64,000 bases of DNA. Origin: Azolla caroliniana. Lineage: Eukaryota; Plantae; Polypodiophyta. The stretch lies in contig JBHGNT010000017.1 of NCBI GenBank assembly GCA_043228905.1, forward strand, positions 4,464,001 to 4,528,000. Reading direction: 5' to 3'. Below, in pieces: positions 1-64,000 of the stretch. The position numbers and the translations under genes are program-made. How positions within the stretch are numbered: position 1 is the first letter of the stretch; each line of letters begins with the position of its first letter. Below the pieces are notes generated by a model, which saw nothing but the letters and a program-made list of their open reading frames with translations, was not told the origin of the DNA and did not search any database.

Positions 1-1445
1 CTCCCGCTCAGTTGTGGAATAGTTACGCTCTGCTGTTAACAATTTATGACTCGCGTAGTATACTGGCCTGTACCATTTTGGTTCGGTGAGTTGCATTCGT
101 GCGCTTCCTATTGCTATGTCCGAGGCGTCGACGAACACATGGAATGGCTTTGCCCAAACTAGTGGTTGTACGACGGGAGCCTGTGTGAGCATTATCTTAA
201 GTGCCTCATAGGCCTTATCCTCCGTTGCAGTTCATTGGAAAGGAGTCTGATGTACGGCAGCGTGTAGCGGCGTGGCGAAGTCCGCCAAATACCGTATCAT
301 CCGACTATGCCACCGTATTTGTCCTAAAAACCGGCTAAGCGATTTGGCGTTTGTCGGAGTTTTGGTTTGGGTCGACCGCTTTTCCCTCTTTGCTGACTAT
401 GTGGCCTAGGAGAGTCCCGCTGGTCACGCCGAAAGCACATTTCGCGGGATTCAAGCTTAAGCATGCGGTGCGGCAACGTTCCAGGCACAGTCGTAAGTGC
501 GTAAAATGGTCTATTGTTTCCCCATATACCGCAAAGTCGTCTAGAAAAACTTGCATGAACGCCGGAATGTATTCCCCAGAGATCTCCGTAATCGTTCGTT
601 GAAATGTTGCCGGCGCTGTCTTTAGCCCGAGCATCATGACTACTACCACATAGACTCCCCAGTTCGTGACAAACGTCGTCTTCTCCTGGTCCTCGGGGTG
701 CATGCGTACCTGGTTATAGCCACTGAAGCCATCTAAGAAACTGTACATCTCATGGCCTGCGACGGGGTCCAGCATGCTATCGGTGAAGGGTAAGGGAAAT
801 GCGTCCGTAATGGTTACGACGTTTAATTTTCGGTAATCTACGCATACCCGTATTTTGCCGTTTTTCTTTGGAACGACCACTATCGGGCTTAGCCATGTCA
901 CTTGTTTAATTGGTCGTATGAACCCCGCCTTCAGGAGCTTGTCAATTTCTTCTTTCACCTGGGTCGCATAATTGGGGTTCATGCGGTAGCGGCGCTGCTG
1001 GACGGGTTTCGCATCAGTTGCTAAATTGATCTTATGCTGATAGAACTTGGGATCTAACCCCTTCATGTCCTCGTGAGCCCAAGCGAACACATCTTTATAT
1101 TCCGTGAGTAGTGCGATCATCGTGATTCTCTGGTCCGGCCTTAATTCCTTTGCGATGGAGAGGAACCGGGGCTCCGATTCCGTACCCACATTTACTTCCT
1201 CAAGAGCGGAAGTGGTGACTCTTCATGAAATCTCCATTTCCCTTTCGAATGCCGCCCGTGCTCTGCTGAGTTCCAAGATGGACTCTGGGTTTGGTTCGTA
1301 AGGCTAATCGTGGGAAATAATGGCCGTGGCATATTCTTCTGCGGTTGCTATGACATCTATTTCGAACAGCGGAATAATCCGAGGGTGTTCGTCGAGGTAC
1401 GCCTCCAATTCTGCATCCTCCACCCCAGCCAACATATTTATGTCC
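1..1445 (-). mobile_element. Ty3/gypsy (non-chromovirus, Athila/Tat-like) pol fragment: RT and start of RNase H, degenerate
   Basis: ORF 335-1189 has RT motifs (WLSPIVVVPKKNGKIRVCVDYRKLN, FLDGFSGYNQ, FLDDF). RNase H motif FHVFVDAS...RPVYYAS...ERNYS is readable at 1-160. Pol-like translation with stops extends to 1445, where a copia LTR begins. Confidence 0.9.
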
Positions 1446-1833
1446 TGAAAAGAATAGCATGCGGAAGCAGGTATGAAGACAGAACAGAGGAAGGAAACTC
1501 AGGTGCAATGGAGAGCTTAGGCTTACATGGTATACGTGGGAGAGACAGAGAGAGAAACACAAAAACTATATTTCACAATAATACTCAATCTCTGTGTACA
1601 TAAGACGTGCTCAGTGAGCACTTTTATACAAGTCCTAAAAGGACTGACCGAAGTACTGACAGTACTTCAATGCTCATCAAGAGCTCCAACACTAACTCCC
1701 AAATATATTCCTCACGGAATATCTTTCCTAACGGCCTCCCGGTGTACGCACTCGGCCTAACCGATCGGTCCCAACAGATCCGATCCTCGGCTTCTTCAGC
1801 CGATCCGGCCGATGTTGAGCTTGTCTCTCCACA
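1446..1833 (-). repeat. copia 3' LTR
   Basis: Direct repeat of 5823-6210; adjacent to the PPT. Confidence 0.95.
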
Positions 1834-2334
1834 CTCCCCCTCAAGCTCAACTTGAGGCTCTTCGGGATCTTCACAGCACCGGTTCCTCCTGGCTTCACGC
1901 CTCGCTCGCGCTCCTCGACCTGTTCGACTCCGTGCGCTTCGACCCTTCCGGTCGGCTTGTCTGCTCATGTGGCCCTCATCAGCTCTTCTGTTGTTGCGGT
2001 GTTGACGCTTCTTCTGCTGCCTTTTCTTTCGCTTGGGCCTCGGTTGATTCAGCCTGTCTGAATCAAACATCCGAACCGACTCGGCTACCTCCGATCGGTT
2101 TTCGCTCTCGTCCGAGTTGGCTGTCTCCAACTCGTCTTCGGTCTTCTCGCCCTCGATGGCGTCATCCTCCTCATGCGTGGTTGGCTTCGGCTCTCTCCGT
2201 CGGCTGCTCCCCTTCTGTCTGCTTCCGAACTTTTCCGTGGGTCCACCCTCGGCTTCTTCAGTCGATCCGATGTCGCCCTCGGCTTCTTCAGCCGATCCAT
2301 CTTCAACCGAGTCAACAAACGAGTCAACCGAGTC

Positions 2335-5300
2335 AAACGATGCCGCAAGCTGGAGCTTCACGCGGTCGATTTCACCTAGGTCGGCGCCGGTGATGACCAA
2401 GTCATCAACATACAGTAAAATACTAACCGGTCCGAGTCGACCTTTCCGGATGAACAGGGAAGAGTCCGATTTTGACGTGACGAAGCCCATCTGACACAGT
2501 TGTTGCGTGATCTTCGCGTTCCAGGCACGCGGGGCTTGCTTTAGTCCGTAAAGGGACTTCTTCAGTCGGCATATGGCCGAGGAGTTTGTTCCGAAGTGAA
2601 ATCCGGGGGCTGTACCATGTACACCTTTTCCTCAAGGTCACCTTGCAGGAACGCATTCTTTACATCCATCTGATGTAAGTGCCACCCCTTCGCCGCAGCT
2701 ACTGCCAGCAAAACACGGACGGTCGTCATTTTCGCGACCAACGCAAACGTCTCATCGTAGTCGATGCCGTGTTTCTGCGCGTAGCCCTTTGCCACTAGCC
2801 GAGCCTTGTACCGGTTGACCGAGCCATCAGTGTTGTACTTGACCTTGTACACCCACTTACACCCGATCGGCTTCACACCCTTCGGTGCGTCAACCAGGTC
2901 CCAGGTCTCGTTCTCCACCAATGCGTGCATCTCTTCCTCCATCGCGGCACGCCAATTCGCGTCTTTAGCCGCTTCTGCGTAGCTCTCCGGCTCACACACT
3001 TCCGCTACACGGGTCATGTACGCATAATGATGCGCCATGTACTCGTTGTAACCGAACCGCACAACTGGGTTCTTCTGGCGGGTAGATCGGCGTAATCTCA
3101 CATTAGCCGATGTCGAGGCCTTCTCGGTCGACGCGGTCTTTATCTTTGAAGACTTGTCATTGGTTTCCTCGGAGTTGGACTCGCGTCGGTCTGACTCATT
3201 CCTATCCGTGCCGGAATCCGACACCTTCTTCTTCCCTTTCTCTTTGCGCGTAAGCCGTCTCCTTGGCTTCCTGCGCGGGGAATGCACGGCCGAGTCTCCA
3301 CTACTCGCCAACTCTTCATCGGACTGGTCGTACCGACTCAGTTGTCCAATCGGTCCACTTAACCGGAGTGAAATCGGACTCTCTTCGCGGGTCTCGATTT
3401 CGGGCTCATCCGGAGGCATCTCGGCCTCGCTGACCTCATCGTCAGGTCTTGTATTGGAGTCGGGGTTCCGAGGCGAGGGCAGGTACCAGGACGCGGACTC
3501 GTCAAACACAACGTCGCGGCTGACACGCGCTTGTTTGGTGCGAGGGTTATTGCACTTATAACCCTTCTGCTCGTCCGAGTAACCGACCAAGATGCACTTC
3601 TCGGCCTTTGCGTCCAGCTTCCTCCTTTTCTCCTTCGGTACATGCACATACGCAATGCTACCGAACACCCTCAAGTGTCGCAAGTTCGGCTTCGTTCCGA
3701 AATATAGCTCGTGCGCCGACACTTTGTCTCCAATCCGGTTCTGGATGTATACCGCGGTCCTTACCGCCTCGGCCCAGTAGAACTTGGGCAAGCTCTTCTC
3801 CTCCAGCATTGCCCGTGCCGCTTCCACAATCAACCGATTCTTTCTCTCGGCCACGCCGTTCTGCTCTGGCGTGTATCTACAACTGAATTCGCGGCGAATT
3901 CCCATTTGTTGTAGGTAACCGTTGAATTGACCGGAAAAGTACTCTTTCCTGCCATCCGACCGCAGGCACTTGATCTTTCGTCCCGTTTCCGTTTCCACGA
4001 ACTCCTTGAGGTCCCGGAAACAGTCGAAGACTTCGCTCTTCCTCTCAATGAGGTAGATCCACATGTGCCGCGTGTGGTTGTCGATGAAGGAGACGAAATA
4101 TCGGCTCCCGCCAAGACTAACGTTTTGTGCTGGCCCCCACACATCCGAGTGTATAAGGTCGAGCTTGTTCCGGCTCCGGTTTCGCTCGTTGGGGAAAGGA
4201 AGTCGGTGTTGCTTCCTGAGCTGGCAGGCTTCACAAATTTGTGCCTTTCGGCCACTAAATTTGGGCAATCCGAACACTACCTGTTTTGTTTGCAGATCTT
4301 GAAGCCGCTGGTAGTTGACATGGCCTATCCGCTTGTGCCACAAGTCGATGTCCGACTCGGTCTTTTGTCCCTTCGCGAACATTGCGGTGCCGCCGTCAGT
4401 GGAGTCGAGGATGAACATCCTCCCGTCTTTGCGCCCTTGCGCAATCACACGGCCTTCTTCCTCAATGAAGCACCCGAGGTGTGTAAACCGAACCTCCATC
4501 CCTTGGTCGACGATCTGTCCGACCGAGACCAACTTCTTCGTGATTGTCGGAACGTGCAGCACGTTCTTGAGTTTCCCTTTCTGCCCGACATGGCTAAGGG
4601 GAACTTCTCCGACATTCGCGATCGGATGCGGAGTGTCGTCTCCTATTGCGACTACTCCCGGTTGTATCGGTTTTTCAAGGTACGAGAACCACTCCTTATG
4701 GCTCGTCATGTGGTTTGACGTGCCGGAGTCTACGTACCACACCTCGTCCGATTTCGGGGTGCTCTCTTTCATTGAGTTTGCTTCGTGTCTCGTCACGAAG
4801 ACAGACCCTTCTCCGGCTCTCCCGGAGTCTTCAGCGTAGTGCGATCGTTGCCGATTTCCCTTGTCGGTATGTCTGGAGCCGTTCCCGGAACCAATTCTCT
4901 CCGAATCGGCGTGCTTCTTCCAGCACTCACTTTCCCTGTGGCCTTTCTTGCCACAGTACCAGCACTCCGCGATGGACTTCCCTTGCCGGTTCTCATCGCT
5001 TCGACTCCCCCTGTTTCCGGAGGGTCCGGAGTTGCTGTCGGCATCACTTCGGTGCCTTCTTTCTTGATCTCGTCGGCCGGCTCCATTGCGTGCCGACTCA
5101 CCTCGTCCTCCACGTCCACGGGGCCTATCTCCCTCTGTGTCCAACATTCTGCTGTCGGTGTGCGTGCTTGTAGACGCACCCGCGTGGTTCTCCTCTACCA
5201 GGAGCATCGACTATAAGTCAAAAAAGGACGGCGTATTCTCCCGGGTACACACAGCCGTTCGGAACGCTCCGAACTTCGACGCCAAACCTCCGAGACAGAT

Positions 5301-5750
5301 CTGGACCATCTCACTCTCCTCGATGTTCACCTCTATGGAGGGGAGGGAGTCGCAGATATCCTTGATCTTCGAGGTATAGTCCGCCACCGACAAGTCGCGT
5401 TGTCGTAGGTTGCTCAACTGCTGTCGGAGCTGAAGCTTCCTGGCTGTGGTGCTCGCGGCGAAAATCTTCTTCAGATTTTCCCACGCACCCTTCGGCGTCT
5501 TTGCATCCCGAACATAGCTCAATAGTTGTTCGCCCACACACGACGCGAAGCAGTATAGTACCCTGCTCGCTGATTGCTCCCACGACGGGAAGTCTCTGTG
5601 TGTCGATTCGGGTGCCGCGTCATTAGCTCCTTCGACATAACTCCAATAGCTGTGGCCGAGCAGGTACTGGTGCATCTTGTAGGACCAAGACGCGTAGTTG
5701 GTTCTGTCGAGCTTCTCTGTTGGAAGCGAGATCGCCATGCCTCTATCCAT
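2335..5750 (-). pseudogene. copia gag-pol pseudogene (Gag, CCHC knuckle, protease, GAG-pre-integrase, integrase, RT)
   Basis: Gag ORF 5211-5750 ends in a premature TAG. ORF 2562-5207 has [42 protein letters not shown] and YKARLVAKG. Frameshift near 2600; the YVDD-containing RT end is in ORF 1624-2490 and stops abruptly at about 2335. Confidence 0.93.
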
Positions 5751-5810
5751 CGTTCTTCTTGTTCTTCTTCGTCAAGTTGTGTCGGCTGCAGAGAGGTTCT
5801 CAACCCTCGC

Positions 5811-5822
5811 GCTCTGATACCA
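5811..5822 (-). promoter_or_regulatory. primer binding site (tRNA-iMet)
   Basis: TGGTATCAGAGC directly after the 5' LTR. Confidence 0.92.
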
Positions 5823-6210
5823 TGAAAAGAATAGCGTGCGGAAGCAGGTATGAAGACAGAACAGAGGAAGGAAACTCAGGTTCAATGGAGAGCTTAGGCT
5901 TACATGGTATACGTGGGAGAGACAGAGAGAGAAACACAAAAACTATATTTCACAATAATACTCAATCTCTGTGTACATAAGACGTGCTCAGTGAGCACTT
6001 TTATACAAGTCCTAAAAGGACTGACCGAAGTACTGACAGTACTTCAATGCTCATCAAGAGCTCCTACACTAACTCCCAAATATATTCCTCACGGAATATC
6101 TCTCCTAACGGCCTCCCGGTGTACGCACTCGGCCTAACCGATCGGTCCCAACCGATCCGGTCCTCGGCTTCTTCATCCGATCCGGTCGATGTTGAGCTTG
6201 TCTCTCAACA
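5823..6210 (-). repeat. copia 5' LTR
   Basis: Direct repeat of 1446-1833; followed by the PBS. Confidence 0.95.
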
Positions 6211-7922
6211 ATAACATGGTCGTGTCAAGAGTTCGAATCTTGACATTGCTCCTCCTGGTGTGAGCCCACACAAAGCCCTAATGCGATTGTAGCTTGAGTA
6301 ATTGCACCTGACGTGAGGACGCACCCGTCGATGGCTTCAACGGGAATGGGTTTTGAGAGGCCAACGACAGGTACGCCATGTGCTTGGGCAAATGCGATGT
6401 CGATGAAGCAAGAAGATGCCCCAGAATCAAGTAAAGCAACATACTTAATGGAACTAGAGTTAAATGAAAGCCATACCTCCAATGTGAAATTGCCTGATCG
6501 TCCGGCAATGGAACCAAGAGAATGTGGGCGAGGGGAGATGTCCAGTTGCATGGCTCCTACTACAACCGAATGATGTCGTTTTCCAGATGTTGGGGTCCAT
6601 TAGCTCGATGGAATTGTGGGCGATTACTCCTAGGACAATGGCGAATAACATGACCGGAGGCGCCACAATATGTCATGCACAAGCCATTAGCCTGCCAAAA
6701 TTGTCGTTCGGCATCAGGTAATGGCCGAAATCGGGCTTGATCAATTTCCATGGGGACAGGAGCATCTCCCAAAGTAGGGGAGTGTGATGTAGTCTGTGGG
6801 GGGGATGGTTGGGGTTGTATGACCGGGGCATGTTATGGAAGTGAATGAGGTGGAACCCAAGTTCGGCGCTCTTCCTGGCAAAATTCGAAAAGACGATTGC
6901 CAAAATGGACTGCTTGTGAAATCGCTTGGGATAACGAGGTGGGCTCCAAAAAGTTTAAGAGAAGATTCTTGACATTGCTTCGAAGGTCACGCCGAAAGTG
7001 ATAAACTAAAGCTTGATCATCCCAATTGACGTCGCATGCTAGTTGTCGAAATTCTGAAGCATAGACCGAAGTTGGATGCGAACCTTGTTCAAGTGCATAA
7101 ATCTTGTTAAGAGTTGTACGTCGTCGGTCCGTCTCTCCAAATGTGGCCTCTAACTCGGCGAGGAAGGCAGGGAAGTCCTCCAATAGAGGTGAAGAGGTTT
7201 CTACCAATGGTGCAAACCAAGCTTGGGCCGGACCAGAGAGAAGGGTGCCCACCAGGCCGACTTGTCGAAGACCATCTCCATAACGTTGAGGTTGTAGCCG
7301 AATGATAAGTCAAACTTGGTTGATGAACCCTCGGAAACGCGACCTCGTTCCATCAAATTTTTCTGGGAGGCTAACCTTAGGCTCAAGAAAATGAGACGAA
7401 GCTAGGCTAGATGTTGGTAGAAGATCGGGCTCTAGGCTAGATTGCTGTGGAAGACTAGGCTTCGGGGGTTGTGAGGATAGGGAGGCACCGACTTGAAGTT
7501 CTTGTAAAGAATTTCGAAGAGCTTCATTTTCAAGTTGGAGTTGTCGTAAGGCTACCATTATTTGGCCTAACTCACTAGTTGAGTCGGACATAGCTATGGC
7601 TTATGAGAGGGAGAGCTATGAGGATGGGAAGGTGAACAAACTGTCATGGATGGATCATAAGCTCAAGAGACAAGAAAGAAGATAGACAAATGGATGAGTA
7701 GTACATGGCATGCATAATTGTTGCACGCATGTGAATCTACAATAGAGCATGTAGGTATGCATGCATGTGCCAAGTGTAAATACTACAAGGGAGCAACTAT
7801 GCACATGATGCTAGCAAAAAAATAAGCACCAATTACATACATAACTGTGTACTAGATATATAATTGGTTAACCCATGATACTAGATTATAACATGGTCGT
7901 GTCAACAGTTCGAATCTTGACA
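6211..7922 (-). mobile_element. Chromovirus-type (Tcn1/sushi-like) Ty3/gypsy remnant: 5' LTR, gag, protease, then a 34-bp piece of a second LTR
   Basis: LTR 7642-7922 (TGTCA...TGACA). Gag fragments 6560-7591 (PEKFDGTRSRFRGF, LSGPAQAWF, YASEFRQLA, PVPMEID, CxxCxxxxHxxxxC-like knuckle). Protease ALLDSGAS in 6225-6551. 6211-6244 matches the LTR end 7889-7922 with one mismatch. Confidence 0.85.
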
Positions 7923-9301
7923 GTATGCCGGTATGGGTGTGTAGGGAAGATCATGGCTAACTAGGGAGAGCTAGATCTACAGGAAGCAAAAGAGTTGTTT
8001 GGACGACTAGGGGTTAAGCTCTCCCTCACTACGGCATACAACTCGTAGCCTAACAGGAAGGTGAAGCGCGGGCACAGACCGATCGTAAAAGCGTTGGTGC
8101 ATGCATGCAGAGGACAAGTCGGGAATTGGCCGCGGCTTCTGCCTTATGCGTTATGGGCAGACCGAACTACGCATATTTTGGTAACCAGGTTCATGCCGGC
8201 GGAGCTGATGTACGAGTAGAAGCCGGTCATGCCGATTGAACGGACGATCTCCTCATGGGCCGCGATCAACTGGAGAGACGAGATGAGTCGGGAAGAGCTA
8301 TTGGTGGCGCAGATTTGACAGCTCGAGTAAAGACCGGAGGACGTGGAGCGGGCAAAGGCGAAGCTGCATACGGCAAGGCAAAGGAACAAAGGACAGTTTG
8401 ACCGAACATACCGGCTACGGCCGGAGAAGATCGAGGAAGGCAACGGGGTGCTGGTTTATGACATCAGCCTCGACAATCACCACAAGGCGACGTGGAAGTT
8501 TGCGAGGAGGTGGTTCGGACCCTACACTGTAACAACTGCAAACGACAACGGTACTTACCACTTTGTGGAGCTCGAGCGGACGCGGATAGCGGTGCCGGTA
8601 ACTGGGAAGAGGATCAAGGCTTTCAAGAAGTGGCACAAGACGAGCCGGACTCGAGAAGCGAGGGCGACGATGACAACTGGCTCAGAGCGGATGAAGTTTC
8701 GGAGCGCGAAGGGTAACGCGAGCCGGTTTTCTCCAGCATTTGTCCCTCTCTCGCGCATGCAGGTGGATGCGCAGTTTGGTGGGGGTGGATGTCGTGAAGA
8801 AAACCGGCCTTAGGCAGAATTGGTGAAAAAGGCACAAGAACCGGCCCTTATGCGCGGGCACAAGCATTGATAGGGAGTACATAATTAGGAATAGGTAGGT
8901 TGATGAGAATATCCTAGGAAGATTATATTAATAGGCTAGTGAATCGAAGCGGATATATGTCCGAAGGGACAAAGAATAAAAGTGATGTGACCAGGGTGTA
9001 ACAGTCCCTCCTCGACGGCCTATAAAAGGGAAGGGAAGAAGACTGAGAAGGGTATCATGTTTTTGGCTAGGAGGAGGTGCTACCGGACTGGGAACTGAGC
9101 TCTCTCCTCCTCTATCGTTGTTCTCTGTAGGATTTCTGAGTTGGTTGCCTCTGCTTCCAGGAAAGTAGTGTGCCTTCCGGCAAGGCTCTACTATGTGTGC
9201 ATGGGTGTGTGATTGTCTGGGTTGGGTCTGTCGCCGGCTATCCGGGTGTAATCTTGCAAACAGTGAAATCTTTACTATTATTGTAATCGAATCTCTTGTT
9301 T

Positions 9302-9341
<40 letters not shown>

Positions 9342-9551
9342 CTATGAGTCTCTCTTTTACGTGAATGTGCGTCTTGTTCCGATACGCATAGTGGATCATT
9401 TAGCCGGCAAGCGCTGCTAGTTGCAAACGGGCCTAACCGGCCTACGCTTGCACTCTTCTCCCGCTCCACCTCCTTCTCTTTCTCTTGCTCCTCGGTTCAG
9501 GGCCCCCGCGGTCCCGCCTTATTTCCTACATGAAAGCAGAACAACACGACA
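7923..9551 (+). mobile_element. 3' part of a Ty3/gypsy element of the TGTCG/Trp-PBS family: degenerate integrase, PPT, 762-bp 3' LTR (8790-9551)
   Basis: VCRYGCVG, LPYALWADRTT and RRWFGPY motifs homologous to the integrase at 47526-48740. PPT GTTTGGTGGGGGTGGA. LTR TGTCGTG...CACGACA with TATAAAA near 9021 and (TG)n at about 9305-9339. Confidence 0.9.
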
Positions 9552-12351
9552 CCAGTATGAGTTTTACTTGTACAAACACATAGCATGATATAAATTATAA
9601 AAAAGAAAATCCACTAAATAAGTGTAATTATAGCCTATTGACTGAGTAATTGGTCTTTTCTCCAATGGTCAGACCCTCCTTTTGTCTTTTTCTATACAAT
9701 TCCCATTTTCTCTGGCCTTTTTTGACCCATTGCACAAGTGTCAATTCCTCTGACAACATATCCATTATCTCCTCCTCCACTAGAGGCTCAGTGGAAACTT
9801 TTTTTTTCCTTAAAAGATACGCCTTGGTATTATGAAATCATAAGAAATACAAAAGTTGTGTTGGATAAACAAATATACCAACCGATTCCCTTGTACTCTC
9901 ATCATAGCCGATTTGTTGAGCATAGCTAGCTATAAGGGCTGATCAAGCAAACACATATCGAAGATGAAGGTATTCAAGTACTTTTCTTGCTTTCTGAAGC
10001 GTACCATAGGTAACATACATATGAACCAAAGTAGTGGCAAGAAACATTATTCTCCAACAATTTCGTTTTCATGACCTCATCATGAATGTAGAGCAAGACC
10101 TTCACTTCGCATTCATTCGTAGATGGAGGCTCACTGGCAACTTGCTTCACTAACTACTCCAAAAGAGGAGGGTCAGGTTCTACAGGATCAATTTCTACAG
10201 GTTCTACAATGTTTCAAGGTCAAAGGACTAAAAGAACTATTGTATCAAGTGTTTGGAATCATGCACTTGGTCGACAATATCATTATTCTGGGTAGTGTTG
10301 CCTTGTTTAATGCACACTTCCACATGTAAAGAATTAAATTGATTTGAAGGAGATGATTGGGCAAGACTCTTAGTCTCAGCCACATCTCAAAAATCAAATA
10401 ATTGGTTGTAGTGTTAGCCCAACCAGACACATCATCTTTGCGAGTAATTCCTGAACACCAATTGAAACACATCTTTTTTTATATGAGAAAGTGACTTTCT
10501 TGAAACCTTCCCATTTACATTCTAATATGGCACCATGTTGTACCTTTGACATTTATAACATATCCTCACCCATCTTTGAATACATGGGCACACATTTTAA
10601 GGCTTATGCTTAAATACGGTTGCTTAGTAACTTCAATGGTCTTCTCACACTCCAACATTCTATCGTGGAATAATCCAAGGCGAGAAAAGAAAAAAGAAGA
10701 CATGATAACAATTAACCAGCTATCTTGGAGCCACATTCCATCGCACACAAAAAAAAACAGTCCTTTAGAAACCTTCCAGAATGCAAGGAGGCACAATCAA
10801 TCAACATCATATACATTAACAAACATGAAAGGGATATAGCTTATGCTTTCCATGATGTGGGATTCCTATCAACCATATGAGTCCTATTTATTTTAAAGGA
10901 CACAAAAGCACATATTTTTTGAGAATGCTCAAGATTTTTACCAGGCTTGTGCTAGCACGAGGAAAAGTCAAAACAACATGAAACGACCTGATCAATAGTG
11001 CACAAAAGATCACTGAAGATGGAAGTAGTCAAGTAAGAGAAAAAGTGGACATAGTGAATCCATCCACAAAGAACATTCAACCATGATTTGTCTCAACCCC
11101 TCAATGGAGGAAAGCCTCTCAAGCAAGATGCAACAATGACATCCAATCCACCAAAATTAACTCAACTAAGACCATGAAGGTCTCATGAGGCAAGTTTTTA
11201 CAATGATTTTCCTTTTTGCCCATTTTGGGTTTTCAGGTTCACCCACCTAATGGTTGAGGCAACTTGACTTTTGAGCTATGTATTTTGGTATGCCCATGTT
11301 ACTAGCATTGTACCAAGTGGTTTATCACTTAAGTTGGAGTTTTTGTCAAGTCAACTATATGTTAAAATATGAATTTAGTTAATGAGAGCCCTTTTATACT
11401 CTCCAATCATGTTATTGTATGCTATACTATTCCATTAATCAAAATTTATAGTTATTTATGTTCCTTATATCCTAATTAAATACGAATTTACAGTTACTAT
11501 TCTTGGGTACTTCATGGGCCAATTTTGGTCTTAGAAGAAGTTAATATTTCTTTCTTTCTTTCGTTCTTATATCCTAATTAAGTATTTCTTCTATGCTTAT
11601 TACTCTGTGATTGCTCTAAGTGTTACTCATTCTAATGAACCACATTTTCGGGACATTTTCGGTTTGACTCATCACAATGATAATGTGGAGAGTGTCTCAA
11701 CTCTTAGGTTGATTTATGCATTGAATTCTCCCTTCTATTGAGTATTACATTACTAGTTTCATCATTACGTGAAACCCCCACCACACCCCATAAGATAACA
11801 CTCTCTTCTTGATCATTTTCTTCTTAATTTCCTCGTCTCCATTTTTGACATTATCACTCTCATCGACTATTATAATGTAATTGAACTTATTTTCTATGTG
11901 ATCTAATTTGTAACTCAACAACATTATAGGCATCACAATTTCGAAGAAGTGTTATTCGTGAAACCCTCTTAACAACCAATATGGACATAGCTTGGGGAAC
12001 CAAGTTTAGAAGCTATTGTTAATGGATTTCAAGGTAGGATAAATGGGAGTCATATACCCAAAGATTTGAGAAAACCTAAGGATCATGGACACATGACAAT
12101 GTGTACCCTAAGGAGTTCTGCCATAGAGTGCACAACTAGCTAACCAATTCAACATGTCATCTTGGAGACACTATAAGGACATTATATCAACTTTGTACTT
12201 CAAAATCTATCGTTTGGCTAGCTATAATTGGTGTGATCGTAGAGTTATTTATGCTTTTTGTCACCAGTTCAATCACATTGTCAAGAGGAAAACACATATG
12301 TTTACTTCAAGTTTGTCCAATTCTAAGTACAAAAAAGAACCATTACTATGA

Positions 12352-12430
12352 TTCAAAACAAATCACCATGAACCACCATTCTATCCAAAACAAATCACCA
12401 TGAACCACCTCATATCCAAAACAAACACCA
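12352..12430. repeat. short ~31-bp tandem repeat (about 2.5 copies)
   Basis: CAAAACAAATCACCATGAACCACC repeated. Confidence 0.6.
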
Positions 12431-12640
12431 AGAATGACTGGTAATTAGTTATACAATATCAATATCCACAAATTAGTGGACCATTATGATTGAGGGTATA
12501 CTAAACAAGAATACATTTATTATACTACATTATTCATAATTTACTCCATTGTCGAACATTGACCAATGTAGGAAACACAAAAATGCATATTATGAGGCCA
12601 TAATGACGTAATAGTAATCACAAAATCATGCAAATTCCCA

Positions 12641-12755
12641 TTCAATCTCATTGATAGGCTCCCATCTAGGAATCAACAATGGTTTGGTTTTGCAAACTCT
12701 TGTTCAATCTCATTGATAAGCTCCCATCAAGGAATTGACAATGGTTCGGTTTTGG
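12641..12755. repeat. ~62-bp direct duplication
   Basis: TTCAATCTCATTGATARGCTCCCATCWAGGAATYRACAATGGTTYGGTTTTG occurs twice. Confidence 0.65.
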
Positions 12756-13613
12756 TTGTCCATTGGTTTGGTCTTGTCCAATCGAAGGCCAAAGAAGTTA
12801 AGCCAAATTAGTTTGGCTGGGCTCACGCCAAACTAAAATGAGCTCAAACCATTTATGGAAGCTCAAGCCTCAATCAAGCCAAACCGAACCTCCAAACCAC
12901 TAAACAATTTAAAAACGGTTTAATAACAACTTGATTCTCGCTTGACCCGAGTCATTGCTTACTCTTACTCCCATCCTTATAAGAGAATACAAGAAGCCAA
13001 ACTAGTGTCATTTACATAGATTGATTGTTTGTATAGCCTCTAGAGACATTATGAGTTATTTGGGATGATCTTTTTACCATTCTACCCAAGCATTGATCAT
13101 TCTTCTATATTGGTATATGTAATATTCCACTAGTGATATTAGCGTCTCCTCTTCAATTCACAAAGGAATAAAACCTCACCATTTTGTGGAATATATCTTC
13201 AAACATGACCTCACGACATACACTTCACCCTTGGGATATATGTTGGGCCAAAGATTCTATAATCTTGTTTTACAGTTCATAATTTAGTGGATAATGAATC
13301 ATTTATGCACATGCATATCATTATCCACTTTGCGCTAATTAGCTTGCTTTTGAAAGAGCCTTTTGTCTTACAAATCCTTGTAGTGTGTTCACAAACTATT
13401 AGAGCTAGATCCCCTTAATATGTATTGTCCATCCATCTCAATGTCATTCCACAAGATGCATCGTTGAATGAGTTCCATATGTTCAATATTTTGGTTGGGA
13501 AATGATCCTCAATAAGTGTAACACACTTGAATGCATTTTTCATACCGTCACAAATATTTGAAGCTTGATCATCCTCTTTACTAAAAAATCCACACCACCA
13601 AATTTGCTACAAG

Positions 13614-13644
<31 letters not shown>

Positions 13645-13827
13645 ATTATATTATATTATATTATATATGTGGGCGAAATTGAGATAGACAATGTAAACTT
13701 TATCATTTTGTGCCAATGATTTTACTTCATGGTTGCTAGCTCTTTATCCCTCTTGAATATGCCTTGAGTTAATGGATCGTACCCATTTGCGTATTAAATT
13801 GGAAATGGTATCTTTCATCCAAGTCTT

Positions 13828-14790
13828 TATTTTCAAAACAAATGATCCTTCCATTAGTTATAAAGAAAGGTCGTAACGGTTGTTGACACATTATGCCATT
13901 CCTGTGAAGTCATGGATGCATGGACATTGCCAGGATTTAAAATGTGACAGTTGTGGCTCCCCCATTGAATCGGTTTACTATGCTTTATGGATATGTCTTA
14001 TTGCTAGAGTAGTTTGGAAAAGAATTTGAGAATGTTATATCCTATTTATGGTAGGCAGGTGTACACATGGGGTTTTGTAAGATGGGGAAGATTGGCTAAA
14101 GAAATTCAGAACTATGAAAAGGAGTATGGTGATTTTCTTCTCGTCTCCGATGGAAGACATGTATTGGAGGTCTTTGATACTATAACAATAAGTTGTTTGG
14201 AAGAGGATATGGTCTGGTCTACGATATCTTCTCTAGTAATTTGGGTATTGTGGAAGGTTAGATGTAAATGTGTATTTTAGAAAGTTAAATAGAATGCGGT
14301 TGAGTTAGTCAAAGAGGTATGGTTAATGCTCTTACATACTTTAAGAGGTCAATATGATGCAATAACTGGTGAGCTAGAGGTTGTGATTCCTAAACAACAA
14401 CAGTTTCGAGAAATTTGGAAAAATGCAGAGGTCTTCACCTCTTTTGGGGAAAGAATAAAGTGGAGATATGCTCCACCAAGATGGCTTTTTCCAAACCCTC
14501 CACCCTCCCCCCCCCCCCCCCCCCCCCCCTCGTCGGTCTTGGAACAACCCTAAATGAGGGCTTTTGATACTTAACAAGTTGGTTGATGTGGATATGAGGG
14601 TTGAAATATATTGTACGAATTTGTTGTAGCCTTTCGACATCTTTCCATTAATACCAAGGTGAACCTTCTTTAAAAAAGAAAGGTCATAACGGTTACATCA
14701 TACAAAGTATTTTTTCCCAAACCCGTCTTGTGTAGACAACAGTTGAGGAAACAAATCTATGTACTCCAATATAGAGAAAACAGTCCAACA
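13828..14790 (-). mobile_element. non-LTR retroposon 3' end, split by the LINE above; 5' limit uncertain
   Basis: 13828-13881 plus 14695-14790 is the reverse complement of 15540-15701. Confidence 0.65.
13882..14674 (+). mobile_element. 5'-truncated L1-type LINE (ORF2 C-terminal zinc-finger region and 3' UTR) with 20-bp TSD
   Basis: CDSC...ESVYYALWIC and IWVLWKVRCKCVF motifs; A-tail; TSD AAAGAAAGGTC(G/A)TAACGGTT at 13862-13881 and 14675-14694. Confidence 0.85.
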
Positions 14791-15539
14791 ATTACAATGT
14801 ATTCCCTAGAAACATTGCAAGGTATCTATATCCATAGGCAACAACTAAAGTAGCTCTATTCAGAAACAAACCCTCTCAAGTCATAGTTATGAACCATTCA
14901 ATACTTCTTCAACTTGTGCATCTCGGCTTTAAAGGCGATCAACTACGTTCTTTGGTCTTATATAGCATTGGTAAAATTTAAGAGTGCAAATCATGCATTA
15001 TTCCACCATCACCAACTCATAACTCTTGCATCGTGTATTTTATAGCTTGCAAGTCTTCTTGAACACCTCTTCTACCATATTTCTCCATTATATGCTCATA
15101 AACCACACATGCAACATTGTTAAAGAAGTGCATTAGATCAAGAAGGTGATGGATATATGAGTACATCATCCTTCATCCTTCATGCAACATTCTTAAAGAA
15201 GTTGCCTTTGGATTTTGGAAAAAGAAAAAGAAAAAGTTGTCTTTGGAAGATAGAAAATTCCTTCATTATTTTGGGAGGTATCAACTCATCATTGTCGAGT
15301 CATGGCAATGCATCATACCTAGTATATTCGTAAGGTTCATTAATATAATCACATATACATGGCATGATGTCTATATTTTGCACAAAAAACACTTGCAGGT
15401 ATATATAATGTTTTACTACCAACATTTTCCCTAATTAATATTACCTCGTCAAGAAAGCATTTCACCAATAATCGTTCGCAATATTGATAAAACAATCGCA
15501 AAATATCTTTCACCAATCATCAACAAACAAGTTTTGTAA

Positions 15540-15701
15540 TTACTGGATTGTTTTCTCTATGTTGGAGTACATAGATTTGTTTCCTCGGCCATTATATTAC
15601 ACAAGACAGGCTTGGGAAAAAATACTTTGTATGTTGAACCGTTATGACCTTTCTATATATCTAATAGAGGGATATTTTGTTTTTGGAAAAAAAAAAAAAA
15701 A
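15540..15701 (+). mobile_element. short poly(A)-tailed retroposon (LINE 3' UTR or SINE-like) with 15-bp TSD
   Basis: Poly(A) at about 15687-15704; TSD AAACAAGTTTTGTAA at 15525-15539 and 15702-15716. Confidence 0.8.
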
Positions 15702-16552
15702 AAACAAGTTTTGTAAAAAACCCAACGGCCAAATTTCTAACGAAATTTTTTCAATGGTATTGCAAGTTTTCTACAGTAATTGAATGCAATATTGGTACTT
15801 GGTAAGTATCGTTGATATTTCTAGATTTAAGTTAATTTAGCATAATTACCAATATTTACGTAAGACATCAATAATATTAGCAAGTTGCAACCAATAGTAG
15901 TATTGATATCAAAAATATAAATGGCATTATCATAATGTCTTAGTTGTTCAAACCTGTGTTTCAAAATATAATTTCCTTCATGATCATGGGACACTCAATG
16001 CAATCCTTCCAATATATGGGTGCTTTATGTCTAACCACAAAATTCTATATATCACATATTAACAAATCAAATAACTATAAGTCGGATACTCGCAACACTA
16101 ACATTGCAACAATAAGGTATTCCTTGTAGACTTTGCTACTTGGCTTAGACAAAGTGAATCTCTTTGGCATATATAAAAGTTATGTCACTTAAGGGGTTAG
16201 GATCTTGGTATAGGTAGATGGGAGGCTCATGATTACGATGAATATTGGAGATACATATTAGAGTACATTCTTCAAACTAGACATCACTCTACATGATCTG
16301 AAACCATTGAAAAATTAGTGAAGATTTAGTGAATTCGTGGCAAATTTGTGATAAATATAGCACATTAAAATTGAGAATATTTGATATTCATGTGCACTAT
16401 TCATACTAATGAGACCAATTATGAAGAAACAATGTAAGTTGATTAGTGTAGATTGCCCATGTTATACACAGATGAGGACAATAACGATAATCGTGAGATA
16501 TTCGACCATGGTGGATTTTCATACATAATTTGGTAACATGTACCATATTGTT

Positions 16553-18899
16553 CTTCTTTTTTCTCTTTTTTCTCTTTTTTCTTTTTTTAAAGGAAGATGC
16601 ACCTTAGTACTTTACTTGAAAAGTTCTACATAGGAAAAACAAGAAACATTTCATCTCACTTCTTTTTGTAAGATGCAAAAGCTAGTACATCTGATCAAAC
16701 AAATGATGTCATATATGACCAAGTAGAGCAATATTTACTATCCATTATCCAACATAAAAGAAGGTATGGCATAATTCCACTTTGGACCAACAGTTGTCTC
16801 TAAAAATAACTGGAGTCCTTGCCATCGGTTCTGAAAGGCCACTTGCCGTTGCCACAAAACATCATCCGAACCCTGCAGATCATCATATTGACCATGTAGT
16901 GTGTGAACAAACAACCTCCAAAATTCAATAAGCATAGTGTTGAGCTGTATGTGGACATTGTTAAAAACAGAATCACATCTCGTTTTCCATATTATCCAAA
17001 AAGCCAATGACGTAATAGTACGCCAAATGACTAGATTTTTAATTTTGAAATGTGGAATAGAAGAAGGAAACGAGGTGAGAGAGAGGTGTCCATAAGAAAA
17101 ACGAAAAAACATGAGAAGCATGCATACTTTCATACCTGCTAACCTCTCCATGAAGGACACCCCACAATATTGCACCCCAAGAGAAATTGAACGAGAGTAG
17201 TGTTGTCTCAACAATAAAAACAACTTACTCCAAAATTTCTTGATCTTGGGACATAACCAAAACACATGCAAAATCGATTAAGTAGGTGCGCCACAATGCA
17301 AACCACAAGCATATTGTTCATGTTGTCTCAACCAGTCCCCAACAGGAAGAACATAATGAATCAACAACCATCGAAAGAAAATGACGTTTTCTGGCAACTG
17401 CATGCTCCACAACCATCTCCAAAATTTGCAAGTTGTGATTCTTGCACATTATTCTCAGACTAGTGCTTCATGGCAGCAAGGCATTTATACTTTGCTTGCA
17501 ACAATAAATTTCTACCTAGCTTAACCGAATATTCGAAAAACTCCAAATGTTTAACATTTCCACCAAAACTTGGTTTTTTCCATTGATAATCATCCAGATC
17601 CCAATCCAAATTTTGAAGAGTTTTTTAAAAAAAAAACCCACAATGAGCAATACAACAAGCATTCTTGAAAGGTTGGATCCAAAGACCATTTTTTCCCCAA
17701 TCTTGCGACTACTCGAATAGCCAAAGTGTTGGCGGACATCCACACATTTGATGCAGAGTATACATGCCACAACCTACCATCATCATCAACATTAAAATAC
17801 ATAGCATCACCCATAACATTAGTTACTTTAGCTCCTAAAGTAACTTTTAAAGGAGAAAAATAGCCAAACCATATCTGATTACTTCAAGGAGACCATGAAG
17901 CCATAAGTTGTCTCAATGCCACTTGCATATCATTACACATAACAACACCTCCTCAAACTGAATGCATCGATAAAGATCATAACGGATGATTCATAAGATG
18001 ACATCCCTATTAAAGAACATTACATGCAATTGATGCATCCAAAGTAGCCCAATTTAGCCTATGGCGGCTACCAAGCAAAAAACCTCTTGCATCAGAGAAG
18101 AGAAAATTCCAAATCAAAGGCTGTCTCAACAAATCATCCATTGTCAAAGGCATTTTTTGGACCAAAAATTTCTTAACAACCCAACTTGTGAGAGTTCCAT
18201 TAAAAAATCTATCTTCTGGTAAGCATGTTTTAAATAAATGAAATTTTTGGATAAAAGCCCACCTCAATGAGGGTTGTCAAACTCCGCCTATTGTCAGACA
18301 CATAGTAGACAACCTACGCATCATTAGCTGACTCCAAATATCTTGTATTGGCAACATAGCTCTACACACAAATTTAGAGAGCAAAGCCTGACATTGTGAT
18401 GTCAGATCCACCAACCCAAACCCACCAAGCCTTACATTGTCTCGGAGTAATCAATACTGCCCAAGCTAGGCCTTTTATTCTGACCTGTTTTTCCTCCCCA
18501 AATGTAATTGTGAATAAGACATTGGACTTGGAAAATACATGACCTAACAACCAACGTAGTAGAAGCAATATACCAAATAGTTGCAAGAAGAACTTGATTA
18601 AAGCTACGAGTACACGGCCTGCAAATGATAGGTCAACCGAATCCTAGAGCAACAATATCATCCTTAACTTTAAACGTAGATGAGGAATTAACACATCCGC
18701 ATTAACGTGAAGTCCCGCTTGGCAACCCAAGTAACGAATTTATGGAACCCATTTGAATTCTTTCGAAGGCATCCAAGTAGGCAACGGATTTGGCGATACC
18801 CAAAGACCAAGAGATTTATGCCAATTTACCTTTGCCCCCGACGCCAAGCAGAATTCCTCCACCGCTACTTGTATTTTTCTTAAATGATCATCATTACCT
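16553..18899 (-). mobile_element. 5'-truncated degenerate L1-type LINE (RT C-terminus to zinc finger)
   Basis: SGAKVNWHKS, RYLG, HVFWLCPKIKKFW and WIIWKTRCDSVF motifs with stops and frameshifts. T-rich tail at 16551-16588. TSD TACCATATT(G/C)TT at 16541-16552 and 18900-18911. Confidence 0.85.
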
Positions 18900-19042
18900 T
18901 ACCATATTCTTTTCCATTGACCCCAAACGTCATTTAACACAGTAAGAAGAATAACATTGCCTTTATAAAATTTACAATTTATTATTAGGGAAGCTAGGGT
19001 GGGACCAAACAAAGATCACATTGACCAATCAACAATTTACTC

Positions 19043-20741
19043 AGCAATTAGCCTTGTTCATTAACCCAAAAACCCAATTGTGTTGGAATGTGTAGCAATT
19101 AGCCTTGTTCATTAATCCAAAGCCAAATATGTGTTAGAATGTGTAGCAATTAGCCTTGTTTTTTTTCCGATAAAAAATATCCTCCATTGGTATTAAAATT
19201 AAAGGAACAATATACATATAATGTCTTGCATGTGTTCTAATACAATAGCTCCTCGGCATATCCATAGTCTCTATAGCCTCTTTTTAGTGCATTCCATGAG
19301 ACGATATTTGAAACCATAATTGTGCTAAATGTTTTCTACACAATTTCTACATTTCGAGCATATCTCGAAATTAAACTAGACCATTCAAAAAGACTTCTTG
19401 CTTGTCTTATGGCAAAGACTTGTTAAGCTTCAAGCATACTTATCAATAAGGGCACTTGTTTCTGTGACCTCCATGTTTTGTGAGGACATTTGAACATGGG
19501 AGTTTTTCCCTTTCTCTTTTTGTATATCTCCCATGTTGCCAGATGCTTTCAACATACCAGAAAATGTCATCATAGTAGGTAAGAGGCCTTGCACAAGCAT
19601 TTCAAGATAGAGTTGTAAAACATCCTCATTCTTATCATGCTCAGTATAGCCCAATGAATGGCAATCCTTTGTACCACATCTCCAACCAACAATAATCCAT
19701 CAAAAAGCTCTCAGGCTTCAATTATTGGTTCACATATACGGTACCAACAGAAGGATCTTTTTCAAATCCTTCTTTTGCAGTATCACCATGTAATTCCCCT
19801 CCTTTGGTTAGAGACTCTACTCCAAAACAAGCTTTCAAGAAGTAGACAAATCAAGTTGAGTCGGGAGAAATTTCTACTTGCATTAGTTCCAGGCAATAAA
19901 ACACTTGCTTTTCGAGCCCATAGTTAGCATATCCAGATGCGATCACATTCCATTATCATACCACATTTGATGTACATATCAATCAAAGAGTCCCATAAGC
20001 ATTTAGGACACTTATATAGGTCACTGCTTCAAGAGGGAATGTCATCGTTTCCATCTGTTCTAACAACTAACAAACATAGGGCATCTTCAGTTGGCCCATA
20101 TCGAGCATATCCACTAATAAGGGTATTCCACGATATCACATCTTGACTTGGTCGATCCTCGACTACATCCAATGCTAGAGTAAGAGAGACACATTTTGTG
20201 TACATGTCTATCAAAGCATTAACAAGAAATAGATGTCTTTCGTACCCATCTTTAGCAATCTCCAAATGTAATTCTTGACCTTCATCCCAATTACCATCTT
20301 TGAGAGTTGCTTAGATAAATGACAACATCAAGAATAAATCCCTCCATTTGCAGATGCTCAACAAAATTAAGAGTTTCTTCACAAAACCCAATTCCACATT
20401 ACCTTGATCTTGCATAAACTGAACATAATTCAATGATTCTTTATCTTGGCCATTGACTACATATCCTCTTGTGCTTTTGCAAGGAAACAATTAGCCTTGT
20501 TCATTAACCAAAACCCGAATTTGTGTTAGAATGTGTATCGATTAACCTTGTTCATTAACCCAGAACCAAATTTGTGTTACAATGTGTAGTGTATTAGCCT
20601 TGTTCATTAACCCAGAACCAAATTTGTGTTACAATGTGTAGTGTATTAGCCTTATTCATTAACCCAGAACCATATTTGTGTTAGAATGTGTAGCAATTAG
20701 CCTTGTTCATTAACCCAAAACCAAATTTGTGCTAGAATGTA
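19043..20741. repeat. ~51-bp minisatellite, about 7 units, interrupted by the PPR retrocopy
   Basis: Unit GCAATTAGCCTTGTTCATTAACCCARAACCAAATTTGTGTTAGAATGTGTA at 19043-19160 and 20488-20741. Confidence 0.9.
19161..20487 (-). pseudogene. retroposed PLS-class pentatricopeptide repeat (PPR) pseudogene fragment
   Basis: LVNALIDMYTKC, DVISWNTLISGYARYG, TFSGMLKASGNMG and TSALIDKYA motifs with stops and deletions. A-tail; 14-bp TSD CAATTAGCCTTGTT at 19147-19160 and 20488-20501. Confidence 0.85.
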
Positions 20742-21069
20742 GACTGGCAATATTAATACTGGTGTGTTAAGAGATGGAGCTAAGTTATAAGCAAGAAGAA
20801 GTCCCATGATTAATGGAGAAAAAAAAGGTAATAATAGTCTCAAGGGTACAAAACACTAAGATCATGAGTAGCTCTTGCATGAGTATAACAATATGGTGGG
20901 GAGTACCCAATGTGGATACAATAATATCAAGATGATTGATTTAGATGATTAGGGAAGAAACTGTATAGCAATTAAAATTACATTATATGGTGACTTATAT
21001 GAGTCCAACCACAGGATTAATGTGATCATATATAAATCCTTGCATAATTGATTTAATGCAGGCATGATC

Positions 21070-21252
21070 TCACAATGAGAGCTTCAGAGTGAGGTCTATG
21101 TCCACTACACTCGGCCGTCGGAGCTTATAATTCGCCTCGAAGATACTCCTGGTTCTTCGGTTTTGCAGGACATTAATCGTAGTGTCTTCTTCGAGATTAT
21201 AATGGTCTCGGCTTCGATAATTCGTAGCAGCATTACTAGAGCTTGAAATAAC
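21070..21252 (-). CDS. SPEAR last exon with C-terminal EAR motif
   Basis: Acceptor TTTTTTTTCCAG/GTT; ends DIDLTLKLSL-TGA. Confidence 0.85.
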   Translation of the reverse strand, partial: VISSSSNAATNYRSRDHYNLEEDTTINVLQNRRTRSIFEANYKLRRPSVVDIDLTLKLSL

Positions 21253-23779
21253 CTGGAAAAAAAAAGGAGAAAGATTTGCACACACATTGTTAATGAGATC
21301 CTATCAGAATGTGGTGTGTGGTCGATCATAATTTAGGAAAAGAAAACTTTATCCCTATCATTAATTAATTGATCCATTATCTGAATGAAGCTCTCCAAAT
21401 TTGAATTGATACTTACAATGGGAGGTGCCATGATTGAAAACTGGGTTGTTTCTCTAGTTGCCCCTTGATGGCGTGGATCGTACTGTACACCACTCATATC
21501 GTCATAATTAATGGGATGATCGTGGTCATTATGATTATCATTCTCATCGTGATGATGTTGATTGTGACCATGCTCATGATTATGATGATTACGATTGCGA
21601 TTATCGCTATGATCAAGATGATTATGATTATGATTATGACTATGATCGTGATGATTATTATGACTATGATCATGAAGATGATTATTATGATTATGACTAT
21701 GATCATGATGATGATTATGTTTATGATTATGATTATGATCATGATCATGCTGATGGCAGAGGCCGAGAGACAGATTCAGGTGAATATAATCTGCGCCCTG
21801 TGACTGCGGCGATGGAGTCCTGGAATTGTAATGAGCCCGCGGGGATCTGATTAAACCTTCCTGATCGCGTGCATCAGATGATTGACGTCGATCAGTACTA
21901 CTGCAAATAATTGGCTTCGAATATTGTGGACGATCGCACTGATTACCACACAGATCACATCAGCGTATCGAAAGGGAAAGCTCATTACGGCAAAAATTTA
22001 ACAGAAAAAAGAACAGGAAACATATATATATATATATATATATGTGTCAGGAAAGAACAGGAAAGGGGGAACTAATTTTCAAAAATCTTCTGCAGATACC
22101 CTAATAGTAGCAGCAGTAGTAATCGTAGTATTAGTAGTAGTTGTTGTTGTAGTCTCGTTCAAATTCCTGCAGGAGCGTCCCAACCAATCCACTGCTACAT
22201 TTGGCCGGCCCTCCAAATTAGTGCAGGCCGGATTGTTTGGCGGCGGACATATCATCATCCTTCCGCCCAATTCCTATAGTTACACAGGGAATTTTAATAC
22301 GAAAATTTGCAAAGAAATCACCACAATAAGCAGTAATATTCACTGCCCTAACACATTATGAAACAAAAACAAAAAGGAAAAATCATTATTACTAAAGCAC
22401 GTACGTGCATGCAAAAAAAAAAAAAAAAAAAACAGAGGCTCTAATATTATGCATGCATGTAATGAGTAGAAGCCTCCTTAATCACCATTAACAGAGTGAG
22501 AATCAGTAAATAACATCTCATTGGCCATGTTAATGAATTTATGAATGAATGCTAACTGCGCTTTTCTTTTTGCTTGCTTATAGTCATTCATAATCGTGAT
22601 TAATTTCGCATGCAGAGTCCTTAATCACCATTAAAAGATTGAGAATTAGTAAATAACAGCTCATTGGCCATGTTAATGAATTCATGAAGGAATGCTAACT
22701 GCGCTTAACAAAATCCGTGCTTTTCTTTTTGCCTGCGTATAGTCATTCATAATCGTGATTAATTTAGCGTGCAGAATCCGTGCCTGAGTTGAAACTATCG
22801 GCCGGACGATCTGATCAGCATCCATTGTACGTAATCCCCCGCCATCTGCGAATTGCTGCTGCTGCTCCCCATGAGGATGGCTGTCCTCTTGACTAGAGAT
22901 TCGATTAGTCGCTTGATTGGATTCCTTACTAATCAATCCTGGCTGCAGGCTAAGGCTAAGATCAGATTTCTCCATGGTCTTCAGATTAATCAGACATGGA
23001 CGTGATGAGGATAGCCTGCGATCGCGATCGTGGACGTGATTGGGATGCTGATTAGGGTTATAGCTATGATTGTCAGGGTTCCTGGGCAGGAGGCCCGATT
23101 GGAGATGGCTCACAATCGAGGCAGCAGCAGAAGTGACGGAGAGGCTGCGCTGCTGCTGGAGATTGATGATGCTACTGTGCAATGCTGGTGCGCGATCATA
23201 GCGAAGATGATGATGCTGATGGGTTGCAGAAGTATCAGGCGAAGGATTATTAGGGTTTAAAGGTCTGGCGATGGAGGCATTGGGGCCATTGATCATCACG
23301 TGCCTAGGATGAGCAGGCTGGGAATTCATAGGGTTTATCAGTATCACGGAATTAGGGTTTCCAGCATCCCGTTGATTTTCGGGAGGACTAGGTTTAGCGT
23401 GATTCCCAGAATAATTAGGGTTCCCCGGGTGGATCGGGTGTTGGTGATTGGCCGCGCGGATCACGTGCTGCAGCTGAGCCTGCACGTGATTAATGCAGAT
23501 CTGGCTATTGCTGCCGCTGCTAATCAGGTTAGGGCTGCTAATGACGTTGAGGTTGGGGTAATTAATGGTGTAATTAAGCTCCTCCATGCGCCTGAGTTTC
23601 TCCAGCTGAGCCACGCCCAGCCCTCTCTGAGGAGGCCTCTTCCTAATATTACTATTATTATGATTATTATGATTATTATGACTATTATGATTATGACTGG
23701 TGTGGTGATTATTAGCGCCATTAGAGGAGTTACAATTCCTGCTCCCACCTTTCGACCTCCCACTCGTACTGTATTTCAT
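21070..23779 (-). CDS. SPEAR: SPOROCYTELESS/NOZZLE-TIE (SPEAR) family transcriptional repressor, 4 coding exons, about 624 aa
   Basis: SPL motif KRPPQRGLGVAQLEKLR near the N-terminus; C-terminal EAR DIDLTLKLSL*. Predicted exons 23779-22784, 22273-22100, 21938-21417 and 21252-21070 all join in phase 0 without stops (first intron GC-AG, others GT-AG). Confidence 0.88.
21417..21938 (-). CDS. SPEAR exon 3 (LNLSLGL motif followed by an HxHxH tract)
   Basis: Acceptor AATCAG/TGC, donor ATT/GTAAGT; 174 open codons. Confidence 0.72.
22100..22273 (-). CDS. SPEAR exon 2
   Basis: Acceptor CTATAG/GAA, donor AGG/GTATCT; 58 open codons. Confidence 0.7.
22478..22779. repeat. ~140-160-bp tandem duplication in SPEAR intron 1
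   Basis: CTTAATCACCATTAA...GTGATTAATTT.GC.TGCAGA.TC occurs twice. Confidence 0.8.
22784..23779 (-). CDS. SPEAR exon 1 (SPL motif, His/Asn tracts, internal DLSLSL)
   Basis: ATG preceded by an in-frame stop; donor CAG/GCACGG inferred from phase and from intron-like duplicated sequence beyond it. Confidence 0.8.
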
Positions 23780-25544
23780 CTGCTGCTGCCTTTCTTTTTA
23801 ATCTTCACCACGACAGTAGATATGATCCCTTCCTTCCTCTGCATGTAAATCTGGTTTGCCCGCGGATTGATGCCTCTCCCGATTAATTTATATATCATCC
23901 ATGTCAAATTGTTATCAGATAGAATAGCAATTACAGCAAATCTACTGAACAGTAAAAGCACTTCGATTTAAAATGAATTGGGAAGAAGTGTAGATCACAG
24001 GGAATTTAATTCGAACTCAATCGGTTTAGGAACCAATAATCACCCAACATTTTAATTACTCATAAATCGTTAATCGCTTGATTAGATACTGCGTTATACA
24101 TATCTATATATCTCTGTGTATGTGAGTGATTAAGATATAGGTCTGCAGATCTGTAAAATATAGGTATTGGTTGGGATCTCCAAGAAGCATTAGCGCCTGC
24201 TAGCTGGCCATGGTATCATATAAAATAATTAATAACAGCAATTCATTAATTTATGACAGTGTTTAATTCTTTGTAGCATATATATAAATATATATATATA
24301 TATATCAGAGAGGTAATTTAGGACGATAAGGACATTTGTGTTCAGAGATTGATTTGCAAGGATAAATAATATGCTTCCCAGCAAGAAAATAAAGAAAAGG
24401 AACCTCAAGATTTATTCTTATTAGTATGTTATTATGTATATGTATACACAGGGTTCTAATGTTAGCTTCTGATGTTATTTATTATAGATTGGTGAAGAAT
24501 ATATATATTATTGAGGTTTTATTATGGATATTATTGTATGTATATGATACATATATTGAGTTAATGGGGGTTTGCTCCTGTCTAAGGAAGAAAATTGTAT
24601 TTACTGACGTACAATCAAAATATTTGATTGGTGAGGAAATTAGGAGAGGGAATTGAGAAATTAAAAGTTTGGGTAATACAAATTTTGGGGGTGCAGCTGG
24701 ATAAAATTAATTGAGAAACGTAAATGTGGAATGGTGGTAGGAAGGAAAAAATAGAAAAGAAAAGGGGGAGCAGTTTGCTGTCAAAATCCGGAGGAGGAAG
24801 AAGCAGAAAGACAGAGACAGATCAGAGAACGAATTGGGAGTGTGTGTGTGTGTGTGTGTGTGTGTAAGTAAAACAATAAAGAGAAAGACTGAATTGAATG
24901 GACATGGAAATGGAATGAAGATTAGGGGTGCTTTCAAATAGAAAAAATAGTTAATTAACAATAGCCTTATAAAAGTAATAGCCCATTTCATACTAAGATT
25001 TGAATAAATTAATTATGTGCGTCTGGTTAATTATGGTAATAATATGCGATTGTGTGTGTGTGTGTTAATGATGATGGCGATAGTTCTATATACATGTTCC
25101 TGTCCGTCCCCACACATCAACATCTGGTCATTATAAATCTATGGCAATAATAATAGTAATAATAATGACAGCCAAATAATTGATACTACTCCCGCTAACA
25201 GCATATGTATGTACATATGTGAATGTACACATTATATTCCAATTCCTATTATGATTGTGATTGTTATTGTGATTGTGATTGTGATTATGATTATGATTAG
25301 AAAGATCATTTGTTTTCGGGCGAGTTTCATTTTCTTTTTATTCTGCGTGTGTTTGTGTGTGTGTATTTAGTGATTAGTTCGTTAATCCGCCTGATTAGTA
25401 CGTCTAATCATTTTTAGTACGATTACTCACTCTTTTTTTTCTTTTTTATATAGCGAAATAAAACAAAATATAGAATTTTTATATATCTGTTTCTTTAATC
25501 TCACACACGCGAATAAGATTTTATAACATTACAATTTACAATAA

Positions 25545-25910
25545 TTATATATACATATACACATACAGTATATATGTACATATATGATGGTCAAACGAAA
25601 ATATTATCAAAATCCTCTTTTGGACGTAAAACCAGTCCATGTATGTATGTGTATATGTATCGCATGTGTACGTATGTATTGCATGTATATGTATGTGTAT
25701 GTATGCATTGCATATGTATGTATGTACGTATGTATTGCATATACAATATATGTATGTATGTATGTTAATGTATGTATTTTGTGTTATGCCGATAGTATAT
25801 ATACGTATGCATGTGAATGTATGTATGTATGTATGTATGTATGTATGTATGTATACAAAGTATGTGTATACATGCATGCGTATGTACTGGTTTCTTTTGC
25901 ATATACGTAA
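25545..25910. repeat. (TATG)n/(TA)n low-complexity microsatellite region upstream of SPEAR
   Basis: Direct reading; also (TA)n at about 24278-24304, (TG)n at about 24840-24865 and (AAT)n at about 26372-26399. Confidence 0.85.
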
Positions 25911-26370
25911 TTTGATAATGCGTATTATTGCTGAAAAATAAAATCCATTACATACATACGTATGTTTTCTTTTATTTCTTTCAGATTAATTTTTTTTATT
26001 TTCCGGGTATCGTTTCTGAGATCTTTTTTGTTATTTATTTACTGTTTTTTTGTTTTTCCAAAAAATGTTTTTATTTACTGTTAGTTTTTATCCAATGGAA
26101 GTATGTATGTATGTACATATATTTTCTTGTTATTTCTTTTTTTGTTTAAATATATCTATTTATTATTTTTATTATTAAATCTCTTTTTGGCTTTTAAAAG
26201 AAAACGTCCTTCAGTTTTTCTCCAAAGCTTTACATTGGGGGGGATCTTGACCAATCACATTGCGCCACGTCATCCCTCTATTTTTGGTTTTGTTTTTTTT
26301 TTTTGTAAATCATCGACTTCTCCGAAAAGATAATATGTTTTGTTTTGAAATTATAAACAAATTTTAAAAC

Positions 26371-26401
<31 letters not shown>

Positions 26402-28237
26402 TCATAAAGAAAGATCTTTACCGTTTTGCTTTCTTTCTTTCTTCTTCTTTTCTCATCTTCTTCGATCTCTAATTTTTTTTCCTTCCTTTTCCTGTTTTTT
26501 TTGGCCTCTATTTTTTTTTTTGTTATTTTGCTTTTTTTTTATTTCTCTTAATTTCGTTTTCTAAAATCTTCGATGCCATATCTCATGTCATTCCAATCCA
26601 AAATCCTCCTCCCTAGCAAATAAAGAAAGACTCTTCTTTTCTTTTCTTTGTTAAAGATCACACATTATATTTTGAGAGAGAGAGAATCCATTCCTTAAAT
26701 TGTTCCCCCATAACAAACCTAAACAACACAAACACCCACATATGTATATATCCATTTCCAACCTTTGAAATCTAGCTTTAAAATATTGTCTTCCTTTTTT
26801 AAAACTATGTTGACTGCTGTGGTCATCTTAGTGCTGAATAAGCACCATCAAGATGTTTCATCTACATATATGCATGCTATTTGCTATAATGCCTATTCTT
26901 GTCAACAACGTAGCCTTTTTTTTACAATCGAAACACGAGGGAGACTGGGTTCAGCTAGTTTGCTTTGCTTGCTTCATAACTTATCTATCCATCCACATCT
27001 GTAATTTGCTTTTAATTATTTCATTCACGTAGCATACACCGCTAATCACTAGCAAATCACTATTCACTCATCGTGTACAACATTGCTTATATATGAATTA
27101 AGAATTGAGATTGATGGGAATTTTAGAGAAATTGCAAGCGTAAGGTATACTTGATAAGTGATAGTTTTGTGCCGCGGATAATAATTCCACTTTGATACTT
27201 TTGAGTTGATGTCTATAATTGTACATTGTAACATACCTAATGAGAATACAAGTGTGAGTTCTATAATGGATATAATCGTCAATGTAATGGGTACAACAAA
27301 AGAAGATGTTACAAGTATATCATTTCTTGAAAATATATCAGATATAAATGGTTGGTACAACTAAAGAGATATTACATGCATGTAGTATCTCGAAAGAATC
27401 GTGATCAAGTTTATTGTTTCAAGTGTACAATAGTATAGAGCTAGAGAATCTCTCTTTCCATCACCCTCTATCTCCTTCAATTTATCACACACAATTTCTC
27501 TCTTTCTAAGTACTTGCATTCATATTATGTTTCATGAGTGTATTCCATTACAAAATCAACAAACGTTTTGAATGCATAAGGAGTTGTCCAACAACATTGT
27601 CATTCTTACGAGAGGAAACAGTGTCATGTAAACCGAAATAGATCAAAGAAACCCATTGATGTTTCTCACAAGGAGATGAGTACAATATAAAGTTTGAATA
27701 TTTGAGAACGACATTTAATATGGTTCACTGTCAATTTTTGACAATGCATTCTTATCTTGCAAGGAATCTCAGAGGAGATCAATAGTTATTATATGATAAA
27801 GACATGCCTGGATTATATCATATGCTAGCACTACGAGTCATAAGGTGTAACTCTTCTATGTGTCCTAAAAAGCTCGTTGATCATAAACACATCCTAGACA
27901 ACATTATGAGGGGTTTGTCACCCTTATTATTGTATCGTATCTCCAATAAGAAATGGTCATACCCCCTCGAGTCCTTTTCGATGCAACTCGACTATCCTTC
28001 ACCTTGTGTATGCATTGTAGATATCATATACATCAATTGCATGCATGCATCATGTGTTTACTCATGGACACATGGAAAATTTTGTTAATGTAATATTGGA
28101 CATTTCATTGTTTATTCTTGGTATCATGGATAACATATATTGACATTGCTTACGAACACACATCTTGGTCACTCTATGTAGTAATAATTTACTGAGTACT
28201 CCATCCTTATTCTATTGAATATCAAGATAGTGCTAGA

Positions 28238-29039
28238 CAGGGCATGAATTTGACGAGTGTCATGCCCGTCGAAGGCCATTTTTCCCGTCAAAAACATACA
28301 CATAATAAAAATGCCTGTCATGTGACATATAAAGTTTAAATGTCCATTTTTCATGCAAAAGGCCCCTACAAATTATGCATGTCAAATGACATGGTAAAAT
28401 TCTATTTTCCATGTCATATATATTATATACATATACATATGTCACTTATTATAGATATGAAGTGTGTATTATAATATATTAATACTATATAAAAAAATTT
28501 CCAAAAAATTATATGTTTTTTATAACACGTTTAAAATAATATCATTATCATGTAATAATGGTATATATTCTCAAATATTTATTCTTAATTTCTTTACTAA
28601 TAATATTAGTTGAAATTTGATTGAAATTTTAAACAATAACCTTTATTAAATACATACTTTACGAAAGTGTATAACTCTAGGTTTGATTTTAATGTTTTAA
28701 GTTTTAAGTTAAAACTAAATTTTTTTACTTACATAAAATTTTAAGTTAAAATTAAAATTTTACTAACCTTTTTTTCATACTTATTAGTAAAAACATTAAC
28801 AGGATATTAATTTGATGTATTTCATTATCTTTGTGAGGTAGTTATATTTATTTGTGCATCTTTGTACACTTTCTATAGTAATGAAATGTATAACAGTGAA
28901 GCATCATATAGAACTTTCATTATTAAAATTTGTATGTCAAATGACATGTTAGTTTTTGCACTCTTGTGTCATATGACATACATCTTTAAAAAATGCATGT
29001 CAAAAAACTTTTATAGTAACCCGTAAAATTCAGGCCCTG
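28238..29039. mobile_element. non-autonomous hAT element (MITE), 802 bp
   Basis: TIRs CAGGGCATGAATTTGACGAG and CAGGGCCTGAATTTTACGGG (17/20); perfect 8-bp TSD GTGCTAGA (28230-28237, 29040-29047); subterminal TGTCAWATGACA palindromes; AT-rich non-coding interior. Confidence 0.92.
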
Positions 29040-30747
29040 GTGCTAGATGCAACACAAATAAGTCCTTGTTTGTCCACATGCATTAATTAAGTAGCAACAT
29101 AGGCCTCTCAATTTGTTATTGTAAATTGTTAATCAAGTTCTAAAAGTAAGCAATGCCAATAAGAATTTATGGAACTTGATATAGATGTGGAATTGCAAAT
29201 AAAAATATGTTGGAACGCTAAAAAACTCAAACTAAAAATTGAAGTGTTTCTATAGTAAACAAACCATTAAAGCTTAGTTATTCTCAAGACTTAACTTCAC
29301 AACCTCAATGTTGGAAAGCAACAACTTTACCACAACTCCATTATCTTCGTTTATTTTTTTTATTTCAAGAGGTAACCTTAGCGAATCTACATGCATTAAC
29401 TTATCAAGATGTGATCTAAACATCTTTTCCGTCATGTGTAAAGGTAACAATATTATTTCATTATGCGTTAACATACAATGCCGTGTCAAAGGCAAGGATT
29501 GGATCTATTACATTGCTCACACATTGTCAATGTGGTTATAAATATTTGTTGTTTGTTTTTTGAGTATTTCATATAATTTAGATGTTACACAATTAAGAAA
29601 GTTTCAAACGGCATTCCTTGCCCAATTTCCAATTTGAATATTAGTCTTTTTTAAGATGAGATATGACGGGGAGACAAGTATCAATATAATGTCTTCTTCG
29701 TATCTAACTTTCAATAAAGAGTATTGCTTGTGCAAAACATTACAATTAATTTACAAATAAGTTGTGTGTAGTTGTATCTTCTAGGGGAGAAAACAATTAA
29801 GAAGCATCACAATTTTACTATTATCAACTAGTGTGTCAACATTTGAAGTGCAATCAATAGTATTGACCACTACCTCATTACCAACAATATAGGGTGTGAA
29901 ATTAGTGTTTTTTGACATTTGACTTGTCCTACCTCAACCTCTTGACAAAGTTTGGACGAAATTTTTTGGTAAATAGTTATTCATAATGAAATATCTAATC
30001 TTAAGTTTTGATCATATGATCCAAGGTTGATCTTAGTACGGTTAGATTAATTTGTAACATAAGTTTTACACTTTCATCTCCCCTTCAACTCATACGTGGA
30101 ATATATTACGCTACGTGTTGATTTTGGATTTAAATTACAACATTACATTTTATGAATCATATTGCATAAATTTCATTATTCCATTATATCAAAAGGGAAT
30201 AAAGTTGCAACCTAAATTATGTTTGTTTAAATATAACTATTTGAAATATTGGTGACACAATTTAGGACATCAATTTAACATGTACACATGGACATAACAA
30301 ACATAATGGGGATGTTTGAAGCAAAACATGAATAGCCAATATGGATTGGAAGGATATTGCTCAAATATTTGTAGTTTTGAAATATAGTTAATTGTCCATA
30401 AAGTCTACAATTGGACCCACCCCAAAATTATGGAAAATGGGGTAAGGTTTCGTATTGAAAGCCAAAAACCTGGAAGATAACTTTCAAAATTAACAAGGGA
30501 GCCACAACTTCAGACACATTCATAATTTTCCGTGTTGATTGTTGCAACAAGCTTGGCACCTAATGATAAGAATGCATACTAGATCTTCTTTAGTTCTCTG
30601 GTCACACTTTGTTTTTGTTTGCCTTGTTTCTCCATGGACTTTGGTGTCTGATAAATTAGTCCCATGTTTCATCATTTTTTCCATTTATTGAATATTCAAA
30701 GCTTCTAATTTTCAATGTTGCACCATGTTCAAGGTACGTTTTATATA

Positions 30748-32609
30748 CAACAAGTATGCAATAAAGTTCTTTCTTTATTTCTCACTATCAATGTTGGTTG
30801 CTTGCTCTCATGGGGAGCGACAATGTGCGGAGTTTTATATTCCAACTTGATGTTGTATGAGGCAGATGATGTTCATGAGGCAATGATAGTACACACAAGA
30901 AGATTGATATTAGTTAGTCCATTTCGGCAACCTCGAAAGCAAGTGCGATACGTCCATGTCTAGAAAAAAATGGCTATAGTAACGTTATGGGCATTATGGA
31001 AATATAGATGTAGTCGACTTTATGATGCAATGAAACTTGGTCTCTCACATGTTTTGCTTGAGATATGGAAGAAATTACTGGTCGTAGTCTGTGGGCAGTA
31101 TGATAATATGCATGGTTCTCTAGAAAATGTTAACAAGAGAAGGAAGAAGCTTCTTCACTTATGGAGAAAGTCGCCCCTCTTTGTAGTGTCAGATCAAGGG
31201 CCTCAATGGAACTATCGACTTCCATGGACCCTTTCTTGAATATTAATACACCTCGACAATGTACCTCATCAAATTTCAACACCCCTTTATAAGTTGTTTT
31301 TGTATGTACAGGTTTTGGTGGTAATTGGCGAGATGGTTGATGTGGAAAATGAAGCATATTTTCTAATTTAGATAAGGATGAGTGATGATGGTGTTAGGGG
31401 CTGAAGCATATTTTCCTGAGGAGATGAGTATAGTAGATTCATTCTATTTTTGTATGTACAGAATTTTGGTAGTAATCAGCGAGATGGTTGATTCAGAAAT
31501 AAAACATAATTTTGTATTCTTGATAATGGATGAGTGTTGATGGTGTGGAGGTTAGAAGCATATTATTGAGGGTTGTTTTATTTGATTGAGTTTCCTTTCC
31601 TATCTTACAATTCTATAGTACAAGGACCTTAGGAATTGGGCTTGTCCAGGAGGTCTGTTGGAGTAAATCCGCAAGATGGTTGATGTAGAGAAAGTGAAGC
31701 AATTACTTTATTTTTGAATAGGGATGAGGGTAGATGGTGTGGGGTAAGAAGCATATTATCTACCATCAAAGGAGTGAGTTTTATTTGTTCTGGTTGTGCA
31801 GATGATTGGTGGATGCTGTGAGATGTTTGATGTGGACTTCATGAAACATATTTTCTGTTTTTGAGAAGGATGAGTGATGATGGTGTGGGGTCAAAGCATA
31901 TTCTCATGAGGAGAGGACAAAACTAGACTCCTTTTGTTTTTTATTTACAAGATTTTGGTGGTACCGGCAAGATGGTTGATGTGGAAAATGAAGCATATTT
32001 TTTGATCTCTTGATAAGGATGAGTGTTGATGGTGTGGAGGTTTGAAGCATATTCTTGAGGGTCGAGGAGGCATGTTGTAGTTGATCTAATTCTGGATAGA
32101 TCTTCCCTTGAACGGATAGTCATTATTCCTTTTCAAACGAAGATGCAAGAGAGGGTCGGATTTGCATAGATGTTTTGACATGAGGGATATGGGATAGTTG
32201 TGGGGTAACCATGGCAGCCTACCGCATTCTACATCAACATGGTTGATCATAGCTCGCGTGATATTACTGGAGTTACGAGTTGGAGAATAGGTGAAAGGAA
32301 ATGAAGGATAATTGTTATCATTATGGAGCCAGAGGAGATGGTCACACTCGAATGGGTAACAACATAAGAGGAAGCAGTGTGGACTAACCATTATGCCCTA
32401 CTACGTTCCACGTTCAATACATATAGGATTTCCAATGTCATTCTTTTTCGCCTTTCATTCTCCTTTGTGGTTTTCGTAGGTCATCATTGCTAGAGCTATT
32501 GTAATGTTTTCATGTTTCATTCTATGTTGTAAGCCTCTACGCAAATAACTTCAAGTTGTAGCCTTCAGATGTTTTTTAATATTACTGAAGAAATCTTTCA
32601 ATGAAAAAA
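30748..32609 (+). mobile_element. 5'-truncated LINE: ORF2 C-terminus plus a long repeat-containing 3' UTR
   Basis: LWALWKYRCSRLY...GQYD...GPQWNY is homologous to the other LINE ends. A-tail; TSD AAGGTAC(G/A)TTTTATATA at 30731-30747 and 32610-32626. Confidence 0.85.
31300..32056 (+). repeat. five degenerate ~110-bp repeats in the LINE 3' UTR
   Basis: Core GATGGTTGATGTGGAAAATGAAGCATATTT...GGATGAGTGWTGATGGTGTGG...GAAGCATATT repeated with variable linkers. Confidence 0.8.
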
Positions 32610-33031
32610 AAGGTACATTTTATATATGTTGCTTTTCTTTACATGTTTCCTTGTTGATCTCTTCAACAATGATTTATAATAGACCACATGAGAAACATGC
32701 TTGTCAAAGGCTCTAAATGGACATCACATCATCAAGATCACTTACTACCTTCATGTTCAATAACTATTTAATGTCCTAATATGTCACCAATAATATACGG
32801 TACAAGAAGGATAGTCATTTGCATGTGAGTATAGAAAGATTTAGAACTAAATGTATGCCCAATTATTAAATACCTAATGCATGTGAAAACAATTAGCATT
32901 GCTTTTGGCTATATAAAACACTGCAATCTTTATTGTCTTTTAGTTTAAGAGGCCATTATCTCCAACTATCCATCATTTAAGTTTTATGATGAGTTTAAAA
33001 TAATTCTAAAGTGGTAATTCTATCCAACAAA

Positions 33032-34958
33032 TTTTATTTTTCTTTGAAAAGATATCCTATCATTAGTATAAACAATTTACAAGATTTTAACCTCTATGTG
33101 ATTGGCGGGGGAAACAACCATTCCAGAGGCCGAAAATGCCTATAAAGAGTGCCGTAATTGGATGTCATGAATGGAGTAGCTATCCAGATAATAAGAAACT
33201 CCCTCCGTTGAGCAATTTTAGCCTTGGAGTCTCCAACTATACCATCCCATTGACCCTTCAAAGTATGAACTATGTCTAACCAAATGTTCAAAACCACTTC
33301 AGCTGGTGGTGTTTTAAGTTGATGGAAAACGAGAGAACACCAAGCCTTCCAAATGTGATATACAATGGTACTACTCAATATCTCCCATACTGGCTGAACT
33401 TCCTTCCTTACTCTCGAAAACTGTAATGACAACAGTGGTAATGTATGAACACTTTGATATTTACTGTAAAATCCATGGTCCATAGATTCATTGTCATAAT
33501 GGAACGTATCACAGACAAGTAATGTCCAAACCACCATGCCCCAAATGAAAACCAATGGGGGAAAATAATTAGCAAAAATTCTAAGGAGTCGTTGCCATAT
33601 CTGTTGAGATTCAATGCACTCCCATAAACAATGTTTTTGAGTTTCCATTTGTAATTGAAATCGAATACAACTAGAAGATACTCCCATTCTATGCAACCAT
33701 GTGCCTACTGGCAAGGCCTGCTGTACAACTAACCATTGTACATGCAATATTTTGTGTGGCTGTTTTCTTGCCCATAAGATAACCCCAAATTTTGACCATT
33801 GAGATGCAACTGGCAACACATCACGTGTATCTGAAAGTACATGTCTTCCCAACTATACAGAATATTGGAAGAAATTGAACTTGTTACCCGTGTAAGGATC
33901 TGTCCACTAATAATCAATTGGGTCCCAATCTAATTTGAATATCGGTTTTTTAACTAACACCCACAACTTCCAATGTGGCCTTATTTCCTCTATCATTGGA
34001 TCAATATACCATTTACGGTCAGCATATCCAATGACCCTTATCTTGTGCTCAAACAACTGGTATGTCCCAATGACCCAATCTATCACTATTTCCAGGGACT
34101 GAGATAATTGGTTTGTTTCATCCACCTCAAACAACCGGTATGTCTTATCATCTGAATACCCCTTCACAACCAAGAGTGCTTCCAATCTTGAAAAAACCCC
34201 AACCCATCTATGGTTAGCATTATTGGTGGTATGAGAAGTCTACTCATAACTTCCTGAATTTGTTGATACATTATTTGGCTACCATGCATACTACGTAGGA
34301 TTTCTTTTTGCTCTTTCAATGAATGCAATACAAATTCTTTCCAAGTCTGAATTGTTTTCGTTGGACCTTTTTTTCATTTTCCCCCACGACACTGAACCAT
34401 CTGATGTTGTAAACAACGGGTTCCAAACTATCTTTTGTGTGAGATAGTCAACATAATGTCTGGGATTAGGTTTATTATGGAGCAAACTAGGTAATGCATG
34501 TTTCCATGATGAAAATAATGTCCTAATAAATTTGTCTTCCCATCTATTGGCTGAAGGTACTCAGAAATGTTCCCTAAATATCCAATTTACATCCTTTGGC
34601 CAGGGGGCGCCTAAGAGAGGAGAGTAATCTGAACACCGGTCAATCAATAATACTTTCCATATCTCTTGCCCCGGTGTAAATCCTCTAGCAAGAAACTTAC
34701 TTAACAATGCTCTTGATTGATTTACTGGATCAATAATACCTAATCCACCTTTAGAATGAGGTAAGGTAATAACATCCCATTTCACTTTCGACCGAGCATT
34801 GGTTTCCGTTTTATTGGACCACAAGAAATTACGAATCTGTCTACGTATTTTCAGAATACATGAGTTGGAGAATATCCAACATGACAAAAATACCATGTTG
34901 AAGCCAATAAAACCTGATTAGCAACTAAATCTGACCAGCAAAAGACAACTTGGCTGAG
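33032..34958 (-). mobile_element. LINE ORF2 3' half (degenerate)
   Basis: KLSFAG, IRNFLW, VKWDVITLPHSKGGLGI, ETQKHCLWEC and YHIWKAWCSLVF motifs; A-rich tail at 33032-33045. Confidence 0.88.
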
Positions 34959-36536
34959 TTTTCGGTGTCGGTGTTGCCGTTCCTAGCGTTGTCCAACCTA
35001 CTATGTCGTTGTTTGGCATCTCTGTCTGGTTTTCATCGCTTTATCGCCTCCGTTCATTCCGTTTGTAGGTTTGGCATTGTCTAGCGCTGTCCATCTAAGT
35101 CCACGTCTGTGTCTCCGACTCCGTCCAGCCCATCTGTCTCATCGGGCCGTTATTGTCTTTTCGGCCCTCCAGTTGTGGCCGACGTTGTCCGGCCACTGTT
35201 CAACTGTTGTCCAGTTGTCCGTCCCGTCGTTTTGGCGTCATTGTCGTTCCAACCGTCACTTGTCCGGCCACTTCTGTCGCTTGTCTGGCTACTACGGCCA
35301 TTCCAACCACTTATGTGCATTTTGGCCACTCTGGCTGCATTCTTGAAATTCCGGACATTCCGGACATTCCGGTTAGTATAGGCATGTTGCCGCTGTTTTG
35401 GCTACTCTTCGATTGCTTGTCAGATCCAGCCATTGTGTTCATTTGTCTGGCCCATCCGGTTACTCTTCCGCTGTTCTTCGGCCATTGTCTGGCTATCGCC
35501 GTTATTGTTGTCGTCTCTATTGGCCCGTCCGGCCGTCACCATCATTGTATGTTCCCTCTATTGGCCTTCCATCTTTGTCACGGTTTCGGCCGTCATCTGG
35601 TTGTCGGTGTCCTGCGTCGTTGCCATCTGGATGTCACCGTTGTCTTCCCGTCCATGTTTCCATCTCTCTATCCGTTTCAGCTCCGTCTCCGGCCATCGTT
35701 GTTCGGCCGCCTATCCAGCCACTACATTGGTTACACTTCCGCCGTTGTCCGGCCATCGATCTAGCCTCCTTCGTTCCAGCACCATCCGGCCACTCACACC
35801 GCTCTTTGATCACTCTCTTACCGACAATTTACTGGCCTCTCATTCGTCTCTGTCGGTGTCGTCGTATCTGGCTGCTTTTGTGCATTTCCACCGCTCGTCC
35901 GGATGTCTGTCTGTTGTCTTCTAGCCGTGCGTCCGGTCCATTGTCCCGATCGTTTGTCCATTTCTCCGACCCTCCAGCTACTCCAACCATTGTAAGGCTA
36001 TTCCGGCCGGTTCTCAACCCTTCGGGCCACTGTCTGGCGGTCGTTCCGGTTGCTTTTCGACCATGTAGTTTTAATTGGTCTGTGTCCCTTTGGCTCGTTG
36101 GTTCGTCTCTGTCTGTGCCTCTACAGTTGCCTCATTCTGATTTCTTTGTGCCTTTTATTTTTCTGGTCCGACAATGTCTGGTGCGTCGACATCTCCTTCT
36201 CTGTCTTCTTTGGCCCCTTTGTGTTAACCAACTCTTGTTCTGGTTTCGATTCCAGCTCTAGATGTCTCTGCGTCACATCTTCTGGAACGATCTCCTGTGC
36301 ATTCTCAGTACTTCTTGCCGGCATCCCCTCCACACACTGCTTCTTCCTTCGCAGTCTCCTAGTGGACTTCTCTTTCCGGTCGTGCTAGCATCGGTCCCTT
36401 CTCTATCACTGTTTGTTTGGCCATGTCATTGTTCGTCTTTGTCATTTTTTGTTGTCTCTCACACCACGCTTTCCCCCACACACACATTGTCACTAACTGC
36501 ACACTTGCACATGCATCCATTGTGTATCCTTCTGGG
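34959..36536 (-). mobile_element. GC-rich internal region of the Arg-PBS LTR element whose 5' LTR is at 58221-58734
   Basis: Strong strand skew with recurrent CCGTCCGGCC motifs. Linked to 58019-58220 by the TSD (ACGT/ACAT) of the intervening insertion. No recognisable domain. Confidence 0.55.
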
Positions 36537-36734
36537 ACGTTGTCGTGATGTGGCATGCTTGAGTGTGGGAAAAACCGGCAAAAGGGTGTCAAAATGTGCA
36601 GGTGCAATGTGTGTGCATACAAACTAAATTAATTGTGCACATGGAAAAGAAAAGGAAAACGGAAAGGTGCAAAGGAGGTATAGGAACTCATGTAAAAAGT
36701 AAGAGAGATATAGACTTATATATTATATAAGGGA

Positions 36735-36801
36735 GACTTAATGGACTAGTGGATAGTCACATTGACTACTAACTAAAGGTGCATGTTTCAAGTCCGGTCT
36801 T
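36735..36801 (+). ncRNA. tRNA-like Pol III module in LTR A (further copies at 55176-55246 and 55764-55832)
   Basis: TG-GACT-AGTGGAT-AGTC D-arm (perfect 4-bp stem, A box); TTGACTMCTARYTAA anticodon-like arm; AGGTGCA variable loop; GGTTCAAGTCC-like B box; upstream TATA run. Confidence 0.7.
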
Positions 36802-37404
36802 ACAATGTCGCATGATTTAAGGAATTTTACTCCTTTTGCATTGAAGACAAAATTGGCAACCCCCCCTCCCTTTTTTGGTATAAAAGGAGGTCGATTGGGG
36901 CTCATTTGGGAGGACATTTTGGGAGGAGGATACTATCACCAATTTTCCTTTAAAGCTCTTCATCTTCTTCTTCACCATTTCTCTTTATCACATACCCCTT
37001 CATCCCCTCATTGCCACATGCTCGTCTTCTTCGTGTTGGTACTCGAAGTGCTCGTTTACGGTGCTCGTGAGCCCGAGTTTCATTGGTTCGACGTTGCTAC
37101 GCCCCCGTTCATCGTTCTGAGCCCGTGTGCTCACCGTTCGGGTTGTTGCGGTTCATAGGGGCCTGCATTTTTGTGGTGCTCGTGTGTTCATCTTCGTCGT
37201 GTTCGTGCTCCGTGTTTGGATTTGCTTTTGTCTCTAAGGGCATTTAGTATTTATGTTTTGTTGAGCTTGTGGTTAACTAGAAGTTGCCACATTGTAATCA
37301 AACCATATTTTATAAAGGGCCCTCTTGCGTTGGAATTGAACACATATTTATTTCTTTAGCCAATATCATTCGTGTTTTTTTTCTCTCTCTCTCTTTCTTT
37401 GTTC

Positions 37405-37950
37405 TTGTCCCCTTGTACGTTCGACCGTCTTGTGACAAGGGAGCGTTTCGAGCATGCCCATGCACCTCTCCTCATAAAGACGTACGAGCATTTGTGTGCG
37501 TGTTTGTGTCTTCCTTGTACGTTCGGTGGTCTTGTGACGAGGGAACGTTTCGGGCGTGCCCATGCACCTCTCCTCCTCATAAAGGCGTACGAGCATTTGT
37601 GTGTGTGCTTGTGTCTTCCTTGTACATTCGGTCGTCTTGTGACGAGGGAGCGTTTGGGCGTGCCCATGCACCTCTCCTCCTCATAAAGGCGTACGAGGAT
37701 TTGGTGCGTTTGTTTGTGTCTTCCTTCTACGTTCGGCTGTCTTGTGACGAGGGAGCGTTTCGGGCGTGCCCATGCACCTCTCCTCCTCATAAAGGTGTAT
37801 GAACATTTTGTGTGTGTGTTTGTGTCTTCCTTGTACGTTCGGTTGTCTTGTGACGAGGGAGTGTTTCGGCCGTGCCCATGCACCTCTCCTCCTCATAAAG
37901 GTGTACGAACATTTTGTGTGTGTGTTTGTGTCTTCCTTGTACGTTCGTTC
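37405..37950 (+). repeat. ~105-bp tandem array inside LTR A (5 units plus a partial)
   Basis: Unit CTTGTACGTTCGGTCGTCTTGTGACGAGGGAGCGTTTCGGGCGTGCCCATGCACCTCTCCTCCTCATAAAGGCGTACGAGCATTTGTGTG... Confidence 0.92.
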
Positions 37951-39919
37951 GTCTAGAGACTTCGGCGTTTGTGTCCGAGAACCAACGTGAGACCGGAGAG
38001 ACGGATGGTGGCAAAAAGGAAGACAAGGACAAAGATAGTACAGACAATGACGACGACCAAATTTCCTCGACACTCTTTCCAGACACTTGGGCAATTGCGT
38101 CCGAGAACCGATGTAAGACCCAAGAGATAGGAGGTGATGGCAAAGAACCGAAGGCCGAAAGTAATACATACGGCAAAAGACGGAAGCTAGCGGCGAGGAA
38201 GCAAAGGTCAATGCTGATTCGCGCAACGACAGCAAGGAGGCAAAGATCAATGTTGATTCAAGAAACATTAAGATGGAAATGGCTAAGTGCGGCACGAAAA
38301 AGGCAAACGACATAAATGTATAGGTCCCTCCACACTCTTTCCGGAGACTTGGGCTTTAACTGATGTAAGACCCAAGAGAAGGATAGTGACGGGGAAGAAG
38401 TAAGGGTTAAAGCTAATGCGTGCAACGAAGAATTTGCGCAAAATATGGCAAGGGATAACGATGGCCAAGCGAGCCATGAGGATTTGACGGATGTGATCAA
38501 AACATCTATCAAAGACACTGCTGTGAATGAGTCCAAGTGCCTTGAGCAAGGAAACGATCGAGACAAAGGTGGTACATTTATGAGACTTAAACGATTATCC
38601 TCAAGAAGGGAGCAAGGGGCCATGACAACAAGTCATGGTAAAGCAAAGAAAAGACGAATGATATGGTGGATTGGCTAGTAACCATGATTCGAGTGCAAAG
38701 GAAAGGACAAGCTCGACGTGGAGGAGTCATGCTGATCACCATTGCCGAAATCTCACTTTCTCTCTTCTTGGCACGTACTAGAGGACGTGCGGTTTGGTGG
38801 GGGTGGATGTCGTGAAGATTTTCGGCAATGGTGTGAAAATCACATAAAACATACAAAATCAAGTGTCAATCATATAAAACAATAATAGTGAATATACTAA
38901 TTCTAAGTAAGTTTAATATCTTAGTATAAAAGACGAAGATCTTGAAGAGGTGCACTTTACTACATAAGAAACGGATATCTAAGTGTCAACTTATGTGGGT
39001 AAGAAGTTGCGAAAGAAAAAGAGAAAATTATGAGATATCCCACATAGACAGGACGAATAAGGCTCTCACCATATATAAGGTAGAGCAAAAGTTATTATCT
39101 TTGTGTCTATGTGTGGAGCATAGAGAGTTCAAGGTAACTTGAACTAAGAGTGGAGGTGGCCTAGCTACTTGTAAATGTTTTGGCCAACCAAAACCGGACC
39201 GGCGATGGAGCCGGTGATCCTGCGGCAGCCGGCAAAGCGATGGTGACACACCGGCAACTGGTGATCCAGTGGAACCGTCATCCGGCCGAGAAAGAGACGG
39301 TGAGCCAGTGGAACCGACATCCGACGGCAATCGGCAACCGGCGAGGCGACGACATCCACCGGTAACCGACGACATCCGGTGACTAGATAAATAAATATAT
39401 AAATATATATACATATACATAGAAGGAGGGCAAGTAAGGATTCAAACCTTGCACCTCAAATTAGGAGTCAATTGGCTTACCACTAAGCGAAGATATTTAG
39501 TTAAAATTATATTTCTATCATTGTAGATTTACATATAAATTCTCATACATGAGAGCTAAAATGAGTAACATGGTTATCATGCACCACATGTAATACATGA
39601 GCGCCAAATGGCAAACATGCATTTTATGCATGTCTTGAACCCTCAAATGCATGAGGGCATCTATAAAAGAGGGAATTTAATATTAAGAAGAAAATTTGTT
39701 ATCCTTTGGATGATATACCTTGTTCTTGAAATCTAAAGTCAAGAGTTCTTAATCTCTCTCTCAATCAAAAATCAAGCGTTCTATCTTATCTCAATCTCTC
39801 TCTTTCAATCTATCTTAATTCCTTTCTCGCTAAAGCTTGCGCCAACTTCGAGTCTTTCCGGTCCAGAACCCCGGCAGTTCCGCCTCACGATCCGCGCGTA
39901 ATGACGGATCTTCACGACA
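37951..39919 (+). mobile_element. Element B remnant: non-coding internal 3' region, PPT, 1112-bp 3' LTR (38808-39919)
   Basis: PPT GGTTTGGTGGGGGTGGA; perfect 12-bp inverted termini TGTCGTGAAGAT/ATCTTCACGACA; right flank CCGG. Confidence 0.82.
39428..39497 (-). ncRNA. tRNA-like Pol III module in LTR B (Arg-CCT-like)
   Basis: Minus strand reads GCTT-AGTGGT-AAGC (D arm), TTGA-CTCCTAA (loop), GAGGTG, CAAGG-TTTGAAT-CCTTA (T arm). No acceptor stem. Confidence 0.7.
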
Positions 39920-42097
39920 CCGGAAGACGTTACGAAATCGGATACACCACATCTTGACCGGAGACTTCGGCGGTTCACGTTCCCGACATGCGAAAAAGGA
40001 AGACCCAAGATAAGGGTCAGAGATACAACAAGCCCGAGGAGGATCCTTCATACCGGTTTTAGAGACTCCGGCAGTCGGCCGAGAGCCGGCATGAGACCTA
40101 GAGTGACGAATGGTGGCGGTAAGGGGACAAGGGTGGAAGGCAACAAAAGGCCGATCCGATGGGTTCCTCACACCAATCCGGAGACACCGGCAGTTCAGGC
40201 CAACGTGGCAACATGAGACCGAGAGACAAGGATGGTGGCGGTAGGAAACAGAACCCGATGATGAAGGAAGTGCGGATGGGCGATCCTACGACGATCCTCA
40301 CACCGATCCGGAGACACCGGCAGTTCAAGCCGACGTGGCAACGGGAGACCGAGTGAGAAGGATGGTGGCGGCAAGTGAATGGGATCAAGCAGGAGGGGCG
40401 AAGGCAGAGCGGCAAGGAGGTATCGGGCCAGCAAGGCGGCCACAAAACCAAAACTGGACCTTCCGGCAAGGTCAAAAGTAGGAAAGAAAGGCGTTCCTAT
40501 GAGATCCTCACACCAATTTGGAGACACCGGCAGTTCAAGACAACATGACAACGCAAGACCGAGTGAGAAGGATGGTGGCGGCAGGAAACGGGAACCAACG
40601 ATGCAAGAAGAGCAAACCGGGAGCCGGCAAGGCCAGAGTTGATGAGGGCCGAACCCTTACCGGCCGGTTATGGTTTCGGAAGGAAGTCGGTGAGGCGTAA
40701 GCTCGGAGTAGAACAAGAGTGTGGGAGTGGCCATCGAGGGCCAAAGCAAAGCATGAGTGCTGGACGGTGTTCGGCACAGGCAGGTCGAACAAGGACGACG
40801 GAAGACGGCACACGGCGGTGCCAAGAACAAGAGCGCGGCACACGGAGGCCTTAGAGCGGAACTTTGGCAGTTCAAGCCACCGAGGCAACGTAAGACCAAG
40901 GAGAAGGAAGGTGGTGGCGAGGGGACGAAGGCGATGGGCAACAACACGGGATGGCAACAGGGGCTACACGAAGGGCACCGACATGGAGGTCGGGGTGACG
41001 GCATGCTCTACCATGAAAAAGCGCAACAAGCAAGGGGAAACATCAAGCACGTATTTAGAGAACAACGACGAAACCCAGAAAGAGCCTACCGGAGGTGAGC
41101 GCAGAATGAAGGGAGTTGGTATGACGTGTTTGGGGTGAGGAGAAGGTCGAGCCGGAACAGGAACACTCGCGGTACGCGAGATGTGGCATCCAGCGAGCAA
41201 TCGAAGTAACGGGGGGGGTCTAACTGGAGGACATGCACGACGAGCTAAGGAAGAGAGACCGGGTCAGCAACGGTGTTTGGGAGGGTTGGTCAAAGAAGAA
41301 GGTGTGTGCGGTGGACGTGGTGGATCGGATGGAGCCGACGGGTCGGCGCCGGCAAGGAACCGGCAAGACGGTTGGGTGCCGAGAAGGTGAAGAACCCGGT
41401 TGATCACCATAGCCAAAATCTCTCACCCCTTTCCTTTCTTGGCACATACCGGTGGATGTGCGGTTTGGTGGGGGTGGATGTCGTGAAGATTTCCAACTAT
41501 AGTGTGAAACTGGGGTGGAATGGGCAAGTCGGTGGCGTGCAACATGTGCACATGTATAGTAGGAAACGGTGTATAGAATAAGGAGGAGTATTTATCCCAC
41601 ATTGTAACACATCCCTCTCCTTGGTATACCATTTTTGAGTCTCTTGTGAAGGGGTTGCCCATTTTTGAGTCGTAAGGGTATACCATTTTGTAGAGGGTCG
41701 TTTTGTTAAGAATTTCTAGGGTTAGTAACTGTCTTGTGGTCTTCTTCTTCTTCTCCTTCTTGAGAAGTTGGGCACAATAGCCATGGCGACAAAGCTTTGT
41801 TAGGTTTAACGTCTTTTCTTCTGAGTCTAGCCCGGCTCGAAGCCGGGGTTGTATCTTTTCCTTTGTAATATATACGCTTGTATCTGCTTGTGCATGTTGG
41901 TGTATCCAGTGGTTTTGGGAGCATAGCCCTCCGTTCCCTATGCATAAGAGTCGGTGTCGTGCGCACGCTCTCTCTCTCTCGTGTTCGGTCGCCTCCGGGT
42001 CGTGTTCGGAGTCGGTTTTCTTGGCATTCCCTTTTCCCTCGTCCAAGACCCCCATGGTCCCGCCCCTTTCTACACGCATGCGCGTAATAATGCGACA
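39920..42097 (+). mobile_element. Element C remnant: non-coding internal region, PPT, 619-bp 3' LTR (41479-42097)
   Basis: PPT as above; TGTCGTG...TGCGACA termini; U5 motif CAAGACCCCCRTGGTCCCGCCCC shared with other family LTRs. Confidence 0.8.
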
Positions 42098-42320
42098 ATG
42101 GTGTCGTAGTGTAATTCGCACACTACGTGAAAAATTGCATTTTCGATCTCTCCGGATAGGACATGGAGTACCCAGTGAGAACGGAAGGAGGAACCAGTAA
42201 GAACCGAACCCGGTAAGGAGACCCGGTGAGAACCGGATGAAGAAGGCCGATGAGAGTCTCTCACAGATGAAGATACATATTTGCAAATAGAAGAAAGTAT
42301 AAAAATATATACTACATGCA

Positions 42321-42388
42321 TAGGGCAAGATTCAAACCTTGCACCTCCCTGTTTATAATGTAAAGCCTTACCATTACACTAACATATC
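42321..42388 (-). ncRNA. tRNA-like Pol III module in LTR D (identical copy at 45175-45242)
   Basis: Minus strand reads TAGTGTAATGGTAAGG (A box)...GAGGTGCAAGGTTTGAATCTTG (B box, T arm); 19 nt identical to the LTR B module. Confidence 0.62.
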
Positions 42389-42954
42389 ATTAGTGGTAAA
42401 TAAAAGGAAACGTCCCACATAGAAAGGTAAGTTCACGCTAGGATAAACTTTAGTTAGACGAAAATGCATGATAAAAGAAAAGGCTACGCATGCACATGTA
42501 GCGTGCATGAACACCATAGTCGATAAAACGCATCAAGTTAGAAAAAGTAGGATCACTTTAGAAAAAGCATGTTAGAGAAAACATAGTTAGAGAAAATGCA
42601 TGGATTGTGAAGACTCTCTCATCACTATATAAGGATGAGGAGCACAATGTAATAGGGGTGTGAAATATTTGTGAAATTGGATATATTTCCTAAAACACCA
42701 ATTAATATAATCGTGGGATTCATGAAGTTTTATATAATCTATCTCTTCCAATCTATGATAAATTGTTATTAGGATTCTAAATATTAATAAATCTAATAAT
42801 CTATACTTGTGGGATTCACAAGTTTCTATCTCTCTTTCTAATAATCTATACATAACCATAAAATTGTCTCAAATTCTTCCTCCTCCTAGTCCAAAACCCC
42901 AACGGTTCCCACCTGACTCACGCAACGATCCGGCGCTGAAAGGCACGACACAAG

Positions 42955-42972
42955 TGGTGAACCCGACGTGAA
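42955..42972 (+). promoter_or_regulatory. primer binding site complementary to tRNA-Trp(CCA)
   Basis: TGGTGAACCCGACGTGAA is the reverse complement of the plant tRNA-Trp 3' end TTCACGTCGGGTTCACCA (tRNA sequence recalled, not searched). Confidence 0.85.
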
Positions 42973-45805
42973 AGCGGGTGGCAAGGAGATGGAGAATCAA
43001 CAAGAGGCGATGAGCATAATGATGATGATGATTGGGCGGATGCAACAAGAACAATGCTTGATGTCGGAGATCAAATCGGAAGTAGAGCGGCTTGTGCAAA
43101 GAAACGGGCAATTTAACGGAAAGGATGTGACACGTTATCTATGTGACTACAAGGGGGCGATGATGTGACATGGGATACCAGAAGAATTGCAAGTGATATC
43201 CTTCAGTCGGGTGGCCACGGATGAGCTACAAGAGAGAATCCACAAGATACAGCAACAAAACCCAACATGGGGGTCCTTTAAAGAAGCTTTACCAAAGGCA
43301 TATGATTACGATAGACCGAAGGGACGAGATCGGCGAGAGTTTGATGAATGGGTGGCATCGGAGAAGACCCAATGAAGTGCAACACAAGCATTCCTAGAGT
43401 TCGAGCATCATTTTGCTCAACTCTTGGAGTGGGAACAAAGATTGTTGGGGGAGGATAAAGTCCTAATGTTCGTAAGATCGATCGATTGATCAAAAAGAAA
43501 GGATGGACATTGGGATCCAACTCGAAGATGATGACGGTGCAAATGGCCTTTCCGAGGATTGGGCTAAAGTCGAAAGAGTATGCCGAAGACACGATAAGAG
43601 GAAGATGAGAATATCGCCGGCAACAACATGGCCTATAAGGGATGATCAATTAAGGATGAACGATGTGGCTTATACGAAGGCCGAAATACAATCTGATGGT
43701 ACCACGGGAGAGAGTGTGGAATAAGTCACCCTCTTGTCTTGCAAAAGAACGATGGCCAAGGATAAGGTTGATGACTTGAGAGTGGCGAACACCACTTCAA
43801 GAATGGAAGAAGGTTTCGGAATACAAGTATCCGAAACATCGGGTGAAAAGGGGTAAGCATAATCGATGCTTGCATGATCGAGGGAGATAAAGAGTGCAAG
43901 GCGGACTTGATTGAGGAGGTCCCCACGAAAGATGACATCGAATCGGAGGTGGCTATGGACGAAGCGGATGGCCGTATGAAGACTTTCCCACCACTAGTTC
44001 TAGAGACTTCGGTAGTTGCGTTCGAAAGACAACCTGAGACCGAAGAGATGGAAGGTGGCGGAGAGAAAACAAAGTTTGAATCCGATGCATACGACGGAGA
44101 GATAGCCAAGAAGGTGGCTATGGGTGAAACAACGAAGAACGATAATACCGAGGATTCCTACCCACTAATCATAGAGACTTCGGCGGTTGTGTTTGAGAAG
44201 CAACGTGAGACCGGAGAGACGGGAGGTGGCAGCAAGAAAAGTAAAGACGGAAGCTGGTTCGGATGGAAGATGATCTGGATGGAATTCCGATCCAAAAGAA
44301 AGCCGACCCGAAAGGGGGTAGACTCGGTCAAAACCGATCCACCGAGTCCAATTCGGCCGAACGCGAATATGGATGGAAGCCGACCTAGCCGAAAGCCGAT
44401 TGGACGAGACCGATCCGGAAAGAAGTTAATCTGACTCAGTCGGAGGTTGAACCGGTCGAGGCCAGTGAACACGAGGAAAAGAAAGCCAACCGAAACCGAA
44501 ACTGATAGATCGAACCCGGCCCGGACGGGGGCCGACTCGATCGAAACCGATCAACCGAGTCCGATTTGGCTGAATATGAATCCGATCGGAAGTCGATCCA
44601 ACCAAAAACCGATCAAACGAGACCAATCCGGAAAGAAGGTAATCCGACTCAAATGGAGGTCGAGGCAATCGAGATCGGTGAACACGAGCAAGACGCCAAA
44701 CAGGCACACTACCACAGATGACAAGGGCCAAACGGATTTGAAGAGTGTTACCAAGGATGAGATCTCGACAAAGGAGGGCTATAACATGAAGATTGTCAAC
44801 TCTAACGCGAGATTAGAGTTGAGAATCAAGCAAGACCGACGACCAAGCACGACCGGCGACGAAACCAACCGGGCGGAGATCGGACGGACAAGACTAACAA
44901 TCACTGATAGCTTCGGCACATACCAGAGGATGTGCGGGTTCGGAGGGGGCAAGTGTCGTAGTGTAATTTGCACACTACATGAAAATTTGCATTTTTGGTC
45001 TCTCCGGATTGGACATGGAGTACCAGATGAGAACCGGAAGGAGGAACCGGTAAGAACCGAACCCGGTAAGGAGACCTGGTGAGAGCCGGATGAAGAAGGC
45101 CGATGAGAGTCTCTCACCAGATGAAGATACATATTTGTAAATAGAAGAAAGTATAAAAATATATACTACATGCATAGGGCAAGATTCAAACCTTGCACCT
45201 CCCTGTTTATAATGTAAAGCCTTACCATTACACTAACATATCATTAGTGTTAAAAAAAAGTAAACGTCCCACATAGAAAGGTAAGTTCACGCTAGGATAA
45301 ACTTTAGTTAGACGAAAATGCATGATAAAAGAAAAAGCTACGCATGCACATGTAGCGTGCATGAACACCATAGTCGATAAAAACGCATCAAGTTAGAAAA
45401 AGTAGGATCACTTTAGAAAAAGCATGTTAGAGAAAACATAGTTAGAGAAAAAGCATGGATTGTGAAGACTCTCTCATCACTATATAAGGATGAGGAGCAC
45501 AATGTAATAGGGGTGTGAAATATTTGTGAAATTGGATATATTTCCTAAAACACCAATTAATATAATCGTGGGATTCATGAAGTTTTATATAATCTATCTC
45601 TTCCAATCTATGATAAATTGTTATTAGGATTCTAAATATTAATAAATCTAATAATCTATACTTGTGGGATTCACACGTTTCTATCTCTCTTTCTAATAAT
45701 CTATACATAACTATAAACTTGTCTCAAATTCGTCCTCCTCCTAGTCCAAAACCCTAGCGGTTCCCACCCGACTCACACAACGATCTGGCGCCGAAAGGCA
45801 CGACA

Positions 45806-46783
45806 ACGACACCTTACGCTTCATCTAGGACCTACAACCTATTAATCAAGTGACAATCCGAAATGCAGGGGTCAGGCCGAATGTTGACGAATTCGCCGAG
45901 GCCTTCACTGGAAGGTCTATTTATTCGATGGTTGATCTATACTCATGGTATGATCTATTCCAACTAGCCGTGGAGAGTAGGGACGTCACCACGATTTGGA
46001 CCCCTATCGGCCTAGTGCGAATGTGTACCTTGCCACAAGGAGGCACTAACTCTGTAGCCCACATGGTAAATGCAATGAACAAGGTATTGAGAGATTGCAT
46101 CCCCGACATCACCATGTTATTCCTCGATGACATCCCCATAAAAGGGTGCTCTGAAGCGGAGAAAGATGAAACCTTGGACAAGGATGGGTGCAGACGTTTT
46201 GTGGTAGATCACATCTCTGATTGCGGGAAGGTTCTACAAAGACTTGAAGATGCACGTTTGACCTTCTCGGGTGAGAAATTGGCATTCGGTCAACCAGAGA
46301 TTCTTGTGGTGGGACACTTGTGCGGGGTTTACGGATTTGAGGGCGAAAGCGACATGGTGTTTGAATATGAGGATGTTGCTCTTGACTTCTTTAAGACGGC
46401 CCAAGCGTCTATAGATGATCGAGATGTGCGAGTACTCCACGCCTTCAATGAAAGTGAATACGAAGGGGAGTGGCTACACATTGGCAAGTTCTTAAGCTCA
46501 ATGACAGTGGATAGGTCATGGTTGAAGGAGGAAGCACAAAGAGCCCGAACGAAAGCATACAAGTACTTCGTACGAGGGGGATTCCTCTGGAGGCACCCGA
46601 AGAGAAGGACAGGGATGCCACAACAAGTGGTCATAAAGGAAGAGGACCAGACAACATTGGTGACTAAGTTCCACGAGAGTCCTTGATTGGGCCATAGAGG
46701 AACGTGGGCAACATTCGAGAAGTTAAAGGAGAAGTATTGGTGGCCAGGAATGTACAAGGATATAGCCCATTTCGTGGAGACGT
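45806..46783 (+). pseudogene. Element A pol remnant (RT, RNase H deleted, integrase N-terminus)
   Basis: DEFAEAF...LPQGGTNSVAH...FLDDIPIKG; jumps from GHLCGVYG to post-RNase H sequence; GHRGTWATFEKLKEKYWWP. Confidence 0.88.
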
Positions 46784-47525
46784 TGTCGCGTTTTTACGCG
46801 CGTGCGTGTGAAAGGGGTAGGACCACGGGGGTCTTGAACCGAGGAGCCAGAGAGAGAGAGACAGAGAGAGAGATTTGTAGATACGCGAAGTGAGAAGGAG
46901 GGATACAGAACGTAACACTTGATTTCAATAACAAGAGATTGCAATGACAAGAATACAACTTTGACGGTTACAACCGACAAGGCGGCGATGGACCCGACAC
47001 GGGGATCCTACTCACACACACAGACAACACTCGCTCGACTCCCAGAAACAAAAACAAAAGGGTGGAGGGGGGGGGAGAGCCTCTACTGGACGCACACGGG
47101 TTGTCCACGAAGCAGAGGCAACGAACTCCCAACCCACAAAGACCGATGACCGGAGGAGAAGAGAGAGCTCGGCACTCAGATCTGCAGCAACACTTCGTCC
47201 TCCCTAGCGCCCGATGCCCTCTCCCCTCTCTCCTCTCCTTTTTATATCCCCATCCTCCTGTCAATTCGCTTTATTCCCTATCCCTCTTGACAGAGATACG
47301 CACAATCCCCTAATAAATGTGTGCTACTTAGTATTTACATCCACCGATCCATTTATGAATCGTGTACAAAATATCAAGTCACGCGTCCATCTGTGTAATA
47401 GCCGGTTCATGTGCTTTTCTCTCCGATTCCGCCTATGGCCGGTTTTCTTCACCACATCCACCCCCAACAAACCGCGCATCCACCAACATGCGCTAGAGAC
47501 GGGTAGATACCGAAGAAAACCGGCC

Positions 47526-50500
47526 TCACTCGTTGCTCTCCGATTCTCCACCGGACCCGAACTGATCGTCGTTGTCGCTCCCGCTCGTAGGCTCCGGCTT
47601 GTCTTCGAACCACTTTTTGAACGCTTTGATCCGCTTCCCGGCCACCGGCACCGCTAACCGTGTCCCGTCGAGTTCCGCGAGGTGGTACGTGCCGTTGTCG
47701 TTCGCGCTCATCACCGTGTAGGGCCCGAACCATCTCCTAGCGAACTTTCGCACCGCCTTGTGCTGATTGTCGAGGCTGCTGTCGTATACCAAGACCCAGT
47801 CGCCTTCCTCGATCTTCTTTGGTTGCAACCAGTGCGTCCGGTTGAACTGGGTCTTGTTCCGCTCCCTTGCCGCTCACAGCTTTACCTTTGCCTGTATCAC
47901 GTCCTCCGGCCTCCGCTCGAGTTGCCGAATCCGCGCCACCAGCAACTCCTCCCGGCTCATTTCGTCCTTCCAATCTACTGCCGCCCATGAAGAAACCGTC
48001 CATTCCACCGGCACGATCAGCTTCTGTCCGTACATCAGCTCTGCCGGCATAAACCCTGTCACCGAGCTGTGCGTAGTTCGGTCCGCCCATAGTGCGTAAG
48101 GAAGGAGCCGCGGCCGATTCCTGACCTGTCCTCCGCATGCACGCACCAACACCTTTACGATAGGCTCGTGCCCTCGTTCTACCTTTCTGTTCGCCTCCGG
48201 ATTGTACGCCGTAGTGAGGGAGAGTTTGACGCCTAGCCGGTCGAACAGCTCCTCAGCTTCCCGCGCATCCAGCTCTCCCCGGTCCGCCACAATCCTCCCG
48301 ACGCACCCGTACCGACACACTACTTCTTCGATCAGGAACCGGCATACCGCCATGGTTGTCTTGCTTTGCAGTGCACGACCTTCCACCTGGTTCGTTAAGT
48401 CTTCCCGTGCAAGCATCATGTATCGCATCTGTCCTACCCCCATCGGCATCGTCACCAAGTCCACCATCCACTTGAAATGAACCGTAGGCGGGTAGGTCGG
48501 GTGTAGCTCGTCCCAGTGTCGGACTATGGAGTGCATCTGACAGCTTTCACAAGTCGTTACGAACCGATGCACGTCCTGGTACAGCCCCGGCCACCAGTAC
48601 TTCTCCTTCAGCTTCTCGAACGTGGCCCACGTTCCGCGGGGCTCTCGTGAAATGCGGCCAATAGTTCCCCATGTTCTTCTTTCTTTGCCACTACTCGGAG
48701 TGGGATGCCGCTTCTCTTCTTTGGGTGCCTCCATATGCACCCGTCCCGCAGGAAGAATCGGTACGCCTTTTTCGTACCCAGCTCGCCTCCTCTTTCGCCC
48801 ATGCTGCGTCTGGCGTCATCGTCCGTAGGAACCTCCCGATTTCGTCGTACCTGCTTTCGTCAAATTCGTTAAGCGCCGGAGTGTTCCCTTTCCTCGTCGT
48901 TACGTTAGCCGACCCGAAGAAGTCCTCGGCGACTTCTTCATCATCCGAAACCATGCCGTCTTTGTCGTTGAACCTTGCCCTCGAAAGCATGTCGGCCATG
49001 GCGTTGTCCTTTCCGGAGATGTGCCGTATCTCCGGGTTCAGGGACTTAATGTACGCTATCCACCGGAGCATTGCTAGGTCCGGCGTTGCGCATCCGGAAA
49101 CCATGCCGAGTATCGGTAGACAATCCGTCTCGATGATCACCTTCGTCCTGATCAGATAATCCTTGTCGGCCTTGACTGCCGAAACGACACCCCAAAGTTC
49201 GTGCTTAACTTGGGCATATCCTCGCTGCCGCTCGCTCAATACCTTCGCCACGAACCGGATCGGGAACCATACGCCGTCCTTGTCCTCCTGACTGATTACC
49301 CACCCGATCTCGGTCGGGCTGGTGTCCACCGTCACACAGATGGGAACATCCTTGCCGTAAACCGCTTTACGGAGAGCCGGCGCTACCGTAAGCGCCTCCT
49401 TTAGTCTCCGTACCGACTCCGTGTGTTCCGTCCTCCACTCAAAGCTACGCCCCTTTTTCAATAGTCCGTAGAGGGGTTCCATGACATGTGCGTAGTGTGG
49501 GATCCAGATGTGGTAGAACACGCATGCTCCCAAGAATCGGCGGACCTCCGTGACCAAATCGCAGTCATGCTTCATCGCGAAGATGGCTTCTACCTTGGCC
49601 GGAGATGGTTTCCGACCGTATGGTCCGCATAGGTGCCCGACGACCATGATCTCTGATTGCCCGAAGGCCGACTTTTCCCCGGAGAAGGTGAGCCTCGCGC
49701 CTTCTAGTCTCTGCAACACCTTCTCGCAGTCATCGATGTGGGACGCCACGAAATTCCGACATCCGTCCGGCCCGATTGCCTCGTCCCTTTTCTCCACCGG
49801 GCATCCCCTGATCGGGATGTCGTTTAAGAATGGCATGGTGATGTCCGGGATACAATCCCTGAGCACTTTGTTCATCGCGTTCACCATGTGAGCCACTGAG
49901 TTCGTCCCTCCTTGCGGCAGGGTACACATCCGCACTAGGCCGAGAGGAGTCCGCATCGTCGTAATGTCTCTGCTCTCCATGGCTAGTTGGAACTGATCGT
50001 ACCCCGAGTACAAATCACCAATAGAATAGATCGACCTTCCAGCGAAGGCCTCCGCGAACTCGTCTATGGTCGGTCCGATTCTTGCATTACAGATGGTCAC
50101 CTTCTTGACCGGTTGCAGGTCCTGAATGAAGCGCAACGTGCCGTTCTTCTTTGGCACCGTAAACCATCGATTCGAATACGGGGCACTCAACGGTTCGAGG
50201 ATGCCCATCTCCACCTTTTGCTTCAGGAGCTCCATCAACTTCGGGATGTGAGCTCTCGGCACCGGAATAGGCTTGAGATTCCACGATACATGCGGTACCG
50301 TGAAGATCACCATCAATTCGACAATTGTCGGGTCTACGCACCCGATCTCCTCCGGTGAGAATGCGAAAGCCTTCCCGTGCCTCTCGAGCATTCTCCGAAA
50401 CCGGTCCTCCTCCGCCGGCAGTAGAAAGCCGCCCCCACCGACCTTGAGCTCCCGTAGCGTTATGTCGGTGAACCAGTGCCCTATGCCAGCCGGATTCCGT

Positions 50501-50983
50501 AAACTTGGGTCCGACGCGACCCCTTTCATCCGCTCCTCGCTACCCTCCGACAAGGGTGCCGCGACTGGCCTCACCTTCCAGTCCACAGTCTTGTACTTTG
50601 TATCCACGCAGGCCATCCGATCTGACCCGATCCTTTCCCCGAAGTCCGTATGACTTCGTACATTCCCATTGACCCTACCGGAACGGTCTGGTCTTCTCTA
50701 AGGTCCTCACCGATCACCTTTCGCAGTTCGCTCAAGGTGTCATCAAAAGAGACTGCCTCCACGGTGCCATTGATGTCTTCGTCGGGGAAGAGGACTCCGC
50801 GTCCCCTAAGCCGCTCCTCCGCTCGCTTCCTCTCCCAGCCGCTGACGCCAGTTATAGTACAACCTCCGTTGTCAGAGAACCAAAATTTCCTACCTATGGT
50901 ACAGGTCTTCTTCCGTACTGTACATTTGTGGGGTTCTTTCCGGGTGTCCGGACTATCGCGGCCCCACCCCTTGATAGCCCTCT
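47526..50983 (-). pseudogene. Element E pol (RT-RNase H-integrase), disrupted
   Basis: ORF 48691-50616 (YSNRWFTVPKKNG, DLYSGYDQ, LPQGGTNS, VTVDTSP, ETDCLP, NAMADMLSR); integrase in 47874-48740 and 47526-47828 (GPY motif). Confidence 0.92.
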
Positions 50984-53118
50984 CTAAAAATCCCCTCGGG
51001 TTTCGCCGACGAGGGTTTTGCGGTTACGCTCATGGTTTGGTCGCACCGTTAAGAACTGGACCGAGTGACGCCCGTCCTGGCTCTTGACTCTTGCATAGGC
51101 TGAACTGTTGTCCAGCACCTTGGTCTCCATCCGTGCCGCCGTGATATACAGTTCTCCTAGTATAACCAGATGCGAGGACGTCTCTTGTACGAAGAAGTGC
51201 TGGTCGATCTCGACATCGCTGATCTTCACCCGTACGTTCGGACAGGCCCCATGTAGTTCTTCCGTGGCGCGCGTCGCTGCCCGTATCTACCAGCCATGCT
51301 TGGTGTTGATCGGCCATTTACCCTTCTTGTAGAAATCCATGGACATCAGGTTGATTTCAGATCCATGGTCTACCAACGCCACCACTAGTTCCAGAACGTT
51401 GCCGATCCGTACAAGGGTTTCCGTAGTTGCCCTGGCCCAATGCGGCTTCGTGTAGTGGCTTCCCGCCAGCTCGTCTTCTAGCGCTTCGTCTTCCAGGTGC
51501 GTGGTCCGCACATCCACCGATTTCTCCGGCTCTGGCTCCGTTGAGAGCCTCTTCCGCTTCACCAAGTTTACGATAGAGTCGTGGAACTCCCTCTTGGCGA
51601 TTCCAAGCACCTCCCGCAATGACAGCTCCACTTTGTTGTCGAGGATACGTTCCTCTAGGACCTTTCGCAGGTTTGTGGTCCTTTCGATCTCGGTGCTCAA
51701 CTGAAACCCCGCCTGCTTCTTTCCGTCCTGCGTGCCTGGGTTGCCGGCACCGGCCGGTTTTAGTCCGAACCGGGTCTCATACCTCTGCGGGGGGCCAACC
51801 CCTCTAGCCTTTCCTGCCCGTTTGTCCTCCACCAGAACCTCGTAGTTCTGGCAAGCGGCTTCTACGAAGCCCGTTTTCTCTTCGACCGGATCGTCCCAAC
51901 CGGTGACCTCCATGACCCGATGTTCCGCGCGGTCCGCCTCTTCCTTCTTCAGCCGAACTCCGGAGAGACCTTCTAGCACCAGCGGCCAGAATCCGGAGTC
52001 CTTCACCTTCCGGGTCTCATCACCCCCGACCCGAATTCCCGCCGACATTGAGTAGTTAACGGCTTCGACGTGCCGTGCCGCGGCCTCTTCCATCAACCTC
52101 TTCATTCCGCCGCGCCCCGTATTCAGTTCTAGGGCTCTCCGGGTCTCGCTCGTGTGCACCCGCCCGTTCCAGAGGTACACCACGTTGGTCCTGAGCGCGT
52201 CGGCGAAATCCGCACAATCCTTCCGAATGTGACCAATCGCGTCACACCACATGCACCGCTGCCCAGTTGGTGGCCTCCGGTCGCGAGGTTGTTCGCCGCT
52301 GTCTCTCCAGGCCTGTGCGATCTGCAGGTCGCACACCATCTGTGTCAGCTCCTCTAGAGCCGCTCCTCCAGATGGACCTCTGACCACGTCGTTCGATGCC
52401 GACCCCGACTCTTGCCAGATTCGGGTCTCTTCCTTCCTACCGGCCGGCACCGATAGCAGCTCCTCGAGCCTCCTCCCCGGGACCGGCCTCAACCCCGACG
52501 AGCTTCCGTCGCTCCAATCGCGCCATTTGTCGAAACGGCTGCAAACCCATTTTACCATGGCCCAGTCTGTTGTGAGCCCTTCGTCCATTTCCAATAGGGG
52601 ACCCACCTTTTCCTTGTCGAGCGTGTCCACCGACTTGACAAACAGCAGTACTCGACTTGTTTCGAGCACCGTCCGGTCCAACGTCGACAGCCGCGCGAAC
52701 CTTTTTCGAACTCCTTGAGGAGCACCGACGTGTTCCTCCCCTTTCTGGGGCTTTCCACCCACGCCATGAAGTACCGCCTCGACAGCCGAAGCGAATCGTC
52801 AAACCCATACTTCTCGAGGAGCTGCAACTCGAACTCCTCCCAAGTCTGGCATCCGGCCAGCACCTCGAGCACCTCCGCGTGGATGCTCGGCGTCACCACC
52901 CGAGGGAATCCGGACAGCCACCTATCCACCGGGATATCCCTCATGATCATTTCGGCCCGGTAAGCCTCCAAATAACTTGTGGCGTCTTTCCCTCCGAAAC
53001 GGCCTATAGAGCCGACGATCGATTCAATGGCTCTGCCGAGGGTACCCGTCCCTTCACGAGCGCTCACCAACCGGTCGACGGCCACCGCCATTGCCTCTGC
53101 TAGCTCCGATCCCCTCAT
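50984..53118 (-). pseudogene. Element E gag-protease ORF (disrupted)
   Basis: ORFs 52552-53118, 51287-52762 and 50984-51229; CMWCDAIGHIRKDC knuckle; ALVDHGSEINLM protease; VILG flap motif. Confidence 0.88.
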
Positions 53119-53837
53119 CTTTCGACTCCTTTGCCGCCCCGTTCACGCCGGGTTCACCAAATATGTCGCGTTGTTACACGTGTGTGTGTATGAAAGGGGG
53201 CCGGACCACGGGGGTCTTGAACCGAGGAGCGAGAGAGAGAGACAAAGAGAGAGATTTGTAGATACGCGAAAGGAGAAGGAGGGATACAGAATGTAACACT
53301 TGATTTCAATAACAAGAGATTACAATGAGAAGAGAATACAACTCTGACGATTACAACCGACAAGGTGGCGATGGACCCGACACGAGGATCCTATCACACA
53401 CACAGACAACACTCGCTCGACTCCTAGAAACAAAACAAAAGGGTGGGGGGGGGGGGGGAGCCTCTGCTGGAAGCGCACGGGCTGTCCACGAAGCAGAGGC
53501 AGCGAACTCCCGACCCACAAAGACCGACGACCGGAGGAGAAGACAGAGCTCGACACTCAGATCTGCAGCAGCACTTCGTCCTCCCTAGTGCCCGATGCCC
53601 TCTCCCCTCTCTCCTCTCCTTTTTATACCCCCATCCTCCTGTCAATTCGCTTTATTCCCTGTCCCTCCTGACAGAGATACGCACAATCCCCTAATAAATG
53701 TGTGCTACTTAGTATTTACATCCACCGATCCATTTATGAATCGTGTACAAAATATCAAGTCACGCGTCCATCCGTGTAAGAGTCGGTTCATGCGCTTTTC
53801 TCTCTGATTCCGCCTATGGCCAGTTTTCTTCACGACA

Positions 53838-54878
53838 ACGTGTGAAAGTTGCCAGATACACTCAAACATACGCCATAGGGACGAGTTGCACCCAACCTAC
53901 CTACTCACCATACACTTCAAATGGATGGTGGATTTGGTTTCAATGCCAATGGGGGTGGACCAAATGAAATATTTTGTGCTAGCAAGAGAAGACCTAACTA
54001 ACCAGGTAGAAGGGCGAGCCTTAACAAACGAAACGACGACGGGGGTGTGTAAATTCTTACTCGAAGATGTCATCTGCCAGTATGGATGTGTGGGAAAGAT
54101 AGTGGCTGACATAGGAGAGTTGAACGCTCATGAAGCCACAGAGCTCTTTGAATGACTTGGAGTGAAACTCTCTCTGACGACCGCTTATAACCCAGAGGCT
54201 AATGCCAAGATAGAACGTGGACACAGGCCTCTCGTCAAAGCCATTGTAAGAGTTTGCGATGGGCAAGTCGGGAAATGGCCTCGGTTACTACCTAATGCCT
54301 TGTGGGCCGACAGAATAACTCACAACTCAGTTACAGGTTTCATGCCAACTGAACTCATGTACGGACAAAAGCCGGTGATGCGCATTGAAGACACGATCGC
54401 ATCATGGGTAGCGATGTCGTGGCAAAACAAGATGAGTTGAGAAGAGCTTCTAGCAACAAGGATAAGGCAACTCGAGAGAAGACCTGAAGACTTGGAGTTG
54501 GCGAAGGAGAGGTTAGAAGCGGCTAAGTTACATAACAAAGCCCGATTCGACAAGACACACCGACAACGCCCTCAAAAGATCGAAGAAGGGGACTACGTGA
54601 TTGTGTATGATAGCAGTCTCGACAATCAACATAGCTCAATGCGGAAATTCACAAAGCGATGGTTCAGGTTGTACGTGGTAACGAGTGCAAACGATAATGG
54701 CACCTACCACCTCGCTGAACTTGATGAGACCAAGCTAGCAGTACCAATAACAGGGAAGCGGGTCAAAATCTTCAAAAAGCGGCACGATAGTAAGCCAAAC
54801 CTAGATGACCCTAACAAAGATGAAGACAAGCAAACGACGAGCCGCGGGGTCAAAGAGGAGGAAGAAATGGACTATTGA
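53838..54878 (+). pseudogene. Element A integrase remnant
   Basis: Continues the frame interrupted at 46783; WMVDLV, TTAYNPEANAKIERGH and DNGTYHLAEL motifs, with stops. Confidence 0.9.
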
Positions 54879-54938
54879 CTACCTTCAACACGCCATTCTT
54901 GGCACATACTGGAAGATGTGCGGTTTGGTGGGAGTGGA

Positions 54939-56403
54939 TGTCGTGATGTGGCGTGCTTAAGTGTGGGAAAAACCGGCGAAAGGGGATCAAAATGTACATG
55001 TGCAATGTGTGTGCACACAAAGTAAATTAATTGTGCACATGTAAAAGAAAAAGAAAAAGGAAGAGTGCAAAGGAGGTATAGGAACTCGTGTAAAAAGTAA
55101 GAGAGAAGAGAGAGGAAAAGTAGAGAGGAGACAGGCTATGATTTTATAGATATAGACTTATATATTATATAAGGTAGAGTTAACGGACTAGTGGATAGTC
55201 ATATTGACTCCTAGTTAAAGGTGCATGACCGTTCAAGTCTGGTCTTACAATGCCATGTGATTTAAGGAATTTTATTCCGTTTGCATTAAAGACAAAATTG
55301 GCAACCCCCCCTCCTTTTTTTCCTATAAAAGGAGGTCGATCGAGGCTCATTTGGGAGGACGTTTTGGGAGGAGGATACTATTTTCATTTTTCCTTCGGAG
55401 CTCTTCATCTTCTTCTTCACCATTTCTCTTTATCTCATACCCCGTCATACCCACATCGCCACGTGCTTGTTTACGGTGTTCGTGAGCCCGAATTTCGTTG
55501 GTTCGAAGTTGCTTCACCCCCGTTCATCGTTCGGGTGGTTGCGGTTCGTAGGGGCCAGCATTTTTGTGGTGCTCATGTGTTCGTCTTCATCGTGTTCGTG
55601 CTCCATGTTCGGATTTTCTTTTGTCTCTATGGGCATTTAGTATTTATGTTTTGGTGCAAAGGAGGTATAGGAACTCATGTAAAAGGTAAGAGAGAGGAGA
55701 GACGAAAAGTAGAGAGGAGACAGGCTATGATTTTATAGATATAGACTTATATATTATATAAAGGAGACTTAATGGACTAGTGGATAGTCACATTGACTAC
55801 TAGCTAAAGGTGCACGGTTCAAGTTCGGTCTTACAATGTCGCATGATTTAAGGAATTTTATTCCTTTTGCATTGAAGACAAAATTGGCAACCCCCCCTCC
55901 CTTTTTTGGTATAAAAGGAGGTTGATTGGGGCTCATTTGGGAGGACATTTTGGGAGGAGGATACTATCACCAATTTTCCTTCAAAGCTCTTCATCTTCTT
56001 CTTCACCATTTCTCTTTATCACATACCCTTTCATCCCCTCATCGCCATGTGCTCTTCTTCTTCGTGTTGGCACTCGAAGTGCTCGTTTACGGTGCTCGTG
56101 AGCCTGAGTTTCGTTGGTTCGACGTTGCTACGCCCCTGTTCGTCGTTGTGAGCCCGTGTGCTCCCCGTTCGGGTGGTTGCGGTTCATAGGGGCCTGCATT
56201 TTTTTGGTGCTCGTGTGTTCATCTTCGTCGTATTCGTGCTCCGTGTTTGGATTTGCTTTTGTCTCTAAGGGCATTTAGTATTTATGTTTTGTTGAGCTTG
56301 TGGTTAACTAGAAGTTGCCACATTGTAATCAAACCCTATTTTATAAAGGGCCCTCTTGCGTTGGAATCGAACACATATTTATTTCTTTAGCCAATATCAT
56401 TCG

Positions 56404-56475
<72 letters not shown>

Positions 56476-58014
56476 TTCTCGTCCCCTTGTACATTTGGTC
56501 GTCTTGTGACAAGGGAGCGTTTCAGGCGTGCCCATGCACCTCTCTTCCTCATAAAGGCGTACGAGCATTTGTGTGCGTGTTTGTGTCTTCCTTGTACGTT
56601 CGGTCGTCTTGTGACGAGGGAGCATTTCGGGCATGCCCATGCACCACTCCTCCTCATAAAGGCGTACGAGCATTTGTGCATGTCCTTGTGTCTTCCTTGT
56701 ACGTTCGGTCGTCTTGTGACGAGGGAGCGTTTCGGGCGTGCCCATGCACCTCTCCTCCTCATAAAGGCGTACGAGCATTTTGTGTGTTTGTTTGTGTCTT
56801 CCTTCTACGTTCGACCGTCTTGTGACGAGGGAGAGTTTCGGGCGTGCCCATGCACCTCTCCTCCTCATAAAGGCTTATGAGCATTTTGTGTGTGTGTTTG
56901 TGTCTTCCTTGTACATTCGGTTGTCTTGTGACGAGGGAGTGTTTCGGCCGTGCCCATGCACCTCTCCTCCTCATAAAGGTGTACGAACATTTTGTTTGTG
57001 TGTTTGTGTCTTCCTTGTACGTTTGTTCGTCTAGAGACTTCGGCGTTTGTGTCCGAGAACCAACGTGAGACCGGAGAGACGGATGGTGGCAAAAATGAAG
57101 ACAAGGACAAAGATAGTACAGACAATGACGACGACCAAATTTCCTCGACACTCTTTCCAGAAACTTGGGCAATTGCGTCCGAGAACCGATGTAAGACCCA
57201 AGAGACAGGAGGTGATGGCAAAGAACCGAAGGCCGAAACTAATACATACGGCAAAAGACGGAAGCTAGCGGCGAGGAAGCAAAGGTCAATGCTGATTCGC
57301 GCAACGACAGCAAGGAGGCAAAGATCAATGTTGATTCAAGAAACATTAAGATGGAAATGGCTAAGTGCGGCACGAAAAAGGCAAACGACATAAATGTATA
57401 GGTCCCTCCACACTCTTTCCGGAGACTTGGGCTTTAACTGATGTAAGACCCAAGAGAAGGATAGTTTCGGGCGTTTCGGGCGTGCCCATGCACCTCTCCT
57501 CTTCATAAATATGTATGAGCATTTGTGCGTGTGTTTGTGTCTTCCTTGTACGTTCGGTCGACTTGTGACGACGGAGCGTTCAGGCTTGCCCATGCACCTC
57601 TCCTCCTCATAAAGGCATACGAGCATTTGTGTGTGTGTTTTATGTCTTCCTTGTACGTTCGACATCTTGTAACAAGGGAGCGTCCGGGCATGCCCATGCA
57701 CCTCTCCTCCTCATAAAGACGTACGATCATTTGTGTTTGTGTTATCGTCCCCTTGTGTGTTCATATTGGGTGCTCATCGTTGCTTGTACCCATTTGATCA
57801 CTTGGCTCATGCGGTGATCTCGAAAACTCGACAAGTCGAGATCAACGAAAGCCACTGGTCCTACAAAAGGGGCAACGAGCCCTTACTCGGGAAGGGGTCG
57901 GGAAGTAGTATTATCATAAAGCAAACCTCGGGTCTTCTCTATCCCTTCGTACTCCTTAGTCAAAGACTCTCGTGGTCCCGCCCAAATAACACACACGCGC
58001 GAAACTTTGCAACA
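54939..58014 (+). repeat. Element A 3' LTR (about 3.1 kb) with internal duplication, (CT)n at about 56409-56472 and 105-bp arrays at 56480-57028 and 57464-57745
   Basis: Follows the PPT; homologous to 36541-38386; ends with the family U5 motif. Confidence 0.85.
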
Positions 58015-58734
58015 ACATCCTCTCGCACAACATCACCGTGTTGCATTCCTCGACCTCGACGGCTTCCAATCACCATCACCATTTCCCGCACATCGTCCAT
58101 TTGATTTCACGCACATCATCTCCACCATTCTCGCACAATTCGTCATTGCCATGTCTTTGCCACGTGTTATTCTTCAACTTCATCTCCAAAGGGGGGTTGC
58201 CTTAGTGGTCGCCAAAATAGTGTTGTGGGTTTTAGGGTTAGGGTAAATGATGATAATGATAATGATAGGAATAGGGTTAACAATCATGGTAGATTGATAA
58301 TGAAGATGTGTGTTGATGACAGATTGATGACAAATATTACGAGGTGATAGCGAGATTGATAAGCATTGTGGGGTGGGGGATGGTGCCTAGAATGGTTCCA
58401 CCCCCCTCCCAAGGGGTTCAACGTAAGGGGAGAGAGAGAGAGAGAGGACAAGAGAGAGAGAGATTGAGAGAGAACTATTCCTTCTTTTTTCATTCATTCC
58501 CCATACGGGGTTAAATAGTTACAAAAGGGTAGATACACAGGGGTGCAAGCCATCTTGGACATTCACACCAATCACTCACTCACACCTCCTCGTATCCGTC
58601 CACATGCACAGACGTGTGCATGTGTACACCTACGTAATTACTCACATTCACAATTACACTTACACATTTACACATACACATAAACAACATTATAACCTTC
58701 CACCCTTGCTCTCCATACATCTCGTACGGTAACA
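58015..58734 (-). mobile_element. 5' end of an LTR element: 514-bp LTR (58221-58734) and PBS TGGCGACCAC (tRNA-Arg-like, 58205-58214), inserted in a LINE
   Basis: TGTT...AACA termini; interrupts LINE RT exactly after HPSQT; TTTTGGCG PBS spacing typical of Athila/Tat/Ogre-type elements. Confidence 0.7.
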
Positions 58735-60490
58735 CTGTTTGTGACGGATGTATAACTTTAGGCATTATAGTACTAAGTCGTATGTTAATTGCTTTAGCTA
58801 AAATTTTATACATCATATTCAATAATGTAATCGGGCACCATTTCTTGATGTCCAATGAAGGACCTTCTGATTTAGGGATAAGGTAAATTAGTCCTTTTGT
58901 AAAATATGGAGGTATATTACCGTCCCAAAGAATTTGTTGGAATGTTGTACATAAATTTGCTTTGAACAAGTTTCAATATTTAATGAAGAATGTTGGGGTT
59001 AAACCACCCATACAGGGACAACAATTTTTAGGCAAAGCTTGGAGTGCTTCACTCAATTCCCCATAAGTAAGAACGTCTTGGAGCCTGACATTCATATCTT
59101 GTGTTATTCTTGAACTCAATTTATTCCATACAGAAGACCGACTTATTAAATCCTCATCGGAGAAGGAAACAACTGATAATAGGTCAGAATAGTATCGTGT
59201 GGCTATTTCTCTCATCACTTGAGAGCTAGATGAGATAGTTCCATGCTCATGTTGTAGTTGTTTGAGTGAAACCGCATTATGATTTGGTCTCATGGCATGA
59301 AAAAATTCAGATGTGCATTTATCACCCATTTGGGTCCAATTAGCTGCCCTATGATGATATTATTGAAATTTTGCACGTTTTTCTAATAGTATAGCAAGTT
59401 GTTGTCTTGCGGCCCCAACTTTCTCAACAATCCAAGTGCAATGTGGATAACGTTCTTGTAATCGTTGTAGAGAAACAAGAGAAGTGCGTGACCGTTTCTC
59501 CTTTTCTTGTAGCATTGAAAACCTCTCCTTGGATTTATCCCTGAAAATTTCTGAAATACATCGTAAACCATTAGCTACCCGCGAACGGGCCGTGATGCCT
59601 TACTCAAGTTCAAATGTTGTTTACTTAGTACCTTTCTTGTTTTACTCTGAGTGGCCATAGCAAGGTTATTGACTAGTTCGGTCTCTTCTCCACTAGGAGT
59701 AGATTGTTCAGAAACATTACTAATTTGGCACATCTGAACATCATTTTGAGACAAAGAATTACCTACTTCCTGCATGGCATCATAGAGACCTATACTTACG
59801 TGAGCACCCATAGATTCTTTGCATTTATTGGGTATTGACTGTCGTTTTTCAATTGATCTCCATATCTCATCCTTGGCTGGTTGAATACTTTTCCCTTTTC
59901 CATCCTTGGAGGGTTGAACATTTTTCCCTTTCTCAATTCCCTCGACTAGCTGTGAATGTTGACTCTTATCCATGTTACCATTGTTAACATTTGAATGCAC
60001 ATTATTTTTACCATTTTGGGATCTAACTCACTTCTTTTTTTGGGGGCAATCTTTCAGTACATGGCTTTGCTGTTTACAATAAAAACATTGTCCATGCATA
60101 CCTACATACTCCAATTTTTGCATGAATATCATCTTCCTGGTGAGTGATGGTAGCAGTACCTGAGTAAGTAAATTTTCGATTGAGGGAGCTAATATTTGAA
60201 TTGATGGATATCTTGTTAGCTTCGTTTCTAATTCCTCCTCACGAACAGGAAGAACCATGCCAATTCTTGTTGTGATTGATGGGAGTACAACCATGTACTC
60301 CTTAGGGATTCTCGGGAAAACCACGGAAATCGAGGTCAAACGATGGCCCAAATTCAACATTTCGACGGGATCAAAGCCCGGTTTCCACAGCACAAAACAA
60401 GCAATAGCATTTTGAATATTGATCACATTTGCATTCAACGTGGCTACAATAGATTCAGTTGTATCTGTAAAGAATTGATGGTGATTCTTG
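58735..60490 (-). mobile_element. LINE 5' portion: ORF1 with zinc knuckle and ORF2 RT N-terminus (endonuclease not seen)
   Basis: CFYCKQQSHVLKDCP in 60028-60438; GDKCTSEFFH in 58973-59329; LIPK...PITLLN..YKILAK...IHPSQT in 58735-58969. Confidence 0.87.
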
Positions 60491-63400
60491 TGTAGCGGAA
60501 GAGATGTGTGTTATGTGTATGTGTGAGAGGAATTAGAGGAGAGATGAGAGAACACAAGATAGATAGAAAAAGGAATACTCAAGAAGAAGGTGTATATTTC
60601 ACAAGTAGAATAGAGATACAAAACTGTAGCATTACAAGGAGTCACAACCGACTTAGTATGAAGTATGAGGAGAGTGCTTTATATAGAGTCACCCTCTCTC
60701 TTCATTAACTTTACAACAACCACTCTCTCTCTTGGGGAATGTGAAGACTCATAGTCATGGGGAATATGTAACTCATTAGTTATGTGTCATAGAATATGAT
60801 TCTATGACACATAGTTAATGTGTAGAGAGTAGTGGTAAGACTCTTGACCTTTGAGTATTCATGGATTCTCAAAAGGTGTGTTCACACATTGCACTATGTT
60901 GAGCTTGATTCTCTACACGGCCCCACAAGCTCAACTCGGGTCGGTTCCTTTTGATTGATGTCCGCTTCGGCTGGTATCCGGTTCGGACGATCTCCGATGT
61001 CCGCTTCGACTCGTACCCGGTTCAGACGATATCCGGTTCTCACTTGTACTACCCCTCAAGCTTGGCAAGTTAGGAATCGTCAATCTGACGTCTAACATGA
61101 ATTGTCAAAGCTTGTCGGCTCCCAGGGCCTTGGTGAAGATGTCGATCGTCAGAAGATTCGTGTTGATGTGTTGAAGGTCAACATCTCCGACCTATACGCG
61201 CTCTTGAATGAAGTGATAGTGCACTTCGATATGCTTTGTGCGTGCGTGGAACACCGGGTTCCGAGCCAGATATATATTGCTCATGTTGTCGCAGTAAATG
61301 GGAATCGGATCCTTCATGGGGATGCCCAGATCCTTCAAAATTCTCTTGACCCATATGGCTTCACATGCAGCTACGGCTGCGCCCTTGTATTTAGCCTCCG
61401 TACTCGAAAGTGCGACGGTAGGCTGCTTCTTACTACTCCAAGTTATTGCTCTGCTACCGAGCGAGAAGAAAAATCCAGAGGTCGATCGTCGATCGGCTTT
61501 GTAGCCTACTTAGTCTGCGTCTATGTACCCTTCGAGTCGTATTGGTGTGGCCGATGTGTAGTGAACGTCGTAATCCATTGTGCCACTCACGTATCGTAAT
61601 ACTCGCTTAGCGCAATCAAAATGGATATCTCGCGGAGTTTGCATGAATTGGCTAAGGAGTCCAACTGGATAGCTAAGGTTGAGTCAATTGATCGTGAGAT
61701 AGATGAGGCTCCCGATCAGTTGACGATATTGGGTCAGCTCACACTCTTATGTGCCGGAGTCAACATCTAGTTTGAGGTTTCGATCAAGAGCCGTAGCAAC
61801 CAATTTGCACTAAGTCATCCCGAACTTGTATAACAAGTTGAGGATGTAGTGTTGTTAAGAGATCATAATGCCGGCCGGAGTCTGAATTACCTCGATGCCT
61901 AGGAAGTAATGAAGCTCCTTCATGTCCATCATCTCGAATTTGTTGGAGAGGAGGGACTTCACCTTGTTGATGTCGACTAGACTTTCACCTCCAATGACCA
62001 GATCATCCATGTATACGATGATGATAATTAGGCTTCTAGAGTCGTGTCATATGTATAGGCAGTTGTCGGATTTCGACATTCGAAAGCCGATTTGATGAAG
62101 ATATTGCGTAATCTTCGAATGCCAAGCACGCGGAGCTTGTTTGTGGCTGTAGAGAGGCTTCTTGAGTTGGTATACGGCTTTTGGATGAATGCGCGATTTA
62201 AAGCCGGGTGGTTGTACCATGTACACCTCCTCGTCTAATTCGCCTTGAAGAAAGGCGTTCTTGACGTCCATTTGGTGGAGGTGCCGCCCTTTTGCCGCTG
62301 CAAGTGCAATCACGGTCCGGACCGTCGTCATCTTTGCCACCGGGGAAAAGGTCTCTTCATAGTCGATTCCATGTGTTTGTGCGTATCCTTTCGCTACGAG
62401 TCGAGCTTTGTAATGGTTTACAAAGCCGTCGGCATTATACTTCACCTTGTAGATCCATCTGCAACCAATTGCCTTCTTGTGCGGTGAGTGGGGAACGAGA
62501 TCCCATATCTCGTTCTTGGAGAGTGCTTGCATCTCCTCATTCATCGCTTCAACCCATCTGGGGTTTGTCGCGGCTTCGGAAAACGTTTCCGGCTCCCGTA
62601 CTATCACTACCTTCATCATAAAAGCATAATGGTACACCATATAATTGTTGTAGCCGAATCAGCTTACGGGGTTCTTTTCACGGGTGGATCGGCGGAGCTT
62701 CTCGTTTGCGGATACTATGGCTTTCTCCGCTCCATTTGTTTGGATCTCAAGGCCTTCAAACTCACTATCGAGGGAGTGAGTCGATTCGTTGCCGTCGAAG
62801 TGATCGTCTTCATACTCCAGCATTTTCGCCTTCCTTTTGTCCATCTTCGAACTCGGCCGAGATGTACTTTGATCGCTCGGGGGCTCTTGTGGCCCACTAA
62901 GCCTTGTCGTAATTGGGCTTTCTTTGAATATGTGCGTCAGTCAATCTTCGGCTTCTATCTCTATTTCGGCGGAATCTAGGTCGAGCAAAATCAAAGTCAA
63001 AGTTGTCTCTGGTACGTACCAGGATGCGGCTCGTCAAAAACGACATCTCGACTTACTCAAGATTTTCGAGTTGAGGGGTTGTAGCACTTGTACCCCTTTT
63101 GCTCCAGTGAGTATCCTACGAGGATAGATTTCTCCGACTTCAGGTCGAGCTTTTGACGCTTCTCGTTGGGGATGTGCATGTACGCAATGGAGCCGAATAT
63201 CCGAACATGCGAAGGGTCCGACTTCTTTCCGAAGATCTTCTCGTGCGGAGTAAGTTCATGCACACCCAATGTCGTACACCGATTCATGAGATAGACGGTC
63301 GTGTTAGCTACTTCCGCCCAATACGATTTCGGCATGTGCTTTTCCTTAAGCATAGCCCATGCCACTTCGAGGATGTGCCGATTCTTGCGTTCGGAAACAC

Positions 63401-64000
63401 CGAAAATTCGTCGGAGAAGTACTCCTTGCCTCCATCCGACCGAAGATATCGTACATGTCAGCCTGTGGCTTTCTCGACTTCATTCTTAAATTTTTGGAAG
63501 CGTCTGAACACTTCGCTCTTTTGTCGCATGGGGTAGATCCAAGTGTGCATGGAGAAGTCGTCGATGAAGGCCATGTAGTATCGGCATCCTCCGAATGTAG
63601 CCGTCTGAGTCGGACCCCATACATCGGAATGAATTAGGTCGAGTACGCCTTTGCTCATGTTCCCCTCCTTCGGAAATGGGTGCCGATATTGCTTGCCGAA
63701 TTGCCAAGCGGCACACACACCTTCAATCTCTTTCTCTGTGAATGTCGGGAGCCCGATGACGACTCCTTTCGATTGCATTGCCTTGAGCTTTTGGAGGTTG
63801 ATATGGCCAATCCGCTTGTGCCACAACTCTATGTCGGAATCGGCTTTCATGCCCTTTGCAAACATGGCCGATTTCATCTTGTGTGAGTCGAGAATGAACA
63901 TCCGGCCCTCTCTTCGTCCGCGAGCGATGAGTCGGCCCTCTTTTTCGATGAAGCAACCGCCTTTGATTAAATCGTACTTGCATTCTTTGCTCTACAATTT
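60491..64000 (-). mobile_element. second Ty1/copia element (3' LTR 60491-60917, degenerate INT-RT-RNase H), runs off the window
   Basis: TGTAG...CTACA LTR; [32 protein letters not shown] and DIFTKAL motifs; related to the 1446-6210 pol but with a different LTR. Confidence 0.93.

What the first reader, a model, noticed from the sequence alone, without database searches (positions are those of the whole stretch)
36735..55832. tRNA-like Pol III cassettes built into the LTRs of three subfamilies of one Ty3/gypsy family
Seen: six ~70-nt tRNA-like modules sit inside LTRs. LTR A carries them in sense (36735-36801, 55176-55246, 55764-55832); LTR B (39428-39497) and LTR D (42321-42388, 45175-45242) carry them in antisense. 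Each has an A box, with perfect D stems GACT/AGTC in A and GCTT/AAGC in B, plus a shared AGGTGCA variable loop and a B box/T arm. A and B share TTGACTCCTA (CCT, Arg-like loop). None has a good acceptor stem, poly(A) tail or TSD. The module is in both LTRs of A and of D (identical in D, whose LTRs differ by about 4% elsewhere), so it is replicated with the element rather than being a later SINE insertion. Established: Cassandra TRIMs carry 5S rRNA-derived Pol III promoters in their LTRs. I recall tRNA-bearing LTRs (Ajax) only from oomycete non-autonomous elements; this needs checking. Inference: a plant Ty3 lineage, including pol-encoding element A, retains a TFIIIC-binding cassette in otherwise dissimilar LTRs and in both orientations. 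It could act as a Pol III promoter, an anti-silencing insulator, a source of tRNA-like small RNA, or a landing pad for sister integrases.
Basis: partly seen in the sequence, partly recalled or inferred. Interest (0 to 1): 0.85.

Follow-up and report, generated by a model that had tools for sequence, protein, structure and literature searches.

The report
tRNA-derived cassettes in Phygy retrotransposon LTRs
Several high-copy subfamilies of a plant jumping gene carry a worn copy of a tRNA gene next to the promoter in their end repeats, in either direction, where it likely serves as a protein-docking DNA element rather than making a tRNA, a role that is untested and not yet described in plants.

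Summary
The six modules exist. A sequence-only profile of 44 real tRNAs ranks D, D and B first in the 64 kb (E 5e-5 to 2e-4; next 0.9; 0/300 shuffles). The A copies fail that test and are tied in only by homology to B. Rfam and ARAGORN miss all six, and most stems are broken. The elements match Phygy Ty3 (tRNA-Trp primer site, 4-bp NCGN target). The cassette is the only internal block shared significantly by LTRs A, B and D. It recurs in metagenome relatives, and B has a second, decayed copy downstream of its TATA box. Corrections: the known tRNA-bearing LTR group is Helenus, not Ajax; A1/A2 are not one element's LTR pair; D1/D2 identity is uninformative; LTRs of the intact-type elements lack the cassette. 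It cannot be a Helenus-type promoter for the genomic RNA (antisense, or followed by T-runs). Best reading (0.45): a captured tRNA promoter kept as a DNA element beside the LTR promoter. Against: B and D carry a C56T B box, A modules diverge at the flank rate, and relatives lose it. The scan earlier found Helenus-type TRIMs in other genomes, not this layout.

The parts
36541..37410 (+). LTR A1, U3-R part (starts TGTCG, left flank ACGT); followed by a 106-bp tandem array at 37411-37960; no PBS follows
36735..36801 (+). tRNA-derived module A1, sense, in U3; AT-rich TATA-like tract just upstream, T4 runs at +24 and +33, T6 at +70, LTR TATA box at 36878
37960..38807 (+). non-coding internal segment ending in the polypurine tract (38791-38807) of element B
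38808..39919 (+). LTR B (TGTCG...CGACA, right flank CCGG), TATA box at 39661
39428..39497 (-). tRNA-derived module B, antisense, in U3; B box with T at position 56, enclosed by a 9-bp hairpin
41479..42097 (+). LTR C, same family, no module
42102..42950 (+). 5' LTR of D, TATA box at 42625
42321..42388 (-). tRNA-derived module D1, antisense, in U3; T5 run 16 nt downstream in its own sense; 19-bp exact match with module B
42955..42972 (+). primer-binding site matching the 3' end of plant tRNA-Trp(CCA); followed by a gag remnant, no pol
44954..45805 (+). 3' LTR of D (96.4% identical to the 5' LTR; flanks ATGG vs ACGA, no TSD)
45175..45242 (-). tRNA-derived module D2, identical to D1
45806..46783 (+). 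decayed RT-to-integrase remnant (most of RNase H missing, 2 stops) of the element that ends in LTR A2
46784..53837 (-). nested element E with gag, RT, RNase H and integrase, Trp-type PBS, 4-bp TSD ACGT, LTRs 92.8% alike, no module
53838..54938 (+). decayed integrase remnant (3 stops) and polypurine tract (54922-54938)
54939..55653 (+). LTR A2, a variant 78% identical to A1, TATA box at 55323
55176..55246 (+). tRNA-derived module A2, sense, in U3
55654..57833 (+). LTR A3, 5'-truncated, fused to A2, 93.6% identical to A1 up to 57471; likely LTR end near 57833
55764..55832 (+). tRNA-derived module A3, sense, in U3

Best explanation
The modules are decayed tRNA-gene copies built into the LTRs of high-copy, non-coding or decayed subfamilies of a Phygy-like Ty3 family, and they were likely kept as a DNA element, a predicted TFIIIC/TFIIIB-type docking site, that helps keep the neighbouring LTR TATA promoter open, rather than as a folded RNA or as the promoter of the genomic RNA. 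Shown: tRNA ancestry of B and D, homology of all modules, LTR residence, position within about 40-250 bp of the TATA box, loss of the cloverleaf. Inferred: one capture, probably of a SINE-type head, followed by inversion, duplication and U3 swapping between subfamilies, and purifying selection on the boxes for at least part of that history. Untested: factor binding and any effect on transcription or methylation. In B and D the B box has lost C56, so there the site may be weakened or used by another factor.
For: Apart from termini and a 21-bp low-complexity match, the module is the only significant match between LTRs A and B (E 0.001) and between B and D (19 bp exact; 0/300 shuffles reach 19). 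Conservation is patchy in the way a promoter predicts: across 6 subfamily representatives the B box is 0.75 identical, the A box 0.56 and the flanks 0.44-0.50. The sequence-only model scores the modules far better than the structure model (B: E 1.8e-4 vs 0.65). The same antisense U3 position holds in B, D, L008 and L048. Module A is covered like the rest of the LTR in 3 of 4 runs, with no depth spike; most laid depth reads G at 36745 and A at 36792, closer to tRNA boxes than the window copy. In X1, 39430-39488 shows one polymorphic site at low depth while 39489-39506 shows several. Contigs in X2, X7 and X11 and loci L008 and L015 keep C56. Precedents: divergent tRNA-like A/B boxes drive the Leishmania U2 gene (PMC4950102); Pol III complexes act as barriers in yeast (PMC13578239).
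Against: B and D read T at position 56 and no variant reaches 8% there in any of 4 runs; C56 is critical, since C56G abolishes TFIIIC-dependent TRE5-A targeting (PMC5391098; the effect of C56T is not tested). Substitution rates in module A are no lower than outside: A1/A2 8/67 vs 58/601, A1/A3 4/67 vs 20/530. D vs L048 is 60-76% in the module and 65-80% in other blocks, and L048's B box has decayed. B's R-region unit has decayed. Only 2 of 9 complete related LTRs carry a module; L013 has D's gag and U5 with a different U3. In X11 the A module is the least covered part of LTR A, with contigs joining across it. In X1 module B has roughly a quarter of the depth of the block downstream. The anticodon loop, irrelevant to TFIIIC, is also conserved (0.64). 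[quoted passage not shown]
Confidence: 0.45

Rival explanations
1. Neutral relic: a tRNA-derived SINE head landed in an ancestral LTR and has since only hitch-hiked in master copies, spreading by U3 swapping.
For: Module A diverges at the flank rate; C56T is the majority state in B; decayed in L048 and in B's R region; absent from 7 of 9 complete related LTRs and from E, C and F; largely replaced in X11's A-type LTRs.
Against: It survives as the only alignable internal block between otherwise unalignable LTRs, with the boxes kept and the middle changed. The hairpin round the B box shows a two-sided change in L008. No young free SINE was seen.
Confidence: 0.27
2. Pol III mini-gene: the cassette makes a short RNA of about 90-110 nt that acts on the element or the host, like the Pol III miRNA genes in foamy-virus U3.
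For: A has an AT-rich upstream tract, both boxes and T4 runs at +24/+33; D has T5 at +16. These are the elements plant tRNA genes use. Precedent in PMC3993851.
Against: No fold is shared across subfamilies; B has no T4 run until +235; C56T in B and D.
Confidence: 0.11
3. RNA-level element in the 3' U3 of the genomic RNA: a hairpin for packaging or strand transfer, or a second pairing site for the primer tRNA as in Ty3's bipartite PBS.
For: Antisense modules make the genomic RNA complementary to a tRNA. B, D and L008 form an 8-10 bp hairpin round the B box (-12.3 to -13.8 kcal/mol) with one two-sided change, and an X2 contig shows the perfect stem. Ty3 precedent in PMC5371799.
Against: Duplexes with tRNA-Trp are not special: rank 7-31 of 44 tRNAs, 16-28 other LTR windows pair better, and 26-179 of 300 shuffles match them. 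A and L015 are in sense orientation; L048 lacks the hairpin.
Confidence: 0.1
4. Helenus-like Pol III promoter for the genomic RNA, through the sense unit just downstream of the TATA box in B-type LTRs.
For: L015's B-type LTR has a well-kept sense unit there (E 0.0045); B has no T4 run from its TATA box to the LTR end or in its internal segment.
Against: The unit is decayed in the window's B. The six reported modules are antisense or followed by T-runs. T4 runs are also rare in the intact-type element E (4 in 5.7 kb). The elements are far longer than Helenus (311-1263 bp).
Confidence: 0.05
5. Landing pad: TFIIIB on the cassette attracts sister integrases, as tRNA genes do for yeast Ty3.
For: Known for Ty3 and TRE5-A (search listing; passage).
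Against: None of the 7 junctions examined lies within 160 bp of a module, and the nearest are the carriers' own ends. Targets fit the NCGN preference of Phygy.
Confidence: 0.02

Closest known systems
Helenus (TRIMp3), Kojima 2024, PMC10886601 (read: parts 1-4 of 6 of the main text; supplement passages)
   Same: tRNA-derived sequence inside LTRs, conserved round boxes A and B, not a functional tRNA, unrelated to the primer; non-autonomous carriers; one plant case (Selaginella).
   Different: Helenus are TRIMs of 311-1263 bp with LTRs up to 323 bp; the entries seen carry the unit in sense, and it is proposed to promote the genomic RNA. Here the LTRs are 0.85-1.1 kb or longer with a TATA box, elements are about 3.7 kb with gag or pol remnants, and the unit is in U3 antisense, U3 sense or R sense. 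The paper notes that 'not a few' Repbase LTRs contain tRNA-like pieces but followed up only short TRIMs.
Cassandra and Ajax (5S-bearing TRIMs; as described in PMC10886601)
   Same: Small-RNA-gene promoter captured into an LTR, probably through a SINE.
   Different: 5S-derived, miniature; Cassandra's RNA starts in the captured unit.
Phygy non-chromovirus Ty3/gypsy, Neumann et al. 2019, PMC6317226 (passages; supplement row)
   Same: 4-bp NCGN target, tRNA-Trp PBS (81%), no chromodomain or extra ORF, compact gag-pol.
   Different: Described from Physcomitrella; no tRNA-like LTR unit is mentioned in the passages seen. Phylogenetic placement was not tested here.
Foamy-virus U3 Pol III miRNA cassettes, PMC3993851 (passages)
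   Same: Pol III promoter elements and terminators inside U3 of a Pol II LTR.
   Different: These make hairpin pre-miRNAs shown by experiment and are not tRNA-shaped; no such hairpin or transcript is shown here.
tRNA-like upstream elements of trypanosomatid U2 snRNA genes, PMC4950102 (abstract, section 20)
   Same: Degenerate tRNA-like unit with conserved A/B boxes upstream of another promoter and needed for it.
   Different: There the target gene is Pol III-transcribed, the spacing is nearly fixed (104 bp) and the first five B-box bases are invariant; here spacing and orientation vary and C56 is lost in B and D.

Membership tests
Helenus (TRIMp3) | tRNA-derived sequence inside the LTR with boxes A and B | tested here: met
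   for B and D; A by homology
Helenus (TRIMp3) | miniature element (about 0.3-1.3 kb) with no coding remnants | tested here: not met
   LTRs alone are 849-1112 bp or longer; D is 3.7 kb with a gag remnant; A2 follows a pol remnant
Helenus (TRIMp3) | unit placed to promote the genomic RNA (sense, no terminator before the element body) | tested here: not met
   B and D antisense; A followed by T4, T4 and T6 within 70 nt; only B's decayed R unit is placed suitably
Helenus (TRIMp3) | PBS, PPT and 4-5 bp TSD | tested here: inconclusive
   D has PBS and PPT but no TSD; A and B are single LTRs in a nest
Helenus (TRIMp3) | Pol III transcription | not testable with these tools
   no RNA holder listed
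Phygy Ty3/gypsy | 4-bp TSD with NCGN preference | tested here: met
   E has TSD ACGT; other flanks ACGT, CCGG, ACGA; two are one change away (ATGG, CCAG)
Phygy Ty3/gypsy | tRNA-Trp PBS | tested here: met
   D's PBS matches ARAGORN-called tRNA-Trp(CCA) genes
Phygy Ty3/gypsy | gag-PR-RT-RH-INT order, no chromodomain, aRH or extra ORF | tested here: met
   Pfam on element E shows RT, RNase H, integrase zinc finger and core, no chromodomain; protease not separately hit
Phygy Ty3/gypsy | falls in the Phygy clade on RT/RH/INT trees | not tested
   no Physcomitrella reference was fetched; named homologues are Riccia and Adiantum proteins at 49-62%
tRNA-derived SINE | free copies with tail and TSD | tested here: not met
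   no depth spike or listed loose ends at the borders of module A (loose-end list cut); module B less deep than its flank; no further significant copy in 64 kb; old, diverged SINEs not excluded
functional tRNA gene | cloverleaf with acceptor stem; RF00005 or ARAGORN call | tested here: not met

The most novel reading that the evidence does not exclude
Phygy retrotransposons of seed-free plants have turned a captured tRNA promoter into an orientation-independent TFIIIC element that flanks their own Pol II promoter (on both sides in B-type LTRs) and shields or boosts it against silencing: the first transposon-borne tDNA insulator in plants, present in thousands of copies.
Probability: 0.22. Interest if true: 0.82.

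Novelty: new variant of a known kind. Interest (0 to 1): 0.5.

Why it matters
It extends tRNA capture by LTRs from miniature TRIMs to full-size, TATA-bearing LTRs of a very abundant plant Ty3 lineage, in layouts that cannot promote the genomic RNA, so any function must be of another kind. [quoted passage not shown] This family offers a natural experiment for that question: thousands of LTRs with an intact, a C56T, a decayed or no cassette, whose methylation, accessibility and copy success can be compared. If neutral, it is still a useful marker of U3 swapping and a source of false tRNA/SINE calls.

Tried and rejected
No whole genome was held, so no genome-wide copy alignment was made. Rfam at E<=10 gave no tRNA; relaxed ARAGORN was noise. 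The structure model R1 did not single out the modules (B third at E 0.65, A2 eighth at E 2 of 12 hits). Folding z-scores of predicted transcripts were 0.08 to -1.95, but real tRNA-Trp scored -0.87, so the test is insensitive. Pair counts on alignment A2 (56.5% paired, above all 500 shuffles) include the real tRNA and three related A copies and were not used as evidence of a conserved fold. Isotype is unresolved: only two plant isotypes (Trp, Val) were at hand, Trp ranked 1-36 of 44, and the CCT loop occurs in A2, B, L008 and L015 only. Primer-pairing test negative. D1/D2 identity rejected as evidence. T-run scarcity is family-wide. Viral contigs held no match to two patterns and no RT relative. 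No RNA holder listed, which is no evidence on expression. In one search positions 39340-39429 were skipped as repeats. The metagenome scan sampled 5 of 64 parts and gave 124 loci, 80 with long flanks; 20 were classed as LTR+PBS, and L006, L040, L089, L119 and a few others with PBS-like ends fell outside that filter. One search covered 19 of those 20 plus L006. A recalled report of a tRNA-like sequence in HIV-1 U3-R was not found in the one paper checked and is not relied on. The claim that this layout is not in print rests on searches of an open-access library; Repbase entries and subscription papers were not searched.
Full report
Setting. The region is a nest of one Ty3/gypsy family inserted in a LINE remnant. 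All LTRs begin TGTCG and end CGACA and share a polypurine tract. From left to right: LTR A1 (36541, no PBS after it), a non-coding internal segment with PPT, LTR B (38808-39919), another internal segment with PPT, LTR C (41479-42097), element D (42102-45805; PBS, gag remnant, no pol), a decayed RT remnant, element E on the minus strand (46784-53837; gag, RT, RNase H, integrase; TSD ACGT), a decayed integrase remnant with PPT, LTR A2 (54939-55653) and a truncated LTR A3 fused to it. The PBS matches plant tRNA-Trp(CCA) genes recovered from metagenomes, and the flanks fit NCGN. These are the marks of Phygy: 4-bp NCGN TSD and 81% tRNA-Trp PBS (PMC6317226, passages and supplement row). Named homologues of E's pol are Riccia and Adiantum proteins, so the host is likely a seed-free land plant. 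No genome was held.

Are the modules real? They are at the stated places. Rfam and ARAGORN do not call them. I built two models from 44 real tRNAs (40 phage, 4 from metagenome loci). The sequence-only model ranks D2, D1 and B first among 12 hits in 64 kb (E 5e-5, 5e-5, 1.8e-4; next 0.93), and 0 of 300 shuffles of LTR B or D reach the real score. The structure model does not single them out. In tRNA register the acceptor stems pair at 0-3 of 7 and the anticodon stems at 2-4 of 5. The A copies are not significant alone. They are homologous to B on the opposite strand (37 bp, 81%, E 0.001), and a profile without A finds A3 at E 0.035. All eight modules align to tRNA-Trp almost without gaps, with A14, G18, G19, U33, U55 and A58 invariant. 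So tRNA ancestry is shown for B and D and inferred for A. The isotype is unresolved.

Is it part of the LTR? Contigs of four public runs show LTR A at summed depth of about 1e4-6e4 in X1, against about 32 for a junction that appears unique to this locus. Depth is not a copy number, but this points to hundreds or thousands of copies. The module is covered like the rest in X1, X2 and X7, without the spike a young free SINE would give. At 36745 and 36792 more than 90% of laid depth reads letters closer to tRNA boxes than the window copy does. In X11 (another organism) the A module is the least covered part (30-63 against 106-10160) and single contigs join across it. Module B lies at 5e4-1.1e5 in X1, against 1.3e5-4.8e5 for the block downstream, so only part of the B-related LTRs carry this version.

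Relatives. Of 124 metagenome loci, 20 were LTR+PBS and 9 of these hold a complete LTR. Two of the 9 carry the antisense U3 module: L008, a 2.0-kb internal element without gag or pol hits (E 7e-4), and L048, D-like and decayed. L013 has D's gag and U5 but another U3 with no module. Loci whose gag resembles intact-type E lack it, as do E, C and F in the window. L015 holds a separate truncated B-type LTR with a well-kept sense unit just downstream of the TATA region (E 0.0045). Its collinear counterpart in the window is a decayed unit at 39705-39758 (2 of 1000 shuffles score as high). B thus has two units pointing away from each other round its TATA box.

Selection: mixed. For: apart from termini and a 21-bp low-complexity match, the module is the only significant block shared by A, B and D; B and D share 19 bp exactly (0/300 shuffles); the B box is the best conserved part across six subfamily representatives (0.75 against 0.44-0.50 for flanks); the hairpin round the B box shows a two-sided change in L008. 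Against: module A changes as fast as its flanks (8/67 vs 58/601; 4/67 vs 20/530); D vs L048 is no better in the module than in other blocks; B and D read T at position 56 with no variant at 8% or more in four runs, although some contigs and L008 and L015 keep C56. C56 matters for TFIIIC-dependent targeting (C56G; PMC5391098 passage).

Mechanism. The six modules cannot promote the genomic RNA: B and D point away from it, and A meets T4, T4 and T6 within 70 nt, before the LTR's TATA box. Pairing with the primer tRNA, as in Ty3's bipartite PBS (PMC5371799 passages), is not supported. No insertion sits next to a module. What the units share is boxes and spacing without a fold, either orientation, and a place about 40-250 bp from the TATA box. 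That fits a DNA-level element best. Precedents are the tRNA-like A/B boxes upstream of the Leishmania U2 gene (PMC4950102, abstract and section 20) and Pol III barriers in yeast, a function not described in plants (PMC13578239 and PMC9540200, passages). I put this at 0.45, a neutral hitch-hiking relic at 0.27, a foamy-virus-like short Pol III RNA (PMC3993851, passages) at 0.11, an RNA hairpin or pairing element at 0.10, a Helenus-like promoter through the R unit at 0.05 and a landing pad at 0.02. Binding and any effect are untested.

Known context. That paper also says 'not a few' Repbase LTRs contain tRNA-like pieces but studied only short TRIMs, so tRNA pieces in long LTRs have been seen, not characterised. 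A 2026 sugar-beet paper mentions only Cassandra and Helenus/Ajax for such captures (PMC13570524, passages); PMC9744471 (passages) added nothing. These elements fail Helenus membership on size and promoter placement. Searches (listings) found no description of this layout. Earlier scan notes record Helenus-type TRIMs in other genomes and a different tRNA-Arg feature in another Ty3 family of this genome, but not this cassette.

Verdict. A real feature and a new variant of tRNA capture by LTRs; ancestry shown, function open, selection evidence mixed. Interest 0.5.

Noticed in passing
window 39705-39758 and L015 346-402: A second tRNA-derived unit, in sense just downstream of the TATA box, so B-type LTRs have divergent units on both sides of the promoter; decayed in the window, well kept in L015.
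   Followed up: partly
window 53212-53222, 46829-46839 (minus strand), about 9490; L068 910-933, L069 2428-2452: U5 of the intact-type LTRs E and F and of several relatives carries a lone B-box-like motif about 55 bp before the LTR end, conserved between subfamilies; C has a variant. Not significant on its own.
   Followed up: no
window 42094-42105: LTR C ends 4 bp before LTR D begins, as expected if D inserted into the NCGN duplicate left by C; repeated use of one target may build head-to-tail arrays.
   Followed up: no
window 37411-37960, 56485-57038, 57472-57762: LTR A contains a 105-106 bp tandem array into which the same B-type internal segment is joined in A1 and A3, a replicated chimeric junction.
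   Followed up: partly
window 60827-60848: A-box-like stretch resembling the modules in or near a Copia LTR (E 0.32 with the module profile); no B box.
   Followed up: partly
window 29299-29338 (minus): Weak tRNA-like 5' half in AT-rich DNA (E 0.93), possibly an old SINE relic.
   Followed up: no
window 6210-6244 and 7880-7921: The same B-box-containing hairpin flanks both ends of the fragment at 6210-7921, directly beside a Copia LTR end and an integrase remnant; top hit of the structure model (E 0.06).
   Followed up: no
L070 297-347 and 1578-1627: Decayed tRNA-like copies near tRNA-Trp genes in another plant contig score against the module profile (E 6e-4, 2e-3) while intact tRNA-Trp genes do not.
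   Followed up: no
window 9600-19000, 26000-33000 vs the nest: CpG observed/expected is 0.42-0.49 in host DNA and 0.76-1.11 in the elements, consistent with young insertions in a methylated genome.
   Followed up: no
L088 174-289: A 116-bp LTR with B-type termini between a PPT and a Trp PBS: possibly a miniature Phygy derivative.
   Followed up: no
window 21506-25321: Long (GAT/TAT)n low-complexity tracts within ORF-like stretches.
   Followed up: no
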